Shown: one piece after another, positions 1 to 64,000 of the stretch | How positions within the stretch are numbered: position 1 is the stretch's first letter | Layout: the number at the start of each line of letters is the position of its first letter | Assembly: GCA_001769835.1 (NCBI GenBank) | Contig: MEPR01000073.1 | Coordinates: 1,112-65,111 of the forward strand | Direction of reading: 5' to 3' | From: Bdellovibrionales bacterium GWB1_55_8 | GTDB lineage: Bacteria > Bdellovibrionota > UBA1018 | Length of the DNA: 64,000 nucleotides | Program-made: the position numbers and the translations under genes | The notes under the pieces: model-generated | The model's database searches: none | What the model saw: only the letters and a program-made list of their open reading frames with translations | What the model was told of the DNA's origin: nothing

Positions 1-78
1 GCAGCCAAAGGCACGACTCAGCAACGCGCCATCGGCTTTCCCTCAGGTTCCGGCTGGGAATCCCTTTGCAAAAGTCCC

Positions 79-2061
79 ATGACTCAATCAGCGCAAAAAA
101 CTCGCGCCAACGTCCACTGGCGTGCCACGGACATGACGAATCGTTTTCAATATACCGCCCACGCCATGGCAGATCCGGACCGTCCCGGAATTCGAGCGGT
201 TGCCGTGGTGATTCAAGACCTCTCCTATCTTCGTGAACGATGGATCGATGTCTTCATTGGAACAGCCGTTTTGACCTGGAGCGTCGGAGCAATTCTACTG
301 CTGCTCATGGCCACCCAGGTTCGCGGCTGGGTTCGCTCCAATGTGGGTTTACTGAGGCACAATCTCAAATCAATGGTGGCAGGACGCAGGCCCATGGTCT
401 CATCGGACTTCTCAGGCCTTTCAAGTGAACTGAAGCCGCTTTCAGAAGAGGTCGGAAAACTCGCGGCGCGAGTCATTTCGCTTTCAGATGCAAAACTTCC
501 CTCCGAGTCCTCCTGGTTGGAATCCCTGAAAAAGACCATTGGGGGCCGCAGTCTTCTGGTGATCGCCAATCGTGAACCTTACATCCATCAACGCACCATC
601 GATAGCCGATTCAGCTACCCACGCGGCCGAATCCACGTCATTCGACCTGCAAGTGGCCTGGTAACCGCGCTCGAACCTATTTTGCGCCACACCGGAGGCC
701 TGTGGATCGCCCACGGAAGCGGGAACGCCGATCCTGAGGTGGTTGACGCGAACAATGAAGTCAGAGTTCCTCCTGAACGCCCCACTTACAGCCTCAGGCG
801 TGTCTGGCTCACCAAGGAGCAGAACACCGGATACTACTACGGGTTCGCGAATGAGGGCCTTTGGCCTCTCTGTCATCTGGCGCATACAAGACCCATCTTC
901 CGCCTTTCTGACTGGCAGAAATACCGCGAAGTGAACCAGTTGTTTTGCGACGCCGTACCTCAGGAACGAATCGACGGTGACTCGCTCATCCTGGTACAGG
1001 ACTACCACTTCGCAATGCTGCCACGAATGCTGAAGCAGCGAAAAGGTCCCGAAAGTCGCGCAAAAGTGGGCATCTTCTGGCACATTCCGTGGCCGAACGC
1101 GGAAACATTCGGAATCTGCCCCTGGCACCAGGATCTCCTCCGCGGAATGCTCGGGGCTGACGTGATCGGCTTTCACACTCAGTATCACTGCAACAATTTC
1201 CTCGACACCTGTGACCGTTACCTGGAATCACGAATTGATCGCGAGCACTTTTCCGTGACAATGGACAATCACCAGACTTTCATTCGCGCCTTTCCGATCG
1301 GAATCGATACCGCGCCGGTACGGGTTCTCAGTCACGAGGAACGTGTCCAGCTGAAAGAACATTACGGAATCCGTGCTCCCATCGTGGCGGTCGGAGTGGA
1401 TCGCCTCGATTATACGAAAGGCCTCCTGGAACGTGTTGAAGCCGTGGAACGCTTCCTTGAAAAATACCCGCAGTACGTCGGTAAGTTCACATTTGTCCAG
1501 ATGGGATCACCGAGCCGAACGGATATCCCGTCCTATCGGGTGCTCGTTGAGCAACTCCACGAAGCAGTGTTACGCGTGAACACGAGATTCACGGGTCCCA
1601 GGGAACAGAGAAGCGGCTACCGTCCCATCGTATTTCTCAGTCAGCACCACGAGTGGGATGAGATCAAATATTTCTACCAGATCGGGGATCTCTGCATGGT
1701 GACCTCGCTCCACGATGGAATGAACCTCGTCGCCAAAGAATACGTCTGGTGCCAGGCCCCCGATCGCGGAGCCCTGATCCTGAGCAAGTTCACCGGGGCC
1801 AGCCGCGAGCTCACGGAAGCCTTCATCGTGAATCCCTATTCCATCGAGGAGATGGCCGATGCCATTGCCGCGGCCATCGCCATGCCCGCCGAGGAACGCC
1901 AGCGACGCATGACCGCCCTACGGGAAAAGGTACAATCCCATAATGCCTATCATTGGGCGTCCGACGTCATCGAGGCGCTGGTACGAACCGAAGCCCCGTC
2001 CGCGAAGCCCACTGAAGTAGCCGAAATGCCGGGTGAAGCACCGAAAAAAGCCGCCGGCTGA
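79..2061 (+). CDS. otsA: Trehalose-6-phosphate synthase-like glycosyltransferase (GT20) with ~150-aa N-terminal extension containing one predicted TM helix
   Basis: 660-aa ORF. The C-terminal ~480 aa have GT20/OtsA-like character (LLVIANREPY..., GFANEGLWPLCH, VQDYHF, GIFWHIPWP, GADVIGFHT, MVTSLHDGMNLVAKEY). The N-terminal region has the hydrophobic stretch VFIGTAVLTWSVGAILLLLMA. Confidence 0.75.
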   Translation: MTQSAQKTRANVHWRATDMTNRFQYTAHAMADPDRPGIRAVAVVIQDLSYLRERWIDVFIGTAVLTWSVGAILLLLMATQVRGWVRSNVGLLRHNLKSMVAGRRPMVSSDFSGLSSELKPLSEEVGKLAARVISLSDAKLPSESSWLESLKKTIGGRSLLVIANREPYIHQRTIDSRFSYPRGRIHVIRPASGLVTALEPILRHTGGLWIAHGSGNADPEVVDANNEVRVPPERPTYSLRRVWLTKEQNTGYYYGFANEGLWPLCHLAHTRPIFRLSDWQKYREVNQLFCDAVPQERIDGDSLILVQDYHFAMLPRMLKQRKGPESRAKVGIFWHIPWPNAETFGICPWHQDLLRGMLGADVIGFHTQYHCNNFLDTCDRYLESRIDREHFSVTMDNHQTFIRAFPIGIDTAPVRVLSHEERVQLKEHYGIRAPIVAVGVDRLDYTKGLLERVEAVERFLEKYPQYVGKFTFVQMGSPSRTDIPSYRVLVEQLHEAVLRVNTRFTGPREQRSGYRPIVFLSQHHEWDEIKYFYQIGDLCMVTSLHDGMNLVAKEYVWCQAPDRGALILSKFTGASRELTEAFIVNPYSIEEMADAIAAAIAMPAEERQRRMTALREKVQSHNAYHWASDVIEALVRTEAPSAKPTEVAEMPGEAPKKAAG

Positions 2062-2105
2062 CGCGTGCAGCGCGCGCCTTTCCTTGATCCCATGATTTCG
2101 ATAAG

Positions 2106-2792
2106 GTGGGATGCATGCGAATCACCGAAGTCGGAAACCAGATCATCCAGTGCACCGCTTGCCCCAGGCTCCGGAAGCACTGCTTGAAAACCGCGTCCGA
2201 AAGAAGGAGATCGTTCCAGGATCAGGAATACTGGGGAAAACCCATCACCGGTTTCGGCGATCCCAAAGCAAGGCTGATGCTAGTCGGTCTGGCGCCCGCA
2301 GCTCACGGAGCCAATCGCACCGGGCGGATCTTTACCGGCGATCGCTCGGGGGATTGGCTTTTTCGCGCGCTCCATCGCGCGGGTTTCGCAAATCAGCCCC
2401 ATTCCACCTCAGCCGATGACGGGCTGCAATTAAAGGACGCTTACGTCAGCTGCGTCGTGAAATGCGCGCCACCCGATAACCGTCCAACACCCGCGGAACT
2501 CGACCGGTGTATTCCATTCCTTCAACAGGAACTCTCCTGCATGAAACAGGTGCGCGTGTGGATCGCTCTCGGCCAGATTGGCTATCACGGATTATGGCCG
2601 CTCCTTTCCAGGCAGCCCGGCCACAAACGCGCGCGCCCCGCTTTCGGGCACGGCAAAAGAATTGATCTCGCTGAGGGCAAAACGCTTTTGCTTTCCTACC
2701 ATCCGAGCCAGCAGAACACGTTTACCGGCAGGCTGACGGAAGTCATGTTTGATTCGGTATTTGAGCAGGCGAAAACCCTGCTCCAGAAATAA
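2106..2792 (+). CDS. Uracil-DNA glycosylase superfamily protein, family 4/5 (UdgB-like; Fe-S type)
   Basis: N-terminal Cys cluster (CTACPRL...C) and motif GLAPAAHGANRTGRIFTGDRSG, resembling the family-5 GLAPAxHG motif. About 228 aa, the typical size. Confidence 0.7.
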   Translation: MGCMRITEVGNQIIQCTACPRLRKHCLKTASERRRSFQDQEYWGKPITGFGDPKARLMLVGLAPAAHGANRTGRIFTGDRSGDWLFRALHRAGFANQPHSTSADDGLQLKDAYVSCVVKCAPPDNRPTPAELDRCIPFLQQELSCMKQVRVWIALGQIGYHGLWPLLSRQPGHKRARPAFGHGKRIDLAEGKTLLLSYHPSQQNTFTGRLTEVMFDSVFEQAKTLLQK

Positions 2793-4491
2793 CCGAATGA
2801 TCTACGCGGCGCTTGAGCACGAAATAATCGCGCTCAAAAAGAGTCAGGTCGCGTTTGTCCCAGGCATCTTTCCAAAGAGGTTTTCCGGAATCGCTCTCAC
2901 CATGGGTACGCCAGCGTTTCCAAAAGTACTGGTCAAAACGCTCCGCGGGGAGCGTCTCGCTCATAAAACGATCAAAAGTCTCGCGGCCCTCGCCTGCCGC
3001 GACCAGGATCAGATCGCCTCGCAAAAACGCCTCTTTCAAAGCAGCGGGAGTATGCATCCCATCGACCGGACGCCCGATGAAAAATCGGAGAATCCCCCAC
3101 TCACTCCAGATATTCCTCTGAAGATTGACGTAGGACAGGCGCGCAGTCGAAGCGTCCGGGATCTCGCGCAGCAGCCGCCGCAGATCCACAACCTCGCGTT
3201 CGCCGATGACCATGAAAAATGATCCAAGCGCCCAGTAAAGCCCCAGCGTGCTCCAAGCCAGGTGCTTGACGCGAATTTCCTTCCCTTGAGCTGCGTACCA
3301 CCAACCGGCCACCGCGATCGCACTCGAAATCCAGAGCCACGGAAGCAGCCACGAAGGCCACCACTCGGGAAGCGGAGAAAGCCTAAGAACAATCGCCGTC
3401 ACACCTGCGGGAATGATCAAAAACAGAAGTCCCGTCGCGCGCACGGCCATGCGGTAAGCCAGGCTCCACAGAGCGGAATCCCGAGTCACGCGTAAGGTGA
3501 TCCCGATGAGCAAGACCACCGCGGAGATGACCGGGATGTTGTAGTTTTCAAACCGATAAGGATGCCAAAGGAAGAAAAGGACACTCGGAAGACAGAACAA
3601 GACAATGAGACTGACCAGACGTCGATAGACTTTGTCCGTGAAGAGCTTTCCGGCCCCCGCAAACAAATGGACATAAGCCAGTGTCGCCAAAAAAAACCAG
3701 GGAAAGAGGTAAAAACCGAAAGTTGAAACCACGGGAGTGAGCGGTCCCTGATGCGTAGAGGATTTGAGAACCAATTCCTTCATCAGATACTGGGAAATGA
3801 AGTTGTCCCGGTCTCCGAAATAAGCCGGCAGATATCCAGCTACACAAAGAATCACGCCCCAGAGCGCCGCTAGCCAACACCTCGGATCCTTCGCTCGTTT
3901 GAGCAGCTCTCCCGAAGCACCCCAGAACGCGACAGCCGAAACGCCCAGAAAAGCCGAATGCAGCGGAGCTTTGACCCAGCCCGCGATGCCCGCCACAGTC
4001 CAGAACGCGAATCCTGCACGTCCTGCTGAGCCGTCGAGCAGGTACAAGGCCAGAGCGAACAACCCAGCCAGTTCGATTTCCATCTGGCTTGCGTAGGCAT
4101 GTGAATAGACACCGACCGAGAGGGCAAAAGCGCTGCCAAGGAAAAGTGCCCCTTCCGGCCAGTCCGGGAACCTGCGCCGAACCAGGGCTCCCAAGGCCCA
4201 TCCGCCCAGAACCAGAAAAACGAGGTTCATGTAGAGAATGGCCCAAGGCGAATTCCCGAAGGTCCCCATGCCTATGCGCAACAAGACATAATGGAGCGGG
4301 CCCTTGTAGTAGTCGGGGGAATCCTGAAGCGTCTGAACAAACCAGTGCCCGTCACGAGCCATTTCGACGGCCTGTGATACGTATACTTTTTCGTCTCCTG
4401 CCGTGCGGACAAATCGGGAGCCTAGAAAAGGCGCATAAGCCGATACAATCAGCACGGCAAGTGCTAACTGCCAGGTCAAAAAACGTTTCAT
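2743..4491 (-). CDS. Polytopic membrane glycosyltransferase, GT39/ArnT/PMT-like (dolichyl/undecaprenyl-phosphate sugar transferase family)
   Basis: About 580 aa with many hydrophobic helices and a periplasmic C-terminal domain. The ORF extends to 4587, but the Arg-rich first 32 aa overlap the upstream micro-ORF. MKRFLTWQLALAVLIV at 4491 is the likely start. Confidence 0.55.
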   Translation of the reverse strand: MKRFLTWQLALAVLIVSAYAPFLGSRFVRTAGDEKVYVSQAVEMARDGHWFVQTLQDSPDYYKGPLHYVLLRIGMGTFGNSPWAILYMNLVFLVLGGWALGALVRRRFPDWPEGALFLGSAFALSVGVYSHAYASQMEIELAGLFALALYLLDGSAGRAGFAFWTVAGIAGWVKAPLHSAFLGVSAVAFWGASGELLKRAKDPRCWLAALWGVILCVAGYLPAYFGDRDNFISQYLMKELVLKSSTHQGPLTPVVSTFGFYLFPWFFLATLAYVHLFAGAGKLFTDKVYRRLVSLIVLFCLPSVLFFLWHPYRFENYNIPVISAVVLLIGITLRVTRDSALWSLAYRMAVRATGLLFLIIPAGVTAIVLRLSPLPEWWPSWLLPWLWISSAIAVAGWWYAAQGKEIRVKHLAWSTLGLYWALGSFFMVIGEREVVDLRRLLREIPDASTARLSYVNLQRNIWSEWGILRFFIGRPVDGMHTPAALKEAFLRGDLILVAAGEGRETFDRFMSETLPAERFDQYFWKRWRTHGESDSGKPLWKDAWDKRDLTLFERDYFVLKRRVDHSVISGAGFSPAQIPNQT

Positions 4492-4516
4492 GAAGCGAAC
4501 GCGGTTCCCCGCGAGC

Positions 4517-4711
4517 TTACTTCTTGCGGTTCTTTTTCTTGCGGAACGCGGACTTCTTCTCGGTTGAGCGCTTGGATTTCGCGGCAAAATAGGTCTTCGC
4601 GAATTCCTTGTCCGTGCTCAGCTTCAGGTTGCGCTTTTTGCGGCCCTCGGTTCGAAGAGTCCGGCGTGATTTCGCGGACGGGGTCGCAGGTGTGGTTGCA
4701 GCGGTGGCCAT
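4517..4711 (-). CDS. Small (64 aa) highly basic Lys/Arg-rich protein, unknown function
   Basis: A canonical AAGGAG Shine-Dalgarno lies 7 nt upstream of the ATG (minus strand: ttttaaggagatcttATGgcc). It is the only ORF in an otherwise empty intergenic interval. It sits co-directionally just upstream of the GT39 gene. Confidence 0.4.
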   Translation of the reverse strand: MATAATTPATPSAKSRRTLRTEGRKKRNLKLSTDKEFAKTYFAAKSKRSTEKKSAFRKKKNRKK

Positions 4712-4799
4712 AAGATCTCCTTAAAATCTGAAAGATGATCTTGTACCATAGCCTCTTCGGACAGCAAACCGTTTCTAGGGGTTCAAGGCGGATTCAAAG

Positions 4800-5465
4800 A
4801 TGGCCCTATTCCGAGAGATCCCGGAAAATCCGGATGGCATCGTAGGCGTAGGCGGGGACCTGAAGCCCGAAACCCTGCTTTATGCATATCGGCGAGGCAT
4901 TTTCCCCTGGCCGATGGAAGGATACCCGCTCACCTGGTTCTCTCCGCCTGAACGGGCCATTCTCGAATTCCGGAATCTGCATGTTCCTAGAAGTCTTGAG
5001 CGTGCGCGGCGCCAAAGCAGGCTTCATTTCACGTTCGATCAGGCCTTTTCAAAGGTGATCCGGCACTGTGCTCAGGTTCCCCGGCCAGGCCAGGACGGCA
5101 CCTGGATCACCTCCAGAATGGTAACCGGCTATCAGGCCCTCCACGCATTGGGCGCAGCTCATAGTGCGGAAGCATGGAATGGCGACCAGCTTGTGGCAGG
5201 GCTTTACGGCGTGGACGTCGACGGGGCTTTTGCCGCCGAAAGCATGTTTCACCTGCAGGCAAATGCGTCGAAACTCCTGCTGCTCACCCTCTTTGAGCAT
5301 TTGGGTCGGCAGGGACTCGACTGGATCGACATCCAGGTTCTGACCCCGCATCTCGAGGCACTGGGTGCCCGGGCTATCCCTCGGAGCGAGTTCCTGGAGA
5401 GACTGGCAAAGACTCGGGCTCGCGGCTTGAAGCTTTTTCCCGCACAACAGCCGTCTTCTCCATGA
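4800..5465 (+). CDS. aat: Leucyl/phenylalanyl-tRNA--protein transferase
   Basis: RRGIFPWP...W motif and size typical of L/F-transferase. Classical aat-clpA-clpS (N-end rule) neighbourhood. Confidence 0.85.
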   Translation: MALFREIPENPDGIVGVGGDLKPETLLYAYRRGIFPWPMEGYPLTWFSPPERAILEFRNLHVPRSLERARRQSRLHFTFDQAFSKVIRHCAQVPRPGQDGTWITSRMVTGYQALHALGAAHSAEAWNGDQLVAGLYGVDVDGAFAAESMFHLQANASKLLLLTLFEHLGRQGLDWIDIQVLTPHLEALGARAIPRSEFLERLAKTRARGLKLFPAQQPSSP

Positions 5466-7953
5466 ACTCGAAATCCACCTGCTCGCCAGACATGGACACC
5501 TTCACACGTCCGCCTGACTCCAGGCGCCCGAAGAGGATCTCTTCTGCTAATGGCTTTTTCAGATAGTCCTGAATGAGGCGAGCCATGGGTCGAGCGCCCA
5601 TACGACGGTCGTAACCTTTTCTGGCGAGCCAGTCTCGCACGTCGGGCCCAATCTCAATATCCACGCTCTTCGCCAGGAGCTGCGACTCAAGCTCGAGGAG
5701 CTGCTTCCCGACGACGTGGCCAACCGCCACCGGGTCCAGTGAATTGAAGTAAACAATGCCATCCAGGCGGTTCCGGAATTCGGGACTGAACGTCTGCTCG
5801 ACCGCCTTTTTCGCGCCCGAACCATCATTCGCAGTTGACCCAACGAGCCCATCGGTTTCCTGAGGGCCCACACCTAGCGGTCGACGCTCCAAGTCTCTGG
5901 AACCGACGTTCGAGGTCAGGATCAGGATGGCATTCCTGAAATCAGCTTTCCGGCCGTTGTTATCGGTAAGAAAGCCATGGTCCATCACCTGGAGAAGGAT
6001 ATTCCAGATATCGCCGTGAGCTTTTTCGATTTCATCCAGCAAAACCACGGAATGAGGGTTCTTTAAAACGGCATCAGTCAGCATGCCGGCCTGCTCAAAA
6101 CCCACATATCCCGGAGGAGCCCCGATCAGCCGGGAAACCGTGTGTTTCTCGCTGTACTCGCTCATGTCAAACCGCAGAAAAGGAACCCCAAGGCACTGCG
6201 AGAGCTGCTTGCTCAATTCCGTTTTTCCAACGCCGGTAGGGCCGCAGAACAGGAATGCGCCGACGGGACGCTCTGCCGTGCGAAGGCCCGAGCGAGCAAG
6301 CCGAATCGAGGTGACGAGAGCTTCGATCGCGTGATCCTGCCCGTAGATGGTGAACTTGAGATCCCGCTCCAGACTCTTCAGCCGCGTTTTCTGGGTGACT
6401 GAAACGGATTTGGCCGGAATCCGGGCAATCTGCGCAATTACTTCCTCGATTGCCTCAGCTCCGATCAGAACATCTTTTTCGCGCTTCTTGTCCGGCGATT
6501 TCAAACGTGCTTTCGCGCCGGCCTCATCGATGACGTCGATGGCCTTATCGGGAAGAAAACGGTCGGTCAGATGTTTTGATGAAAGCTCCACCGCCGCCCG
6601 GAGAGCTTCCGCTGAATACCGCACACCGTGGTGTTTTTCGTATCGTTCCTTGAGACCGTTCAGTATCTGGACGGCTTCCTCCACGGAAGGCTCGGGAACG
6701 TCGATCTTCTGAAAACGGCGCGCCAGCGCATGATCTTTCTCAAAAACGTTTCGGTATTCCTGATAAGTCGTCGAGCCGATGCAACGTAACTCACCCTGGC
6801 CGAGCACGGGTTTCAGGAGATTGGCCGCATCCAAAGCCCCCCCGCTGACCGCTCCGGCGCCGATAATGGTGTGAATCTCGTCAATCAGGAGGATGGGCTC
6901 ATGTCCCTGTTCCCGCTGTTTCTGCAAGGCAACCAGCACTTTTTTCAGGCGCTGCTCAAAGTCACCGCGGAACTTCGCCCCGGCGAGCAATGCTCCGAGA
7001 TCAAGCGCGTAGACCACTGCGTTCGAAAGATGTTCGGGAACCTCTCCCCTCACGATTCGCTCCGCAAGACCTTCGGCCAGCGCTGTTTTTCCGACACCTG
7101 CCTCGCCGACAAGAAGAGGATTGCTTTTCTGTCGGCGGCAAAGCGTCTGAACGATTCTCTCGACCTCGTTTTTGCGTCCGATCAGCGGGTCCACTTTTCC
7201 CGCCTCAGCACGCTCATTGAGATTGCGAGCATAAAGGACCAGCGGGTCATCCGACGAACGGTTCGGAGCCGGCTTTCCCGGAATACTTGTGGGTTGCGGG
7301 GAAAGGTCCGTTGAAGGAGCCTCCTCCGTACGATTTTCATCTTTCTGAATCCCATGACTGATGAAATTCAGCACATCCAGACGATCGATACCCTGCTTGG
7401 ACAAAAGATGGAGCGCGTGCGAATCTCTCGCCTGGAAAAGGGCAACCAGCAGATCCGCGGGTCGGATTTCGTCTTTGCCGGCGGATTGCACATGAAACAA
7501 CGCGCTTTGAATCAAGCGCTGAATACTGAGAGTCGCGATCGGATGTTCCCAGCCGGCCTCGTCACGGCCCTCGCTTTCTCCCTCTTCGGCTTCTCCGGAC
7601 GCGTCCATTTCCTGATCTGGATCCTGATCGGGATCGACATCTTCTCCGGATTCCGAAGCAGACAGCTCTTCATCTGGCGAAGGCGAAGCCGAAGAGTCGG
7701 GCGATTCAGCTTGCTCGGGAACTCCCGTTCGCGGGATTTCAGTTTCGAGGTAGCCCTCAAGCTCGGTCCGCATCCGGACCGGTTCGCCGCCGCAAGCGTC
7801 GATGATCTCGACAATTTCGTTCTCGCGCAAAAGACTCCAGAGCACATGCTCGAGCGTAAAATATTCGTGGTCCTGCTCGACAGCGAATCGGACAGCTCGG
7901 TTGAGGACGATTTCTGCTTTGCGTCCAATCATAAAAGGGGTTCTAGCGCACAC
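5374..7953 (-). CDS. clpA: ATP-dependent Clp protease ATP-binding subunit ClpA (with acidic low-complexity insertion after the N-domain)
   Basis: Two AAA+ modules with Walker [16 protein letters not shown] and [14 protein letters not shown]. The Clp N-domain is followed by a ~80-aa D/E/S-rich insert. Adjacent to clpS and aat. Confidence 0.9.
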
Positions 7954-8300
7954 CGCAGGGGAAATCCATGGGCTCGGGCATATTCCTGCACCTGCGCCAC
8001 CTTGGTCTCCGCAATTTCAAACACGTAGACGCCCGCCAAACCTTGTCCCTCCTGGTGCACCCGCAGCATAATTTGAGCCGCTTCCTGCCGCGACTTTCGA
8101 AAAAAGCGCTGCAAGACATCCACCACAAAGTCCATCGTCGTGTAATCGTCGTTCAACAGAAGAACAGCATATTTCGCTGGCTCTTTGAGCTTTGGCCGGC
8201 CCTCCTCGACCGCCACGTCCGAGCCGGTTTCTTCCTGGAAACGGCTGTCATCTGAGTCAGGCGAGTCGGGAAATCCGGACGAACTGATAGGCATGAGCAT
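7929..8300 (-). CDS. clpS: ATP-dependent Clp protease adaptor ClpS
   Basis: Core KLKEPAKYAVLLLNDDYTTMDFVVDVLQRFF...AAQIMLRVHQEGQGLAGVYVFEIAETKV is a clear ClpS fold. The ORF extends to 8360; the true start is probably the internal Met (MLMPISS) at 8300. Confidence 0.85.
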   Translation of the reverse strand: MLMPISSSGFPDSPDSDDSRFQEETGSDVAVEEGRPKLKEPAKYAVLLLNDDYTTMDFVVDVLQRFFRKSRQEAAQIMLRVHQEGQGLAGVYVFEIAETKVAQVQEYARAHGFPLRCALEPLL

Positions 8301-8403
8301 TTCATTAAAGTAGCACATGCATGGCCTCCGCTTGCAAGGTCTGCTTGACCGGGCGTGCACTCTCCCTCATTCTGACCTTAGCACTCGAGAAAGGCGGCCG
8401 ACC

Positions 8404-8961
8404 ATGACTCAGCAGACGGACGATCCAACTGGATCTCAGAAAAAACCTGACTCGCTCAAAAGGCAGCTGGAGCTCGCCAGGTTTGACCGTGCACTGGAAG
8501 TTTCCGAGAGCATGGCTTCCCGCCGGGTGCTTCTGACCACAACCGAGCTAGGCCGACTCAACAATATCCTTACCGGCCGGAACGAAGACCCGTGGCGGCA
8601 GGCGCCCGTCACGATCACGCTGCCATCAGGAGCTTCGGAAACGCTCGCACTCATGTCCGATCCGCTCGTCACGACCCGCGAGAAGTTGCACCATGCCACG
8701 GAACTCGCTGAATCAGGCGCCGTGATTGACGCAGCAGTGGACGTTTACGCGGGCCTGGTGCTCGCTCACGTTTTCGAGGATGCCAATCGCCGCACAGCAG
8801 TACTCGCGGCGCATTATTTTCTTCATCGGTACGGCGTGCCCGTATCAGGGATCGCTTTGCACGAAATCGGATTGGGCGACCTGCGCGAAGAAGGTCAGAC
8901 AGAACTGCTCCGTGAAACCATCCGCCAGATGGCGAAATTCGCCACCCGGCAGCGCAGCTAA
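8404..8961 (+). CDS. Fic/Doc-family protein with degenerate active-site motif (HVFEDANRR)
   Basis: About 185 aa. The central motif HVFEDANRRTAVLAAHYFL matches the Fic/Doc HxFx(D/E)(G/A)N(G/K)R core with substitutions. The internal ATG at 8404 is preferred over the ORF start at 8317. Confidence 0.5.
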   Translation: MTQQTDDPTGSQKKPDSLKRQLELARFDRALEVSESMASRRVLLTTTELGRLNNILTGRNEDPWRQAPVTITLPSGASETLALMSDPLVTTREKLHHATELAESGAVIDAAVDVYAGLVLAHVFEDANRRTAVLAAHYFLHRYGVPVSGIALHEIGLGDLREEGQTELLRETIRQMAKFATRQRS

Positions 8962-8962
8962 A

Positions 8963-9574
8963 CTATCTGGAATTCGCCAGTCCACGCGGCATCGAAGTGC
9001 GTTTGGCCAGAGTCGTGGGATCTGGAAGAACTTCCCAGGGGTCCACAGCCTCAACCCCGTTACGTACTTCAAAGTGAACATGAGGCCCGCTAGAGCGGCC
9101 ACTGTTGCCGCTCAGTGCGATTTTCTGCCCCCTTCTCACCCGCTGTCCCACTCGCACCAGAAGCTTTGAGTTGTGGGCATAAACTGTCGCGATACGCTCG
9201 CGGTGACGGATCACTATCATTTTACCGTAACCTCTAAGCCGTTGTCCGGCGAACAAAACGACACCTGATTCCGCGGCAAGCACCGGCGTGCCTGTTCTGG
9301 CGCGGAGATCAATACCCTCATGGACGTTCTTACCGCGACTGCCATACATGGAGGTGACGTGCACCATTTCAATGGGCCACTGAAGCGCCAGTCCCTTTTT
9401 TTTCATTTCTGAAATCAGAACTGCCGCGGGCCTGCGACCGCCATCAGCCTTTCCCAGACGATCCAGAAGCCCTGTGCGACCGCTTCCCATGGGGCTGACC
9501 GTCGAACATCCGCCCGCGATGACGGTGAAAACGACAAGCGCTATCGCGGAGCGTGAGGCGGCAAAAAAACTCAT
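8963..9574 (-). CDS. M23 family metallopeptidase lipoprotein (NlpD/LytM-like)
   Basis: Signal peptide or lipobox GGCS. M23 motifs HEGIDL...GTPV and SGNSGRSSGPHVHFEV. Located downstream of surE, as in surE-pcm-nlpD loci. Confidence 0.8.
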   Translation of the reverse strand: MSFFAASRSAIALVVFTVIAGGCSTVSPMGSGRTGLLDRLGKADGGRRPAAVLISEMKKKGLALQWPIEMVHVTSMYGSRGKNVHEGIDLRARTGTPVLAAESGVVLFAGQRLRGYGKMIVIRHRERIATVYAHNSKLLVRVGQRVRRGQKIALSGNSGRSSGPHVHFEVRNGVEAVDPWEVLPDPTTLAKRTSMPRGLANSR

Positions 9575-10416
9575 GGTCGCGTTCTTCCTTTGCCCGTTTT
9601 GGTCAGGGCTTTTCTCCGTCTTTGCAGGTTTAGGACCCCGTTCTTCATGCGGGGCTCAATACCTTCTTCAATCAGCGTTTCGAGCACCTGCAAATCCGTT
9701 GAATCAAGCTTCATGGGCGTAAGCGCGGCAAAACCGGACTCAACTGCATAGCAATCTGATCCAAGTTCATTCTGGAAGCCCTCGTAACTGCCCCCCACCC
9801 AGTAGTAATCGCGCCCACGATGATCCTTACGTCGCAAAATGTTCCCGGAATAATAGCGAAATCCCTGGCGTGTCAGTTCAATCCCTTTGATTTTATTCAT
9901 CGGAATATCCGGAACATTCAGGTTCAGAAAGGTCCGTTTCGGAAGAGGCTTTTTCAGCATCGCTTTCACGACACGTACCGCCAGGCGCGCTGCGCCTTGG
10001 TAATGATAATCCACATCCGACTTCAGTTTCTTGAAGTCTGTTGCGAGACTTACCGCGAGCGAGGGTATACCGAAAATGCACGCTTCACGCGCTGCCGACA
10101 CGGTTCCCGAATAATAGACATCCTGCGCCAGATTCGCGCCCCTGTTGATCCCCGAAATCACGATGTCCGGCGGTTTGCGCATGATTTCCCGAAGCGCGAG
10201 AAAAACGCAATCCGCGGGGGAACCACTCACTCCGTAGAATCCATCCCCCATCGGGAGAATACGGAGAGGTTTATGAATGGTCAGCGAGTGCCCGGTAGCG
10301 CTTTGCTCTTCGAGTGGCGCAACGACGTAAACTTCGCCCAGCTTTTGGAACTCCCGTTGAAGGACCTTGAGCCCGTGTGCCTGGATGCCGTCGTCATTGG
10401 ATAACAGGATGCGCAT
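9571..10416 (-). CDS. surE: 5'/3'-nucleotidase SurE
   Basis: N-terminal MRILLSNDDGI...GL...L motif characteristic of SurE. About 281 aa. Confidence 0.9.
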   Translation of the reverse strand: MRILLSNDDGIQAHGLKVLQREFQKLGEVYVVAPLEEQSATGHSLTIHKPLRILPMGDGFYGVSGSPADCVFLALREIMRKPPDIVISGINRGANLAQDVYYSGTVSAAREACIFGIPSLAVSLATDFKKLKSDVDYHYQGAARLAVRVVKAMLKKPLPKRTFLNLNVPDIPMNKIKGIELTRQGFRYYSGNILRRKDHRGRDYYWVGGSYEGFQNELGSDCYAVESGFAALTPMKLDSTDLQVLETLIEEGIEPRMKNGVLNLQRRRKALTKTGKGRTRP

Positions 10417-10484
10417 ACGCTGATTTTAGCGCGGGCGCTCGCTAACGCAAAGTGGGTCATTTTCTTGACGCGGGCGACGAAATC

Positions 10485-11243
10485 TCAGCGAAGCAGCACG
10501 TCGCGTTCGCTGGCGGTCTCCTCAAGCGCTTTGTTTCTGCGCTCCCCTTCGGGTGTATTGACGCTGGTGTACACGCAATGATGCCCGCCTTGCTCGAGCT
10601 GTTCCACCGCGGCAAGGATAATGGAATGGCCCAGCATCACGGTTCCCAGCGTGGACAAAGGACCCGCTGATACCGTTTCGGTCAGCGGAACCGCTGCATC
10701 ACCGGTAAATCCTCCGAGATCCACCGTTTCGTCGCAAACCTCGAAAAGTCTTTTCCCGGACGGGTGGCGAGAGCTCACCGCGCTGCTATGAGCCACACTC
10801 GTGAATGCGACGGTGAAAAGCCCTCTCTTCTTGGCCTCGATCGCCAGATCAACACCTGCACCGTTGATCCCCGACTGAGAGGCAAGCCAGAGCATCTCCC
10901 CTGCCTTCGGTCTGACACGATTCAGGATGGCGGTAGCAGCACCGGGCGTGCGCTCGAACATCCGAACCACCGGAGGTCCGGCCGTCGGCAGGAGGTAGCT
11001 TGCGAAAAGCGGTATGACAAAAGAGGCGCCCCCGGCGCGGTGATAAAGCTCCATCGGAAAGATGGAGGAATGTCCGCTTCCGAAGACCAGAAGCGACTTT
11101 CCTTCCCGCACATCCGTCACCAGCCGAGTTGCCAGCCGTTCCATAACGGCCTTATTGCGCTCCACTGTTTTTTCAAGATGCGGTAGCGCCACGGCTGCAT
11201 ATTTCGTTACATTCACCATCATCGCTGCTCCTTTGTTATCCAT
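10485..11243 (-). CDS. Conserved hypothetical protein, possible SIS-like/sugar-phosphate-binding fold
   Basis: 252 aa with a GSGHSS glycine-rich loop (LLVFGSGHSSIFP). Occupies the slot between lptD and surE. Weak assignment. Confidence 0.3.
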   Translation of the reverse strand: MDNKGAAMMVNVTKYAAVALPHLEKTVERNKAVMERLATRLVTDVREGKSLLVFGSGHSSIFPMELYHRAGGASFVIPLFASYLLPTAGPPVVRMFERTPGAATAILNRVRPKAGEMLWLASQSGINGAGVDLAIEAKKRGLFTVAFTSVAHSSAVSSRHPSGKRLFEVCDETVDLGGFTGDAAVPLTETVSAGPLSTLGTVMLGHSIILAAVEQLEQGGHHCVYTSVNTPEGERRNKALEETASERDVLLR

Positions 11244-11244
11244 T

Positions 11245-13629
11245 CTATTGACCCGGAATCAGGTCATTTGCGAGATCTGAAATACCGAATCCCGCGCCGG
11301 TGAGATTGATTGCAAGGTCGTAGGACCTGACGAACCCGCTCGTCACGTTATGACCGATCGCGAACGCGAACTTCCAGCAGCGCGAAGGACTCTGGAAGGC
11401 GACATTAAGCTTCTGGCTCATGAACTTTTTTTCCACCAGGTTGTACTCAGAGGTGAACGTCGGAAGGATATGATCCGAAAGCGAGAAATTCACTGTCGCG
11501 CTGAGCGCGTTCGTGCCGCACTTAATGGGGCTGTCCCGACCACACGCTGATTTGTCATAACTGTAGGAAAGCATGAGACTGCGATCATACTGAAGAACGA
11601 GGTGTTTCGTAGCACGCTCAAAAACGTAGGTAGCCGAACTGTTCAGGATCTCCGGGGGAGCATCCGTGTAGGGCGTATAGGAGAAATCGGTTCCCCAGCT
11701 GAACTGATCGAAGGTGAAACCCAGGCGCGATGAAAGCCGCGAGAAGCGCTGATCCGAGCGCTTGAAATTGATTGCCTGGCGCGCACTGAATTCGATGGAA
11801 CGCTGATACGATGCCGATCCCGGCACCAGCGCATTCCCTCGTTTTCGAATCAACTGAGTCGTGAAGCCGTAGGAAAGTGAATTTCCAAGCGGAACAAAAT
11901 AGTTGATGTTGCTCGGACTGGCGTCCAAAGGAACGATATCGCGATTGTCGAAATTATAGCCCTCCGACTCGCGTATCTGCCTGAGAAACGGATGAGCCGC
12001 GTCTTCCCTGACATAAGGAATCCGTGAATACAGGAGGAAAGGACGAATCAGATGCTTCGATTTGGGATAAACCGGGTCGTCAGTGTCATAGATACGTTCA
12101 AGCTGCGTATTGAGTTCGGTCTGGAAGTGCAGGTAACCGCGATTCAAATTCGGAAGCGCGTTGTGGAATGAGTAAAAATAGGAATAGTAAGTCAGCGACG
12201 GAATGACCGAGGCGATTTCGAACGGTTTTACCGCCGTATAGAGCATCGGGGTCACCGCCACGCGAGTCGCTTCGCGGACCGGATCCACTCCGGGCAAGGG
12301 TACCAGGCCCGAGTTCGCCGGGTCCTGACCAAAAGGAAACCGGGACTGGTCAAAATCGAAAGGGCCCGAAGAGCGCGTGAAATTCGCAACTCCGACGCTC
12401 ACCCCCCCGATGAAGGGTGTATTGAACAGGAACTGGTCATTGGTCGTGATCACGGCTTCGGGCAGCTTCTGAACGGTCCTCGAGTCAAAGAGCTCGATAC
12501 GCGCGCGAGGGTCCGGATTCGTATTGAGAAGATTGCGCATTCGCCGGAAGTCAACAAACGCGCTCAGCTCCGAGGATGTCTTCGAAAAACTCAGGTCCGA
12601 CGAAAGAACCGGTTCAACGGCACCCGGAACATCGCCCACAAAATTCGGATAGAGATTGTCACTGACCTCCAGTATCCGCGTCTTCGCCTCAATTCCCCAG
12701 GGCAGCTCCTGGATCTGCGATATATCCAGAGCCCATCGCCCCACCGACGAATCACCGGGATCCCTCAAGATCGAGACTCCCGCGCTAGTGTCGTTCAAAT
12801 GAAAAAACCGGGCCGTTCCCGAACTTCGAGGAGTCAGCGCATACCGCCCCTCCCATTCCAGGCGTCGTCCCCGTGCGGTGTACTGGCCTAACCCGAAAGT
12901 CATGTCAGCGCTCTCATCCAGAGCCCAAAAGAAAGGCAGAACGAAGATAAACCCATGCTGGTCGTTCACTTTCAAGGTCGGAAACAGCAATCCGCTCTGC
13001 CGGCGCGTTTTGATCGGCACCACGAGATACGGGAACCACACGCTCGGGGTATCCTGAATCTTCACCGTGACGTTCTTGAGATAGGCGTATCCTTCGACTT
13101 CAAGATCGACGTCTTCCGCCTGAAAAGACCAGCTCTGAGGACAATCCCTGCAAGTACTGTATTCTCCCCAATGCGTCTGAAAACGCCCGGCACCGAGTTT
13201 GTTGATGCGTTCGCCGGAAAGGGAAAAACGATCATTCGAGACACGGCCGCTCACAATCGATCCGGTCCGCGTGTCCAGATTGAAACGCATCTCCTCACCG
13301 TGAATCACGGTATCGGTCGCGGTATAAACACAATTTCCCTTAGCCTGGACAGTGCGCTCCTCGAGATTGAGCAGAATATACTCGGCGGTGAGGATTTCGC
13401 CGGGTTGCCGGAGAATGGCTCGCCCGAAAAGCTCGACCTTGTTCGCGCGGCGGTTCCAAAGCTGCCTCTCGGCCGAATAATGAAGCGGGCTCGTCTCTTC
13501 GATCGCGAATGACGGGGAGGCGCCCAAAAGAGGAAATACAGTCAGAATGAGCAGGACGAGAATACGGAAGACCCCGTACTCGAGAACCTTCAAATAGGAA
13601 ACCGGCACGTCTGTCGCCCCAAGCACCAC
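11245..13629 (-). CDS. lptD: LPS-assembly outer-membrane protein LptD (OstA family)
   Basis: 794 aa. N-terminal signal or TM segment, an OstA-like N-domain (GEEMRFNLDTRTGSI...), a long beta-rich C-terminal region and a C-terminal aromatic residue. Overlaps the accD start by 40 nt, so the real start may be downstream. Confidence 0.65.
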   Translation of the reverse strand: MVLGATDVPVSYLKVLEYGVFRILVLLILTVFPLLGASPSFAIEETSPLHYSAERQLWNRRANKVELFGRAILRQPGEILTAEYILLNLEERTVQAKGNCVYTATDTVIHGEEMRFNLDTRTGSIVSGRVSNDRFSLSGERINKLGAGRFQTHWGEYSTCRDCPQSWSFQAEDVDLEVEGYAYLKNVTVKIQDTPSVWFPYLVVPIKTRRQSGLLFPTLKVNDQHGFIFVLPFFWALDESADMTFGLGQYTARGRRLEWEGRYALTPRSSGTARFFHLNDTSAGVSILRDPGDSSVGRWALDISQIQELPWGIEAKTRILEVSDNLYPNFVGDVPGAVEPVLSSDLSFSKTSSELSAFVDFRRMRNLLNTNPDPRARIELFDSRTVQKLPEAVITTNDQFLFNTPFIGGVSVGVANFTRSSGPFDFDQSRFPFGQDPANSGLVPLPGVDPVREATRVAVTPMLYTAVKPFEIASVIPSLTYYSYFYSFHNALPNLNRGYLHFQTELNTQLERIYDTDDPVYPKSKHLIRPFLLYSRIPYVREDAAHPFLRQIRESEGYNFDNRDIVPLDASPSNINYFVPLGNSLSYGFTTQLIRKRGNALVPGSASYQRSIEFSARQAINFKRSDQRFSRLSSRLGFTFDQFSWGTDFSYTPYTDAPPEILNSSATYVFERATKHLVLQYDRSLMLSYSYDKSACGRDSPIKCGTNALSATVNFSLSDHILPTFTSEYNLVEKKFMSQKLNVAFQSPSRCWKFAFAIGHNVTSGFVRSYDLAINLTGAGFGISDLANDLIPGQ

Positions 13630-14462
13630 ATCAGACGTCGAAGCTCGCCCGCAAGATCCTTGCGAGGAACTATTCGGTCAACGAAGCCGTGCTCCAGAAG
13701 AAACTCGCTGCGCTGAAAGCCCTTGGGCAGCGACTGCCGGATGGTCTGCTCGATCACCCTCGGACCGGCGAACCCGATCAAAGCCGCGGGTTCAGCCAGA
13801 ATGATATCCCCGAGCATGGCAAATGAGGCGGCAACCCCACCCGTCGTGGGATCCGTGAGAACAGAAATATAAGGGATGCCTTCCGCGCGAAGCTGGCTTG
13901 TGATCGCGGTCGTTTTCGCCATCTGCATCAGGGAGAGAATCCCTTCCTGCATGCGGGCCCCGCCGGAGGAACTGATGATGACGGCCGGAATACGCTCCTT
14001 CAACGCGGTCTCGAAAAGCCGCGCGACTTTCTCTCCGACGACAACACCCATGCTGCCGCCCATGAACTTGAATTCGAAAACGCCAAGGCAGTACGGCAAT
14101 CCCTGGAGTTTGGCCTTTCCGGCGACAAACGCGTCGCGGACACCGGTGCTGCTCGCGGCCGAGCGCAGGCGGTCCTTATAAGGTTTTATGTCGTCGAATT
14201 CGAGAGGATCGGTGGAAACCAGATCTTCGGCGAATTCATCAAAGCTCCCCTCATCCGTCAGCAGCGCGATACGCTCCGTGGCAGTCATTCGAAAGTGATA
14301 GGAGCACTCGGGGCAGACCTGATGATGATCTTTCAGTACCTTTGATTGCAGTATCTCGCCACATTGCGTGCACTTGACCCACATGCCTTCCGGAACCTTG
14401 GAGGTGCGCTGTGAGACCTGGGCGCGAATGCGCGGAGTTTTAAGATCGTCAAACCATGACAT
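13590..14462 (-). CDS. accD: Acetyl-CoA carboxylase carboxyltransferase subunit beta
   Basis: N-terminal zinc ribbon (CTQCGE...CPECSYH). Carboxyltransferase motifs (GGSMGVVVGEK, GGARMQEG). Confidence 0.9.
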   Translation of the reverse strand: MSWFDDLKTPRIRAQVSQRTSKVPEGMWVKCTQCGEILQSKVLKDHHQVCPECSYHFRMTATERIALLTDEGSFDEFAEDLVSTDPLEFDDIKPYKDRLRSAASSTGVRDAFVAGKAKLQGLPYCLGVFEFKFMGGSMGVVVGEKVARLFETALKERIPAVIISSSGGARMQEGILSLMQMAKTTAITSQLRAEGIPYISVLTDPTTGGVAASFAMLGDIILAEPAALIGFAGPRVIEQTIRQSLPKGFQRSEFLLEHGFVDRIVPRKDLAGELRRLMWCLGRQTCRFPI

Positions 14463-14534
14463 AAGTGACGGGAAACTTAACAGGCAACCCGCTCTGAATC
14501 AACGCAGGTCTTTAAAATCCCTCAGGAACCCTTT

Positions 14535-15893
14535 TTAACCGTCGGCACGGGACCCTTTTCCGAGCCTTCCGGCCGAAAACGCGCGGTCAAAGGCCTGGAC
14601 GGCGCTCGGATCGAACTGGGTTCCGGCATGCTTGAGGATCTCCTGACGAGCGTAACTGGGATCCAGCCCCTTCCGGTAGGGCCGGGTGCTGACCATGGCA
14701 TCGTAGGTGTCGGCAACCGAGATGATGCGGGCAATGAGCGGAATTTCCGGGCCGCGCAAACCTTGCGGGTAACCGCCGCCGTCCCAACGCTCATGATGAT
14801 AGCGCATGCCGACGATGACTTCCCGAAGACCTTCGACTCGACTCATGATGTCATAGCCCATCTTGGGATGATTCTGCATCACCTTCCATTCGGCATCATT
14901 CAGCTGGGCCTGCTTCTTCAGAATACTGTCCTCAATTCCGATTTTTCCCACATCGTGAAGAATCGCGGCAAGCCGCAGAGTTTCCAGTTGCTCCGGCGGT
15001 AGCGCCATCTCTTCCGCAATGGCCATCGAATAAAACACCACGCGCTTCGTGTGACCGCCGGTATAACGGTCTTTCTGTTCAATGGCCTCGGCCAGGGCCT
15101 CGCAGGTTTCAAAGAAGTTCTTCTTGATGTCCGAGTAAAGGCGCGAGTTCTCCACGGCGATCGCTACCTGATGGCTTAACGTATCGAGCAGTCGCTTGTC
15201 CTCGTCATAGAAATCCGGCCAGGGATGCAGCGATGACCTGGGAGGTACCGATGGAAGCTTGTTCAGGGCTTGAAGAACCCCGATCGTCTTTCCCTTCACG
15301 CGAAGCGGAGCACAGATCATGGTCCGAGCCAGGAAAGAAGGCCCGGATTCGCCCGGGCCAGGGTGCGCTGCTCTAGTTTTTTTGAAATGACGGGAATCGT
15401 TTTCCACATCGTTCACAACCAGGCTTTCACCCGTCATTGCGACATAACCCGCGATCGACCGATCATCGATCGGGAGCCGCACTGATTTCTGCAGCCGTTT
15501 TCCGACCTCGCCCAAGGCGGTTTCCCAGTAAAGTTCCGCTCGTTTCTCATCCACAAGATAGAGCGATGCGGTTTCACAACGCAGGAGTCTGCAAGTGGCC
15601 TCGAGCGCCTTCTCGCGGACAACGGCTGTTTCAAGGGTTGAATTCAGCAGACTTGAAAAATCGTTCAGGTATTCGAGCTGTTGAACCTTTTCCTGCATCT
15701 GACGGATCACTTCCGCCATTTCGGATTCCAAGCCGCGAATACGGCCTAAAACAGCTGAAACTTCTTCTCTGGTATCGGTTTGAGGAGATGTGCGGGGCGT
15801 CCCCTGCGGGACTTTGCTTGATGGCCTGGGTGGCATAGGCCTCCTGCCTTGGCCGGCGTTAGGAAACCATCCTGGCTTCCTCGAAAATTTCAC
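14535..15893 (-). CDS. GAF domain-containing HD-GYP phosphodiesterase (c-di-GMP signalling)
   Basis: HD motif ILHDVGKIGI and later HHERWDGGGYP (HD-GYP signature). An N-terminal GAF-like region precedes it. The start codon is uncertain (possible internal Met). Confidence 0.8.
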   Translation of the reverse strand: MKFSRKPGWFPNAGQGRRPMPPRPSSKVPQGTPRTSPQTDTREEVSAVLGRIRGLESEMAEVIRQMQEKVQQLEYLNDFSSLLNSTLETAVVREKALEATCRLLRCETASLYLVDEKRAELYWETALGEVGKRLQKSVRLPIDDRSIAGYVAMTGESLVVNDVENDSRHFKKTRAAHPGPGESGPSFLARTMICAPLRVKGKTIGVLQALNKLPSVPPRSSLHPWPDFYDEDKRLLDTLSHQVAIAVENSRLYSDIKKNFFETCEALAEAIEQKDRYTGGHTKRVVFYSMAIAEEMALPPEQLETLRLAAILHDVGKIGIEDSILKKQAQLNDAEWKVMQNHPKMGYDIMSRVEGLREVIVGMRYHHERWDGGGYPQGLRGPEIPLIARIISVADTYDAMVSTRPYRKGLDPSYARQEILKHAGTQFDPSAVQAFDRAFSAGRLGKGSRADG

Positions 15894-16049
15894 TCAAGAA
15901 GAGTGAAAAAACGGTCGAAAAAATAGCCTCAGTGACTGGTCATCCTAACCTCACCGAGGCCCGCGAGAGTTCTAATCTAGTCTCCCTGAATCCTTCCTTG
16001 GATTCTTTCCACAACCACACTTATGAGTTTACGGTGGTTCCAGACTGGG

Positions 16050-16976
16050 TCAATACCCCTCACCACTTTTTTGAAAAATTTTTACCGCTGACTCATAGAC
16101 GACGTTCCTCGGAACATCGTAATGGCGACACACATGTTTCACGGATTCCGATGCAGGCACACCAGCATCCTTCAAACAGAGCAGAGCCTTAACCCATTCT
16201 GAACTATTGAGGCTGGGTAACCCTGTTCCAGAAAACTCTGTATCCCCAGCGGCTTGAGGGAATTGAACTGCAAAACACCATTCACCGCGGGTTCCTGAGT
16301 TTTCCACTTCCTGAGCGATTGCTTCAGAAACCGCCTCCGCCCCCCCAGCAAAGATTCGCTCATGAAGCTTGGTCAATTCCTTCGCGGCGACAACTCGCGC
16401 ATCCGGAGAGACCTCTGCGACCTTCTGAAGACTTTTTAGAATTCGCTCAGGACTCTCAAACCAGACCCAGACCCTCACCTGCCTGGACGCTGCGGCGGTT
16501 TTCAGCTCTGTCTCTCGATCGGAGTCCTTTCGCGGGAAAAACCCGCGGAAAGCGAAAGCCGTTTCCCCAAATCCTGAAACAGACAGCAAGGCCATGACCG
16601 CCGAGGGTCCGGGAATGGTGACGACGGTCACCCCGGCCTCACGTGCGGCGGCAACCAGCAATGCTCCGGGATCACTGATGCCCGGGGTCCCGGCGTCCGT
16701 AACGACCGCCAAAGATTCCCCCGCGAGAAGTCGCGCCACGAACGTGGCGACCTTTCCGGCGCTGGCGTGGGCGTCAAAACGCTCCAGGCCTGAAATGGGC
16801 CGGTCGATGAGTGATCCGGCGATGAGACGAGCCGTCCGGCGCGTATCCTCGCAAAGCACGGCGTCAGCTTCCGTAAGGACCTGCTTGGCCCTTGGGCTCA
16901 AATCGTCCAGATTCCCGATCGGGGTCGCGACCACGGCGAGCTGTCCCGGCAAAACTTGCCTCTTTAACGAGTCCAT
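16050..16976 (-). CDS. rsmI: 16S rRNA (cytidine1402-2'-O)-methyltransferase RsmI
   Basis: Tetrapyrrole-methylase fold motifs LAVVATPIGNLDDLSPRA...LCEDTRRT. The start is placed at MDSLKRQ (16976) rather than the ORF start at 17033. This leaves a plausible divergent intergenic region to the STAS gene. Confidence 0.85.
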   Translation of the reverse strand: MDSLKRQVLPGQLAVVATPIGNLDDLSPRAKQVLTEADAVLCEDTRRTARLIAGSLIDRPISGLERFDAHASAGKVATFVARLLAGESLAVVTDAGTPGISDPGALLVAAAREAGVTVVTIPGPSAVMALLSVSGFGETAFAFRGFFPRKDSDRETELKTAAASRQVRVWVWFESPERILKSLQKVAEVSPDARVVAAKELTKLHERIFAGGAEAVSEAIAQEVENSGTRGEWCFAVQFPQAAGDTEFSGTGLPSLNSSEWVKALLCLKDAGVPASESVKHVCRHYDVPRNVVYESAVKIFQKSGEGY

Positions 16977-17057
16977 GGGCCGCACGATAATGGAACCTGC
17001 GGCGAAAGGAAAGCCGCTACGAAAAACGTTCAATAATACGGATTCCGGAGGATCAGG

Positions 17058-17414
17058 ATGAAGACGCAGTTCAAAAAGGTCGGCGACACGATTGTAGTCT
17101 CGATGGATGGAAAGCTCGATTTCGAGACCCAGCTGCCCCTCCGCGAGGATCTAAACAGATTGATCAATAAAACGAAATCAGACTCCACCCCGAAAAAGAT
17201 CATTTTCAACCTGGAGAATCTCGACTTCGTGGGTTCAAGCGGGATTTCGTCTTTCGTTCAGACGCTGAAGGAGTTCAGCAACAACGCTTCGACCAAACCG
17301 CGGTACTGCAACGTCAAAAGCGAGTTCCGGCGCGTCATGAAAGCGTTCGAAGAAACCGAAATTTTCGAATTTTACGATAACGAAGATCGCGCGCGCAAAA
17401 GCTTCGATCAGTAA
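17058..17414 (+). CDS. STAS-domain protein (anti-sigma-factor antagonist-like)
   Basis: 118 aa. SpoIIAA-like pattern with conserved FVGSSGISSF (phosphorylatable Ser region). No partner anti-sigma kinase is adjacent. Confidence 0.65.
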   Translation: MKTQFKKVGDTIVVSMDGKLDFETQLPLREDLNRLINKTKSDSTPKKIIFNLENLDFVGSSGISSFVQTLKEFSNNASTKPRYCNVKSEFRRVMKAFEETEIFEFYDNEDRARKSFDQ

Positions 17415-17786
17415 TCAAAGGTCCATCCGTATATTCCGGATATGCTCCCAGGCTCCGCCGTTTTGCGCGAGTACGTCCACTCGCGCGCTTTTCGCCCTTC
17501 CATCGTAACGCAGCAGAAACATCCCGATGGCGCGCTTGAGCTTCCTCCGTTTGCTGAAGCTGACGCTCTCCAGCGCCGAAACCCAGCTTCCCTCGGCACG
17601 TGACCTGATCTCGACAAACACGAGTTCTCGTTCACCATCCGGAAGCTCCTCTTCCAGGATCAAATCGATTTCCCCGACTTTGCACCGGAAGTTACGCAGC
17701 AGCAGGCGCATGCGATAACAATTCAGCAGCCAGACGAGCGCGTCTTCCTCAGCGCGAATTCCGAGGTCTCTTGAATACTTTCCCAT
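17415..17786 (-). CDS. yraN: YraN-family (UPF0102) predicted endonuclease
   Basis: About 123 aa. Motif GEIDLI...LVFVEIRSR typical of UPF0102. Located downstream of rnhB, as in many genomes. Confidence 0.7.
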   Translation of the reverse strand: MGKYSRDLGIRAEEDALVWLLNCYRMRLLLRNFRCKVGEIDLILEEELPDGERELVFVEIRSRAEGSWVSALESVSFSKRRKLKRAIGMFLLRYDGRAKSARVDVLAQNGGAWEHIRNIRMDL

Positions 17787-17816
17787 GAGGAAAAGTCCAT
17801 GGCAGCTCTCGTGCCA

Positions 17817-19535
17817 TCAGGTGACTCGTGATTTCTTCGGAATTTCGACAAAGAAGACGCTTCCGCCACCTGGATTGTTCTCCACCCAGATCCTGCCCCG
17901 GTGCATCTCAACAAGCTGTTTGGCGATGGCCAGACCCAGACCGCTTCCCTTCACCCCTTCTTTTCCCACTCGTTCGAAACGAGTGAAGACGCGCTCCTTG
18001 TCCTGATCGGGAATACCCTCGCCCTGGTCTCTGATGGAAATCCGGCAGGCATTTCCCTGATCCTGAACCGCCAGGCCGATCCGTGTTCCTTCCGGACTGT
18101 ACTTGATGGCGTTGGAAATCAGGTTCGAAAAGACGTCAATCAGCATTGGGTTCACTTCGGCGCGGCATTCCCCGACAAAACTTTCGTCGAGAACCATGCC
18201 TTTCGCTTTCAGCTGAGGTTCGAACTCCTGAATCGTCTTTTTCAGAAGCGACCCGAGATTCTCTTCAGCAAACACCAGGTCCGTGGCTTGGGCCGCTCGG
18301 GCATACTTGGCGGCACTTTCACACTGGCTGATGAGGCTTTCAGTCGATTTCGCGATTCTGCCGATGGCCCTGAGCTTAAGGGGATCTTTCTCGATTCGAG
18401 TCAGAAGCTCCGCGGATACCTTGATGGCAGAGGCGGGGTTCATCAGATCGTGCCTGAGAATATCCGTGAACAGATCCTTCAACCGATTCGCTTCCTTGAG
18501 CTTCTCGGTGTTTGCCTTCAAATCCCGTTCGGCTTTCTTTCTCAGGGAAACGTCCGAAAAGACGTACACGGCACCAATCAGTTGGTCATTCCGGCGCATG
18601 GGATAAACCCGGTACTCCACCTCAAGACCGCTGCCATCCTTGCGGAAATAAATTTCATCGTCGACCCGGATGCTTTTCCCTTCCTGGTAGGCACGACAGC
18701 CAAGACAATCCTCGACCGCATAAAATGATCCGTCACGATGCGTGTGGTGAAAGATCGGATGCAGGGTCTTTCCAAGAAGCTCTGAGGCTTCACTGTAACC
18801 GAGCAATTGCAGACTGGCTGGGTTCACGAAGGTGCAACGACCTTCCATATCCACGCCCAGGATCCCTTCGCCCGTCGATTCAAGCAAAAGCCGCGTCTGC
18901 TCCTCGCTTGCCCTGAGCTTCTCTTCCGCTTTCTTTCTTTCGGAAATGTACCGGACAGAAGCGCAATTCAGCTCACGTCCGCCATACTCCACATAGCGCG
19001 CGGTCACCTCAACGGGGACGAGTTCACCGCTTTTAGCGCGATGTACCGTCTCAAAGGTCAGGGTCTTCCGCGTTCGAAGCTCTTTCCAGTGCAAAGGCCA
19101 GCGCTCAGGAGGGAAATTCGGATCCAGCTCTGCGATCCTCATCTGTTCGAGCTCCTCGCGCGTGTATCCCAAGGCGCGCCCCCCTACCTCATTCACATAT
19201 AAAATCCGCCCGGTCTCTCCACTCCAGAAAACCCCATCTCCCGCAAAATCCACCGAGATCTGTGTAAATCGCAGCTTTCGCTCCTCGTTTCTGAGAATCG
19301 CCAGAAGTCCGATCACGACCACCAGCGCCATAGAAACAAAGAGCCTGGGCACCACTTCCACTATGGACGGCTGAAGAAGATGCATCTGGAGACCTGCGCC
19401 TGGTTCCAGAACGGCATGAAGCCAGCTGTCGAAAAACCAGTACAACGCCACGACCCCCAGGCCCACGATCAACGAGCGTCCGAATGCTCTCGGATTCGAG
19501 AGCTCTTGTGATGACCTGAGCGCTGAATGCGGCAT
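17817..19535 (-). CDS. PAS-domain sensor histidine kinase (membrane-anchored)
   Basis: N-terminal TM helices and two PAS-like regions. HisKA H-box (DILRHDLMNPAS) and HATPase_c (N, G1, G2 boxes: NLISNAIKYSPEG, IRDQGEGIP, GSGLGLAIAKQL). Confidence 0.8.
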   Translation of the reverse strand: MPHSALRSSQELSNPRAFGRSLIVGLGVVALYWFFDSWLHAVLEPGAGLQMHLLQPSIVEVVPRLFVSMALVVVIGLLAILRNEERKLRFTQISVDFAGDGVFWSGETGRILYVNEVGGRALGYTREELEQMRIAELDPNFPPERWPLHWKELRTRKTLTFETVHRAKSGELVPVEVTARYVEYGGRELNCASVRYISERKKAEEKLRASEEQTRLLLESTGEGILGVDMEGRCTFVNPASLQLLGYSEASELLGKTLHPIFHHTHRDGSFYAVEDCLGCRAYQEGKSIRVDDEIYFRKDGSGLEVEYRVYPMRRNDQLIGAVYVFSDVSLRKKAERDLKANTEKLKEANRLKDLFTDILRHDLMNPASAIKVSAELLTRIEKDPLKLRAIGRIAKSTESLISQCESAAKYARAAQATDLVFAEENLGSLLKKTIQEFEPQLKAKGMVLDESFVGECRAEVNPMLIDVFSNLISNAIKYSPEGTRIGLAVQDQGNACRISIRDQGEGIPDQDKERVFTRFERVGKEGVKGSGLGLAIAKQLVEMHRGRIWVENNPGGGSVFFVEIPKKSRVT

Positions 19536-19597
19536 AGTGTTTGGACAAGCCTCGGCGCCTTATAGCATGGCATTCGCTTGACGGACCGAGACAGATG

Positions 19598-20314
19598 TTA
19601 AGATTCAGCGAGCAATTCCTGAGCGCCGAGACTGATGCCCTGCAGGGAGAAACTGCGGCGATGAATGGGGCTCGTGCCGAGCTTTCCGAGCGCTGCCGAA
19701 TGTTCGGCCGTGGCGTAGCCTTTGTGTGCTCCGAAGCCGTAGCCAGGATGCAGGGAATCAAGCTCAACCATATGCTGATCGCGCCAGACCTTGGCCACGA
19801 TGGAAGCTGCGGCGATACTCAAGGATTTCAGGTCGCCTTGTATGATGGCTGTCGAATCACAGCTCAGACCGGGCGGTTTGAATTTTCCGTCGACCAGGAC
19901 ATGCGCGGGTTCCAGATTAAGATTTTCCACCGCTCGTTTCATCGCCAGGTGGGATGCATGAAAGATATTAATCTCGTCAATTTCGGCGACGCTTGCGACT
20001 CCCAGCGCCCAGGCACCCGCCCAGGATTGAATTTTTCCTGACAGCTCTTCGCGGAGCGCCGCTCTCACCCGTTTGCTATCGGTGATGTCCTCTATCCAGG
20101 GACAGCTCTTCTTGTCGATCTTCTCAGGCAAAATGACAGCCGCGGCAACGACTGGCCCGGCCAGGCAACCGCGGCCGACCTCGTCCACCCCGGCCACGAC
20201 GATTCGCGGGTGCCCTTGTTTGAGCTCCCACTCCAGAGTGGGGCGCCCCAAAGTAACGCGCCGACGCGGGTGATCCGAAGATCCCCCTGCGTCGGCGCTT
20301 TTTTTCGAACGCAC
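19598..20314 (-). CDS. rnhB: Ribonuclease HII
   Basis: VAGVDEVGRGCLAGPVVAAAVIL catalytic motif. About 238 aa. Confidence 0.9.
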   Translation of the reverse strand: MRSKKSADAGGSSDHPRRRVTLGRPTLEWELKQGHPRIVVAGVDEVGRGCLAGPVVAAAVILPEKIDKKSCPWIEDITDSKRVRAALREELSGKIQSWAGAWALGVASVAEIDEINIFHASHLAMKRAVENLNLEPAHVLVDGKFKPPGLSCDSTAIIQGDLKSLSIAAASIVAKVWRDQHMVELDSLHPGYGFGAHKGYATAEHSAALGKLGTSPIHRRSFSLQGISLGAQELLAES

Positions 20315-20337
20315 GTCGAAAATTCCCCGTGCGATGA

Positions 20338-20769
20338 TTACTTGGTCTTGGCTGCAGGCTTCTGGGCGGCTGTTTTCGCAGCTGCCTTCTGGGCTGCTGA
20401 AGCCTGCGTCTCGACATCACGCTCGATACGAGCGGCTTTTCCTTCGAGTTCGCGGATGTAATAGAGCTTCGCGCGGCGCACTTTACCGGACTGCACCACT
20501 TCGAGCTTGGCTACCTTCGGTGAGGCTTCCAGGAACTTGCGCTCGACGCCTACCCCATGGGAGACCTTGCGAACACAGAAAGACTTGCTCGCGCCCTTAT
20601 TGTAGAGCCCGATCACGGTTCCTTCGAAAATCTGAATACGTTCTTTTTCACCTTCTTTGATGCGAACGTGAACTTTAACGGTATCGCCGGCTTTATATTG
20701 CGGGAAATCCGTGCGCAGCATGGACTTTTCGACCAGCGCGACTTTGTCCGCCATGCCCTTCTGATTCAT
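20338..20769 (-). CDS. rplS: 50S ribosomal protein L19 with Lys/Ala-rich C-terminal tail
   Basis: Aligns with L19 ([26 protein letters not shown]...[14 protein letters not shown]...KLYYIRE). The ORF extends to 20835, but the L19 N-terminus corresponds to [10 protein letters not shown] or MADKV. C-terminal tail: [19 protein letters not shown]. Confidence 0.9.
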
Positions 20770-20894
20770 CTGAAGGCCCTTGGACGTTTTTCTGTACTTC
20801 TGTTTGGTACCTGCCATTTTCAACTCCGATTTCAAAATACTTTGAACATCTGACTGTTGTCACGAATTCGCACTTCAAGCGCTCATTCGCCGGT

Positions 20895-21530
20895 TTACAG
20901 TCCGAACAGCCGATCGAGAATAATCGCGACAGCGGAACGAACAGAGAGGTGATTATAACCTCCATTACCTTCAGGCCCGTACACCGGAGCCAGAATCCGG
21001 TGCACCTCGGGATAAAAGGTATCCGATACTCCCCAGCCGGTGCCAAAAACCAGTACGACTGGTTTAGGGTTCCCGCCTGAGTGCCTCCGCTCTTCGAGTT
21101 CGCGCCGGTAATCGGCGTATGAAATCGACTTCGGAAGCGGCCTTGCATCGGTCAGCACCACTTCAGGGTCCTGGCCGTGCTTGGCACGAATTGCGGCTTT
21201 CACATCTTCAAACGTACTCACCAGCCGGACCAGTGAAACCGCCTCAACGCGATCCGGATGCTGCTTCCTGGACTCTTCCGTGCGCCAATGCGCCAGGATT
21301 CGCCCTACGAGTTCGTGCTGATCGAGAATCGGAGTGACCAGGAAATATCCCTGAGCCCCGTAGGTCCGAGCCGAACGTGAGATATCGTGGATATCCATGT
21401 TCGTAACGGCCGTGGTCACGATCGCGCCCTTACGGTTCACAATAGGATGATGCAGTAACACGACGTAAACCGGCAAAGAGCGCAAAGACACGAGGCTTAG
21501 GGAAATACCACCGGCCCGTCGATTTTGCAC
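20895..21530 (-). CDS. Putative SPOUT-superfamily RNA methyltransferase
   Basis: 211 aa. Glycine-rich SAM-binding-like loop VVLVFGTGWGVSD near the C-terminus. Located immediately upstream of rplS on the same strand. Family assignment is tentative. Confidence 0.4.
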   Translation of the reverse strand: MQNRRAGGISLSLVSLRSLPVYVVLLHHPIVNRKGAIVTTAVTNMDIHDISRSARTYGAQGYFLVTPILDQHELVGRILAHWRTEESRKQHPDRVEAVSLVRLVSTFEDVKAAIRAKHGQDPEVVLTDARPLPKSISYADYRRELEERRHSGGNPKPVVLVFGTGWGVSDTFYPEVHRILAPVYGPEGNGGYNHLSVRSAVAIILDRLFGL

Positions 21531-21659
21531 GGGTATTTACGATTCATCACACGGAACAGCCGCATGGCGTCATTTTTAATCTCTCGGGAGCCCCTCGACA
21601 CCCCACTCTAAAATCATTATCTTTTATACCAATCAGCTTAAACCCAGGGTGTCTGCCTC

Positions 21660-22823
21660 ATGAACTTCAAAAAAATCGCTTCCAGGAACGTATTAGCCGC
21701 CTCTTTATTCTCCCTGATCGCGCTCATGATGTCTGCTTCGGCCTATGCCGACGACGCCTGGGTGCTTCCCGGCGGGGTTTTCCGGCTGATCACGGGCGCC
21801 ACCTTCGTCAACAGCTCTCAGGAGTTCGATGGCAGCGGGGAAAAACACGAACTCGGGCCTGAGCTATCGCAGAAAGTACTTCAGACCGGTTTGAGTCTGG
21901 GACTTCCCTGGAGCACGTTGAATCCTGAAATCCACATGAAGACCGCTATTTTCAGGCAGGATTTCGCGATCGAATACGGACTAACAGATCTCATGAGCCT
22001 ATCCGTGCAGCTCCCGCTTTATTTCAATGCGGATGTCACGGCCACGTCCAACGAGGATATGAAAACCGCCCTAACCACCTTAAATTCAGCAATGGGCCCT
22101 GGCAAAGTAGGAGAGCTTTTTCAGAAACGGTCTCAGAACGGAAAAAAATCCGGAACCCTGGGAGACGTTCTCCTGGGCGGGAAATACCAGTTCCTGAACT
22201 CAGGATCCTCACCCACGAGTAACGATGCAGAGACGCTCAGGGCCGCAGCCGCCCTCGGCTTGAAGTTACCGACCGGCAGCACGGCAAGCCCGAACACGAA
22301 TGACATCTCGACCACCACCGCCTCTGACACGCAGTCCTGGATCTTGGGCGCAAGGACCTACTGGGATTATCAGTTCACGCGCAGTTTTTACCTGAACCTC
22401 TACACGGAGCACGAGTATCGCCTCCCCGGCAGCCGGAAATACCTGTACACCAACGAACTCACGGGCGACTACAGCGTCCTCGACACGACCTTTAAACCGG
22501 GCTTCTATAATCACCTGGAGCTCGACTTCGCGTTTTCCCCGGAGCTCATGACCGATCTGAGTCTTGAAACAGGAATTCGATTCACAGGGGACTACACCGC
22601 CGCAGGCAAATACACCAAAGCCCCTGAAGCATTTTCTTCGATCGCCGGCGAAACAACAAAAGGCTCCGCCGAGTACAACGTAATCCCTTATCTCGGCGTC
22701 TTCTACACGGGGTCACCGCTTCCACTTAAACTGAAAGTTGTTTATTATCAGCCCGCAGCAGGCGAAAACACCTATGTACTGAGCGGGCTTTCAACGGTGC
22801 TCCAGGCCTATATGAAATTCTGA
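21660..22823 (+). CDS. Putative outer-membrane beta-barrel protein (hypothetical)
   Basis: Signal peptide (MNFKKIASRNVLAASLFSLIALMMSASAYA). Amphipathic beta-strand-rich composition. C-terminal ...AYMKF (terminal Phe, typical of OMPs). Stop is 9 nt before the HK start. Confidence 0.45.
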   Translation: MNFKKIASRNVLAASLFSLIALMMSASAYADDAWVLPGGVFRLITGATFVNSSQEFDGSGEKHELGPELSQKVLQTGLSLGLPWSTLNPEIHMKTAIFRQDFAIEYGLTDLMSLSVQLPLYFNADVTATSNEDMKTALTTLNSAMGPGKVGELFQKRSQNGKKSGTLGDVLLGGKYQFLNSGSSPTSNDAETLRAAAALGLKLPTGSTASPNTNDISTTTASDTQSWILGARTYWDYQFTRSFYLNLYTEHEYRLPGSRKYLYTNELTGDYSVLDTTFKPGFYNHLELDFAFSPELMTDLSLETGIRFTGDYTAAGKYTKAPEAFSSIAGETTKGSAEYNVIPYLGVFYTGSPLPLKLKVVYYQPAAGENTYVLSGLSTVLQAYMKF

Positions 22824-22834
22824 TAAGGGCGATC

Positions 22835-24787
22835 ATGCGAAAAAAGCATTTTCTTCGAAGAATTCTGCTTTTAATCGCATTTTGCACAACACCCGTTTCA
22901 GCTGCAGAGCTCGCAGCATCGCCGACCGCCTTGCCTCTTTCGCCCGAGGTCGACAGCATCTCATTGGATGCCCTTGCCGAAAGCTGGGTGGAGTCAGACC
23001 TGAATCTAAAGGAACCGATCACGGCAGAGACGTTTCTGCCTTCGTCCGCTCCGCAGGGGCTTCCTTTACCCAGGATCGGCGGAACGCGGTTCAGCTACTC
23101 GAATTCAAACATCTGGATTCGCTTTCAGGTCGAAAACAGGAACCACACGGATACCGAGTGGGATCTCGTGGTTCGCCCGCCTCACATCACGTTCATCGAG
23201 TTCTATCAGTTCGACGCAGAATCCAAGCGGCGCCTGTCCCAATCCCATTTTTCACTTAAACAGGTGACAGCGGGCGACAACGGTCCGAATTTCCCCTTAC
23301 ACCTGGCACAAGGAAAAGCTTCAATCATCATTCTCAAGCTGGAAGCCGCGAGCGACCTCGGTTTCCAGCTCGTCACGCGAAAAGCGAACTTCAATCAGGT
23401 CCTTCGCAAGCGCATGGCCCATGGCATCTACTATGGCATCGCGATCGCCATGATTCTTTACAACCTGTTCATCTGGTTTTCGATTCGTGAACGACCCTAT
23501 ATCTACTACATCTTTTTCCTTCTATCTTTCGCGCTCACAGTCGGGATACTCGATGGCTGGGTTCCCCTCGGACGTTATTTGACTTTCACCGCCCTCATGA
23601 CGGTGTTCTGGGCCTCGCTCTTCACTCGAAATCTTCTTGAGACCAGGACCCGCCTTCCGCTTGCGGATACCCTCTTTCGCGCAATCACGGTTCTCAGCGG
23701 GACGATTTCATTTGTGATCCTGCTGCCGTTTTATCCGAAAATAGCGCCTCCCTTTGAATACCTGGGCGACATACTCATCGTCCTTTACATCCTGACAGCG
23801 CTTCTCACCTCGGCCTGGCTCGCGAAAAATGGCGTTCGAGCCGCGAAGTTCCTGACATTGGCCTGGTCGATGATGCTGCTCCTGATCGCGATGTACTTTC
23901 TGGCCATTTACGGAATGATCACGCCGCCCGTGGCAGCACCGGAGCTGGTCCAGATCGGGTCCGCACTGGAAATGATCCTTCTCTCGTTCGCGCTCGCCGA
24001 CAAAATCAAGACTCTGCGCCTGGAAAACGCAATTGCGAATGAAAAAGCGCAGAAATCAGAGCAGCTGAAGAAGCTCGTGCACATCATCTGTCACGATCTC
24101 GCGAACCCGCTCACCGCTATTCTCAACAATCTCGCCCTCCGAAAAAGGAAAGGCGAAAAAGGGTGGGAACCGATAGAAAGAGCAGCCAACCACCAGAAGG
24201 AAATCTTGGAACAGATCAGGGATCTGGAAGCCATCGAGTCAGGGAAACTCGTATTCAACATGCAACCGGTTTCCGTCCGCGACACCCTGGAAGAAATGCG
24301 TTCATCGTTCAGCAGCCAGCTCGAGGACAAAAATGTCGCCCTGTACATTCAATATGAGTTCACCACCGAAAACCCCTTCGTACTCTGCGATCCGGTAGCA
24401 TTTCACCACACGATTCTGAGCAATCTGATCTCCAATGCCATCAAGTTCTCATTCAAGGACAGCAAGATCACGGTGCTGGGGCGAGAAACGGACACTGAAA
24501 TTGAACTTTGCGTCGAAGACCGCGGCATAGGAATTCCAAAACACATCCGCGCGGTCCTGTTTTCCACGACAGCCATCACCTCACGCCTCGGCACCTTCGG
24601 CGAAAAAGGCACCGGCTTCGGAATGCCGCTGGTGCATTCCGTACTGAAGGCGATGAACGGCTCGATTGAAGTCGAGAGCCGATGCGCGGAAGAGGGTTAC
24701 AAGTGCTCCGGCACGAAGGTCACGGTGAGACTCCAAAAAGTGCAGGATATCGCGCTCGCAAATCTCCTCACTCAGGAAGTCATCTGA
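22835..24787 (+). CDS. 7TMR-DISM-type sensor histidine kinase (extracellular DISM domain + 7TM + HisKA/HATPase)
   Basis: Signal peptide and a ~180-aa periplasmic domain, followed by seven hydrophobic helices. H-box ICHDLANPLTAI. HATPase_c motifs (LISNAIKFS, EDRGIGIP, GTGFGMPL). Confidence 0.75.
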   Translation: MRKKHFLRRILLLIAFCTTPVSAAELAASPTALPLSPEVDSISLDALAESWVESDLNLKEPITAETFLPSSAPQGLPLPRIGGTRFSYSNSNIWIRFQVENRNHTDTEWDLVVRPPHITFIEFYQFDAESKRRLSQSHFSLKQVTAGDNGPNFPLHLAQGKASIIILKLEAASDLGFQLVTRKANFNQVLRKRMAHGIYYGIAIAMILYNLFIWFSIRERPYIYYIFFLLSFALTVGILDGWVPLGRYLTFTALMTVFWASLFTRNLLETRTRLPLADTLFRAITVLSGTISFVILLPFYPKIAPPFEYLGDILIVLYILTALLTSAWLAKNGVRAAKFLTLAWSMMLLLIAMYFLAIYGMITPPVAAPELVQIGSALEMILLSFALADKIKTLRLENAIANEKAQKSEQLKKLVHIICHDLANPLTAILNNLALRKRKGEKGWEPIERAANHQKEILEQIRDLEAIESGKLVFNMQPVSVRDTLEEMRSSFSSQLEDKNVALYIQYEFTTENPFVLCDPVAFHHTILSNLISNAIKFSFKDSKITVLGRETDTEIELCVEDRGIGIPKHIRAVLFSTTAITSRLGTFGEKGTGFGMPLVHSVLKAMNGSIEVESRCAEEGYKCSGTKVTVRLQKVQDIALANLLTQEVI

Positions 24788-24814
24788 AAAAAAAGGCCGC
24801 ACGTGCGTGCGGCC
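24787..24814. terminator. Perfect 20-nt palindrome (GGCCGCACGTGCGTGCGGCC) preceded by an A8 run; bidirectional terminator-like hairpin
   Basis: Seen directly at 24795-24814 with an A-run at 24787-24794. The T-run is on the minus strand. On the plus strand it immediately follows the HK stop codon. Confidence 0.5.
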
Positions 24815-25022
24815 TCATGTCAAACATGCTCTTTTGGTTTGCTGTCTGAACCAAAACACGCAAAACCATAACTCATCGACTTTACTCGCGTTTAAACTTA
24901 TTCAATTGATTTTCACTAAAACGGTGAATATGACAAAAATGTTAAAGGCGCTGCTCTTTAGGGCCGATGCGGAGTTCAGTGGATCAATCCTGATCTTGAA
25001 CTTTTTGACTCTCAAGGAGCGC
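24815..25022 (+). promoter_or_regulatory. AT-rich (~38% GC) leader/promoter region upstream of pilus operon; contains inverted repeat TTCAC-N7-GTGAA
   Basis: Marked GC drop relative to flanks (~58%). Inverted repeat at 24912-24928. AAGGAG Shine-Dalgarno ahead of the pilin ATG at 25023. Confidence 0.35.
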
Positions 25023-25508
25023 ATGATGAAAAAAATTCTGACACTCAGCATGGCCTCACTGATTCTGGTGATGTCGTTCTCGACTAAACAGGCAAACGCC
25101 GCAAGCACTACAGCAGATGCGTTACAAACAGTGACGGCCGCGATTTCGATAGCGAAAGTATCGGATTTGGATTTCGGCACAGGAGCACAAGGCGATGGTG
25201 CGAAAGCGGTTGCACCAGGTGCCGCGGAAAACGCGGAAAACGCGAGTTTTACAGTGACCGGCGAAGCAAGTCAGGCTTATACGATTTCGCTGCCTGCTGA
25301 CGGCTCCGTGGTGATGAGCACAGGGGGCGGTGGGACTGCCGATACCGAAATCGGAGTCGAGGGTTTTACGTCTTTTCCGGATACGACCGGCACGCTGGGT
25401 GCCGGCGGCACTGAAACCCTTTACGTCGGTGCCACTCGCGACGCTCTTCGCGCCACCCAAACGCCAGGTAGCTACAGCGGCGTCTTCACCGTTACCGTGG
25501 TTTACTAA
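25023..25508 (+). CDS. Secreted pilin subunit, spore-coat-U (SCPU)/CsuA/B-like, paralogue 1
   Basis: Signal peptide MMKKILTLSMASLILVMSFSTKQANA. Shares conserved blocks with two paralogues: DLDFG, NASFTVTG, SYTISLP, LYVGATRD, PGSYSGVFTVTVVY. Internal ATG with Shine-Dalgarno is preferred over the ORF start at 24807. Confidence 0.65.
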   Translation: MMKKILTLSMASLILVMSFSTKQANAASTTADALQTVTAAISIAKVSDLDFGTGAQGDGAKAVAPGAAENAENASFTVTGEASQAYTISLPADGSVVMSTGGGGTADTEIGVEGFTSFPDTTGTLGAGGTETLYVGATRDALRATQTPGSYSGVFTVTVVY

Positions 25509-25601
25509 ACTGATTTCGATAATCATACGCTCAAAGAGCCAGTGCCTCTGGGAAGGAACTGGCTCTTGTTTTTTCCAACATCGTCAAGCCATCATATCCG
25601 G

Positions 25602-26420
25602 ATGAGCACCTGCAAAAATTCGATCTACTGCTGTTTAGTCGGCGTCATGAGCCTTTTCGCGCTCACGCAACCGTGTTCTGCGAACCTTCAGGTATTCCCG
25701 ACACGAGTCGTTCTCACCGATCAGAAGAAAAACGGCTCGCTTTCCATGCGCCACATCGGACCCAAGATGGAGCGGTACCGAATCTCAGCGGTGTTTTACC
25801 AGATGAAGCCTGATGGAAGCATGTCGCTTCTGAAGGACGGACGGTCCGAGCCCACATCGCTGGTCCAACATCTGAGATTCAGTCCTCGTGAAGTCGTTCT
25901 TCAGCCCGGAACGGAACAGGTACTGCGACTCATGCTTCATCCGCGGAAGCGCCTGCCTGATGGGGATTATCGCGCTCACATCTATTTCGAACCCGCGGAT
26001 TCCGCTGAACAGGAGGGCACCGCTCCCTCTGCTGCAAACGGGGCCATGCAGCTCCGAGCGAAAATTGCGGTCGCAATCCCCGTGATCCTGAGGGGCAATG
26101 CTACTGCCAAACCGGCGATCGAGAATCTTCAACTTGTCAGAAAGCCAAAAGCCGCTCCTGAGTTCACCGCGAATCTGGTGCGTATCGGGTCAGGATTCCT
26201 GTTTGGCGACCTCCACTTGTTTTTCACTCCTGCGGGTGGCGCAGAAGAGTCCGTCGGAACCATTCTCGGGCTCTCCTCTTACATCGATTCACGAACCATC
26301 CGGTTTCCGGTTTCGGCCGATGCCGACAAATTACGGAATGGAAAGTTTCGGGTGGAATTCCGTTCTCCCACCGCTGAAGGAGGGGGCGTTCAGGCGCACT
26401 CCGAAATCAGTCTCCTTTAA
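25602..26420 (+). CDS. Periplasmic pilus chaperone (PapD/CsuC-like immunoglobulin-fold chaperone)
   Basis: Signal peptide, then LQVFPTRVVLTD...G (beta-strand A/G region typical of CU chaperones). About 270 aa. Lies between pilin genes and the usher. The start is taken at MSTCK (25602). Confidence 0.55.
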   Translation: MSTCKNSIYCCLVGVMSLFALTQPCSANLQVFPTRVVLTDQKKNGSLSMRHIGPKMERYRISAVFYQMKPDGSMSLLKDGRSEPTSLVQHLRFSPREVVLQPGTEQVLRLMLHPRKRLPDGDYRAHIYFEPADSAEQEGTAPSAANGAMQLRAKIAVAIPVILRGNATAKPAIENLQLVRKPKAAPEFTANLVRIGSGFLFGDLHLFFTPAGGAEESVGTILGLSSYIDSRTIRFPVSADADKLRNGKFRVEFRSPTAEGGGVQAHSEISLL

Positions 26421-26586
26421 TTGACCCCCGGAAAAACGTCCTGCAGGCGCTAGTTATAAACCATTGAATCAAAACAGAAATCTTCTTCACAGACAGTTTT
26501 AAATTCAACGATTTGACGCAATGCATTAGCTTGCTAAACTAATTCTACAGACGAAGCTCGTCTCTGACCGTCGTGTGGAACGTTGA

Positions 26587-27093
26587 ATGAAACTTGTTTA
26601 TAAAAACTTTTCTCATCGCGTAAACGCCGCAGTGCCATTCCTGATGCTGGCATTCGCCTCGTCGCATATGCCAGCAGCCTACTCAGCCTCGAGCGTCGCC
26701 ACCTGCACACAGACTGTGACACCAGCGATTTCAATTCAGAACATCTCGGGATTGGACTTCGGCTCGGCGTCCGCCGGGACCCAGGCTCTGCTTATTGACT
26801 CAGGCACTGAGGAAGACGCCAGGAACGCCAGCTTCATTGTAAGCGGCGAACCACGGCGCTCATACTCCATCACGCTTCCGGAAGATGGCGTCGTTGAAAT
26901 GACATTGAGTGAGGCAAAAGGGCCTCAGTCGCAAATCGGTGTAAATGGATTTCGCTCCTATCCGTCTGGCGCGGGAATCATTGGAAGCGAAGGGAATCAG
27001 CTGCTGCTTGTCGGAGCCAGCCGTGATCCCTTGGACAAGGATCAACTACCGGGGTTTTACAGCGGCTCCTTCACCGTCACCGTTGTTTACTGA
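26587..27093 (+). CDS. Secreted pilin subunit, SCPU/CsuA/B-like, paralogue 2
   Basis: Signal peptide. Blocks GLDFGS, NASFIVSG, SYSITLP, LLVGASRD, PGFYSGSFTVTVVY shared with paralogues 1 and 3. Confidence 0.65.
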   Translation: MKLVYKNFSHRVNAAVPFLMLAFASSHMPAAYSASSVATCTQTVTPAISIQNISGLDFGSASAGTQALLIDSGTEEDARNASFIVSGEPRRSYSITLPEDGVVEMTLSEAKGPQSQIGVNGFRSYPSGAGIIGSEGNQLLLVGASRDPLDKDQLPGFYSGSFTVTVVY

Positions 27094-27133
27094 GCTGACA
27101 GCGGTCAACTAAGCCGTTAGCATTCGATACAGA

Positions 27134-29803
27134 GTGTTGAATAGATGGACGAAGGCTGTTGGCATTGGCAGCTCGCGGTTAAAGCGCACCTGGATAGGTG
27201 CGCTGATCGTCCTTGTCTGTGCATTCTGCAGACCACCCTGGCAAGACGCTTCTGCCGGTCACTCTCCTATCGCTGAAGAAAATGAACGTATTTTCGAGGT
27301 CATTCTCAATGATGGAACCCCACTGAGCGAGGGGATTCTAGGCTACCAGGTGTCCGGAGGCTGGCTCCTTCCGATCGGAGAGCTTTCCGTCGCGCTGGGT
27401 TTTGGCATCAATGTATCGCCATCACTGGGTCTCGCGGAAGGATTCATTATCACTGAGGAGCGCCGGTTGCGAATCGACCTCAAGGCTTGTACCGCTGAGA
27501 TCCACGGCCAAGTGCGTTCATTTCGCGCTCCCGACGGAAGCTGTAACGGCGCCTACACCACGGCGGAAGATCTTCTGATCGAAGCGCAACACTGGTCGCA
27601 GTGGTTTCCTCTGGAGCTTGTCGTTGATTCTTTCCGCAGCCGAATCATTATCACTCCGAAGGAAACCCTTCCCATTCAACGAAAAAAGATGCGCGCGGAT
27701 CTTCCAGGGAATGTTCGCGCAGGTTCAGCGAGCGATCCGGGATATCCCGAAATTCCGGACCGCGTCTCGCCGCTTTCCGGACCGTTCCTGGATCAACAGC
27801 TCTCTTTGCAGCGCGTCGCCAACAAAGCCAACACGGCAGACGATTTTCAAAGCGATACCGTCCTTTCAAGTGAGATTCTGGGCTGGGAAACTCGCGCGTT
27901 TGCCTCATTGGGCAAGTCAGCATCCAAGTCAGGTCTTCGACACGGCAGATTGAGCATGGCCCAGAAGCGTGCGGACGGAGGACTGCTGGGGCCAATGGAT
28001 GCGACCAGAATAGAATTGCTTGATGTATCGCTTCCACAGCTATCCCTCATATCGCCCACACAGGAAGGGCGCGGACTCGTGATTTCCAACTACCCGCTGG
28101 ATTACGTCGATCTTTTCGGAACCAGAGACTTCCAGGGGAATGCACTGCCCGGATGGGAGGTCGAACTCTACCAGAACAACGTGCTGTTGAGCCGGCAGGA
28201 AATCGGCGAAAACGGCCGCTACGACTTCCGGGACATTCCTCTTTACTATGGATCCAATCAGTTTCGCCTGGAGTTCCTCGGGCCTCAGGGCCAGGTGCGA
28301 ACGGAGTACCGGAACCTGCGAATCGACACCTCGCACGTGAAGCCGGATCAACGCAATTACGTGATAGCGTTGGGCGTGCGCGATTTGGCGCCCCATTACT
28401 CCGCCCGCTTCGAGCAGAGCATCGCTGACGCCATATCGGTTTCCGCGGGCTTGGCACAGTTGCAGCTGACGGAATTAGGCCGGCAGGATCAGTTTGCGCA
28501 GCTGGGAGTGACGGGATTCGCGGAAAACCTGCTATTATCCAGCTCCGCGGCGCTGTCCAAAAGCGGTGGAAACGCGCTTCAGCTGAAGTCGCAGTTTCCC
28601 TACCGGCGAGCATCGCTATCTATTCGCTACACGCGTCTGAATAACTATTCGAGCGAACTGTTCAACTCGCGTCCGGGCGTAAATCAGATTGATGAGACCC
28701 TCGGAGACATTTCCTTCGTGGTTCCGGTGAATCCTGGCGTGGGAACAACCTGGGAAATCGCGCGAAAACGCTATGCGGAAGACATCTCATCGTTGTCCCT
28801 GCGGAACAGAACTTCCACGAACATCGGAAGGACCTACCTCAACCATGAATTGAGTTATAACGGCGGAACCGCTTCGACCGATTCAAGCCTTGCAGGCCGC
28901 CTCGAAGCCACACAGCTTGTCAGGCGTCAACAACTCAGGCTCGGACTGAACTATACTTCCACGGGACTTCAATTCACCGACGCTGAAATTCAAATGCGAC
29001 ACCGGAATTTCGCCTCATCGGCTCAGCTCCGTTATTACTTCGATGGGAGCGCGGCGCAGCTTCACGCAAGCGTCTCCAGGATTTTCCCGGGCGCGACCCT
29101 GGGAGGACAGCTTTCGGCGGATGCAACCGGTGCCTACAGCGTCGCAGGCCTGGTGTCTTTCAGCATTGCACGAGATCCGCTGGCCCGTCGCTGGCAAATC
29201 CACCCCGAACCCCAGGCGGAATTCGGCGCCGCTTCCATACGGACTTTCATCGATAACAACCGCAATGGTGTGATGGATGGCACAGATCGCCCGGCCCCGG
29301 AAATCAGGCTGCGTTTGCACCAGCGGAATGAGATGCTCACCACGGACCAGCAAGGCCTCGCGTTCCTTGCGAGACTTCAGCCGCATACGCCCATGGATCT
29401 GTCCATTGATCAGGACTCACTCGTGAACCCGCTCATTCGCTCAGCTTCAGACGGTGTTCGTCTCATCCCCAAAGCAGGAAAAACAACTGAGATCTGGTGG
29501 CCTCTGATCACGAACGGCGAGATCGACGGCGTCGTGGAACTGAAGAATGGAAATGAATTGAATTTACTGAACGGCATGACAGTTCATCTGATCGATTCGC
29601 GAGGTACGGTTCTCATGAAAACGCGGACTGATCGCGGAGGGACTTTCTTTTTCAGTTCGATTCCACCAGGCACTTACCAAGTGACTCCTTCCTTCACGGA
29701 ACTCTTTGAGAAACAACTCCATTCGAAACCATTGCAACGTCAGGTCGTCATCCCGTCCGAAGGCGAAATTGTCAGCGGCACGGATTTCCTTTTAGAGCGC
29801 TGA
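27134..29803 (+). CDS. Outer-membrane pilus usher (CsuD/PapC-like, archaic chaperone-usher class)
   Basis: 889 aa, beta-rich, N-terminal signal-like segment. Position and size fit an usher in a pilin-chaperone-pilin-usher-pilin arrangement. No specific motif was verified. Confidence 0.5.
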   Translation: MLNRWTKAVGIGSSRLKRTWIGALIVLVCAFCRPPWQDASAGHSPIAEENERIFEVILNDGTPLSEGILGYQVSGGWLLPIGELSVALGFGINVSPSLGLAEGFIITEERRLRIDLKACTAEIHGQVRSFRAPDGSCNGAYTTAEDLLIEAQHWSQWFPLELVVDSFRSRIIITPKETLPIQRKKMRADLPGNVRAGSASDPGYPEIPDRVSPLSGPFLDQQLSLQRVANKANTADDFQSDTVLSSEILGWETRAFASLGKSASKSGLRHGRLSMAQKRADGGLLGPMDATRIELLDVSLPQLSLISPTQEGRGLVISNYPLDYVDLFGTRDFQGNALPGWEVELYQNNVLLSRQEIGENGRYDFRDIPLYYGSNQFRLEFLGPQGQVRTEYRNLRIDTSHVKPDQRNYVIALGVRDLAPHYSARFEQSIADAISVSAGLAQLQLTELGRQDQFAQLGVTGFAENLLLSSSAALSKSGGNALQLKSQFPYRRASLSIRYTRLNNYSSELFNSRPGVNQIDETLGDISFVVPVNPGVGTTWEIARKRYAEDISSLSLRNRTSTNIGRTYLNHELSYNGGTASTDSSLAGRLEATQLVRRQQLRLGLNYTSTGLQFTDAEIQMRHRNFASSAQLRYYFDGSAAQLHASVSRIFPGATLGGQLSADATGAYSVAGLVSFSIARDPLARRWQIHPEPQAEFGAASIRTFIDNNRNGVMDGTDRPAPEIRLRLHQRNEMLTTDQQGLAFLARLQPHTPMDLSIDQDSLVNPLIRSASDGVRLIPKAGKTTEIWWPLITNGEIDGVVELKNGNELNLLNGMTVHLIDSRGTVLMKTRTDRGGTFFFSSIPPGTYQVTPSFTELFEKQLHSKPLQRQVVIPSEGEIVSGTDFLLER

Positions 29804-29823
29804 AAATCCTGTAAACTCCACCT

Positions 29824-30246
29824 ATGATTTCGCGGCTTCCGTTCATTCTCGGTCTGCTACTGACGGACCTGGCGGTTGCAGGGTCTATCAAGGTGAGCCA
29901 GGTTTCCGACCTGCGGTTCGGAGTGGCACCGCAGGGGGCTGCCGCGGTCACGATTCCAGCAGGAACTTCTGAAACCGCGTCGAACGCCAGCTTTCGCGTG
30001 ACAGGCAATGCCAACCAATCATTCACGATCGCCATTCCAACAGGAAATATCCAGATGGAAGGCCCGTTGCCTAAGAAGCTAAATCAAATCGACGTTCATT
30101 CTTTTTCGTCGTTTCCATCGGGCACAGGCGTTCTGGATCCCTCCGGAGCGGCAATGGTCTATGTGGGCGCGACGCGAACGGCCCTGGCGGTGAACCTGCC
30201 GCCGGGCTCCTATGACGGAGCGTTTTCGCTCACCGTGGTCTACTGA
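29824..30246 (+). CDS. Secreted pilin subunit, SCPU/CsuA/B-like, paralogue 3
   Basis: Signal peptide. [42 protein letters not shown]. Stop overlaps the trmD stop convergently by 7 nt. Confidence 0.6.
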   Translation: MISRLPFILGLLLTDLAVAGSIKVSQVSDLRFGVAPQGAAAVTIPAGTSETASNASFRVTGNANQSFTIAIPTGNIQMEGPLPKKLNQIDVHSFSSFPSGTGVLDPSGAAMVYVGATRTALAVNLPPGSYDGAFSLTVVY

Positions 30247-31055
30247 TTTTTCAGTCGCGCGGTTTTTCCTAACAAATCCGGTCGTTTTTTTTCGGTGCGT
30301 TCGCGCATTTTTTCCTCACGCCACCGCGCAATGGCGCCGTGGTCGCCGCCCAGGAGCACCTCAGGAACTTCGCGTCCCTCGTAATTGCGCGGGCGTGTGT
30401 ACTGCGGGTATTTCAGGAGACCCTTTTCAAAGGTCTCTTCACTCAAGGATTTTTCATTGCCGACGACGCCAGGAATCAAGCGGGTCACGACATCGATCAA
30501 AACCATTGCCGGCAACTCGCCGCCCGTCAGGACGTAGTCACCAATCGAGATCTCGCGATCGACACACATCTCGATGAAGCGCTCGTCGACGCCTTCGTAG
30601 TGGCCGCAAACCAACACCAGATCATCGTAGGTCGCCAGCTCCTTCGCCAAGCTCTGAGTGAGCGGCGTCCCTTGTGGAGAAAGGAAGATGGTCGTGCTCC
30701 GCGCCCCTTCGGGAATTTTTCGGCGTGCCTCTTTCCATGCATCATGAAGCACATCCGCTTTCATGAGCATGCCTTCGCCGCCCCCGTACGGGGTATCGTC
30801 GACAGTCCGATGCTTGTCTTTGGAAAAATCGCGGATCTGCGTAAACTGGAAATCGACCAATCCCTTTTCGCGAGCCTTGCCGACAAGACTGGCCGAGAGG
30901 ACTGAGTCAAAGCTCTCAGGAAAAAGCGTCAGAATGTGAAAGCCGAGACGGGAATCGTTATTCGACGATTTCGAGAACGGTGCGCTTTCTGAGTTTGGTA
31001 GATGCGCCATTGAGTATCGTCCGAACCGCCCGGGCCGTCCTGCCCTGCTTACCAA
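30240..31055 (-). CDS. trmD: tRNA (guanine37-N1)-methyltransferase TrmD
   Basis: [12 protein letters not shown]... N-terminal signature and SPOUT knot motifs ([32 protein letters not shown]). The start is ambiguous: the ORF Met at 31055 or MAHLP at 31010. Either overlaps the KH gene end. Confidence 0.9.
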
Positions 31056-31287
31056 TGATTTTGCCGAGATCTTCTTTGGCGACCTTCAGTTCAATGACCG
31101 TCGTGTTTTCACCCGCGATCTCGTTGACATGAACCTGATCCGGAACATCCACCAGCATGCGGGCCATATACTCGATCATTTTCGAGAGCTCGCTCAACTG
31201 TTTTGGTGTCCCTGCCTCGCCTGGATTATTTCCCGTATTATTTCCCATGATAGACATCGCCCCACGTCCCTCCACATGTCTCTGCAC
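30958..31287 (-). CDS. KH-domain RNA-binding protein (UPF0109/YlqC-like)
   Basis: C-terminal ~75 aa ([21 protein letters not shown]...[18 protein letters not shown]) match KH-type YlqC. The N-terminal 36 aa may be an extension or a mis-start. Confidence 0.7.
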
Positions 31288-31402
31288 AACTTGGCACTGC
31301 TCAACGAGTATGCCGCAAGATCAGCATAACACACCACTCCGGTCCGCTCTTCACGGCTGCCGGCGTGAAAGCCCAACATTGTAAGTTCGGGCGCCGATGT
31401 CT

Positions 31403-31717
31403 TTATTTTGCGAGGGTTTTTACCAATTGTCCAACCGTTTGTGACAACTGGGCGCCCTTGGCCTGCCAAGCTTTCAAAGCTTCAGCATTGATTTCGATCT
31501 TCTCGGCCTGGGTCTTGGCTTTCGGGTAATAGTGCCCGAGCTTCTCAAGGTATTCACCATCGCGCTTGCTCTGGGAGTCAACAGCGACGATCAGATACTG
31601 GGGGTGCTTCTTCGCGCCTTGTCGCGAAAGACGAATGCTAACAGCCATTTGAAACGATCCTTTCAAAAACTTAATTAAGTGATCCTCGTGATTAGCAAGT
31701 CCCAATCGGACCGTCAA
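31403..31717 (-). CDS. rpsP: 30S ribosomal protein S16
   Basis: MAVSIRLSRQGAKKHPQYLIVAVDSQSKRDG...HYYP, canonical S16. Confidence 0.9.
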   Translation of the reverse strand: MTVRLGLANHEDHLIKFLKGSFQMAVSIRLSRQGAKKHPQYLIVAVDSQSKRDGEYLEKLGHYYPKAKTQAEKIEINAEALKAWQAKGAQLSQTVGQLVKTLAK

Positions 31718-32112
31718 CTGGATTCAAGCAGCTCACCCGCCAAAGTGGTCCCATCCAGGAAGCTTTTGAGTTCCTGGGTCAGACGACTGCGGTCCTGTTC
31801 GACGGAACGCCAGCCCGGCTTCACCAAGCGCCCTAAAGCGTTCTTGGGTACCCCGTGGACCGGATTTGACAGGCTGGTAAGTAAAATGACCGGAATAGAT
31901 TGCTGCTCAAACTGTTCCAGAAGTTCCGCCCCCGATTCCCCGGGAAGGATTTCATCCAGAAGGATCAAATCCGGCCGGCGCCTGGAAATTTCGACCCGGG
32001 CGTCCCAGCCGTTCTTGGCCAATCCCGAAACACGAACCCCCGGGATACCGTTAAAAACGAGTTCCAGTAACCGCAACATCGGATCAACATCTTCGATGAT
32101 CAATACGTCCAT
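31714..32112 (-). CDS. Single-domain response regulator (CheY-like receiver)
   Basis: 132 aa. Acidic pocket EDVD, phospho-acceptor LILLDEILPG, T/S (LLTS) and K (VPK) positions. Stop overlaps the rpsP start by 4 nt. Confidence 0.75.
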   Translation of the reverse strand: MDVLIIEDVDPMLRLLELVFNGIPGVRVSGLAKNGWDARVEISRRRPDLILLDEILPGESGAELLEQFEQQSIPVILLTSLSNPVHGVPKNALGRLVKPGWRSVEQDRSRLTQELKSFLDGTTLAGELLESS

Positions 32113-32179
32113 TATTCCGCCGTTGAGCCATTATTGCGCATCCCAGACGGAGCGGCTACCCTGAAAGAGAGGGAAATGG

Positions 32180-32737
32180 ATGCGACGAACGACAGCTGGA
32201 ACTCTTTTGGGACCCGTTGCGGGAACGATCTTAGGACTGATGCTCATCAGTCCCAGCGTGTGGAGCGACGCCATCCCGGCACCGACCCAAACTGAAGTGG
32301 CTGAAGCCCAGATTCAAAAACTCTCGATCGGGCAAAGTGAGACAACCGTCACACGGCTGATGGGCCCTCCTCGAAACCGTGTAGCTCAAAAATCGGGCGC
32401 TATTTTGGACTATGAACAGCTCCTGCTTCGGTTCAAAAACGGGCGTCTCGCCGAAATTGACCACACCCTGGTTCCGCCAAAAGAAAGGGGGGCCTTGATT
32501 CCCGGAGATTTACCCCTGGTAGAACTTCCACGTGAACGCTCCGAAGACACGGTCCTTCCAGGGCGCTGGGTCACGCACCCGCAGAGCGGAAGGATATGGG
32601 TCATTGGTGTCAGCGGTAAAGTCGAACGAGTCCTTGTCAGGCCCGCCTGGAAAGTGAAAACGCCGGGTTTGCCGATTCACCAGTTACTCGATCGCCCTCC
32701 GCCCGGAGAAAACAACCAGGTGAGGCGTCGCAAATGA
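32180..32737 (+). CDS. Secreted hypothetical protein
   Basis: Signal peptide. 185 aa. ATGA overlap with the downstream metalloprotein gene. Confidence 0.35.
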   Translation: MRRTTAGTLLGPVAGTILGLMLISPSVWSDAIPAPTQTEVAEAQIQKLSIGQSETTVTRLMGPPRNRVAQKSGAILDYEQLLLRFKNGRLAEIDHTLVPPKERGALIPGDLPLVELPRERSEDTVLPGRWVTHPQSGRIWVIGVSGKVERVLVRPAWKVKTPGLPIHQLLDRPPPGENNQVRRRK

Positions 32738-34347
32738 AAACACTTCGAGCCACTGTCCTGATTGCTGCAAGCGTGCTGCTGGCGACAAGTGCCCTCGCGA
32801 AAAACAAAAATTGCCCGGATTGCATTATCGGGGAATCCGCGAACGCGCTTTCAAAGCAGACGGACCCGATTCTTGAAGTCGCGCGCTCCTGCCCGGAACC
32901 AGGTAAACTCGAACTGGAAGAAGCCAGAAAGGCCCATGCAGCTGTTTTCCCCCCGTCGCTTCCCACAGCGGAAAAAAACGCGAGCGGGCTCCGCCTGCGC
33001 GGAACGAACGAGGAACTCCGGATTTTCGGTGAGATTGTTGCCGGCAATCGCACTCCGAGCAACTGGCCTGACGCCGCAGCCAATTGTCCAAAGCTAAACG
33101 GTTCTTACCCCCAGGCTTACGATGTGCGCTGCGTGCTTTCCGCGGTCTTTGAAAGTGAAGAGTCCGCTCTCAGGGCACTCGTGATCGCAAAAAAGACCGG
33201 ATATATCGTCAGCCTGAGCCAGGAAAAAAGCCCGGAAGGATACGAGCAAATCTGGAAACCGGAAGAAGTTCGCGCGATCCACTACGCGACACAGGATCTC
33301 CCTTTCAATTTCCTCAACCTGAAAACCTTCAAACAATTTTACAGGGTGCATGATGATTTCGTGAGTCCGACCAATCCAGATGCCGCTGCGATCGCGCACA
33401 GCCCGCATGGCAACACGTTCTCATTCACACCCGGACACATTGTCGCGTACTTTGGAGCGTTCAAAAATGGCGTAAAAGCCGCGCGTACGACCATGGTGCA
33501 CGAACTGGCGCATCAGCTGGATTACAGCAACTGGCTGGGTACATCCACCTACATGAACAGAACCATTGGTTTTGAAAAAATCAGCTGGGAGCCGGATCCG
33601 CTCAATCCGGGCAAGATGCGTAAGAAGCAGGGCGCCCGCTTCGTCACAGATTATTCTCAGAAAAAACCCGCGGAGGATTTCGCTGAATCGGTTGAAAATT
33701 ACATTCACAATCCGCGGCTTCTCAGAACAAAAGCCCCGGAGAAATATGACTTCCTGAAGACAAATATCTTCGGAGGTCAGGAGAAAAATGTAAACATCTG
33801 GCCTCCACTGGCAACCGCCCTGAAAGGCGCGGAAGCCAAGGCGCAATTCAGCATCGAACTCCTCGCCTGTTTGCGCTACATCGGTGCAAGTCAGAAAACG
33901 GACGAAACCTGGATCTGGGAACCCAGAGCAGGCTCCACCATGCTCGACGGCCATCAGCGCGACAACGTGCTCCGAAGAGGAAAATGCGCCCAGTCGATCG
34001 CGAACCAGATCATCAGCGAACTCGATGAGGCAGCTCAGACCGAGGCGTGCTTGATCGGTTCCGGCGCTGTTTCCGCTGCCCTTGACGAGGAAGTGGGTCC
34101 TCTCGTTGGCGCGACGCTGGACGCGGCCTATGAGTTTGCCGAGTTGAAGGCGCCGCTTGCCTGCGCAAAGGGTGATAAAACCGACAAGACCTGCTTTTGG
34201 GAATCATTTACGAAAGCGAAACTCGAGGCCACGCCCGCCGCGGACGGTCTCTCTGCGAAGACGCTCCGCGAGCTTTCAGATCAGGTTCATCGCCTCGTGA
34301 CGGACAACCCTTTCGTCCCGCGCGTGATCAACCTTAACGGATTTTGA
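32734..34347 (+). CDS. Secreted putative zinc metallopeptidase (HExxH) lipoprotein/periplasmic protein
   Basis: Signal peptide. HELAHQLDY zincin-like motif. Cys-containing. 537 aa. Confidence 0.45.
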   Translation: MKTLRATVLIAASVLLATSALAKNKNCPDCIIGESANALSKQTDPILEVARSCPEPGKLELEEARKAHAAVFPPSLPTAEKNASGLRLRGTNEELRIFGEIVAGNRTPSNWPDAAANCPKLNGSYPQAYDVRCVLSAVFESEESALRALVIAKKTGYIVSLSQEKSPEGYEQIWKPEEVRAIHYATQDLPFNFLNLKTFKQFYRVHDDFVSPTNPDAAAIAHSPHGNTFSFTPGHIVAYFGAFKNGVKAARTTMVHELAHQLDYSNWLGTSTYMNRTIGFEKISWEPDPLNPGKMRKKQGARFVTDYSQKKPAEDFAESVENYIHNPRLLRTKAPEKYDFLKTNIFGGQEKNVNIWPPLATALKGAEAKAQFSIELLACLRYIGASQKTDETWIWEPRAGSTMLDGHQRDNVLRRGKCAQSIANQIISELDEAAQTEACLIGSGAVSAALDEEVGPLVGATLDAAYEFAELKAPLACAKGDKTDKTCFWESFTKAKLEATPAADGLSAKTLRELSDQVHRLVTDNPFVPRVINLNGF

Positions 34348-34864
34348 ACAGCTTCTTCTGAATCGCCCAGGGCGGCGTCGGACGGTCACCCGGGAAAGCA
34401 TAATCCCAGTGGCAGACAGCGCAGAAGTTTCCCTGATACGCGGAGCCTTCGCTGTAATCATAGCGAAACAGATTCTCCATCTGAGCGCTGTGCGGATTGT
34501 GGCATGAAGCGCAGCTGAACTCTTTCTGAGGATAAAGCGGGTCTTTGGGACCCGATACCGGATGCCCGAAGATCGGATGACTGCAGTCCTTTTTGCCCGG
34601 TCCCGGATGGCATTCCGTCATGATCAGTGAGGCGTCATGACATTGAAAGCAAAGATCATTGACGGGCGCGAGGAGGTTCGCGGGCCGGCCTGAATTTCCT
34701 TCGTGTCCTGCATGGCAGCTGTCGCAGCCGAAAACGGCGGCCTCATGCCGTCCGGCCTTTTCCAGAACCTCGGCGTGACATTCGAAGCAATTTTCAGCGG
34801 CTGCTGACGCGACCGAAAAAAGAGCAGACCAACACAATGCAGACATCAGAATCAAAGAGTTCAT
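34334..34864 (-). CDS. Multi-haem c-type cytochrome (five CxxCH motifs, 176 aa)
   Basis: Signal peptide. CFECH, CDSCH, CFQCH, CASCH and CAVCH haem-binding motifs are seen directly. Confidence 0.7.
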   Translation of the reverse strand: MNSLILMSALCWSALFSVASAAAENCFECHAEVLEKAGRHEAAVFGCDSCHAGHEGNSGRPANLLAPVNDLCFQCHDASLIMTECHPGPGKKDCSHPIFGHPVSGPKDPLYPQKEFSCASCHNPHSAQMENLFRYDYSEGSAYQGNFCAVCHWDYAFPGDRPTPPWAIQKKLFKIR

Positions 34865-35087
34865 TACGTTCTCACCCCGCCGGCTGCTTTATCACTGCAG
34901 CATGGCCGACGCAACATCAGAGAACTACACCGGAATTTCTTAAGGTTTTAAACTGACCGGCAGGCGTCTCATGGGCTTGACCGGCCTTCTAATTCCTGAT
35001 AGAAACGGTCGGTCTTTCAACTCCCCTCGCAGGAGACAGCCCCGAGTGAAACTTTCGCGTATCCAGCACCAGATCAAAAATTCGGCA

Positions 35088-38000
35088 ATGAGCGCTCTTC
35101 TGCTGCTCTGGTTGATTCCGGCTGCCGAAGCTTCCACCCTTCTTATCCCCAAGTCCCAACAGGAGAATCTGCAGGCTCCCGCAATCGACCTCGTGTACAA
35201 GGGCCAACCTCTTGACCGAGACCAGGTGGTGGACCTGATCGACTCCGGACAGGACATCAGCCGGATCGATCCCGCTCCGAGTGACGTCTGGACGCCAGCC
35301 GCACTCCCCGCCTCGGACGGCTCCTCTCAAAACTATCCGCCTGAAGAGGTGGTATTCGACTTTGACTCCGACATCACCGCTTCGCGGGGAATGTTTCGCG
35401 CGCGGCTCCTGGGTCCGGGCGCGGTTCCTTTTCGTCTCGTCCTCAGCCTCGACTCGCATGCCGCACTGATGCGCTCGGCCCTGCTGCGGCGCCTAGGTTA
35501 CACAGTCGACGCCCCGAAAGCGTATCGCTCGCTGACGGTGCGATTCCGCGACATAGCCACCCGAGAACGCTTTCTCGACCAGCTGAGTGATCGCACTCTG
35601 ACCGCCCGCTCGCGTTGGATTGAAGGATCGCTTTCGCCTTCTGACCCTCAGGTGACCTTGAGGGACGCTGTCCTTGAACCGGGACGAATCCAAATTCCTC
35701 CCTATCACTGGGGCGTCGTATCCGGAGCGCATCTGAAAGGCCGCAGGGTGCTTCGCGCTCTGATCGTGCCGTTTGTACTTCTGGATGTCCCTGAAAGCAT
35801 CAATCTCTACGCCTGGGAGCCGGGAAAGGAACTCAGCAAGCACGTTTCGCTGACGCATCCCTACGCCGATTCATTCTCCGAGACGACTTTCGATGATGCT
35901 CGTTGGATCGTCAGAAAAATTGCCGAACTGAAGCCGGAGGACTTAAAAACGATCGTGGCCGCCGGCCGGTATCCGGCGCCGGTCACCACTCTCATTCTCG
36001 AAAAACTCACGGCCCGGCGAAACAACCTGGTACGACTTTTCGAACTCAGGGGCGAGATTCCAAAAGCGATGCGCGAATTCGCATACCGAACCGATATCCA
36101 TTTTCCGCCAGACGTCCTGAAAGGAAAACTGGTTCGCGAAACTTATGAAGGCTACGCGCTTCGCTTCACCTATGGCGACCCCGAGTCTCCGCTCCGAAAA
36201 GACGAACTGGGCCGGTATCTCAGGCTGGAACTCATCAGCGGCGCGATCCGCGCCCTGACCCAGAAAGTGAATGAAGCGCTGGAGGCGCGCGGACCGGCGG
36301 ACATCGCGAAAAAACATTCGGAAGACCTTCAGAAGGAATTCCTCGATCATATCCAAAATAAACCGAACCAGCCCCTGTCGAAGCCTGTCGGCTTCTGGGG
36401 AGGAATGACGGGCGGACTTCGCGTCAACGCGAGCCGAAACGTCGTCACCGGAACTTATTACGGAAGCGATTCGAAACTGCAGCTGGTCGACAATATCTCA
36501 GCCCAGGCCACGGTCGGTTACTTCATGAGCAAGGACGGAGTACCGAAAGCAGTGGTGGGCGGCTCTGGAAATCTTGTCATTCAACGAAACTACATTCACG
36601 TAAGACCGGTTCCGAATCTGAAAACCGCGCTCACCACGAATTGGAGCTGGCTCTGGGTGCCCGGCTTCATGAAAAAGCTCGGAAAAATGATCGAACCTGA
36701 CGCTGCGAAGCCCGTCTCGAGCCTGGAGCCGGACCAGATTTCGAATAATTTGGATGCGTTTCTCGAGGAATTGAAGGAAGGCGAGCTCTTCACCATCACG
36801 GACTCCGTGGGGCTTGGCGCCTCGGTTTCCGCCACCATTCCTCTTCTGGCGCTTCTGGGTGTCGACCCGCTCGGAGTAGGTGGAACCTTCACCATCGGTC
36901 CAAGCGCCCAGGGCACGATCTTGAGGCGCACAACGTTCGTGCGCACCGCCGATGGTCTTCAGGTTTACCTCCAGCACGCGCACACCGAGAGCCTTTCAGC
37001 GAATTTCGATTTCAGCTTCTGGATGAATGTCCTGAAAACCTCGATCGGCGCGCAGCGTGGCGCAAGTTCCACGCGCGCTTACCTGCTGGGGACAAAGCCC
37101 AAAGGTGCCGACGAACAACGTCGCATGGCCATTGCGCTTTCCGCCCTATTGAAAGCCAATAACAGCGAAATCCTCGAGGATACCTACGGCAAATACGTCC
37201 TCAAACACGAGATGCCATCGAAGAGCCGCAAAGCGAAATTTCTCAGGTGGCAATGGTCCGGGGTCGAGGAAAGTCATCGTGTCGAGATCCAGCCTCCTGA
37301 GGACACGCAGGTGCCGCCGCGGTACCAGGCCAGGGATCATAAAAGAAAGTTGTTTTCACATCGCATCCTGCGGCGCTCGGGCACGAACGATTACAACTTC
37401 CTTGCGCAGGTGCTGGAGGGTTTCTTCCCGGGACATGGCCTCGAGTCAGCCGGAGCGGCCGGTGACAACCCCTCAAGCTCCTTCCTCGGTAAAAGCCGCT
37501 GGACGAATATCACCACGGAAGCCGAAACCACGGCAGGCCGTGAAACCGACCCCGTTTCACTGATCGAATATCATTGGCAAGGCTGGCTGCTCTCGAAAGC
37601 AAAGCTCTTTTCAATATTCGACCGCATCGAGGCCCGACTTGCGAGCCTGGACCCCGAACTCAGAGTGATTGACCGGGATGCGTTTCAGGATCTGAAGCAG
37701 CTACAGATGTATGACATTCAATCCACCCTTCTTATTTACGAGAAAGGCGTACGCCGAATCCGGGATGACATCCTGGGTGCCAGGAAAAAATCCGATCGCG
37801 CTCTTTTCGCCCGTCTTGTTGAAATCGAGGGACGTGAGAGTTTTCGCCGGTATTGCCTGTCCGAGCTTCAGCGAACCCATAGCGGTGAAGGCAGTGATCC
37901 GTATGCTCCCGAACGCGAGCTTGAGGAGATCATGAACGGCGGAGGGTGGTTCTACGCCTGCCTGAAACCCTGGATGTCGCGTGCGATGAGCCTGGCCAGG

Positions 38001-38297
38001 AAATTCCCTTCTGATCGCGAAGACCAGGTGAAATGGACAGCGAAACTGCTCCATGCCCTGGAGAAAGACCTCGATTTCGGCAAGCTCATTGAATGGATTG
38101 GAAAAGATCATTTCTTCTTTCAGGTGCGGGTCAGCGGCTTCCGGAAAGGACAGGAAAATGGTGACTCCGAATATGTATCAGGTTCCATCGGCATGGTGGA
38201 TCCGGCTCAGGGTGTGGGCCCGTTCAAGGAGATCGCGGATCAGACACATTTAACAACGCACGAACTCTATGCGCGTTACCTGAGTGAGGCACAATGA
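35088..38297 (+). CDS. Large (~1070 aa) secreted protein of unknown function, translationally coupled to downstream subtilase
   Basis: Signal peptide MSALLLLWLIPAAEAS at the internal ATG (ORF begins 34971). No recognisable catalytic motif. Stop overlaps the subtilase ATG (ATGA). Confidence 0.5.
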   Translation: MSALLLLWLIPAAEASTLLIPKSQQENLQAPAIDLVYKGQPLDRDQVVDLIDSGQDISRIDPAPSDVWTPAALPASDGSSQNYPPEEVVFDFDSDITASRGMFRARLLGPGAVPFRLVLSLDSHAALMRSALLRRLGYTVDAPKAYRSLTVRFRDIATRERFLDQLSDRTLTARSRWIEGSLSPSDPQVTLRDAVLEPGRIQIPPYHWGVVSGAHLKGRRVLRALIVPFVLLDVPESINLYAWEPGKELSKHVSLTHPYADSFSETTFDDARWIVRKIAELKPEDLKTIVAAGRYPAPVTTLILEKLTARRNNLVRLFELRGEIPKAMREFAYRTDIHFPPDVLKGKLVRETYEGYALRFTYGDPESPLRKDELGRYLRLELISGAIRALTQKVNEALEARGPADIAKKHSEDLQKEFLDHIQNKPNQPLSKPVGFWGGMTGGLRVNASRNVVTGTYYGSDSKLQLVDNISAQATVGYFMSKDGVPKAVVGGSGNLVIQRNYIHVRPVPNLKTALTTNWSWLWVPGFMKKLGKMIEPDAAKPVSSLEPDQISNNLDAFLEELKEGELFTITDSVGLGASVSATIPLLALLGVDPLGVGGTFTIGPSAQGTILRRTTFVRTADGLQVYLQHAHTESLSANFDFSFWMNVLKTSIGAQRGASSTRAYLLGTKPKGADEQRRMAIALSALLKANNSEILEDTYGKYVLKHEMPSKSRKAKFLRWQWSGVEESHRVEIQPPEDTQVPPRYQARDHKRKLFSHRILRRSGTNDYNFLAQVLEGFFPGHGLESAGAAGDNPSSSFLGKSRWTNITTEAETTAGRETDPVSLIEYHWQGWLLSKAKLFSIFDRIEARLASLDPELRVIDRDAFQDLKQLQMYDIQSTLLIYEKGVRRIRDDILGARKKSDRALFARLVEIEGRESFRRYCLSELQRTHSGEGSDPYAPERELEEIMNGGGWFYACLKPWMSRAMSLARKFPSDREDQVKWTAKLLHALEKDLDFGKLIEWIGKDHFFFQVRVSGFRKGQENGDSEYVSGSIGMVDPAQGVGPFKEIADQTHLTTHELYARYLSEAQ

Positions 38298-41200
38298 AAA
38301 CACGTCTATTGCCTCAGTCATCCGCGTTCATGATTCTCGGGTTGCTGGCGTCCATGGCCTTGCCTGATCCGGCGCTTGCCCTCGAAAACGTAACCCTCGT
38401 TCCCGTGAGAAGCGAAGACGCTCGCGCGCTCGCCAGGCTGCTCCCGGAACTTCGCGACCAAGCGGTCATCAAAACGACGCCTGTATTTTCTGAAAACGAA
38501 CGGAAGGCCCTTCGGGAACTGAACGAAGACGCCCTTGCCGCATCCCTACATGCCTCCTTCGCCACGACCGAAGAACTCCGTGCCTTTTCGAATTCCCTTG
38601 CAGCGCGTGGGATCGCGGTTCGCGTCGAGTCCAGGGAACTCCCGGTCCGTCTGTCCTCTGTCCTGTCGTCAAAGCCGGAACCACTCGAGCACGAGCAGTG
38701 GGGATTGAAAAACCGAGGAACGCCTCTAACAGTCCCGATTGACGATATCACCAGCACGACTCTGACATCGCGTGCGGGAGAGGACGTGCAGATCGGGCAG
38801 GTCCCGGCGGAAAAGACCGGAGCCTCGAAAATCGTCGTTGCGGTTCTGGATACCGGTGTCGATGGCGCGCATCCCGACCTGATTCCGAATCTTCTGCAAA
38901 AGCCCGATGAATGCGTCGCACTCGAAAGTTATCGCGAATGCCTGAAAGGAACCGATCGCAAGGCTTGCGATGAACGCTTCGGCAACTTTGATTCTGATGG
39001 CAACGGATATCCCATGGACTGCCTGGGCTGGAATTTGACAGTGGGAAAAAATCCGCTGAACGGGATTCAGGGAAACAGCCAGTCCAACGATACCGTCGGC
39101 CACGGGACCCATGTCGCGGGGGTGATCGGAGCGGCCTCCAACGGAATCGGAATTCGCGGGGTGAGCCAGAATGTGGCGCTTCTCCCCGTGAAGATATTCA
39201 ATGGAAATCCAAGATCTCCGGTTCGTGCTCAGTCGCTCGAAAGCACGACTTCCGGGGAGCCCGTGCCGTTGCCTTCTGAAAACGGCAGAAAGTGGGGAAC
39301 AGGCTTCGCAGATGTGATCGCCCGGGGCGTGCTCTACGCAATCCGCTCCGGCGCCCACGTCATGAACATCTCGCTCGCCTGGCCGGCGTCCGCTGACTCG
39401 GAGCTCATGCGACGAATGGTACGTCTCGCCCAATCGCGCGGGATTCTGATCGTTGCCGCGGCAGGCAATGATTCGACCGAAGCGGAAGTCATGCCCTGTG
39501 CTTATGATGGCGTCGTTTGCGTCGCCTCGCATCAGCCCGATGGAACTCTCTCTCACTTTTCCAACCATGGCGCCTCGGTCGATCTTGCGGCTCCTGGAGT
39601 TCGCATCCTGAGCACGTGGCCCCTGGCGCTCCGTCCGCAGGTTTTCACCGATCTGGTCGGTTATGAGTTCAAGAACGGCACCTCGATGGCCGCTCCGTTT
39701 GTCACAGGGGCGCTGGCGCGCCTGATGGCCGGAGGCATGTCGTCCGACGAAGCGCTCGCACGGGTCCTGATCGGCACACGACCGATCACCGGGAAAGGTT
39801 CACGCTCCGTTCGCTTCGGAAATCTCGACCTCGGAGGAAGCTTCCGCACCTCGCCCGAACCCCTGATCGTTCCTGAACGAAAAGGAATGACCGAGATCAC
39901 CTGGGAACGAGCACAAAAACAACTCACTCCTGTTTTGAATCTCAAGAACCTATGGCAGACAGCGCCTGCTGCTCAACTCACGATCAGGTTACCCGCTGAA
40001 CTCCAATCGGCGCTCCGCATCGACCAGTCCGTGTTCGACTTCAAAAACTGGAGCTCCGGTGAAAGTCGCACAGTAGCTGTACCGATCACCATTCTCGATG
40101 ACGAATTTCCCTCTGAAATAGACCTCTGGGTGGAAGTGAAAACTCCGCGCCAGTCACTGTTTGCGGCGGGCCGCCCTCCCCGCTCCTTCAAGGTCCGCGT
40201 CTCGGTGAGCGTGAATGTCGGGATCGACAGTGCCGATCCTGAATTCGAATCCATTCCCCTCGTGGGCATCGATCACCCGCGGACGGCCGTGAAAATCAGA
40301 AGCGTGCTCCCGACGGGCACCTCGGCATCTTCCAAGGTGCTCCGAGATTACGCGCTCATTCAGCCGAACGCCAAAGGCGACCGCATCATTCAGCTTTTCT
40401 CTCGCCGGGTGAGCGCGGATCAGGAGATCGGGTCTTACGAATTTCAGGGCAGCCATTCACTTGCGCGAACCGACGGAGAACTCCTTGCGCTTTATCGCCT
40501 CGATCTGGAACGCGACGGAAATGATGAGTACGCGCTTCTGACTACGTTCACTGGCGCAGGCGCAGACGGGAAACCGAGCTCACGGTTCCGATTCGTCTTC
40601 CTGGATGCCAGAGGCACGCGCCTGACTGGACCCACCGGCGAACTCACCTACGAACCAACGAAAGCAGTGCTTCCGGAAAGTTTCTCGTGGCTTGCCAACG
40701 GCAGCCGTTTGAGCCCGGCCTGGGTGGGAGGTGGATTCACCCCTGACAGCGAGATTCCCGCTTATGATCCCTGGAATCCTGATTGGTCGGATTCCCCGCG
40801 TTCGAGGTTCTATTACCTGGACGCCTCAGGGCTGCGGACGGTGAAGGAACCCAAAGACTACACCTTTGTGGCCACGCTGGGGCAAACGGACTCACAGAAA
40901 CTTGCAGGCGTTATTCCCGTCATTTTAGCTCGCGGGGAGTCTTACCGCCTGGAGTATGCGACGGCGCTCGTCCAAATGCCCGAAGGAGCACAGCAGCCCG
41001 TGGTGGCCGCCATCACCCCCCTCCGGTTGCAGGATTATCGGATGCTACTGGGCTTCGATACGGCCCAAACGGCGTGGTCTCTGGATACCGGCGCTTCGGC
41101 GGCGGGAACCGCTTTCTCCCTGGTGAGCCGCCCCGGGACCCTTCGCACGACCATCTTGCAATATGCGAATGTCCGGAGTGCCGTCGAAAATGTCATTGAG

Positions 41201-41683
41201 AAGATCTCGGATGTCATCAGCACCCCGGTCTTCGAGACGGATTCAGTTGTTCGAACGGCCGCTGTATTCGTTGGAACCGGTGGTGGGATTTTCACGCAAA
41301 CCCAATTCGACCTGCAGTTCCAGGATGCAGCCGAAGGAGCCACCGCCGTAAGCAGCCTTCGCCGGTTCAGCTTCCTCCCACAGCTTTCATTTCTGCGAAG
41401 CTTTCTGCCAGCTGCGGTGCATGGAAGAAAACCGGAAGACCGGCGTCTTCCCGCGATTCTTATCGAAGGATCACCCACCGGAAAAGACATCTCCGAAGTC
41501 ATTGTCCCGAAATATGGCCCGGACGGTCGGCTGGAACAGCTCATTCAGCCGGCACGACTCAGACTCGCGGCAGCCGCTGGCTGCCAACGCATTCCAAACC
41601 CGATCGCGCCATCGAGCGGAGCCCCCACACAGGTCTCGTTTTTCTGTGGTGATCGATTCATACGGGTGCCACTTACGCACTGA
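38294..41683 (+). CDS. Secreted subtilisin-like serine protease (peptidase S8) with ~650-aa C-terminal extension
   Basis: Signal peptide. Catalytic triad in D-H-S order: VAVLDTGVDGAHPD, HGTHVAGVIGA, GTSMAAPFVTGALA. 1129 aa. Confidence 0.85.
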   Translation: MKTRLLPQSSAFMILGLLASMALPDPALALENVTLVPVRSEDARALARLLPELRDQAVIKTTPVFSENERKALRELNEDALAASLHASFATTEELRAFSNSLAARGIAVRVESRELPVRLSSVLSSKPEPLEHEQWGLKNRGTPLTVPIDDITSTTLTSRAGEDVQIGQVPAEKTGASKIVVAVLDTGVDGAHPDLIPNLLQKPDECVALESYRECLKGTDRKACDERFGNFDSDGNGYPMDCLGWNLTVGKNPLNGIQGNSQSNDTVGHGTHVAGVIGAASNGIGIRGVSQNVALLPVKIFNGNPRSPVRAQSLESTTSGEPVPLPSENGRKWGTGFADVIARGVLYAIRSGAHVMNISLAWPASADSELMRRMVRLAQSRGILIVAAAGNDSTEAEVMPCAYDGVVCVASHQPDGTLSHFSNHGASVDLAAPGVRILSTWPLALRPQVFTDLVGYEFKNGTSMAAPFVTGALARLMAGGMSSDEALARVLIGTRPITGKGSRSVRFGNLDLGGSFRTSPEPLIVPERKGMTEITWERAQKQLTPVLNLKNLWQTAPAAQLTIRLPAELQSALRIDQSVFDFKNWSSGESRTVAVPITILDDEFPSEIDLWVEVKTPRQSLFAAGRPPRSFKVRVSVSVNVGIDSADPEFESIPLVGIDHPRTAVKIRSVLPTGTSASSKVLRDYALIQPNAKGDRIIQLFSRRVSADQEIGSYEFQGSHSLARTDGELLALYRLDLERDGNDEYALLTTFTGAGADGKPSSRFRFVFLDARGTRLTGPTGELTYEPTKAVLPESFSWLANGSRLSPAWVGGGFTPDSEIPAYDPWNPDWSDSPRSRFYYLDASGLRTVKEPKDYTFVATLGQTDSQKLAGVIPVILARGESYRLEYATALVQMPEGAQQPVVAAITPLRLQDYRMLLGFDTAQTAWSLDTGASAAGTAFSLVSRPGTLRTTILQYANVRSAVENVIEKISDVISTPVFETDSVVRTAAVFVGTGGGIFTQTQFDLQFQDAAEGATAVSSLRRFSFLPQLSFLRSFLPAAVHGRKPEDRRLPAILIEGSPTGKDISEVIVPKYGPDGRLEQLIQPARLRLAAAAGCQRIPNPIAPSSGAPTQVSFFCGDRFIRVPLTH

Positions 41684-41840
41684 AAGGAGCCAATAAGGCA
41701 GGGTCATTCGGAAACCACCTGAATTTTTTTCTATCGACAGAAACGCCAAGGCGGAAGCGGATCTTGTCATATCAGCTAGTTACGCTTCGGCATCGTTCTT
41801 GCTGTTGCGTCCCGCCGAGAACAGAAAGGGATAAAAATTT

Positions 41841-42593
41841 ATGATCACTACAAAAACAACAGTTCAACTTATGGCGGTGGTGGCTCTCATCGTCGCCGCG
41901 CCAATGATGGGATGCAGAAGCTCAAGCCATCACACCTCGGTCATTTCCGATCCTTACCAGCCGATGTGGTACGACGTTTATGGCCGCTACTGCGGTACCG
42001 GCACTCCGTCCGCTGGCTGTAACTATTATTCCAATGGCCTGAAGATCATCGACATCGAAGATCCTTACTTCAACAACTACTACAATCTGGAATATGCCTA
42101 TTGGGAGTATTATGACGAGTACGGTTATCTCTCGTACTACCTCGGCTGGGCCTGGCTGAGCCCGAATGACATCCTCTACAACGAAAACGGAAGAGCACTG
42201 AACGAGACCGGCAACGAAGAAGGTCGCGACATCGTCGCTGAAGCTGGAGAACAGCAGGAATCAGCGATCATGGGCGCAGGCAAACAATTCGCTTCGCGCT
42301 ATGCTCTTGCGGACTCCGTAGGCGTTCGAATCGCGCGCACCCTGAATGATTGGGCAACACTGGCAAAATCGCGCTCCCGCACGGAGCAGGACATTGCTGA
42401 CTTCTCAAAGCGCCTCTACGGCGTAGATTACACCCAGGTCACCTCGGCTCTCGCCAAGGCTGCTGAAGGTGACAAAACCGAGATCAACGTTGCCCTCGGC
42501 GAAATGGCGGACTACTGGGGAACGACCCCTGAGACTTCCCGCGAAATCGTAAAGGGCGCCTACAAAGACGTTCTTGGCGACTTCAACCCCTAA
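41841..42593 (+). CDS. Secreted Tyr/Asn-rich hypothetical protein
   Basis: Signal peptide. YYNLEYAYWEYYDEYGYLSYYLGWAW aromatic cluster. Followed by a strong terminator. Confidence 0.4.
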   Translation: MITTKTTVQLMAVVALIVAAPMMGCRSSSHHTSVISDPYQPMWYDVYGRYCGTGTPSAGCNYYSNGLKIIDIEDPYFNNYYNLEYAYWEYYDEYGYLSYYLGWAWLSPNDILYNENGRALNETGNEEGRDIVAEAGEQQESAIMGAGKQFASRYALADSVGVRIARTLNDWATLAKSRSRTEQDIADFSKRLYGVDYTQVTSALAKAAEGDKTEINVALGEMADYWGTTPETSREIVKGAYKDVLGDFNP

Positions 42594-42620
42594 TCGTCGA
42601 AACTGAATTCTTAACCTGAA

Positions 42621-42659
42621 CGCCTCCGCGGGACAGCTCCCCCGGAGGCGTTTTTTTTT
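42621..42659 (+). terminator. Rho-independent terminator (GC stem CGCCTCCGG...CCGGAGGCG + T9)
   Basis: Hairpin at 42621-42650 and T-run at 42651-42659, seen directly. Confidence 0.75.
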
Positions 42660-42745
42660 CCTGAGATGCCAGGAACCGGAGCAATCCGAATTGACAGCTG
42701 TCAGATTTAATTATAATGCAATGCGTCAAAGGATCGGTCATCCCT

Positions 42746-44548
42746 ATGTCCCTTTCCGTTCCCTCAAAAAGCAAACTCGGCTTCGTCACGACACTGTTGA
42801 TCTCCACCTTGCTGCTGCAGGCCCAACCCAGCGCCGCACAGTCGTCTGAAGACCTTCCAGAGCGTCTGGTGATCGGCATGGACGGTGTCTCCTACTACGA
42901 CCTTCAACGACTTCAGGCAGAAGGGCTTTTCAAGAATTTTCATGCGGTAAGCCGCGCCATCTCAACATTCCCCTCATTAAGCGACATTGCCTGGGCCGAT
43001 ATTTTTCAAACGATTCAGCCAAACGGCTATCAGCGCTTCCATTACAGCGTTCGCGCCAACCGCATCGTCGGTGGAGCGCTCTCGGATCTCGGAAATCCAA
43101 TCGACTACGAAAAGCAGATGCACCTCGCCTTTGAGGACCTCGGGCACCACACGTTTTCCTACATGTTCGCGGCGAACGCAGCGGAAGAGGAGATCGAGAC
43201 CATTACCCGCGACGTTCTGAATGCTCGCGGCATCCGGACGTTTTACACGTACATGCTTTCAACCGACACCCTCCAGCACACGGACGGTGACATCATCGGT
43301 TTTTTGAAACTGCTGAATCGCAAACTCTCCGAACTTCAGACCGAGTATCGCCGGCAAACCGGCAAAGAGCTTCGGATCGCGCTTCTCTCAGACCACGGGA
43401 ACACCCATCACAACAAGGGCATCCGCGTCCCGGTTCGCGAGTTTCTGGAGGAACGGGGCTTCCGCATCTCCGAAAAAATCGAGCGCGAGAAGGACATCGT
43501 GTTCACGGCAGCCGGCATCCTCAGTTCGATCGCGATCTTCAGCCGTGAAAGCCAGATCAATGCCATTGTCGAAAACATTGTTGAACTGGACGGTGTGGAC
43601 CTCATCTCCTACGTGCTTCCGGGGGACGGTGATCTGATAGGCCTGCGCAACAGCGAAGGCGAGGAAGCTCTCATCGTGAAACGCGAGGGAGAGAAGAAAT
43701 ACTCCTATCAGATGACAAAGGGAGACCCGCTCAATTACGCCGAGATCGTCGCACGCCTTCAGCAGGAAGGAAAAATGGACGATGCCGGATTCGTAACCTC
43801 CGAAGACTGGCTGCAAGCGACTTCAGATCACTTCTATCCGGCTGCGGTTGAAAGAATTTACCGCGGACATCGCGTCGTGACACTGAACCCCGCCCGCATC
43901 CTCGTTTCCCTGAAGGACGGTTACGAGAACGCCAACAGTCTTGTCAAATTCATGACCCACTTCAAGAAGCGCGGCGGCACCCATGGCGCTTTGAGCGACA
44001 AGGGCACCAATGGGATTCTCATGACGAATTACATGCCGACGCGTGACCTCACGACCGACAGGATTTCTGATTTCCTGCAACTGTCCGAACTTCGCGAATA
44101 TCGCAAGGAAAAGGCCGGGGCACGTTTCACCGACTCACGCATCATCGGGACCGACCTCGATAACGGTGCGCCTGTCGAATCCGATGACAACCTGGGCCCG
44201 CAACATGAAACGTTCCTGAACCTCTGGGATCCGGAAGCCCGCTCGTTCGCGGAACTTGGGATCGAGACGCGTTACCGCTTCCTGGTGAAACATAACGGAT
44301 TCTCCCTGTTCAACCGCAAAGCTTCAAACCGGGAGTTCGTCGCGGATTCCCTTCCAAGAACTTCGGACGAAACGGAATTCCGCATTCCCCTCGCCCTTGC
44401 GATTCCGGATCACCTGAATCCGGGCGAATACTTCGTGAAGGTCTACGCAAGACGAATGGACCCAAAAACAGGAAAAGAGCTCGCAGAAAAGAAGCTCGTC
44501 CTGCTCCGTTTTTTCACGGACCTTGACGGACAGGTTGTCGCTTACTGA
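42746..44548 (+). CDS. Secreted alkaline-phosphatase-superfamily enzyme (type I phosphodiesterase/nucleotide pyrophosphatase-like)
   Basis: Signal peptide. Metal-ligand-like motifs IGMDGVSYYD, LLSDHGNTHH, RGGTHGALSDKG. About 600 aa. Confidence 0.45.
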   Translation: MSLSVPSKSKLGFVTTLLISTLLLQAQPSAAQSSEDLPERLVIGMDGVSYYDLQRLQAEGLFKNFHAVSRAISTFPSLSDIAWADIFQTIQPNGYQRFHYSVRANRIVGGALSDLGNPIDYEKQMHLAFEDLGHHTFSYMFAANAAEEEIETITRDVLNARGIRTFYTYMLSTDTLQHTDGDIIGFLKLLNRKLSELQTEYRRQTGKELRIALLSDHGNTHHNKGIRVPVREFLEERGFRISEKIEREKDIVFTAAGILSSIAIFSRESQINAIVENIVELDGVDLISYVLPGDGDLIGLRNSEGEEALIVKREGEKKYSYQMTKGDPLNYAEIVARLQQEGKMDDAGFVTSEDWLQATSDHFYPAAVERIYRGHRVVTLNPARILVSLKDGYENANSLVKFMTHFKKRGGTHGALSDKGTNGILMTNYMPTRDLTTDRISDFLQLSELREYRKEKAGARFTDSRIIGTDLDNGAPVESDDNLGPQHETFLNLWDPEARSFAELGIETRYRFLVKHNGFSLFNRKASNREFVADSLPRTSDETEFRIPLALAIPDHLNPGEYFVKVYARRMDPKTGKELAEKKLVLLRFFTDLDGQVVAY

Positions 44549-44562
44549 ACCTCGTGGGCTTC

Positions 44563-45993
44563 CTATTTCGTGCTGAGATATTCGTGAATCCCGGCAGCCG
44601 CGACCTTTCCGTCACCCATGGCCAGAATCACGGTCGCACCACCGCGAACGATGTCCCCGCCTGCGAACACACCAGCAAGATTCGTCGCCGCGGTTTTTTC
44701 GTCGCTCACGACATTGCCCCATTTGTTCAGCTGAAGCTCAGGAGCCGTTTGTGAAAGCAGCGGGTTGGCGCGCGTTCCGAGGGCGTTGATCACGACGTCA
44801 GCCTGAAGGTCCTCGATCGCACCTTCGATGGCAATGGGCTTCCTGCGGCCCGAGGCATCGGGTTCGCCGAGTTCCATCTTCTGGCACTTCAAAGCCGTGC
44901 ACCAGTTGTCCTTGTCACCAAGAATCGCCAGCGGCGCGGTCAGGAAAACAAATTCCACGCCCTCGTCCTTGGCGTGATGGATTTCTTCCACACGAGCAGG
45001 CATTTCAGCCTCAGTGCGGCGATAAACGATCATGGAACGCTCAGCGCCCAGGCGTCGGGCCGTGCGAACGCAATCCATGGCGGTATTGCCGGCGCCGATG
45101 ACCGCGACCCGTTTTCCTTGAACGATCGGAGTGCTGCAATCAGCCAGCTGTCCTGCGCCCATCAGATTCACGCGTGTCAGGAATTCGTTGGCCGAGTACA
45201 CGCCTTTCAGGTTTTCACCGGGTATGTTCAGCATCATCGGAAGTCCGGCGCCGTTCGCGATGAATACCGCGTCGAACTCCTCGCGCAGCTGTTTCAAAGT
45301 CAGCGTCTTTCCGATGATGACATTCAACTCGATGGTGACACCCAGGTCTTTGAGTCCTGCGACTTCCTGATCGATGATGGTCTTGGGGAGCCGGAACTCG
45401 GGAATTCCGTACCGGAGGACCCCCCCGGTATCGTGAAGCGCTTCAAAAATGGTGACTTTATGACCCTTGCGAGCAAGTTCACCCGCCGCGGTGATCCCTG
45501 CAGGACCGCAACCCACAACGGCCACGGTCTTTCCCGTCGGAGTGACGGAGACTTTTTCACGAACCTGATCGATATGCTGATTCGCCCAGTCGGCGACAAA
45601 GCGCTCCAGATAACCGATGGCCACCGGAAGGCTTTTCACGCCACGGACGCACTCCGCTTCGCACTGTTTTTCCTGCGGGCAAACACGACCGCAAACAGCC
45701 GGAAGCGAGGTGTCTTTTTTCAGGATTTTCGCGGCTTCCGCGAGCTTCCCTTGAGACAGAGCACTGATGAATTCCGGGATCGAAACGCCCACCGGACAGC
45801 CCACGACGCAATTACGCTTCTTGCAATTCAAGCAGCGTTGCGCCTCGAGAATCGCGGCGGCTTCATTCAGGCCCAGGTTCACTTCCTGGAAATTGCGGCT
45901 TCTGACGGTTCCATCGGCTTCGGGCATTTTCACGCGCTCGATCGCCATCCGCTCTTTCATACTCATGGTTGCAACAGTTTTGGTATCGCTCAT
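44563..45993 (-). CDS. GltD-family FAD/NAD(P)H oxidoreductase subunit (NfnB/SudA-like; glutamate synthase small-subunit homologue)
   Basis: Two Fe-S Cys clusters (CLNCKKRNCVVGCP..., CGRVCPQEKQCEAEC). Dinucleotide folds VAVVGCGPAGITAAGELARKG and VAVIGAGNTAMDC. The start is at the internal ATG (MSDTK), 4 nt after the upstream stop. Confidence 0.8.
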   Translation of the reverse strand: MSDTKTVATMSMKERMAIERVKMPEADGTVRSRNFQEVNLGLNEAAAILEAQRCLNCKKRNCVVGCPVGVSIPEFISALSQGKLAEAAKILKKDTSLPAVCGRVCPQEKQCEAECVRGVKSLPVAIGYLERFVADWANQHIDQVREKVSVTPTGKTVAVVGCGPAGITAAGELARKGHKVTIFEALHDTGGVLRYGIPEFRLPKTIIDQEVAGLKDLGVTIELNVIIGKTLTLKQLREEFDAVFIANGAGLPMMLNIPGENLKGVYSANEFLTRVNLMGAGQLADCSTPIVQGKRVAVIGAGNTAMDCVRTARRLGAERSMIVYRRTEAEMPARVEEIHHAKDEGVEFVFLTAPLAILGDKDNWCTALKCQKMELGEPDASGRRKPIAIEGAIEDLQADVVINALGTRANPLLSQTAPELQLNKWGNVVSDEKTAATNLAGVFAGGDIVRGGATVILAMGDGKVAAAGIHEYLSTK

Positions 45994-46000
45994 TGAATTA

Positions 46001-46846
46001 TCATCCCCGTCCGATTTTGCATTTATCAGGTGCGCACTGTTCGAGCGCCTTGCGTTCGTGGTCGCGATAGGTCGCGAGACGATCCCTGAGAAGGTCAAAG
46101 TCAACCAGGTGTCCGTCAAACTCCGGGCCGTCCACGCAGGCGAATTTCACTTCGCCGCCGACGTCGACGCGGCAGCCGCCGCACATTCCGGTTCCATCGA
46201 TCATGATGGGATTCAAACTCACGATGGTCGGGATCTTCTCGGGACGAGTCATTTCCGCAACCGCCTTCATCATCGGGCCGGGGCCGACCGCGAAAACTGC
46301 GTCCGGACGGCGCGCGGGATCACTCATCATGTCCGCCAGCACATTCGTGACGAAACCTTTGCGTCCGCGACTTCCGTCATCGGTCGTGATCTCAAGGTGC
46401 TTGGAAAGCGCGCTGAGTTCATCCACCAGGATCACGTAAGGCGAGGAGCGCCCGCCGATGATTGTGGTGATTTCATTGTTTTGAGCAAGCGCCTTGACGA
46501 GGGGGTAAAGAACCGCGGTGCCCACGCCGCCACCGATGCAGGCCACCCGGCCCCATTTTTCAATATGGGTCGGAAGGCCGAGAGGGCCCGCCACATCGCG
46601 AATCTTTCCGCCTGCTGGAATTCCAACAATTTTACGGGTCGAAGCGCCAATGGCCTGGATGAAAAGTGAAATCGTCCCCTGCTCTACATCCGCATCACCG
46701 ATCGTAAGCGGGATTCTCTCCTCGCCTACATCAGCCCGGACAATAACGAACTGGCCGGCCTTGCGGGCCTTGGCGATTCTGGGCGCTCGAACAACCATCT
46801 TATGCAGGTCCGGTGCAAGGACCTCATTGCTGAGTACATCAAACAT
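46001..46846 (-). CDS. PyrK-like ferredoxin-NAD(P) reductase subunit (NfnA/SudB-like), 2Fe-2S/FAD
   Basis: 281 aa. FAD/NAD-binding-like regions and a C-terminal Cys cluster (CGGCRVDVGGEVKFACVDGPEF). Immediately upstream of the GltD-like gene. Confidence 0.75.
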   Translation of the reverse strand: MFDVLSNEVLAPDLHKMVVRAPRIAKARKAGQFVIVRADVGEERIPLTIGDADVEQGTISLFIQAIGASTRKIVGIPAGGKIRDVAGPLGLPTHIEKWGRVACIGGGVGTAVLYPLVKALAQNNEITTIIGGRSSPYVILVDELSALSKHLEITTDDGSRGRKGFVTNVLADMMSDPARRPDAVFAVGPGPMMKAVAEMTRPEKIPTIVSLNPIMIDGTGMCGGCRVDVGGEVKFACVDGPEFDGHLVDFDLLRDRLATYRDHERKALEQCAPDKCKIGRG

Positions 46847-46992
46847 TCATCACCTCGGTTGGATAGGCAGGATATAGAATTTTTTTGCTCAGATGGCCAG
46901 CACTTCAAGCGATTCGGTGGCAAAAAATGCGGCTACCGCCGGCTGCAGCGCTGCTTAAAGGCTCGGCCATCCTGATCCGATAAGCCATAAGG

Positions 46993-47643
46993 ATGAAGAT
47001 ACGGGAAATCCTTGCCCTTCTGGCGATCATTGCCTCGATACCTGCTCAGGCTGTCGAGCGAAAGTGCCTGGTATCCGAAATCGGAGCAATGATCGGAGGA
47101 CGCGGCGAAGCCGCCAGCGTTGACGCCGCTCCCTACGCTCACGCAGACACGGTCCTCTTCTTGTCCGATTCTTCACAGACCACCGTGAACGGCCTTTCTC
47201 TCGGTTCGGCGATTGCGGAAGCCTACCCGGAAAAAAGCGTGGTTCGGACGGACTTTGCCTTTGCTGATGAGATCACAGGAAACCTGTCGACCCGTTATAT
47301 GGATAATACGAAGCCGTTTCCTTTCCCTGACAACTCGTTTGACGTCATTGTCATGCGCCGCGGGCTTTGCATCTGCCATGGCAGCCGGGTTTGCGGGGGG
47401 TTTCTTCCCATCAGCGAGGAGTCCCGGCAGTTCTTCTCGGAAGTGACTCGAGTGCTCAACAAGAAGAATCCTCGCGCGAAAGCGGTGCTTGAAGGCGGCT
47501 ACGGGGTCTTTCCAAATGTGGAAAACGCATGGAGGGAAATTGGCGAACAATTGGAGCAAACCCAGGGCGTCTCCATGGAGATCTTCACCAGTCCCTGGGG
47601 CGGCTTTCACTCCATCGCCATTTCGCCAGCGCGCACACCTTAA
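46993..47643 (+). CDS. Hypothetical protein (possible signal peptide; weak methyltransferase-like FDVIVM motif)
   Basis: 216-aa ORF in the correct codon-usage context. No confident domain. Confidence 0.3.
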   Translation: MKIREILALLAIIASIPAQAVERKCLVSEIGAMIGGRGEAASVDAAPYAHADTVLFLSDSSQTTVNGLSLGSAIAEAYPEKSVVRTDFAFADEITGNLSTRYMDNTKPFPFPDNSFDVIVMRRGLCICHGSRVCGGFLPISEESRQFFSEVTRVLNKKNPRAKAVLEGGYGVFPNVENAWREIGEQLEQTQGVSMEIFTSPWGGFHSIAISPARTP

Positions 47644-47786
47644 AACGTGCGCTGATACCCCGAAAAACTGTCTGAACTTCAGTCAGTTCGTAAAAACTCT
47701 ACTCTGGTGCATTATGACACTATGTGTCAAATCAAGGACTTAGCCCCGTCTAACCGCTGGCACTCGACTTGCTCAAGGGGCCCGGC

Positions 47787-48101
47787 ATGAGCAACGTAGT
47801 TTCCTTGCAGTCGTTGAGGGATGTCAGAAAAGCCGAAGCCGACGATACGGAATACAAGGCCCGGATCCTCGGTATGGACAAGCTCGAGCTCCTTGAGGAG
47901 ATGGTCGCATTCCAGCAGGAACGCAGCTCCACAGGGCACCTGACGCTTTCCATGATGATCCGCGGACGGATTCTTTTCAAAGCCCTCGAACAGAACGCAG
48001 AGACGCAGGAACTCCTGCTCCTCACGCGGTCATACCGCCGCCACCTCGAGTTTGAACTCGCGGAGTTCGTGAAGAACGGACGCCTGAGCGAAAGCGGATA
48101 A
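47787..48101 (+). CDS. Small hypothetical protein (~105 aa)
   Basis: ORF with helical, charged composition. Convergent with phoH2. Confidence 0.3.
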   Translation: MSNVVSLQSLRDVRKAEADDTEYKARILGMDKLELLEEMVAFQQERSSTGHLTLSMMIRGRILFKALEQNAETQELLLLTRSYRRHLEFELAEFVKNGRLSESG

Positions 48102-48104
48102 ATC

Positions 48105-49427
48105 CTACAGAAGATTGCTCGCCAGCTCCGAAAGCTTCGACCGTTCGCCCTTGCTGAGGGTGATGTGCGCTGAGATGGCCTCTTCCTTGAATCTTTCCAC
48201 CAGATACACCAAACCGTTATTCGCGGAATCCACGTAAGGATTGTCGATCTGATAGCTATCGCCCGTGAGCACGATTTTCGTGTTATCGCCGGCGCGAGTC
48301 ACGATCGTCTTGATCTCGTGCGGAGTCAGGTTCTGCGCTTCGTCCACGATCAGATACTGCTGCGGAATCGAACGACCGCGAATATAGGTCAGCGGCTCGA
48401 TCTGAAGCAGGCCTTGGTTCATCAGTTCCTGGCAGCCTTTACCAGCTCCCCTTCGACCTTTCGCGCCGGTGGCGCCAAACAGAAAGTCGATGTTGTCGTA
48501 GATCGGCTGCATCCAGGGGTTCAGCTTCTCTTCGAGATCGCCAGGAAGGAATCCGATATCCTTTCCAAGCGGGAACACCGGGCGAGAAACCAAGAGACGA
48601 TGGTAGACGCCTTCATCCACGGTCTTCGCAAGACCAGCGGCGATCGCGAGCAGCGTTTTACCGGTACCGGCTTTGCCGACGAGACTGACCAGCTTGATGT
48701 CATCGTTCAAAAGAGCGTCAAACGCGAAGGCCTGTTCCGCATTCTTCGGGAAAATGCCCCAGAGGCCCTCTGCGGGCTTGAACACCGGCACGATGCAATC
48801 CAGGTCCTTCGAGTAGCGGCCCATCGCCGTATGATTCGGATTGGCCGAGTCCTTGAGAATCACGTACTGATTCGCCTTCAGACCAGTCAGCCCTTCGGTG
48901 ATGGGAAGGCGCTTGTTCTGATAAAACTCATCGACCTTTGAGGGGTCGACGGAAAGCGACGTCGTGCCCGCGTAAAGCTGCTCAGGTTCAACACTGGACG
49001 GTTCATAATCTTCCGCTTGAATGCCGAGCGCATCCGCTTTGATCCTGAGGTTCGTGTCTTTCGTTACGAATACGATCGGCCGCTTCGGATGCTCTTTCTT
49101 CAAAGTCAGAGCAAGGGACAGCATACGGTTATCCGCCTTGTCCATGATCAGCTCGAAAGGAAGGGGCTGTTCGCTTCCGAGTTCCACCGTGAGGATGCCG
49201 CCGTTCGGGATCTTCACGCCTTTGGAAAGCTCACCGTCCGCCCGCATTTCATCGATCAGACGGGAAAACAGACGGGCGTGGCGGCCGTTCTCGCTCATGT
49301 CGCGCTTGAACCGGTCAATCTCCTCAATTACGACAATCGGAATGATGATGTCGTTGCTGCCAAACTTGAACATGGCCTGTGGATCGAACAGCAAAACGTT
49401 GGTGTCGATGATGAACGCTTTACGCAA
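48105..49427 (-). CDS. PIN-domain/PhoH-like ATPase (PhoH2/YlaK family)
   Basis: N-terminal PIN (FIIDTNVLLFD...) and a C-terminal PhoH P-loop GKAGTGKTLLAIAAG, with a DEAQN Walker B. Confidence 0.85.
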   Translation of the reverse strand: MRKAFIIDTNVLLFDPQAMFKFGSNDIIIPIVVIEEIDRFKRDMSENGRHARLFSRLIDEMRADGELSKGVKIPNGGILTVELGSEQPLPFELIMDKADNRMLSLALTLKKEHPKRPIVFVTKDTNLRIKADALGIQAEDYEPSSVEPEQLYAGTTSLSVDPSKVDEFYQNKRLPITEGLTGLKANQYVILKDSANPNHTAMGRYSKDLDCIVPVFKPAEGLWGIFPKNAEQAFAFDALLNDDIKLVSLVGKAGTGKTLLAIAAGLAKTVDEGVYHRLLVSRPVFPLGKDIGFLPGDLEEKLNPWMQPIYDNIDFLFGATGAKGRRGAGKGCQELMNQGLLQIEPLTYIRGRSIPQQYLIVDEAQNLTPHEIKTIVTRAGDNTKIVLTGDSYQIDNPYVDSANNGLVYLVERFKEEAISAHITLSKGERSKLSELASNLL

Positions 49428-49585
49428 AGATGCCTCCTTGGCGATCGTCCAGGATCTGGTGAAACCAGCTTCCTGGTCGAATGGCCGCTGGCCTTTTATC
49501 TGAACGAAAGGACCAGCGAGCGGGTGTTGCTAACTCTGCGTCAAATTTAGAACAAAAGAGCCAGACACTGCAAGGCGGATTTAAC

Positions 49586-50671
49586 CTAAATGCCGATCTT
49601 CAGCGCCACCTGAAGGAGGTAACGGCGCTGGGAATCCTGCAGGATCATGCTTCCAAGCTCCTCGCCGTAGGATACTGCGGTGATTTTGAGGAGCCAGATA
49701 TCGAAACCCGCCCCGTAGGTGAGAAACGCCTGGTTGAACCCGCCATAAAACGTGAAAAGAGGGAGCGCGACTTCCACGCCGAGATGATTTTTCTTTCGCC
49801 AGTCGCCTGAAGTGAGCGCGTGACGGTAGTCATAGCTGACGATCGTGGTGACTCCGGGCAATTTGTATTTTGCCGCTATTCCCGATGAAAAATTGCTTTC
49901 CACCGGGTCGGGGTCCTCGCCGAACTTTGTCCTGCCGATATCGGTGTACGCCAGCCCCCAGCTCACGTCCAGCCGACCGTTCAGCTTGCGGATATACTGA
50001 AGGCCGAGATCAAACCCGTAGCCCCTGTGAAAACTTCCGGCGATCTGCTGATAAATCTCCGGACTCACATTGAGGAGCTGGGTCAAGGAGAGCTGCCTGT
50101 AACCTCCCCGCCTCCAGAGAAGTTTTGCACCCACGCCGACGCGCAGATCGTCCGGTCCGCGGTTGCGCTTTTTAAGCGAAGTCCCCCAGGCGAATTGGAT
50201 TCCGTTGGTTTGCTGATAGCCCAGCGTGATCTGAGGGAGCGAACGGTTACGAGCGGAAATCGAGGTCTGCGCATCCAATATCAGGCCGATTCCAAGATTG
50301 GGCATGACGATGGTCGGCGTGATCTGCGCGCGCCCGTAAATGTTCTTGCCCATCAACACGTTCAGACTGTCCCCGCTGATCTCGCTGAAGGCATCCATGC
50401 TCTCCTGCGCAGTCGTGATGATGTCGCTCGAGGCCTCGAGGTCGGCCACGACATAACGGACGCGGTGGGACGTAATGCCAGCCATTCCGGCGGGATTCAT
50501 GAAAATGGCCTGCTCATCATCGGCAACCGCGGTAAAAGCGTTCCCCATCGCCTGGGCGCGGGTTCCTCGATAGAGTTCTCGAAACTCCGTGGCCTGCGCG
50601 GCCGCCGCGACCAGAAAGGAAGCAAGAGCGAGGGCGGGCAGTGCGCGTGTATTCTTGAGAAGGCGCTTCAC
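49586..50671 (-). CDS. Outer-membrane beta-barrel protein, FadL/TodX/PorV-like
   Basis: Signal peptide. N-terminal GTRAQAMGNAFTAVADDEQAIFMNPAGMA resembles the FadL-family hatch region (G..G.A..ADDAS...NPA). C-terminal aromatic-rich strands. Confidence 0.5.
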   Translation of the reverse strand: MKRLLKNTRALPALALASFLVAAAAQATEFRELYRGTRAQAMGNAFTAVADDEQAIFMNPAGMAGITSHRVRYVVADLEASSDIITTAQESMDAFSEISGDSLNVLMGKNIYGRAQITPTIVMPNLGIGLILDAQTSISARNRSLPQITLGYQQTNGIQFAWGTSLKKRNRGPDDLRVGVGAKLLWRRGGYRQLSLTQLLNVSPEIYQQIAGSFHRGYGFDLGLQYIRKLNGRLDVSWGLAYTDIGRTKFGEDPDPVESNFSSGIAAKYKLPGVTTIVSYDYRHALTSGDWRKKNHLGVEVALPLFTFYGGFNQAFLTYGAGFDIWLLKITAVSYGEELGSMILQDSQRRYLLQVALKIGI

Positions 50672-51633
50672 AGAGGCACCACCCAGCTGGCGTTCACCAG
50701 GTTCACGATTCCTGCGGCAGCGCAGGAATTTTTATCCGTGAGCAAACCGGTACAGCTCCTGCGATTTCTGAGGGTGATCGGGCAACCATCGCAAACGAGA
50801 CCACAGACAAAGCAGCCTGCCGTGCAGGCGGCGTCCATACCATCGGCAATACCGGTCTTCAACGTCAGCAGAGCCGCTCCCAGTTCGGGACTGCTTGAGT
50901 TCGCCACCGAGCCCACCGTGTCCACGAAATTCAGCACCGATGAAGCAAATGCGCAGCCGTCGGTCTCCATGTCCACATGGTCACCCGCCTGCCATGGCAA
51001 GGTGCCCAGATAAGTGGCGTCGGGCGCGCCAAAGCGGTTTTCCATGGCGCCAATCGCCGCAAGGCTCACGAAAAGAAGATAGAGATTGGCGTCATCCGCG
51101 CGGTCAGACGCGAGCGTGGCCCCGGGATTGAACCCTTCCGGATCGATATAGCTTTCCGGCAGGATCACGGCGCCAGGTTTCAGAGTCGCCATCAGCGCAT
51201 CGGAGGCGAGGATCGCGCCTTCCACGGCTTTATCGTCTGGATCGCTCGCGGGCGAAGGGAAAAGTTTCGCAAGAAGCGACCAAAACGCGCCACCCCCGAG
51301 CAATGGCGAATTCTCGACAAGCTCCCCGATCATTTTAAAAAAATTCACGTTTGCCACGCAGGCGTAAGCGGAGGCGGTGATCATCCGCACTTCATTATCA
51401 ACGCTCGCGGACTTGTAGATCCCCTCTAATTTCTCGATCGCCTCAGTGCACTCACCCTCGGAAAGATGAATCTGAGCGGCATCGAGAGTCGCGCGTCTGC
51501 CATCGATCGTTGATGTATCGTAATCAGTCCCGCAACGGACAAAACTCAACACCAGCAGCGCGCAAAGCGCCACTCTACCGAAGTTCTTCAACCCTGCCGC
51601 AAATGAATCGTTCCCACGAAAAAACGGGATCAC
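50668..51633 (-). CDS. Putative lipoprotein with C-terminal Cys-rich region, co-transcribed with FadL-like OMP
   Basis: Signal or lipobox-like N-terminus (LVLSFVRCG). C-terminal CTAGCFVCGLVCDGCP...C...C. ATGA-type overlap with the downstream OMP gene. Confidence 0.4.
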   Translation of the reverse strand: MIPFFRGNDSFAAGLKNFGRVALCALLVLSFVRCGTDYDTSTIDGRRATLDAAQIHLSEGECTEAIEKLEGIYKSASVDNEVRMITASAYACVANVNFFKMIGELVENSPLLGGGAFWSLLAKLFPSPASDPDDKAVEGAILASDALMATLKPGAVILPESYIDPEGFNPGATLASDRADDANLYLLFVSLAAIGAMENRFGAPDATYLGTLPWQAGDHVDMETDGCAFASSVLNFVDTVGSVANSSSPELGAALLTLKTGIADGMDAACTAGCFVCGLVCDGCPITLRNRRSCTGLLTDKNSCAAAGIVNLVNASWVVPL

Positions 51634-51726
51634 CTGTTCATTGTGCGGCGAATCCGGGATTTTTCCAAGCCGGAGAACACAGGGAAAAGCGTCGGTTTTT
51701 TGACGACCCGGACTACCTGTCCGGCC

Positions 51727-52242
51727 TCAGCTCTTTCTGACCGGGTTGGCGCGTCTCAGGGGAATCTTCTCCTTCAAACGTTCCGCAACCAGCGGCGGCA
51801 CGTAAGGCGAAACATCGCCGCCATAGTGAAAAAGTTCCTTGATCATGCTTGAACTCACGAAATAAAGATTCTGCGCGGTCATCATGAAAACTGTCTCGAC
51901 GGCGGCGTTGATGTTCTTGTTCATGCTCGCCATCATGAATTCGTACTCAAAGTCGCTCGCCGCTCGCAAGCCGCGGATGACGGCAGCCACATCGTGCTCC
52001 CGCGCATACTCCATGATCAGCCCGGGCCAGTGATCCACCTTCACGCCTTTTCGGTCGGCGGTGACGTCGCGAATCAGCTGGATCCGCTCCTCAACCGTGA
52101 ACAGGGGGCTCTTGTGCCCGGTACCTGCCACGATGATCGTGACCTCCGGAAAAAGGATCAAAGAGCGGTCCAGGATATCGAGATGCCCGTTGGTGATCGG
52201 ATCAAAGGAACCGGGATAAATCGCTCGTTTCTTGCTTGGCAT
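51727..52242 (-). CDS. coaD: Phosphopantetheine adenylyltransferase
   Basis: AIYPGSFDPITNGHLDI nucleotidyltransferase motif. 171 aa. Confidence 0.9.
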   Translation of the reverse strand: MPSKKRAIYPGSFDPITNGHLDILDRSLILFPEVTIIVAGTGHKSPLFTVEERIQLIRDVTADRKGVKVDHWPGLIMEYAREHDVAAVIRGLRAASDFEYEFMMASMNKNINAAVETVFMMTAQNLYFVSSSMIKELFHYGGDVSPYVPPLVAERLKEKIPLRRANPVRKS

Positions 52243-52245
52243 CGC

Positions 52246-52836
52246 TCAAGCCTCCGCTCTTTCGTAGGTCGTCAGCACGCTCTCACCATAGATTTTCTCC
52301 CGCACCTTAGCAAGGAACGGGGCACTTTCGGGGAGCTCTTCCATTTTGAAATCACGCGATTTGAGCCTTCCCCACTCGATCAGAAGATTCCCACCCGGAG
52401 CAAGAACCTCCTGCCAGGATATCTTGCCCTCAAATCCGCTCAAAATTCGTTTTTCCCAGCCTTCCGCATACGGCGGGTCCGCGATCACGATATCAAATGG
52501 CGCGCCACGCAGGAGTCGTGGAACCGCTCTCTCGACGGATTCCCCGACGAGCTCGACGCGGTCATGAATGCCCAGTTCCTCGACATTTTTTTCGAGAAGC
52601 CGAAACGAACTCCGGTCATGTTCCACAAATGTGACCTTCCTGGCGCCACGGGAAATAGCCTCGAAACCCAAGGTACCCGCACCAGCGAAAAGATCGAGGA
52701 CATTGGAATCAGGGATCAGAAGTTGAATCGAGTTGAATAACGCCTGCCTCAGACGAGCCTGTGTCGGTCGGGTGTGCAGGCCCGCCGGCGAGTGGATCAT
52801 CCGACCGCGAAATTCACCTCCGGTCAGGCGCAGCAT
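52246..52836 (-). CDS. rsmD: 16S rRNA (guanine966-N2)-methyltransferase RsmD
   Basis: LDLFAGAGTLGFEAISRGA and DPPY motifs. Classical rsmD-coaD pair. Confidence 0.85.
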   Translation of the reverse strand: MLRLTGGEFRGRMIHSPAGLHTRPTQARLRQALFNSIQLLIPDSNVLDLFAGAGTLGFEAISRGARKVTFVEHDRSSFRLLEKNVEELGIHDRVELVGESVERAVPRLLRGAPFDIVIADPPYAEGWEKRILSGFEGKISWQEVLAPGGNLLIEWGRLKSRDFKMEELPESAPFLAKVREKIYGESVLTTYERAEA

Positions 52837-52847
52837 CGCGAGGACGA

Positions 52848-53486
52848 TCAGGCCACTCTGCGAAGTTTGGAATCGCGCCGCACGGGAATCTTGAATTCCG
52901 TCCCGTCGGACAACTGCACTTTCAGCATATTATCCGAGAATCCGACAGTGACTTGTTCGCCTTCATAATCATATTGAAGAGTCAGGGTCATGCTGCCGGT
53001 CAGACGAAGAGAAAGCGCTCCGCCGTCCATCGGCTTCGAGGTCGCCGCGGGCATGGCCTGAGGCTCAGGGCGCTCATAGGCGAGGCGCACGGGAACCGGG
53101 GCTTCTTCCTGCTGGGTGTCTTCTTCTTGATAAGCTTCCTCTTCGACCGGCGCGGTTTCGCCGGTTCCGATCGAAGCAAGCATTCCGCCGCTCGTGGGCT
53201 CTTCTTCCTCGTGCAGGTCCGCCAAGGTTTCCTCCATCGAGACGTCGCTTTCCTCGGAATGAAACTCAGCCATGGGTTCGGTCTCGGCTTCGGCTTCAGC
53301 GACAGTCTCGGCTGTCGGCGCCTCGGGCGTTTCGTTCATCACTTCCTGCAGTTTTTCAATCTCTCCCATGATTTTTTCAATTTCATCCTGCGTATCGGTC
53401 ATTGGCACACCTCTCCGGAGATTGATCTCTTCTCCAGAACTTTTCGGCTGGAATGAGGAAAATATTAAGTCCAATAATGTCCGCAA
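52848..53486 (-). CDS. Acidic hypothetical protein
   Basis: 212-aa ORF, Glu/Asp-rich middle. Upstream of rsmD on the same strand. The start may be the internal MTDTQ. Confidence 0.35.
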   Translation of the reverse strand: MRTLLDLIFSSFQPKSSGEEINLRRGVPMTDTQDEIEKIMGEIEKLQEVMNETPEAPTAETVAEAEAETEPMAEFHSEESDVSMEETLADLHEEEEPTSGGMLASIGTGETAPVEEEAYQEEDTQQEEAPVPVRLAYERPEPQAMPAATSKPMDGGALSLRLTGSMTLTLQYDYEGEQVTVGFSDNMLKVQLSDGTEFKIPVRRDSKLRRVA

Positions 53487-53560
53487 GATGAAGGTATCGC
53501 ATCCTTGGGTATGTTTTGTTTTTTATTGAAGAATTTGTCGCCAAGATTGAGCCCAGGCGC

Positions 53561-53953
53561 CTACTTGGCTGAAGGCACAAGCCCCTTGGCCGCGATCAGC
53601 ACGTCGGCCGTAGCGCGATTGCAGGCCATCGGCACATTATAGAGGGTCGCGATCCTAAGAAGCGCTTTCACGTCGACATCATGAGGATGCGGAGAAAGCG
53701 GATCCATGAAGAAGACCACCAGGCTGACCTTCCCCTCCGCGATTTGAGCACCGATCTGCTGATCACCGCCTAGCGGACCACTCTTGAAGCGATGAACCGG
53801 AAGCCCAAGCTCTTTTTTCAGCAGAGAACCGGTGGTTCCCGTAGCGATCAGCTTGTATTTCGCGAGTCGCGCGCGGTTTTTCTTCGCCCATTCGACCATG
53901 GCAGGCTTGAGATTATCGTGTGCGATGAGTGCCAGGCGGTTCGGATGCGGCAT
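53561..53953 (-). CDS. mgsA: Methylglyoxal synthase
   Basis: LALIAHDNLK...GTTG...PLGGD...HDVD motifs typical of MgsA. 130 aa. Confidence 0.9.
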   Translation of the reverse strand: MPHPNRLALIAHDNLKPAMVEWAKKNRARLAKYKLIATGTTGSLLKKELGLPVHRFKSGPLGGDQQIGAQIAEGKVSLVVFFMDPLSPHPHDVDVKALLRIATLYNVPMACNRATADVLIAAKGLVPSAK

Positions 53954-54062
53954 GGAGCAGATCCTCTTTGAAAAGGTCTACCCAACCGGGCGGTTTTTAT
54001 CAAGTTAGTGAGTTTCATGCGTGGACAGAGAGCCCTGCTCTGGGCTATCACGGTTGGCTTAC

Positions 54063-55949
54063 ATGACACTTCCAATCAGAAACGTTTGTATTATCGCTCA
54101 CGTCGACCACGGCAAAACCACGCTCGTTGACTTCATGCTTCGCCAAGCCGGCACCTTTCGTCAGCACGAAACGGTTGTCGAGCGGGTCATGGACTCCATG
54201 GATCTCGAGAAAGAACGTGGAATCACGATTCTCGCCAAAAACACGGCCGTGCGAGTGCGCGACACGAAAATCAACATCGTGGATACCCCTGGCCACGCCG
54301 ACTTTGGCGGTGAGGTCGAGCGTATCATCGGCATGGTAGATGGAGCACTTCTTCTGGTCGACGCCGCCGAAGGCCCGCTTCCGCAAACGAGATTCGTGCT
54401 CCAGAAAGCCCTGGCAGCCGGTCAACGAGTGATCCTCGTCTTAAACAAGGTGGACCGGCCCGAGTGCGTCGGCGGCACCCGTACCCAGGAAGTGCTGAAC
54501 CAGACCTTCGACCTGTTCTTTGAACTCGGTGCCACGGAAGAGCAGATGGAATTCCCGATCGTTTACGCCTGCGCCCGCGAAGGCTGGTGCACGACGGATT
54601 TCAACGAGATCCCGGAGCTGATCGCCGGCACGAAAAAAGGGACCCTTCAGCCCCTTTTTGACGCCCTTCTGAAGTACATCCCGCAAGCGACGGTCAGCGA
54701 TGAACCCGGTTTTCAGATGCTGGTCTCGAATCTGGCCTACTCCGACTACGTGGGCAGGCTTGCCACGGGCCGAATTCTTTCCGGAACGCTCACGCGAGGT
54801 CAGAAGCTCTTTCGCCGCGGCCGGAACGCGGCAGGCGACCCGGTGGATGAGCCATTCACCGCGGCCAGAATTTACACCTTTGAAGGGCTCCAGCAGGTGG
54901 AAGTCTCCGAAGTTCAGGGCGCCGACATCTGCGTGATCGCCGGAAATGAAAACGTCGAAATCGGCGACACTATCACGGGCTCGGAGAGCGTCAAGACGCT
55001 TCCGCGCATCGAAGTTGAAGCGCCCACCCTGGGCATGGTCTTCTGCGTGAACACCTCCCCTCTTTCAGGTAAGGAGGGCGAAGCCATTCAATCGAGAAAA
55101 CTTCGCGAGCGTCTGCTCAGGGAAGTTCGAAACAACGTCGCCTTGCGATTCCAGGAAACCGAACTACCCGACCAGTTCCGAATCCTCGGGCGTGGCGAGC
55201 TTCAGTTCGCGATCCTGATTGAACAGATGCGCCGCGAAGGTTTCGAGTTCATGATCGGCAAACCGATTGTGCTGTACCGCAAGGGACCTGATGGCGACCG
55301 GCTCGAACCCATCGAAACCGCCGTGCTGGATCTGCCTGAAGAACACGCAAGCGAAGTCACCTCCATCTTCCAGAAGAGAAAAGGCATCCTGAAAAAATAC
55401 GAGGCCCTTTCGGCACCTCACGGGACCACTCGCCAGCGCGTCAGGCTTGAAATCGAACTGCCCACACGCGGGCTGCTCGGCATGCGGTCGCGCTACCTCA
55501 CCACGACCCGTGGCGAAGGGCTTTTCAGCTCGCACGTCACCAGCTACGCAAGCTTCAAGGGCGACATCCCGCACCGCAATTTCGGAGCCCTGGTGAGCGA
55601 CCGCTCGGGCGACACCGTCGAGTACGGCCTCCTCGGACTTGAAGACCGCGGCATCCTGTTCTTCGGCCCGGGCGTTCCGGTCTATGAAGGAATGGTCATC
55701 GGCGAGAACAATCGCGAGAACGACATGAACGTCAATCCCTGCCGTGCGAAGAAACTCACGAATATCCGGGCTGCTCATGCTGAATTGCTTGTGACGCTTT
55801 CGGGCATTCGCGAGATGTCGCTCGAACGCTGCCTGGAATGGATCGATGAGGACGAGTGGATCGAAGTCACTCCCAAATCGATCCGCGTCAGAAAGAAAGT
55901 GCTCCAGGCAAATCTGAGGAGCGTCAAACGAGCGGATCGGATCGATTAA
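54063..55949 (+). CDS. typA: Translational GTPase TypA/BipA
   Basis: IRNVCIIAHVDHGKTTLVD, DTPGHADF, NKVD G-motifs and EF-G-like downstream domains. The start is at MTLPIRN (54063). Confidence 0.95.
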   Translation: MTLPIRNVCIIAHVDHGKTTLVDFMLRQAGTFRQHETVVERVMDSMDLEKERGITILAKNTAVRVRDTKINIVDTPGHADFGGEVERIIGMVDGALLLVDAAEGPLPQTRFVLQKALAAGQRVILVLNKVDRPECVGGTRTQEVLNQTFDLFFELGATEEQMEFPIVYACAREGWCTTDFNEIPELIAGTKKGTLQPLFDALLKYIPQATVSDEPGFQMLVSNLAYSDYVGRLATGRILSGTLTRGQKLFRRGRNAAGDPVDEPFTAARIYTFEGLQQVEVSEVQGADICVIAGNENVEIGDTITGSESVKTLPRIEVEAPTLGMVFCVNTSPLSGKEGEAIQSRKLRERLLREVRNNVALRFQETELPDQFRILGRGELQFAILIEQMRREGFEFMIGKPIVLYRKGPDGDRLEPIETAVLDLPEEHASEVTSIFQKRKGILKKYEALSAPHGTTRQRVRLEIELPTRGLLGMRSRYLTTTRGEGLFSSHVTSYASFKGDIPHRNFGALVSDRSGDTVEYGLLGLEDRGILFFGPGVPVYEGMVIGENNRENDMNVNPCRAKKLTNIRAAHAELLVTLSGIREMSLERCLEWIDEDEWIEVTPKSIRVRKKVLQANLRSVKRADRID

Positions 55950-57341
55950 ATGACCGGGAAGGGCGCTTACCAGCTCGAGCGCAGACTCCTGGGGAAGACC
56001 GGCTGGGAAGTATCCCCGGTCGGATTCGGTTCCTATCGCATCGATGACAAAACCCCCGCCCACCGCGAGGCGCTGCAAGCCGCTCTGACGTCGGGATGCA
56101 ACCTCATTGATACGAGTTCGAATTATACGGACGGCGGTTCTGAACGCCTGATTGGGTCGGTTGTCGGCGCGGTGAAACCGCGTGACGAGATCCATGTCGT
56201 CACGAAAGCGGGATACGTCCAGGGCGAGCAGCTGGAACTGGCGCGTCTTCGCATCAGCCAGGGCAAACCCATTCCCGAGATGGTGCAGTTTGCCCATGAT
56301 TGCTGGCACTGCATCTCTCCTGAATTCCTGTCGATGCAGATCCAGCGTTCACTCACCCGCCTCGGTTTTGAGCGACTGGACGCCCTCCTGCTTCACAATC
56401 CGGAATACTTCCTGCGGACCGAGCCCGATCACGCCGAGTATTACCGGCGTATCAGACAGGCTTTCGAATACCTGGAAACGGAAGTCGAGCGCGGACGTAT
56501 TGGCTGGTACGGCATTTCATCGAACACCCTTGCACATCCCAAGGACGCGCCGGACTATACCTCACTGGAGGTGCTGCTGGAGCTTGCGAACGCGATCCGG
56601 CCCGATCACCATTTCGCGATCATCGAGTTTCCCTTCAATCTGTTTGAACCCGGTGGCGCCCTCGAGAGAAACAATTCGGGCAAAACGGTTCTGGAACTCG
56701 CGCAGGAGAACCATCTCGGTGTCCTGACGAACAGGCCGCTGAACGCGTTCAACCAAGGCCGTTTGCTCAGGCTCGCCGACTTCCCGTCGCATCCTGCAAG
56801 AGATCTGGAAACCGAGCTGCAGGAAGCGCTGACGCATGTGATGCAGCTCGAGTCGAGTTATCCCGAGAGTTCCGATCTCCCGGTGAAACGAATGGTCTGG
56901 GGCCACGCCATTCGCAAGAACTTCCTGACCCTGGTCACTCCGGAAACCTGGCACCAGGTTCGCTTCGGCCAGATTGAACCTGCCATTCGGGGTTCGCTTG
57001 AACTCCTCGCCGGTCACTCGGAACTGGCGCCTTGGGCTGACGAATACCGGTTTCGCACCGAAGAACTTTTTGAGATTCTGACGGCCTATGTCGAAAGCGA
57101 GGCCTCATCGAATGCGAAACGCCTCGCAGCAAAGCTCGACGAGCTCTGCCCGGAACTGAAAACCGAGCCGACGCTGGTGAGGAAGGTTCTGAAACTCTCG
57201 CTTTCCGTTCCAGGAATCGACTGCGTGCTGCTGGGCATGCGCCAGCCCCGGTATGTGGCCGACGCAACCGCGACCGCTGAGCTGATCGCACCCGAACGGG
57301 CGCTTGCAACGCTTCAGAGCCTGAACGAAGACCCCAGCTAG
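55950..57341 (+). CDS. Aldo/keto reductase family oxidoreductase with C-terminal extension
   Basis: N-terminal LGKTGWEVSPVGFGSYRI and AKR-like core. 463 aa. The ATG directly abuts the typA stop. Confidence 0.75.
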   Translation: MTGKGAYQLERRLLGKTGWEVSPVGFGSYRIDDKTPAHREALQAALTSGCNLIDTSSNYTDGGSERLIGSVVGAVKPRDEIHVVTKAGYVQGEQLELARLRISQGKPIPEMVQFAHDCWHCISPEFLSMQIQRSLTRLGFERLDALLLHNPEYFLRTEPDHAEYYRRIRQAFEYLETEVERGRIGWYGISSNTLAHPKDAPDYTSLEVLLELANAIRPDHHFAIIEFPFNLFEPGGALERNNSGKTVLELAQENHLGVLTNRPLNAFNQGRLLRLADFPSHPARDLETELQEALTHVMQLESSYPESSDLPVKRMVWGHAIRKNFLTLVTPETWHQVRFGQIEPAIRGSLELLAGHSELAPWADEYRFRTEELFEILTAYVESEASSNAKRLAAKLDELCPELKTEPTLVRKVLKLSLSVPGIDCVLLGMRQPRYVADATATAELIAPERALATLQSLNEDPS

Positions 57342-57407
57342 GCAAAACCTGCCCGGGCAAAACCGACCCATTTACGAAAATCCCCGCTCACCAGACAATG
57401 GAAAGCG

Positions 57408-58484
57408 ATGAGCGCTTTCATTGGGAAGAACCGAGGACTAATGGGACTTTTGGACGAAACACGTGATTTTCGGCCAGATCCCGAACCGGCTGCCGCGCCG
57501 AGCCTTCGTCCATTCGAGCCTCGCGAACCCGAGCACAGTTCCAGAGCCGGGCGCGGAGACCTCCTCGAAGCCTTGCAGGAACTCAGCACGGCTCTGCGGA
57601 ACGAGCGTGCGAATTCGAAACAGCTCCACACCCAGCTCGAGAGAACGCGCGCCGTTCACGCCAAGGAACTTGCCGAGCGTGAAGCGCAAACGCGGGCCAT
57701 AGCAGAGCGGGAACGGAAGCTTCTTGAAACGCAGCCCGAAGCGCAAATGCGAGAAAGGGCGCTCCAGAACCAGATCGCCACACTCGAACAGGAGATCCAG
57801 AAACTCCATGCGCAGCTCACCCGCGCCGAACAGGACCGGAGCGAAGAACAGCGCAAATTGAACTTCGAACTCGAACTCATGAGGGCCGCTCAGCAACACC
57901 GGACCAACAGCGACCAGAGCCTGACCCGCATGCTTTCAGAAGCTCGCAACCAGTATGACCGGCTGAGGAACAAGGCTCAGGCGATCCTGCAGGCTTACAG
58001 GAACGCGGAACAACGCCGACAGGAACTGCAGATGAAGCTGCAGGTCGCCGAAAAACTGTTCGAACCTTCAAAACGGGAATTGGTTCAGCTCAGAACCGCC
58101 CTGCACCACGCCAATCGGACTGCTGAAAAAGCTTCGTTCGAACGCGACCAGCTTCTCTCCAATCTCAAGTCGCTGAAAAACCGCTCATTGTTGCATGCAC
58201 AGCGCTCGAATGGAGAACAGGAAAAGATCAAGGATCTGCAATCCTCGATCGAAAGCGAACGGAATGAAAAACACATGGTTCTGAGCTGCCTTCGTTCCGC
58301 TGAAGCGAAACTGGGACAGAAAGAAGAGCTCATTTCCCACCTGACCAGGGAACTCGAGGTCTTGCGCCAGGCCAGCGAAACCAGAGCCTCCGCCAAGAGC
58401 CATGCCGCACCGGACACCATTTCAGCAGAAGAAGCACAAAACCTGTGTGACCGTTACTTCGTGGCCTACCCTGCCGAAAGCTAG
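57408..58484 (+). CDS. Coiled-coil hypothetical protein
   Basis: Long heptad-like Q/E/R/L-rich sequence (e.g. LQNQIATLEQEIQKLHAQLTRAEQDRSEEQRKLNFELELMRAAQQ). Confidence 0.45.
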   Translation: MSAFIGKNRGLMGLLDETRDFRPDPEPAAAPSLRPFEPREPEHSSRAGRGDLLEALQELSTALRNERANSKQLHTQLERTRAVHAKELAEREAQTRAIAERERKLLETQPEAQMRERALQNQIATLEQEIQKLHAQLTRAEQDRSEEQRKLNFELELMRAAQQHRTNSDQSLTRMLSEARNQYDRLRNKAQAILQAYRNAEQRRQELQMKLQVAEKLFEPSKRELVQLRTALHHANRTAEKASFERDQLLSNLKSLKNRSLLHAQRSNGEQEKIKDLQSSIESERNEKHMVLSCLRSAEAKLGQKEELISHLTRELEVLRQASETRASAKSHAAPDTISAEEAQNLCDRYFVAYPAES

Positions 58485-58981
58485 TCTTTCACCCGCTGCA
58501 TGCGAAGGTAGTCCGCGTTTCCCGGACAGCCCATCTGCCAGCGCTTCGTCGGCAGATCCAGAAGAATCGTGCCCTCACGGCAGTGAAAAAACTCAAGCGT
58601 GTTGACCTTGTCTTTGGTCTTCAGGTTGAGTTCCGTATAGATCACTTCCGAGCGGAACCAGACGAGCTGCGCGGCCTCCTGTCGGCTCGCCACATCGGGC
58701 GAAACCCAGTAGACCTCAAGAATGCTGTCGGACCCCGGATCGCTGCTCACGTAAATTCCGCCTTGTGCCTGGGCCAGTTTTTCGAATTCCAGATCCTTGG
58801 CCTTGGACTCGATCTTGCGCCCGTCGGCCGTCTGGAACACACCCTTACGGCCTTTCAGCTTCAGGCTGGCTCCTGATTCGGAATCCCTGAATTCTCCCCG
58901 ATACTCCGACGGGATAACGCCGCAGGCGGTTCCGATGACCACGAGTGCGAGGCCGATGCTGTATTGATAAAAAGCGTTCAT
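58481..58981 (-). CDS. Hypothetical secreted protein/lipoprotein (166 aa)
   Basis: Signal peptide with Cys (LVVIGTAC). Immediately downstream of the repetitive 775-aa protein gene. Confidence 0.4.
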   Translation of the reverse strand: MNAFYQYSIGLALVVIGTACGVIPSEYRGEFRDSESGASLKLKGRKGVFQTADGRKIESKAKDLEFEKLAQAQGGIYVSSDPGSDSILEVYWVSPDVASRQEAAQLVWFRSEVIYTELNLKTKDKVNTLEFFHCREGTILLDLPTKRWQMGCPGNADYLRMQRVKD

Positions 58982-59010
58982 TTTGTCGCCCTTTCCTTGA
59001 ATTCTGCCAA

Positions 59011-61311
59011 TTAGAACTCTGACCGATGAATGACGACCGTGCGTCCGTTCTCTTTCACTTCAAGCTCAAGAACTCCACCCTCGTTCTCCGTGCGAATCAC
59101 GATTGGCACCAGAAACGAACTCTCCTGGCCATTTCGAAGGGGATTCAGATACTGGGGATTGGGTCCCGCCACCGCGAACGGATCCCCGCTTTTCGGCGTG
59201 ACCTTCACGTGCAGCTGCAATCCTCGCAGTGAACTTCGCGAGTGAACGTTCCGGATCACATATTCGACCCGCGAAATTCCGGCTTTCCTGAGCGAAGCCA
59301 GGCTTTGCGCGAGCCGGATCGTATAATCATTCAGCACCGGAATCTGAGGAGCCTGATCGAGAAGACCGATGCGGCGCGAGCCCGCACCCACCGCTTCGAT
59401 CACCAACGGAATTCGAGGAGAACCCCCTTTCCGGGCAATCACCTGAAATTCAATAACGCGGCTCTCACCCGGATTCAGAATACCGAGAGTCATCGCGCCG
59501 TCCAGGATCTCGAGAGTCGCCGGATCCGATGAAAGCTGAATGCGCGTCCCGGCGTCGGAAGGCACCTGCGACTGATTTTTCACGCGGATCGCAAGCGTCC
59601 CTTCGATGCCTTCGTGAAGTTCCGGCGTTCCCTCCAAGGCAATCCCGAGAACGAAGTGCGGAACGATCTTGATGACCTTCTCTCCAATATTGCGGCCCTG
59701 GAAAAAAGCCGTGACCCGGAAGGATACTGCCCTTCCAACCGCTGCTTCTTCAAGCCGGAATTCCAGGAGTTCAGAAACGCGGGTGAGGCTTTTCGCCTTC
59801 AGCCCGCGAGAAAGCACCGTTTCCGCGACACCGATCACCGCCGAACCGGAATCAAGCGCCTGAAGCTGGATTTTGACGTCTTTGCCGGCTTCCGCGGCAT
59901 CCGCGAAATTCCTCAGCTGAACACGGATTCGGAGCAGCTCTCCAGGTTCATAGAGGCCGTTCGGGATTGTCTCGGTCGCTTCGGCCTGAAGGAGCCGGAC
60001 AGGCCTGAGTTCAAAATCCTTGTCCTCGTCGATCTGGCCACGACGGTACTGTTCCGCCGCATAGCCGGGATAAACCTCGTCAAACTTCTTGCGATAGGCG
60101 GCATTGTAGGCGGCCTGATAAAGCTCCCCTACTCGTTCTTCGTAAGCTGCCCTGCGAGCTTCCTCGAAGTGCTGGTTGTAGTAACCCTGGTAGCTGTCGC
60201 GATAAGCGACCTGGGAGGCATTCGAGAACGCCTGATCGTAGGCATAGCGATGTGCGCGGCCATAAGCGTCGTTGTAAGCGCGAGAATAACCGGCGGCATG
60301 CCCATCCGCATGGCCACGGCGCAGATCATAATCGTAACTCCGGCTCCGAGCGCTTCGGCAGCCATCCTCCGCACCGAGGCGCCGCGCGCGATCGTAAGCC
60401 GAATCAAACGCGTAACGGTAATTCGTGTGGAAACCGGAATTGTAGCCATCGGAATAGCCGCCTTCGTAAGCGCGTCTTTCTTCCGGTGTGTTGTAGCGCG
60501 GGCGGGGATTATAAAACCGCCGATCAGGATGAGCTGATGAGGCGGTCGCCGAACTCAAAAGAGCCTGGAAGCCCTGTTTGATTTTCTGCGCAAACCCCGG
60601 CGCGCTTGAGCGCTGGCTGAATTCGTCTTCTGAATCGATGGGCTCCGCGAATCGTTCATCGCGAACGTCTTTCCTTCCGCGCGTGTAATCCTCGGCCACG
60701 GCTTTTCCGAGGGCATCCCTGTCGCCCGAGGCAATGCCATCGGCGCGGCCTCGTTCAGAGGCATCGGACTGATTGGCCTCGCTCGTCCCGCGAGCGCGAC
60801 CCAGGGGTTCTGCCTCGTTCTTCGCGTCGCGATTGGCGCGGGCAAGGCCATCGGAACGGCCTTCACGTTCGCCCTCTGCGCGTCCGTTGAATTCACCTTC
60901 GCGCTGCCCGTTGGAGTTGCCTTCATACTCGCCCCGGACAAATCCTTCGCGATAGCCGATGTCGTAAGCTTTTCGCTTTTCGTCGCGTTCGCAGCGATCA
61001 AAGCCCTCGCGAAACCCACGCTCGCGGCCTTCGCGGTCGCCTTCAGCAGGTCCGCGCACGTTGCCTTCACGTGAACCATCGGCTTGTCCATCATGATGGC
61101 CGGAGCGGCGGGCGCCACTGAGATCGAGTTCGATCGGACGCGGAGTCGGTGTGGCGGTCGCAGTGGGCCTAGGAGTCGGCGTCGCTGTCGGCCTCGGCCC
61201 GGGAGACGTCGTGGGTGACGGCCGTGGTCCCGGACGGGGCCTTTCTGCTGCGAGCCCGGATGCGGTTGTCGAAATCAGGAACACCAAAGCCAGAACTGCC
61301 GCGGATATTTT
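59011..61311 (-). CDS. Large secreted repetitive protein (Pro/Thr-rich linker, REG-type charged repeats, Tyr-rich AY..GY repeats)
   Basis: Signal peptide MKISAAVLALVFLISTTASGLA. PRPxPTxTP linker. Repeated REGxxxG and AYxxAY motifs. C-terminal beta-rich region. Confidence 0.5.
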   Translation of the reverse strand, partial: KISAAVLALVFLISTTASGLAAERPRPGPRPSPTTSPGPRPTATPTPRPTATATPTPRPIELDLSGARRSGHHDGQADGSREGNVRGPAEGDREGRERGFREGFDRCERDEKRKAYDIGYREGFVRGEYEGNSNGQREGEFNGRAEGEREGRSDGLARANRDAKNEAEPLGRARGTSEANQSDASERGRADGIASGDRDALGKAVAEDYTRGRKDVRDERFAEPIDSEDEFSQRSSAPGFAQKIKQGFQALLSSATASSAHPDRRFYNPRPRYNTPEERRAYEGGYSDGYNSGFHTNYRYAFDSAYDRARRLGAEDGCRSARSRSYDYDLRRGHADGHAAGYSRAYNDAYGRAHRYAYDQAFSNASQVAYRDSYQGYYNQHFEEARRAAYEERVGELYQAAYNAAYRKKFDEVYPGYAAEQYRRGQIDEDKDFELRPVRLLQAEATETIPNGLYEPGELLRIRVQLRNFADAAEAGKDVKIQLQALDSGSAVIGVAETVLSRGLKAKSLTRVSELLEFRLEEAAVGRAVSFRVTAFFQGRNIGEKVIKIVPHFVLGIALEGTPELHEGIEGTLAIRVKNQSQVPSDAGTRIQLSSDPATLEILDGAMTLGILNPGESRVIEFQVIARKGGSPRIPLVIEAVGAGSRRIGLLDQAPQIPVLNDYTIRLAQSLASLRKAGISRVEYVIRNVHSRSSLRGLQLHVKVTPKSGDPFAVAGPNPQYLNPLRNGQESSFLVPIVIRTENEGGVLELEVKENGRTVVIHRSEF

Positions 61312-61569
61312 CATGAGTCCCCCTGTGGCTGCCAACAAACGGTCAATAGCAGGAGCCGGAAAGCAAGCAAGGTGCCACGCCGTCCGCTTGTCGGGCGCCT
61401 TCTTCTAACTCAAAACACCTTAAAAAACGAGAACTTCAAATTGACGCGCACTCGGGCCCGCCGGCCTTCACTGGGACCAGGGCCAGGCTGATACCGCTTG
61501 CCCTCTGTTTTTAAGGAAAAATAAGGGTCAACGTGACACTGACTCGCAGGCAAGGTAATCACCCAAGGC

Positions 61570-62319
61570 ATGGATCAGAAATTAGAATTCACTCCGGTCG
61601 GCACGATCCGCTCGTGCTTTCGGGAGAAATTTGGAATTCCTAGACAGGCAGGGCTGGTACCCGATTCGAGGGCTGTTCTGAAGTTCAACGACGGCCAGGA
61701 GTTCCGGGACGCGCTTCGCGGGCTCGAGGGGTTTTCACACGTTTGGATCGTAACGGTTTTCCACGGCAATACACCAAGCGAGGAAGGCAGCTGGAAACCA
61801 CTCGTCCGACCCCCACGCCTGGGCGGGACTCAGAAAGTCGGAGTCTTCGCGTCGCGTTCCCCACATCGCCCGAACCCGATCGGGCTTTCAGCCGTGAAAT
61901 TGGAAAAGATTGTCGCCGATGCTCCGGGAGGAGCTGAACTTCACCTCAGAGGAATCGATTTTCTGGATGGCACCCCGGTGCTCGATGTGAAGCCCTATGT
62001 TCCCTACTCCGACAGCATTCCAGAAGCTTCTTCAGGGTGGGCCACACCGAGCGCGGAAATCCGGCGCGAGACGGGTGTCGAATTCACCGCGGCGGCTCTT
62101 CAAGCAATCAGTGATTTCGAAGCCCAGGGGTTCACGCGTTTTCGTGCATTGATTGAACAGGTCATTCAGCAGGATCCGAGGCCCTCTTTTCAAACAAGAA
62201 GGGCTCAAACGCAAACCGGTGCTTCAGAGTCTTACGGTTGCCGTCTCTATGACTTTGACGTGCGCTGGAAAATCGAAAACGACCAGGCGGTGGTGGTTGA
62301 AATCGAGGACCTTCGCTGA
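61570..62319 (+). CDS. trmO: tRNA (adenine37-N6)-methyltransferase TrmO (TsaA/YaeB family)
   Basis: N-terminal EFTPVGTIRSCFREKFGIPRQ typical of TsaA. 249 aa. Confidence 0.85.
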   Translation: MDQKLEFTPVGTIRSCFREKFGIPRQAGLVPDSRAVLKFNDGQEFRDALRGLEGFSHVWIVTVFHGNTPSEEGSWKPLVRPPRLGGTQKVGVFASRSPHRPNPIGLSAVKLEKIVADAPGGAELHLRGIDFLDGTPVLDVKPYVPYSDSIPEASSGWATPSAEIRRETGVEFTAAALQAISDFEAQGFTRFRALIEQVIQQDPRPSFQTRRAQTQTGASESYGCRLYDFDVRWKIENDQAVVVEIEDLR

Positions 62320-63041
62320 TGCATTTCAGGATCCTTCACAAAGATGAATGGCTGGTCGCGATTGAAAAGCCCGCCGGCTTTCAGGTGCACCCACCGGAAA
62401 ATCCCGCGCACTCGCTTTCCCGGAACAAGAACTGCCTTTTTTTGCTTCGTAAACAGCTCGAGGAAAAGCTTTATCCCGTGCATCGCCTGGACTCGGCCAC
62501 ATCGGGCGTTCTCCTCTTCGCCCTGACCCCCGAAATCGCACGAAACCTGCAGTCGGCCTTTCAAGCTCAGGAAATTCAGAAGCGGTACTATGCTGTCGTG
62601 CGCGGCTTCACCCCGGACGAGGGCACGATCGATCATCCGCTCTCAGACCTGGACGCTCGTGAAGACGATGAAACGGCGCTGCCGGCAAAACCTTCACTCA
62701 CCCAATATGAAACGCTGTTCCGGACGGAAAAAGAAGTCGCCGTAGGGCGCTACGCCACGTCGCGCTACTCCCTGGTGCGGGTCGAGCCGAAGACCGGACG
62801 CCAGCATCAGATTCGAAGGCATTTCGCCCATATCTCGCACCCTTTGATCGGCGATACGGTTTATGGGGATGGCAAACATAACCGCCACTTCCGCACGGTC
62901 CTCGAAACCCGCGCTCTGCTACTGAAAGCTTACTCCCTGCGGCTTACGCATCCGGTTACCTCCGAGAGCCTTTTTCTGCGCTGCCGCTGGGGCGATACCT
63001 GGCAAAGAGTTTTCAACTTTTTCGGGGCCTGCCCTTTTTAG
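62319..63041 (+). CDS. RluA-family pseudouridine synthase (TruC/RluA-like)
   Basis: Catalytic HRLDSATSGVLLFA motif. About 240 aa with no S4 domain. The start overlaps the trmO stop. Confidence 0.85.
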   Translation: MHFRILHKDEWLVAIEKPAGFQVHPPENPAHSLSRNKNCLFLLRKQLEEKLYPVHRLDSATSGVLLFALTPEIARNLQSAFQAQEIQKRYYAVVRGFTPDEGTIDHPLSDLDAREDDETALPAKPSLTQYETLFRTEKEVAVGRYATSRYSLVRVEPKTGRQHQIRRHFAHISHPLIGDTVYGDGKHNRHFRTVLETRALLLKAYSLRLTHPVTSESLFLRCRWGDTWQRVFNFFGACPF

Positions 63042-63080
63042 ATATTTGCCGAGATCAAAAAAATCGGAGAGAGTCATCGA

Positions 63081-63620
63081 ATGTACACTGGAATGAACAC
63101 CGGGATGAAAGTTCTTCTGCTGGCCCTCCTTTCAATCACTTCGATCCTGCCGTTTTCCCATGCCCAGGCTCTGCCCACTTCCATCGATCGCCCCGTTCTT
63201 TATCAGGGAGCCGAGAAGCTGCGCGGCTGTCTCGAAGGCGTGCTCCTGACGCATACGGAAGATCCCGGCAATATTTTTTCGGAATGGCGCGGGCCGGGCG
63301 TTCGCGCCAGCTCAGGCGGCGATGTCGATCCGTCGACGGCGCTCTTCATTTTCCAGATGATGCCATCCGACAAATGGTACGCGATCGCGTTTTACTCGCA
63401 GGACGACACGGGCTGGCAGCTCTTCTCTTATCATCGCGATGAAAAGCTGCAGGTCGGCTACCGCGCGCGCTCCATGGAACGGACGGGTTACCTGTTCCGA
63501 GTGGCACCAAGAAGCATGGCTTCACTCCCAGGCGGAATTGCCCCACTCGATGACACGCTTCCTTACACGGAAGTGGACTTGAGTATTTGCGAGGACTTCT
63601 TCAAAAGCTGGGAAAACTAA
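63081..63620 (+). CDS. Secreted hypothetical protein
   Basis: Signal peptide MKVLLLALLSITSILPFSHA. 179 aa. Confidence 0.35.
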   Translation: MYTGMNTGMKVLLLALLSITSILPFSHAQALPTSIDRPVLYQGAEKLRGCLEGVLLTHTEDPGNIFSEWRGPGVRASSGGDVDPSTALFIFQMMPSDKWYAIAFYSQDDTGWQLFSYHRDEKLQVGYRARSMERTGYLFRVAPRSMASLPGGIAPLDDTLPYTEVDLSICEDFFKSWEN

Positions 63621-63623
63621 GGC

Positions 63624-64000
63624 TCAGCTCTCGCTCTTGATTCTGACATCCAAAGCGGCGTGCTGTTCTCCAGCCTGAAGAGACGCATGAATGCGATCTC
63701 CCGCGTGAACAGGAGAAACCCCGGCCGGGGTACCGGTGAAAATCACATCGCCGGGCCTGAGCGTGAAGATAGTCGATAGATAAGCAATGAGTGTCGGTAC
63801 TGAAAAAAGCATCTCAGAGGTATTCACGGACTGTTTACGTTCTCCGTTCACCTCAAGAGCGATCCTGAAATCGGCATGGGGGGCTATGTCACTCGCGGGG
63901 ATAAAATGGCTGATGGGCGCAAACGTGTCAAAGCCCTTGGCCACGGTCCAGGGAAGCGACTTCTTTTTCGCGGCCTCCTGAAGATCTCGAGCGGTAAAAT
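63624..64000 (-). CDS. Fumarylacetoacetate hydrolase (FAH)-family protein, C-terminal part (gene continues beyond window end)
   Basis: GDVIFTGTPAGV...HAGD motif of the FAH family. The reading frame remains open to the window edge. Confidence 0.7.
   Translation of the reverse strand, partial: FTARDLQEAAKKKSLPWTVAKGFDTFAPISHFIPASDIAPHADFRIALEVNGERKQSVNTSEMLFSVPTLIAYLSTIFTLRPGDVIFTGTPAGVSPVHAGDRIHASLQAGEQHAALDVRIKSES

Follow-up and report, generated by a model that had tools for sequence, protein, structure and literature searches.

In E. coli and A. baumannii, rpsP, rimM, trmD and rplS form a single operon (PMC10483419). The locus examined here lies in a 64,000-nucleotide stretch of the Bdellovibrionales bacterium GWB1_55_8 genome (hereafter the window), where trmD and rplS are parted by accessory genes read from the opposite strand. 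It raises the question of whether those genes were inserted and, if so, whether their arrival split a core operon, as the original prediction proposed. Of that proposal the insertion is upheld by uninterrupted relatives, whereas the operon split is opposed by a promoter-like element that was already in place and by recurrent breakage at the same boundary. Our overall reading, which we consider likely, is an insertion at a permissive, promoter-bearing boundary of a native-looking, composite cargo with a chaperone-usher core.

Gene map of the locus

Pfam and NCBIfam matches, together with public gene calls for the same scaffold, place trmD and rplS 9.4 kb apart in the window, in agreement with the predicted separation, and Pfam and NCBIfam show the order and orientation of rpsP, trmD and rplS to be kept. 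The flanks are an rpsP-KH-trmD group (31648-30240, minus strand) and a Tm1570-type methyltransferase-rplS-rnhB group (21491-19598, minus strand), and the block between these two minus-strand groups spans 8.7 kb and holds seven plus-strand genes, where six had been counted. The features, in window order, are as follows.

19598-20314, minus strand: rnhB (Pfam RNase_HII, E 8.8e-41)
20338-20817, minus strand: rplS, encoding L19 with a lineage-specific N-terminal extension (Pfam Ribosomal_L19, E 2.8e-43)
20895-21491, minus strand: PF09936 (Tm1570-family SPOUT) RNA methyltransferase (Pfam Methyltrn_RNA_4, E 8.8e-66)
21502-21530, minus strand: promoter-like element upstream of the methyltransferase (-35 GTGCAA, 21530-21525; extended -10 TG, 21510-21509; -10 TATTTC, 21507-21502), where ancestral DNA ends on the left side of the block
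21660-22823, plus strand: 387-aa secreted protein, putative outer-membrane beta-barrel (signal peptide, C-terminal Phe)
22835-24787, plus strand: 7TMR-DISM sensor histidine kinase (Pfam 7TMR-DISM_7TM, 2.5e-32; 7TMR-DISMED2, HisKA, HATPase_c)
24783-24816, minus strand: strong intrinsic-terminator hairpin with U-tract (terminator scan; fold dG -23.1 kcal/mol, z -5.7)
25023-25508, plus strand: DUF4402 subunit a, probable major pilin (Pfam DUF4402, E 1.1e-12; alignment A3)
25602-26420, plus strand: predicted PapD-like periplasmic chaperone, divergent, 272 aa (AF2 pLDDT 90.6; Foldseek)
26587-27093, plus strand: DUF4402 subunit b (Pfam DUF4402, E 2.6e-11; alignment A3)
27134-29803, plus strand: predicted outer-membrane usher, highly divergent, 889 aa (AF2 pLDDT 88; Foldseek)
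29824-30246, plus strand: DUF4402 subunit c, perhaps a minor or tip pilin (Pfam DUF4402, E 1e-11; alignment A3)
30240-31010, minus strand: trmD (NCBIfam TrmD equivalog, E 7e-93), where the insertion ends on the right
30958-31248, minus strand: KH-domain (KhpA-like) gene (Pfam KH_KhpA-B, E 1e-22)
31403-31648, minus strand: rpsP, encoding ribosomal protein S16 and leading the upstream unit (Pfam Ribosomal_S16, E 8.5e-21; gene call)

Several gene boundaries were refined. The rplS start, initially put at 20769, is moved to 20817 on the strength of the conserved N-terminal extension and a GGAG ribosome-binding site, and the true start of DUF4402 subunit a is the ATG at 25023, preceded by an AAGGAG ribosome-binding site. 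The methyltransferase begins with a GTG at 21491 and matches the PF09936 model over profile positions 2-182 of 182. The 3' end of the KH gene overlaps the start of trmD by about 50 nt (median KH/trmD spacing -49 nt in 19 relatives); conservation of an N-terminal extension of TrmD was considered as proof of coding and rejected as ambiguous, since the same DNA encodes, in a different frame, the conserved 3' end of the KH gene. At the right edge of the block the stop codons of trmD and of the last pilus gene overlap convergently by 7 nt, and no terminator was found at this junction, so that some interference in expression is possible. The hairpin at 24783-24816 is oriented to stop minus-strand (antisense) transcription from the trmD side, and an Rfam search of the window returned no RNA family.

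The predicted absence of rimM from the locus is confirmed: no rimM lies between the KH gene and trmD, which overlap, and a RimM HMM built from 25 distant loci found no match in the 64-kb window or in close relatives. A tie between this absence and the insertion does not hold, since rimM is absent in every close relative, with or without an insertion, and its loss is thus unrelated to the event; the gene is present in distant lineages, such as that of locus L039.

Synteny in relatives and the trmD|methyltransferase boundary

Relatives were gathered in two ways, by a scan of GTDB genomes with TrmD, which returned three true relatives only, and by a scan of metagenomes with the methyltransferase, which gave the useful set; together they comprise about 35 loci, three from GTDB MAGs and 32 from metagenomes, the latter with at least 54% methyltransferase identity. 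No relative above about 81% methyltransferase identity or about 67% TrmD identity was found. In 20 of the 26 relatives informative for the junction, trmD is followed without interruption by the PF09936 methyltransferase and rplS, at trmD-to-methyltransferase gaps of 86-288 nt (median 143 nt over all 22 pairs, two of them interrupted), and none of the 26 has a homologue of the module at this site. The synteny comparison suggested at the outset therefore gives a contiguous rpsP-trmD-rplS string elsewhere with the module absent, and the interrupted arrangement, which shared across the whole lineage would have pointed to an ancient order, recurs with this module in none of the 26. Gene order shows the 8.7-kb block to be a derived, lineage-specific insertion.

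The same comparison reassigns the methyltransferase gene, which had been counted with the content of the gap. A PF09936 gene lies between trmD and rplS in most retrieved loci with both flanks, close and distant alike, and in distant lineages, for example at locus L039, the two are fused into a TrmD-Tm1570 gene. PF01746-PF09936 (TrmD-Tm1570) genes are known to lie apart, adjacent, overlapping or fused in bacteria (PMC11187310). The Tm1570 gene is accordingly an ancestral member of the string and not cargo.

The boundary between trmD and the methyltransferase is also broken in six other relatives, independently and by unrelated content: a PilT-like ATPase (L025), a response regulator with an HD domain (L031), at least 4.4 kb including a PAS-Hpt kinase (L027) and a CBS protein (L021), with no trmD upstream of the methyltransferase in the remaining two (L016 and L035). 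Breaks at rpsP|KH, KH|trmD and methyltransferase|rplS number zero among the relatives. The insertion site is thus probably a permissive boundary between two transcription units and not the interior of an obligatory operon; the insertion event is real and represents fairly ordinary genome flux, in which no obligatory operon appears to have been broken.

Upstream of the methyltransferase lies a promoter-like element that a simple consensus promoter scan left unreported, because its -35 hexamer (GTGCAA) matches the consensus at only 3 of 6 positions. A TGnTA motif is invariant, 18-20 nt (mostly 19) 5' of the methyltransferase GTG, in all 23 distinct alignable relatives, and most of them (21/23, alignment read by eye) have an nTG of the -35 element at a distance of 17 +/- 1 nt ahead of the -10 hexamer, while the surrounding intergenic DNA is otherwise unalignable. 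Since the element also occurs in relatives without any insertion, it predates the insertion. In the window the GTG start lies 10 nt downstream of the -10, so that the methyltransferase mRNA would be nearly leaderless. We infer a sigma-70-type promoter with an extended -10, which would be active and would support leaderless translation; the conserved TGnTA motif could alternatively be a translational or RNA-level element. A second -35-like element stands ahead of rplS, as GTGACA at 20863-20858 in the window and as an upstream motif shared by 17 of 31 relatives. To judge from these conserved motifs, the division of the string into two transcription units probably predates the insertion, and the predicted need for rplS to acquire its own promoter becomes moot with an element at the same offset in every alignable relative.

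Two other histories of the boundary were weighed. That the interrupted arrangement is ancestral, with the module lost by the relatives, draws support only from the lack of a strong composition anomaly and appears very improbable: it must accommodate the contiguous close relatives, the distant lineages in which both genes are contiguous, fusions included (the exception being L061, which has no trmD upstream), and the unrelated genes held by the interrupted relatives, and it would call for many independent precise deletions. That the insertion split a genuinely co-transcribed operon, with a new rplS promoter evolving afterwards, would fit the single operon of E. coli and A. baumannii and also the position of the trmD stop in some relatives, within or beside the downstream promoter-like element, so that read-through likely contributes to expression. 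We nevertheless regard this history as quite unlikely, given that the element is found in uninterrupted relatives too and that unrelated insertions have broken the same boundary elsewhere.

Under our preferred reading of an insertion between two units, the ancestral string in the GWB1_55_8 lineage would have been rpsP-KH-trmD-Tm1570 methyltransferase-rplS-rnhB-yraN, with rimM already lost, and the 8.7 kb at 21531-30239 would have been inserted against the reading direction of the string, with the trmD stop codon directly on one side and the methyltransferase-rplS promoter directly on the other. Because a permissive boundary with its own promoter separates the units, rplS expression should persist after the insertion; it would continue from the pre-existing promoter or promoters, and only read-through from trmD would be lost. 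A promoter and a nearly leaderless GTG ahead of Tm1570-rplS constitute a testable model for L19 expression in a lineage with a reorganised trmD operon.

Origin and content of the inserted block

The left junction is spanned by a JGI assembly made independently, which shows 2 mismatches over 12.5 kb (99.98% identity), and the right junction is seen in three contig records with the same neighbouring genes. An assembly chimera of unrelated contigs, conceivable for a sequence drawn from a metagenome assembly, is on this evidence extremely improbable, the more so as the flanks are two halves of one conserved string in a shared orientation. The left-junction DNA (21531-21659) shows no homology to the intergenic DNA of relatives, which places the left breakpoint anywhere from the -35 element to where the 387-aa gene starts.

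Composition sets the block apart only slightly. The lower GC predicted for the pilin region and its leader is present and weak: the module has a GC of 0.540 where the window has 0.560 (sd of 8.7-kb windows 0.011), and only two intergenic leaders drop to 0.47-0.49. The suggested GC and codon profile likewise yields a GC two points under the window mean, at the low end of the window's range, with per-gene GC3 and codon usage that are within that range and look native. The module's tetranucleotide distance falls in the top ~6%, a mild deviation that says little, as the most deviant region of the window encodes core typA/BipA. A foreign origin from a donor of similar GC is possible.

Hallmarks of mobility were sought within and around the block. 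Pfam detected no integrase, recombinase or transposase among the seven genes or the flanks, no pair of terminal direct or inverted repeats bridges both junctions, and the window has no tRNA genes. Elsewhere, homologues of the pilus cassette (34-51% identity) occur in at least five different, unrelated contexts, homologues of the 387-aa protein are solitary genes, and the kinase and the 387-aa protein are unlinked to the cassette at all nine other cassette loci. Since its parts occur separately, the block looks composite and not like a single mobile element. The closest homologues of every part come from Bdellovibrionota. As a separate observation, pilus cassettes in other genomes have toxin-antitoxin and DUF4143 genes close by, a hint of mobility.

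These data also bear on whether all seven genes arrived here together, on a single horizontally acquired island or mobile element. Such an event would account for their common orientation against that of the flanks and would accord with the slight GC and tetranucleotide offsets and with the toxin-antitoxin and DUF4143 neighbours of cassettes elsewhere. It is unlikely all the same, as the block carries none of the mobile-element or tRNA features named above, its GC3 and codon usage fit the window, the kinase and the 387-aa gene are unlinked to the cassette at the other loci, and the nearest homologues of all parts belong to Bdellovibrionota. With native composition, no mobile-element hallmarks and parts found separately elsewhere, the block most likely accumulated from native-like accessory genes that rearrangement or illegitimate recombination brought together, perhaps over several steps; both this mechanism and the number of steps are what we infer.

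The core of the cargo is the cassette of three DUF4402 subunits, chaperone and usher, and the call of a chaperone-usher pilus is borne out, by structure prediction only. The 889-aa model matches FimD (3rfz_B, E 3.8e-30) and PapC (7lhg_C, 1.6e-26) over its full length in Foldseek, and the 272-aa model matches CfaA (6k73_B, 3.5e-11) and CsuC (5d6h_A, 5.4e-11), with nearly all of its best 50 matches being pilus chaperones (CfaA, CsuC, Caf1M, FimC, PapD). As modelled, the former is a FimD/PapC-like usher and the latter a CsuC/CfaA-like chaperone. Curated sequence models (Pfam, NCBIfam) are blind to both: the usher (PF00577) and PapD models match no window protein at E <= 10, NCBIfam matches none, the usher registers in Pfam only through a C-terminal CarboxypepD_reg/SdrD_B domain, and weak PapD_N matches appear in 12 of 27 chaperone homologues. 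In the alignment the DUF4402 subunits share a signal peptide, a stretch of alternating hydrophobic residues near the N terminus and, at the C terminus, the motif GxYxGxFxVTVxY, and they are likely pilins; their profile matched no pilin among solved structures. Sequence searches of the PDB with the usher, chaperone, DUF4402 and 387-aa families gave nothing relevant beyond the C-terminal transthyretin-like domain. The 387-aa protein matched nothing in Pfam, NCBIfam or the PDB, and its family shows one weak Phenol_MetA_deg match among 15 homologues; this protein and the 7TMR-DISM kinase are neighbours without an established link to the pilus.

The five cassette genes would together form a pilus operon: Sec would export the subunits, the chaperone would hold them, and the usher would let them polymerise into a fibre on the cell surface. 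Its usher family is large, with at least 150 full-length representatives below E 1e-239 and, at E <= 1e-30, clusters of 50% identity that number in the thousands, and literature searches found nothing on DUF4402 and nothing relevant on chaperone-usher systems in Bdellovibrio. We tentatively propose, at slightly less than an even chance, that the DUF4402/270-aa/880-aa cassette is a distinct, unannotated chaperone-usher clade with DUF4402 pilins and, as a separate matter, that pilus and signalling genes land repeatedly at the trmD|Tm1570 boundary of this Bdellovibrionota lineage, a site guarded by a conserved near-leaderless promoter. The assignment of usher, chaperone and likely pilins is a by-product and the most interesting part of the analysis: DUF4402, a domain of unknown function, probably serves as subunit in a very divergent chaperone-usher system whose family is large in metagenomes, and surface fibres of Bdellovibrionota and of environmental bacteria at large could be better annotated as a result.

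Comparison with known systems

Like FimD and PapC, the modelled usher runs from an N-terminal domain through a barrel, into which a plug-like domain is inserted, to two beta-sandwich domains at the C terminus; unlike them, it shares only 11-12% identity, escapes the Pfam and NCBIfam usher models even at E = 10 and has a last domain that scores as CarboxypepD_reg/SdrD_B. The cassette resembles the archaic (Csu, Acinetobacter) and alternate (CFA/I) pili in its operon logic of subunits, chaperone and usher, in a chaperone model nearest CfaA and CsuC, and in subunits that are small and carry a signal peptide as well as a conserved aromatic motif at the C terminus. It departs from them in that its subunits are DUF4402 proteins and not SCPU/Csu or class-5 pilins, its chaperone has 12-14% identity to solved chaperones, and no two-domain tip adhesin is evident. 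The 7TMR-DISM sensors include RetS and LadS of Pseudomonas, with which the window kinase shares a periplasmic 7TMR-DISMED2 domain, a 7TM domain and a histidine-kinase core; it differs in having no receiver domain, and its pairing with a pilus recurs at no other cassette locus.

The TrmD-Tm1570 pairing (PMC11187310) is retained in relatives as adjacent genes and in distant L039 as a fusion, whereas here the pair is parted by 8.7 kb of opposite-strand genes, and in this lineage a promoter-like element of its own precedes the PF09936 gene, whose GTG start is almost leaderless. Compared with the rpsP-rimM-trmD-rplS operon (PMC10483419), order and orientation are alike and the string of the relatives is compact. 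The lineage differs in lacking rimM throughout, with the KH gene abutting trmD, in carrying a PF09936 methyltransferase between trmD and rplS, and in a conserved internal promoter-like element, with 8.7 kb inserted in this genome; that element, as a motif conserved across the lineage, argues against a single obligatory transcript.

Gene order between trmD and rplS

A gene map combining the ORF listing, the Pfam and NCBIfam matches and the scaffold's public gene calls places seven plus-strand genes, occupying 21660-30246, between trmD and the PF09936 gene, which encodes a Tm1570-type SPOUT methyltransferase and lies upstream of rplS. Together with independent records of the junctions, the map confirms the original observation of a module between trmD and rplS with its genes on the plus strand, although seven genes are found where six had been claimed.

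Features of the region in the window
31714-32112, minus: response regulator
31403-31648, minus: rpsP
30958-31248, minus: KhpA-like KH gene
30240-31010, minus: trmD
Module gene 1, plus: 387-aa secreted protein without a family match
Module gene 2, plus: 7TMR-DISM histidine kinase
Module gene 3, plus: first DUF4402 protein
Module gene 4, plus: 272-aa protein without a family match
Module gene 5, plus: second DUF4402 protein
Module gene 6, plus: 889-aa protein, sole family match a C-terminal CarboxypepD_reg/SdrD_B
Module gene 7, plus: third DUF4402 protein
20895-21491, minus: PF09936 (Methyltrn_RNA_4) gene
20338-20817, minus: rplS
19598-20314, minus: rnhB
17817-19535, minus: PAS-domain histidine kinase, between rnhB and yraN
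Following the PAS kinase, minus: yraN, then rsmI

The stops of trmD and of the last DUF4402 gene overlap within 7 nt. An assembly artefact could be ruled out, because the left junction is spanned by an independent JGI assembly (99.98% identical) and the right junction is present in three contig records. Two gene starts are corrected: the methyltransferase gene begins with a GTG at 21491, and rplS, previously placed at 20769, begins at 20817, since an L19 N-terminal extension, MA(T/G)TK(T/Q)KYR(R/K)TSKG (20770-20817, minus), is kept across the lineage and its start is preceded by a GGAG ribosome-binding site in the window and relatives. Elsewhere, 34971-41683 (plus) holds a neighbouring pair of very large ORFs: one of 1108 aa without a family match, followed by one of 1129 aa with a subtilase (Peptidase_S8) domain.

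Synteny in relatives and the origin of the block

A TrmD scan of one genome per species yielded three relatives, all Oligoflexia or Bacteriovoracaceae MAGs, and a metagenome scan with the PF09936 protein yielded 80 loci; all window proteins were mapped onto the retrieved loci by tblastn. The 35 loci whose methyltransferase identity is 54% or higher make up the window's lineage; in them the gene order, as far as sequence extends, is rpsP-KH-trmD-PF09936-rplS-rnhB(-yraN-STAS-rsmI). The proposal of an insertion is upheld by this comparison: trmD and PF09936 lie 86-288 nt apart in 20 of the 26 loci informative for the junction, and tblastn found homologues of any module gene at the trmD/PF09936 site in none of 83 loci. 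By parsimony, these gene orders argue strongly for an insertion within the lineage of the window itself. In distant lineages (41-49% identity) trmD still adjoins PF09936, and in some, such as metagenome locus L039 (3825-5102), TrmD and Tm1570 are fused in a single 425-aa ORF. This adjacency or fusion in close and distant lineages argues that the SPOUT gene, counted earlier among the contents of the gap, is an ancestral member of the gene string and not cargo, leaving a foreign block of 8.7 kb (21531-30239).

In several other relatives, too, unrelated genes break up the trmD|PF09936 boundary.

Other metagenome loci at the trmD|PF09936 boundary
L025, 1036-2588: PilT-like ATPase and a small ORF
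L031, 8520-9974: response regulator with an HD domain
L027, 749-4394: at least 4.4 kb including a PAS-Hpt kinase
L021: CBS protein
L016 and L035: no trmD upstream of the PF09936 gene

No breaks were found at rpsP|KH, KH|trmD or PF09936|rplS in the loci compared. The trmD|PF09936 site is a boundary that tolerates interruption, has been broken repeatedly and carries a putative promoter of its own. The inserts in L025, L031 and L027 are mostly pilus or signalling genes, as in the window. Further along the string, 11 of the 12 relatives that have rnhB and yraN keep them abutting (median gap 110 nt), and the PAS histidine kinase at 17817-19535 (minus) is a second lineage-specific insertion in the conserved gene string.

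The absence of rimM from the locus, also noted originally, is real. KH overlaps trmD in all close relatives, as in the window (median -49 nt, 19 relatives), while in distant lineages a KH-trmD gap of ~570 nt holds an ORF identified by Pfam as RimM; distant fusion-carrying loci such as L039 likewise keep rimM between these genes. An HMM of 25 distant RimM ORFs had no match in the 64-kb window or any close-relative locus, so rimM loss from the trmD locus is lineage-wide and unrelated to the insertion. The conserved TrmD N-terminal peptide MAHLPNSE... (30958-31010 in the window, and in relatives) is ambiguous as coding sequence, because the conserved 3' end of the KH gene runs through it in a different reading frame.

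Composition says little of a foreign source. The module does have lower GC than the window (0.540 vs 0.560; 8.7-kb windows have an sd of 0.011 and a minimum of 0.538), but the low-GC patches pointed out originally are two intergenic leaders, and per-gene GC3 (0.55-0.66) and codon-usage distance fall inside the window's spread (0.637 ± 0.042). By tetranucleotide distance it ranks in the top ~6%, but the most deviant region of the window, at 52.5-55 kb (52500-55500), carries the gene for TypA/BipA, a core GTPase, and one for an aldo-keto reductase, so that the deviation there reflects a core gene, not foreign DNA. The block contains no integrase or transposase, no tRNA was found, and no direct or inverted repeat joins its two ends. 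The closest homologues of the usher-like (34-42% identity) and chaperone-like (40-45%) proteins are in Bdellovibrionota, within cassettes of DUF4402, 270-aa and 880-aa genes in at least five unrelated contexts; none of these other cassettes has trmD nearby, or the kinase or 387-aa protein beside it, and the 387-aa protein has homologues (~50% identity) whose genes stand alone in other contexts. Given the native-like composition, the lack of mobility hallmarks and the separate contexts of its parts elsewhere, the block has the look of a composite assembled from native-like accessory genes rather than of one mobile element; its acquisition in a single step from a related donor is less likely. 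We conclude that this is a real, derived accessory-gene insertion at a tolerant boundary in a conserved ribosomal/tRNA-modification gene string.

Promoter-like elements and expression geometry

DNA upstream of the methyltransferase gene was aligned using the conserved VYVVLLH codons as anchor. The GTG start is conserved, and an invariant TGnTA lies 18-20 nt upstream (19 in most) in 23/23 distinct alignable relatives; in 21 of the 23, as read from the alignment, the TAnnnn hexamer is preceded at a distance of 17 ± 1 nt by an nTG(C/A) hexamer. The rest of the trmD-methyltransferase intergenic DNA does not align. This putative element, at 21530-21502 in the window, is built like an extended -10 sigma-70 promoter. 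Because the GTG follows the -10 hexamer by only ~10 nt and no Shine-Dalgarno sequence precedes it, the mRNA would be nearly leaderless if the predicted promoter is active. In several relatives the trmD stop codon is beside or inside the element. Its presence across relatives shows that it is older than the insertion, which entered precisely between the stop codon of trmD and the -35.

Among 31 distinct sequences, 17, the window's among them, have a -35-like hexamer, (G/A)TG(T/A)CA, 46-81 nt upstream of the rplS ATG, against a shuffled mean of 3.5 and maximum of 9. The window has GTGACA at 20863-20858 with TATTTT 18 nt later (element 20834-20863, minus). A gCTAGG motif just downstream of the hexamer is common to many of those relatives. 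rplS, which had been expected to need its own promoter, would not require a new one, since candidate elements are already present lineage-wide; before the insertion the genes most likely formed two transcription units. The insertion would remove only any read-through from trmD, and its effect on rplS is probably small, since a conserved putative promoter was in place downstream of the site beforehand.

Module and methyltransferase gene are arranged head-to-head across a divergent region (21492-21659) that holds the conserved element and a consensus-level plus-strand promoter match (21595-21623). At its other end the module meets trmD tail-to-tail, and no terminator separates the two. Between the kinase and first putative pilin gene, a strong predicted intrinsic terminator lies on the minus strand (24816-24783), a hairpin with a GC-rich stem of 10 bp and a U8 tail (dG -23.1 kcal/mol, z -5.7). 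Its orientation is such that it would end antisense transcripts arriving from trmD, 5.4 kb upstream, not those of the flanking plus-strand genes.

The probable pilus genes and known systems

Sequence models recognised no usher or chaperone in the window's usher-like and chaperone-like proteins. AlphaFold2 with family alignments gave confident models of both, and these predicted folds bear out the chaperone-usher label. The 889-aa model (pLDDT 88) comprises an N-terminal domain, a large barrel into which a plug-like domain is inserted, and a pair of sandwiches at the C-terminus; over its full length it matches FimD (E 3.8e-30) and PapC (1.6e-26) at 11-12% identity. The 272-aa model (pLDDT 90.6) matches pilus chaperones, best CfaA and CsuC (E about 4e-11), and 12 of 27 members of its family have weak PapD_N matches. 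The three DUF4402 proteins are paralogues (40-44% identical), each with a signal peptide, a ~125-aa mature domain and a conserved C-terminal GxYxGxFxVTVxY motif; as they are invariably linked to chaperone and usher, they are probable pilins. A literature search found no mention of DUF4402.

The usher family is large but unannotated: against 50%-identity clusters, its profile reaches E < 1e-239 for at least 150 full-length representatives and E ≤ 1e-30 for 5,337, some weaker matches covering the C-terminal domain only. The insertion event is ordinary, and the main value of the analysis is the recognition of a cryptic DUF4402-type chaperone-usher pilus system and of a conserved putative promoter, with a predicted almost leaderless start, for the Tm1570-rplS unit. 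On its modelled folds, the pilus system is a divergent variant nearest the archaic and alternate classes. TrmD and Tm1570 genes may be apart, adjacent, overlapping or fused (PMC11187310), and the L039-type fusion ORF corresponds to the double-knot architecture described there for TrmD-Tm1570.

What the first reader, a model, noticed from the sequence alone, without database searches (positions are those of the whole stretch)
35088..41683. A translationally coupled gene pair: a ~1070-aa secreted protein of unknown function and a 1129-aa S8 subtilase with a long C-terminal extension
The first ORF (signal peptide MSALLLLWLIPAAEAS, no recognisable catalytic or repeat motif) ends with its stop overlapping the ATG of the subtilase (ATGA at 38294-38297). 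The subtilase has a canonical D-H-S triad in its first ~480 aa, followed by ~650 aa of unassigned sequence. Two giant secreted proteins with obligate co-expression suggest a dedicated protease plus partner: an inhibitor, chaperone, substrate, scaffold or surface anchor. This is consistent with an extracellular hydrolytic lifestyle. Nothing I recognise describes the first protein.
Basis: partly seen in the sequence, partly recalled or inferred. Interest (0 to 1): 0.6.

Follow-up and report, generated by a model that had tools for sequence, protein, structure and literature searches.

The report
Predatory-bacterium subtilase with giant coupled partner
An active secreted subtilisin-type protease is fused by overlapping genes to a 1083-residue secreted protein of unknown family, a pairing kept across the predatory phylum Bdellovibrionota and switched on at prey entry in the model predator, where the partner has never been studied.

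Summary
ORF1 is 35046-38297 (GTG start, 1083 aa, not about 1070). The S8 subtilase is 38294-41683 (1129 aa). They share an ATGA overlap.

The window comes from a Bdellovibrionales genome assembled from a metagenome. The partner matches nothing in Pfam, NCBIfam or PDB sequences. Its confident AlphaFold model (pLDDT 84.7) has no significant Foldseek match.

- In 59 of 61 evaluable loci the partner is followed at once by this S8, which carries the same roughly 600-aa C-terminal extension.
- The junction is nearly always a 1-, 4- or 11-nt overlap.
- In 4 of 4 reverse look-ups the S8 is preceded by the partner.

A third gene, a tethered lipoprotein (41841-42593), is often part of the cluster.

The B. 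bacteriovorus HD100 orthologs are Bd2429 (partner), Bd2428 (S8) and Bd2427 (lipoprotein). Bd2429 and Bd2428 protein levels track each other (r=0.97) and peak 45 min to 2 h into predation. All three mRNAs rise at 30 min. A Bd2428 transposon mutant was among the predatory genes isolated, and Bd2428 is found in killed prey.

My best reading is a predation-phase, dentilisin-like protease complex with a non-catalytic subunit of new fold. The physical complex and the partner's role are inferred, not shown.

The parts
35031..35035 (+). Shine-Dalgarno-like AGGAG, 10 nt upstream of the ORF1 GTG start
   Evidence: Read directly from the sequence.
35046..38297 (+). ORF1: 1083-aa secreted partner protein of unknown family (ortholog of B. 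bacteriovorus HD100 Bd2429)
   Evidence: P0001 is 100% identical over 1083 aa. No Pfam, NCBIfam or PDB match. The family has 1059 clusters.
35046..35132 (+). ORF1 Sec (type I) signal peptide, predicted cleavage AEA|S after residue 29
   Evidence: Read from the sequence. There is no Cys before residue 937, so it is not a lipoprotein.
35133..36365 (+). ORF1 N-terminal alpha/beta region (residues 30-440), rich in invariant Arg, Asp and His residues; only weak kinase-like fold hits
   Evidence: AlphaFold model. Invariant columns. Weak Foldseek hits to kinases, E=0.2-0.7.
36390..38147 (+). ORF1 beta-rich region (residues 449-1034): 14 long strands interleaved with helices, barrel-like, with an invariant Cys937/Cys972 pair
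   Evidence: The best, non-significant, fold matches are outer-membrane barrels. Most strands lack a hydrophobic face.
38294..38297 (+). ATGA stop/start overlap between ORF1 and the S8 gene; GAGG at 38286-38289 serves as the S8 ribosome-binding site
   Evidence: Overlaps of 1, 4 or 11 nt, or gaps of 0-5 nt, are conserved in related loci.
38294..41683 (+). ORF2: 1129-aa S8 subtilase (ortholog of HD100 Bd2428)
38294..38380 (+). S8 signal peptide (residues 1-29, ALA|L)
   Evidence: Read from the sequence. The N-terminus is conserved.
38381..38632 (+). Propeptide-like alpha/beta domain (residues 30-113); present in this clade, absent in the Bdellovibrio genus and in short-form orthologs
   Evidence: Model secondary structure. 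Presence and absence table. Alignment.
38711..39853 (+). S8 catalytic domain (residues 140-520) with D186 (38849-38851), H270 (39101-39103), N392 (39467-39469) and S464 (39683-39685)
   Evidence: Pfam. Invariant columns. Foldseek match to thermitase and subtilisin, TM 0.85.
38891..39079 (+). Cys-rich insert between the catalytic Asp and His (residues about 200-262; C207, C216, C225, C243; motif DxDGNGYPxDC)
   Evidence: It is present only in loci of clades that also carry the lipoprotein gene.
39866..40219 (+). Beta-sandwich domain following the catalytic domain (residues 525-642)
   Evidence: Model secondary structure.
40247..41671 (+). Family-specific all-beta C-terminal domain (residues 652-1126): about eight 4-strand units, propeller-like by inference, with invariant C1097 and C1118
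   Evidence: No Pfam or PDB sequence match. Conserved in every partner-linked S8.
41706..41731 (+). Weak terminator-like hairpin (AUUCGG-loop-CUGAAU) followed by U7, between the S8 gene and ORF3
   Evidence: It has too few G-C pairs for the scan.
41841..42593 (+). ORF3: 250-aa lipoprotein (lipobox-like MMGC, Cys25), ortholog of HD100 Bd2427; a movable third member of the cluster

Best explanation
Window 35046-42593 encodes a module found across Bdellovibrionota whose products all act outside the cytoplasm. It has three parts: a Sec-secreted 1083-aa non-catalytic protein of new fold, an active S8 subtilase translationally coupled to it, and a tethered outer-membrane lipoprotein that is transcribed semi-independently.

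Proposed mechanism:
1. The two large proteins are made from one mRNA in a fixed ratio.
2. They meet in the periplasm and form a heteromeric complex. Contact is through the protease's family-specific C-terminal beta domains, which occur only in partner-linked subtilases.
3. The complex is deployed at prey entry and early prey occupation.
4. The partner acts as a scaffold, targeting or latency subunit, and is probably clipped by the protease. The lipoprotein, where present, helps anchor or hold the enzyme.

This is the logic of the Treponema dentilisin complex PrcB-PrcA-PrtP.

Shown: gene overlap and its conservation, export signals, an intact catalytic site, fixed-ratio co-variation of the orthologous proteins, induction on prey entry, and presence of the protease in prey and in culture supernatant.

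Inferred: the physical complex, the docking surface, and the partner's role.
For: Pair conservation and gene overlap:
- The partner is followed at once by this S8 in 59 of 61 evaluable loci, which hold 50 distinct partner sequences from B. bacteriovorus to Halobacteriovoraceae.
- Flanking genes differ between loci.
- 4 of 4 reverse look-ups from the S8 find the partner immediately upstream.
- Junctions are ATGA, TGATG/TAATG, an 11-nt overlap or a gap of 0-5 nt.

Proteins:
- The C-terminal extension is conserved end to end in all partner-linked S8s and has no Pfam or PDB relative.
- The partner is conserved over its full length: mean pairwise identity 37%, against 30% for the S8 C-terminal region. 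It has many invariant polar residues.
- All three proteins carry export signals and conserved Cys pairs.

HD100 orthologs, identified (CAE80242 = Bd2428, 1033 aa; CAE80243 = Q6MKG4 = Bd2429):
- Proteome profiles correlate at r=0.97 with a constant offset of 1.55+-0.15 log units, peaking at 45 min to 2 h (PMC12546842 supplement).
- mRNAs rise at 30 min of predation: 14.4x, 2.6x and 2.3x for Bd2427, Bd2428 and Bd2429 (PMC2797640 supplement).
- Bd2428 is one of the transposon-hit 'predatory genes' of Tudor and co-workers, as cited in PMC2797640.
- Bd2428 is listed in the prey 'kiss of death' secretome (PMC11003981).
- Bd2428 occurs as fragments in culture supernatant (PMC3898049).

Dentilisin precedent:
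- That complex is a lipoprotein, a large accessory protein cleaved by the protease, and an S8 with a unique C-terminal domain required for its expression, all from one operon (PMC8167434).
- The same gene order (lipoprotein, partner, S8) occurs in L001, L009-L011, L057, L060 and L065.
Against: - No direct evidence of a physical complex. No multimer prediction could be run.
- There is no sequence or demonstrated fold relation to PrcA or PrcB.
- The partner and the S8 have ordinary signal peptides and are not acylated, unlike the dentilisin components.
- In HD100 the lipoprotein Bd2427 does not co-vary with the pair at protein level (r about 0). It is also missing from a whole short-form clade.
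- Two loci have a partner without an adjacent S8 (L036, L045).
- No correlated insertions or deletions between partner and S8 were found.
- Bd2429 was not found in the stored, truncated part of the secretome table.
Confidence: 0.45

Rival explanations
1. The partner is the protease's dedicated substrate. It would be a pro-effector, for example a protein that inserts into membranes or forms pores, matured by cleavage and then acting on the prey envelope. The subtilase would be only its processing enzyme.
For: - Some long strands are amphipathic and rich in Gly, Ser and Thr, e.g. 478-497, 581-599 and 637-657.
- The weak best fold matches are membrane beta-barrels.
- The partner is about 3-fold more abundant than the protease on the paper's log2 scale.
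- The dentilisin accessory protein PrcA is itself cleaved by its protease.
- Low-confidence exposed loops at 607-609, 797-804 and 948-966 could be cleavage sites.
Against: - A fixed ratio near 3:1 is closer to complex stoichiometry than to enzyme:substrate.
- No fold match is significant.
- Most strands lack a hydrophobic face.
- A mere substrate does not explain why the S8 needs a 600-aa co-inherited extension.
- The N-terminal 400 residues hold most of the invariant polar residues, which suggests a function of their own.
Confidence: 0.15
2. The partner is a periplasmic chaperone or latency factor (an inhibitor for self-protection). It would fold the subtilase and keep it inactive inside the predator until export, like the external chaperone ORF2 of the Aeromonas sobria serine protease.
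For: - Many orthologous S8s, including the Bdellovibrio genus and the short-form clade, lack the N-terminal propeptide-like domain, whereas the partner is always present.
- The ASP-ORF2 complex is among the structural neighbours of the S8 model (3wqb).
- Tight translational coupling suits a folding helper.
Against: - Known external chaperones and inhibitors are small. This partner is 120 kDa, with several domains conserved throughout.
- The window's own S8 has a propeptide-like domain yet keeps the partner.
- The partner gene lies upstream of the protease gene, not downstream as in ASP-ORF2 and VvsA-VvsB.
Confidence: 0.15
3. The partner is an integral outer-membrane beta-barrel that exports the subtilase or anchors it at the cell surface, acting as a dedicated translocon.
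For: In two independent libraries the best matches of the beta-rich half are outer-membrane barrels: TonB-dependent receptors, autotransporter barrels, omptins and OmpG/CymA. The region has 14 long antiparallel strands. A lipoprotein is encoded alongside.
Against: - All those matches are non-significant (E above 0.004, TM 0.3 or lower, rmsd 13-40 A).
- Only about 3 of 14 strands have a clearly hydrophobic face across 50 orthologs, and strands 717-827 are charged on both faces.
- Tight turns occur at both ends of successive hairpins rather than alternating long loops and short turns.
- The last strand lies 50 residues before a helical C-terminus, so there is no terminal beta-signal.
- No Omp85, autotransporter or TonB-receptor family matched.
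Confidence: 0.12
4. The two genes are merely co-transcribed neighbours with independent functions.
For: There is no direct interaction evidence. Two loci have the partner alone.
Against: Adjacency, order and overlap are kept across a phylum while all flanking genes change. The S8 extension is found only with the partner. One B. bacteriovorus genome has both genes broken.
Confidence: 0.05

Closest known systems
Bd2429-Bd2428(-Bd2427) of Bdellovibrio bacteriovorus HD100 (direct orthologs)
   Same: - Same gene order, with a 4-nt overlap.
- About 30% identity for the partner and 44-46% for the S8 N-terminal/catalytic query region.
- Same C-terminal extension and the same downstream lipoprotein.

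   Different: The Bdellovibrio S8 lacks the N-terminal propeptide-like domain. Bd2428 appears in the literature only as one entry in lists of proteases. In the library searched, Bd2429 is absent from the main text of every paper and appears only in supplementary tables.
Treponema denticola dentilisin complex (prcB-prcA-prtP)
   Same: - One locus encodes a small lipoprotein, a large lineage-restricted accessory protein and an S8 protease.
- That S8 has a unique C-terminal domain needed for its expression, and the accessory protein is processed by the protease (PMC8167434).
- The gene order lipoprotein, partner, S8 is seen in several loci here.
   Different: - No sequence homology. The PrtP model NF033595 scores 78 against a cut-off of 300.
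- The partner here is 1083 aa and not acylated, and the S8 is not acylated.
- The extension here is about 600 aa, against about 250.
- The biology is predation, not host tissue.
Aeromonas sobria serine protease ASP with its external chaperone ORF2 (and Vibrio VvsA-VvsB)
   Same: An S8-family protease is co-transcribed with a dedicated non-catalytic partner that binds it in the periplasm (PDB 3wqb among the fold hits; PMC11272048 listed).
   Different: That chaperone is small and encoded downstream. ASP has a kexin-type P-domain. Here the partner is larger than the protease's catalytic core and is encoded upstream.
Classical secreted subtilases (savinase, thermitase, deseasin MCP-01, Vpr)
   Same: The catalytic domain matches them: TM about 0.85, about 25% identity, intact triad.
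   Different: They have no obligate partner gene. They lack the Cys-rich insert between Asp and His and the 600-aa C-terminal extension.

Membership tests
Peptidase S8 (subtilase), for ORF2 | Match to the family profile above the curated threshold | tested here: met
   PF00082 scores 130.9 bits against a cut-off of 21.8, E=7.6e-38, residues 178-479.
Peptidase S8 (subtilase), for ORF2 | Asp-His-Ser triad in that order, plus the oxyanion Asn | tested here: met
   D186, H270, S464 and N392 are invariant in 45 homologs and in the 4-way alignment.
Peptidase S8 (subtilase), for ORF2 | Subtilisin alpha/beta fold | tested here: met
   Foldseek matches to thermitase, subtilisin and deseasin at E down to 3e-20, with TM (normalised by target) of 0.81-0.85.
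Subtilase I9-type N-terminal propeptide | Profile match to the Inhibitor_I9 family | tested here: not met
   No such Pfam hit at E<=0.1. The model shows a beta-alpha-beta-alpha-beta-alpha-beta domain at 30-113 that is propeptide-like in position only.
Dentilisin complex (PrcB-PrcA-PrtP) | The S8 subunit is an equivalog of PrtP | tested here: not met
   NF033595 scores 78.2 bits against a cut-off of 300, covering only part of the catalytic domain.
Dentilisin complex (PrcB-PrcA-PrtP) | The accessory protein is homologous to PrcA | tested here: not met
   ORF1 has no meaningful NCBIfam or Pfam match. PrcA is described as unique to oral spirochetes.
Dentilisin complex (PrcB-PrcA-PrtP) | All three products are lipoproteins | tested here: not met
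   Only ORF3 has a lipobox. ORF1 and the S8 have type I signal peptides and no N-terminal Cys.
Dentilisin complex (PrcB-PrcA-PrtP) | The accessory protein is cleaved by the protease, and a stable surface complex forms | not testable with these tools
   This needs biochemistry.
Type VII secretion mycosin | Equivalog score for TIGR03921 | tested here: not met
   135 bits against a cut-off of 278.75. No ESX genes lie nearby.
Autotransporter subtilase (EprS/SphB1 type) | C-terminal autotransporter beta-domain | tested here: not met
   NF051851 scores 33.7 bits against a cut-off of 1700. No autotransporter Pfam domain was found in the extension of 28 members.
Integral outer-membrane beta-barrel, for ORF1 | Every barrel strand has a lipid-facing hydrophobic face | tested here: not met
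   Across 50 orthologs only about 3 of 14 strands show strong alternation. Strands 717-827 are polar on both faces.
Integral outer-membrane beta-barrel, for ORF1 | A C-terminal beta-signal strand ending in an aromatic residue | tested here: not met
   The last strand ends at residue 1034 and is followed by 49 mostly helical residues. The terminal residue is Q or R in many orthologs.
Integral outer-membrane beta-barrel, for ORF1 | Significant structural match to a known barrel family | tested here: inconclusive
Protein-kinase-like fold, for the ORF1 N-terminal region | Significant fold match and catalytic motifs | tested here: inconclusive
   Only weak Foldseek hits to Mps1, a MAP kinase and a poxvirus kinase (E=0.2-0.7, probability 0.1-0.44). 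No kinase Pfam match.

The most novel reading that the evidence does not exclude
The 1083-aa partner defines a new protein fold. It would be the working part of an ancestral Bdellovibrionota predation device, not an accessory. In this reading it is a prey-directed effector or translocon with a large beta-barrel-like body. It would be delivered at prey entry, activated or positioned by its own co-translated subtilase, and held by a Gly-tethered lipoprotein. That would be a previously unrecognised machine shared by predators that enter the prey periplasm and those that stay attached outside the prey.
Probability: 0.15. Interest if true: 0.8.

Novelty: new variant of a known kind. Interest (0 to 1): 0.55.

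Why it matters
How Bdellovibrio-type predators breach and remodel prey is still only partly known, and most early-predation proteins are 'hypothetical'.

This work links a protease already flagged by transposon, transcript, proteome and secretome studies (Bd2428) to an obligate 120-kDa partner (Bd2429). The partner is as widely conserved as the protease, has no known relatives, and has not been discussed in the literature searched.

It gives a concrete, testable unit for genetics and structural biology: two or three genes, defined domains, and clear predictions.

It also shows that studying or expressing the protease alone, as is usually done for predatory enzymes, may miss its real form.

Tried and rejected
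Searches for a known family:
- Pfam, NCBIfam and PDB-sequence searches of ORF1, as a single sequence and as a 34-sequence profile up to E=10, gave nothing.
- Foldseek of the ORF1 model against PDB and BFVD gave no hit at E<=0.001.
- Foldseek of the S8 model returned only catalytic-domain hits in its top 50. The fold of the C-terminal extension is therefore unassigned. A profile of that extension against PDB and Pfam gave only noise.

Candidate identities rejected:
- Bd2269, the 'prey-lytic' subtilase, is not the ortholog. It is 56.6 kDa, has its own promoter and a divergent downstream gene.
- Bd2430 and the 683-aa upstream gene were considered as cluster members. They are neighbours in the Bdellovibrio genus only and are absent from the window.
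- The 300-aa gene downstream in L005 is not an ORF3 homolog.

Analyses that gave nothing decisive:
- I looked for partner insertions or deletions correlated with S8 architecture and found none of note.
- Mirror-tree correlations (0.88) are uninformative because of shared phylogeny.

Literature dead ends:
- The Tn-seq supplement (PMC6561027), the pilin paper supplement (PMC5430801) and the AlphaFold-Multimer paper (PMC12034629) hold nothing on these genes.
- The Tudor 2008 paper is not held.

The paper treats the scale as log2, so the ratio is about 3x.

Full report
**1. Observation**

The ORF listing shows two long plus-strand ORFs, 34971/35046-38297 and 38294-41683. The junction reads cacaATGAaaa, so the ORF1 stop TGA overlaps the S8 ATG by 4 nt.

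- The most plausible ORF1 start is GTG 35046. An AGGAG lies 10 nt upstream.
- That start gives a normal signal peptide, MKLSRIQHQIKNSAMSALLLLWLIPAAEA|S. The product equals the 1083-aa database protein P0001 of 'Bdellovibrionales bacterium GWB1_55_8' at 100% identity and coverage.
- The public record starts the subtilase 12 codons in (P0198, 1117 aa), which hides the overlap. The MKT N-terminus is conserved in a distant ortholog, and a GAGG lies 4 nt upstream of 38294. Both support the longer form.

**2. The protease**

ORF2 matches Pfam Peptidase_S8 at residues 178-479 (E=7.6e-38). D186, H270, S464 and the oxyanion N392 are invariant in a 45-sequence alignment.

The AlphaFold model is confident (pLDDT 85.6, pTM 0.78). 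Its catalytic domain superposes on thermitase and subtilisin with TM about 0.85.

The model shows, in order:
- a signal peptide;
- a propeptide-like alpha/beta domain (30-113);
- the catalytic domain, with a Cys-rich insert between Asp and His (about 200-262; four conserved Cys and a DxDGNGYPxDC motif);
- a beta-sandwich (525-642);
- an all-beta region (652-1126) built of about eight 4-strand units.

I read the last region as propeller-like. That is inference only.

Residues 520-1129 match nothing in Pfam or PDB sequences, either as a single sequence or as a 28-member profile. The equivalog models for mycosin, PrtP and EprS are all far below their cut-offs.

**3. The partner**

ORF1 has no Pfam or NCBIfam match, alone or in 21 family members. 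It has no PDB sequence match up to E=10 with a 34-sequence profile.

An exhaustive profile search finds 1059 clusters at 50% identity, 449 of them at E<=1e-30. Of the 150 best-scoring matches shown, most are full-length proteins of 1000-1200 aa. This is a large, uniform and unnamed family.

The AlphaFold model is confident (pLDDT 84.7, pTM 0.78).
- Residues 30-440 form an N-terminal alpha/beta region that holds most of the invariant Arg, Asp and His residues.
- Residues 449-1034 form a beta-rich half of 14 long strands interleaved with helices.
- Cys937 and Cys972 are an invariant pair.

Foldseek finds no match at E<=0.001 in PDB or BFVD. The weak best hits are outer-membrane barrels, and for the N-terminal part protein kinases.

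A canonical integral outer-membrane barrel is not supported:
- only about 3 of 14 strands have a hydrophobic face across 50 orthologs;
- four strands are charged on both faces;
- the C-terminus is helical.

**4. Conservation of the pair**

- Contexts of three distant homologs (35-41% identity) each show the partner followed, with overlap, by an S8 of 893-1138 aa. The flanking genes differ.
- Starting from the S8 C-terminal extension alone, I reached Bdellovibrio sp. proteins of about 1030 aa. Each is again preceded by a protein of roughly 1120-1160 aa with no Pfam match and a 4-nt overlap. That upstream protein is 30% identical to ORF1 over its whole length (E=1e-166).
- A scan of one genome per species returned 56 loci. 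They come from B. bacteriovorus strains, other Bdellovibrio, Pseudobdellovibrio, Bacteriovoracaceae and Halobacteriovoraceae, plus one contig in a 'Streptomyces' bin that is probably a binning error.
- tblastn shows the S8 with the same extension directly downstream in 59 of the 61 loci with enough DNA.
- The exceptions are L036 and L045. L036 keeps the aromatic-lyase gene that normally follows the S8. In L045 the partner is followed by an acyl-CoA dehydrogenase.
- Junctions are ATGA, TGATG/TAATG, an 11-nt overlap or a gap of 0-5 nt.
- Four reverse look-ups from S8 homologs all find a partner-sized ORF without Pfam match immediately upstream.

**5. A third gene**

The 250-aa ORF at 41841-42593 is homologous to the gene just downstream of the S8 in Bdellovibrio (E=7e-18). 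In other lineages its homolog sits just upstream of the partner.

Its relatives are lipoproteins: a lipobox Cys, usually followed by a long poly-Gly tether and then a Tyr-rich domain.

A clade whose S8 is short (about 895 aa) lacks this gene nearby. That S8 has no propeptide-like domain and no Cys-rich insert. The insert and the lipoprotein therefore co-occur. This is a single clade and so a single evolutionary event, which makes it only a hint of contact.

A weak hairpin followed by a U7 run at 41706-41731 suggests the lipoprotein gene is partly independent of the bicistronic pair.

**6. Orthologs in the model predator**

Exact-sequence look-up places the B. bacteriovorus proteins in clusters that contain HD100 entries:
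- CAE80242.1, 'Serin protease', 1033 aa;
- CAE80243.1 = Q6MKG4.

Supplementary tables identify these as Bd2428 (Q6MKG5, 1033 aa, 114.9 kDa) and Bd2429. Bd2427 (Q6MKG6, 301 aa) matches the lipoprotein in length and position; its sequence was not compared.

Published data on these genes:
- At 30 min of predation, compared with attack phase, mRNAs rise 14.4x (Bd2427), 2.6x (Bd2428) and 2.3x (Bd2429) (PMC2797640 supplement).
- That paper also cites Bd2428 as one of the transposon-hit 'predatory genes' of Tudor and co-workers.
- In the 2025 quantitative proteome, Bd2429 and Bd2428 correlate at r=0.97 over 11 time points. The offset is constant at 1.55+-0.15 log units, about 3-fold on the paper's log2 scale. 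Both peak at 45 min to 2 h and fall about 3-fold by 5-7 h.
- Bd2427 does not follow them. It peaks at 2-3 h.
- Bd2428 is named in the secretome found in prey killed without invasion, and Bd2427 is in the raw list (PMC11003981).
- Bd2428 was found as smaller fragments in the culture supernatant of a host-independent (prey-independent) strain (PMC3898049).
- In the library searched, Bd2429 is in no paper's main text.
- Bd2269, the recently characterised exit-phase subtilase, is a different and much smaller enzyme.

**7. Mechanism**

The firm facts are:
- one mRNA with overlapped genes, kept across a phylum;
- export signals and disulfide-type Cys pairs on all products;
- an intact active site;
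- a 600-aa S8 extension found only with the partner;
- a partner under full-length constraint (37% mean identity, against 30% for the S8 extension);
- fixed-ratio protein levels in vivo and induction at prey entry.

From these I infer a heteromeric protease complex assembled in the periplasm and used in early predation. The partner would be a non-catalytic scaffold, targeting or latency subunit, possibly clipped by the protease. The lipoprotein would be an optional anchor.

The nearest worked-out analogue is dentilisin. There prcB (a lipoprotein), prcA (a large accessory protein cleaved by PrtP) and prtP (an S8 with a unique C-terminal domain required for its expression) form a surface complex (PMC8167434).

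This module is not a member of that family. There is no homology, and the two large proteins are not acylated.

The rivals remain open (see the rival explanations):
- partner as substrate or pro-effector;
- partner as chaperone or inhibitor;
- partner as membrane translocon.

The variable presence of the S8 propeptide-like domain against an invariant partner keeps the chaperone or latency idea alive. The barrel-like weak hits keep the effector or translocon idea alive.

**8. Novelty and verdict**

The S8 domain is ordinary. These are new relative to what the libraries and papers searched contain:
- the obligate pairing;
- the protease's extension;
- the partner family, with its unmatched fold;
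- the link to Bd2428 and Bd2429.

I rate it a new variant of a known kind, namely subtilases that depend on an accessory subunit. Interest is moderate to good. It is a well-defined lead with experimental handles, rather than a surprise in principle.

Noticed in passing
window 32180-32737 and 32734-34347 (+): A second gene pair with a 4-nt overlap lies just upstream. It is a 185-aa ORF without Pfam match, followed by a 537-aa protein with weak zinc-metallopeptidase hits (M90, Mx). This may be another protease-plus-partner unit.
   Followed up: no
window 34334-34864 (-): A small multihaem cytochrome c (paired CXXCH, cytochrome c7/c3 hits) is transcribed divergently from the partner gene.
   Followed up: no
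window 38294-38332: The public annotation of the subtilase (P0198, 1117 aa) starts at Met13. That start removes the positively charged signal-peptide N-region and hides the ATGA overlap.
   Followed up: yes
window 38891-39079; loci L003, L005, L012, L014, L016-L019, L037, L039: The Cys-rich insert of the S8 is absent in exactly the clade that also lacks the lipoprotein gene and the propeptide-like domain. Elsewhere the insert and the lipoprotein co-occur. This is one clade, so the evidence for contact is weak.
   Followed up: partly
L064 (B. bacteriovorus kdesi) 6001-8945; cluster members XGC90006-XGC90010: In strain kdesi the partner gene is split (191 + 746 aa) while the S8 is intact. In another B. 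bacteriovorus genome both the S8 (887 + 103 aa) and the partner (127 + 984 aa) are split. This could be joint decay or sequencing errors.
   Followed up: no
L036 6001-10447; L045 5941-11111: Two loci have a partner homolog with no S8 beside it. L036 retains the aromatic-amino-acid-lyase neighbour that follows the S8 in L003 and L005, which suggests a deletion. In L045 the partner is followed by an acyl-CoA dehydrogenase.
   Followed up: partly
L058; protein P0220: Family members sit in metagenome bins labelled Streptomyces griseus and Methylotenera. These are most likely binning errors rather than real occurrence outside Bdellovibrionota.
   Followed up: no
L001 16855-18618 (-), L010 about 12642-13898 (-), L066 10506-12206 (+): A second, smaller S8 peptidase (566-587 aa) lies next to the module in several loci of the window's clade, but not in the window itself.
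   Followed up: no
L062 4785-5792 and Bdellovibrio-genus loci (HD100 Bd2430): The 335-342-aa gene upstream of the partner in Bdellovibrio (Bd2430) tracks Bd2428 and Bd2429 in the proteome (r=0.94). It is 6x induced at 30 min and is in the prey secretome. It is restricted to the Bdellovibrio genus and absent from the window.
   Followed up: partly
window 27134-29803 (+) and 42716-44548 (+): Two other large, probably secreted proteins lie nearby. One is 889 aa with an SdrD-B / carboxypeptidase-regulatory-like domain. The other is 610 aa with a weak phosphodiesterase (alkaline-phosphatase superfamily) hit.
   Followed up: no
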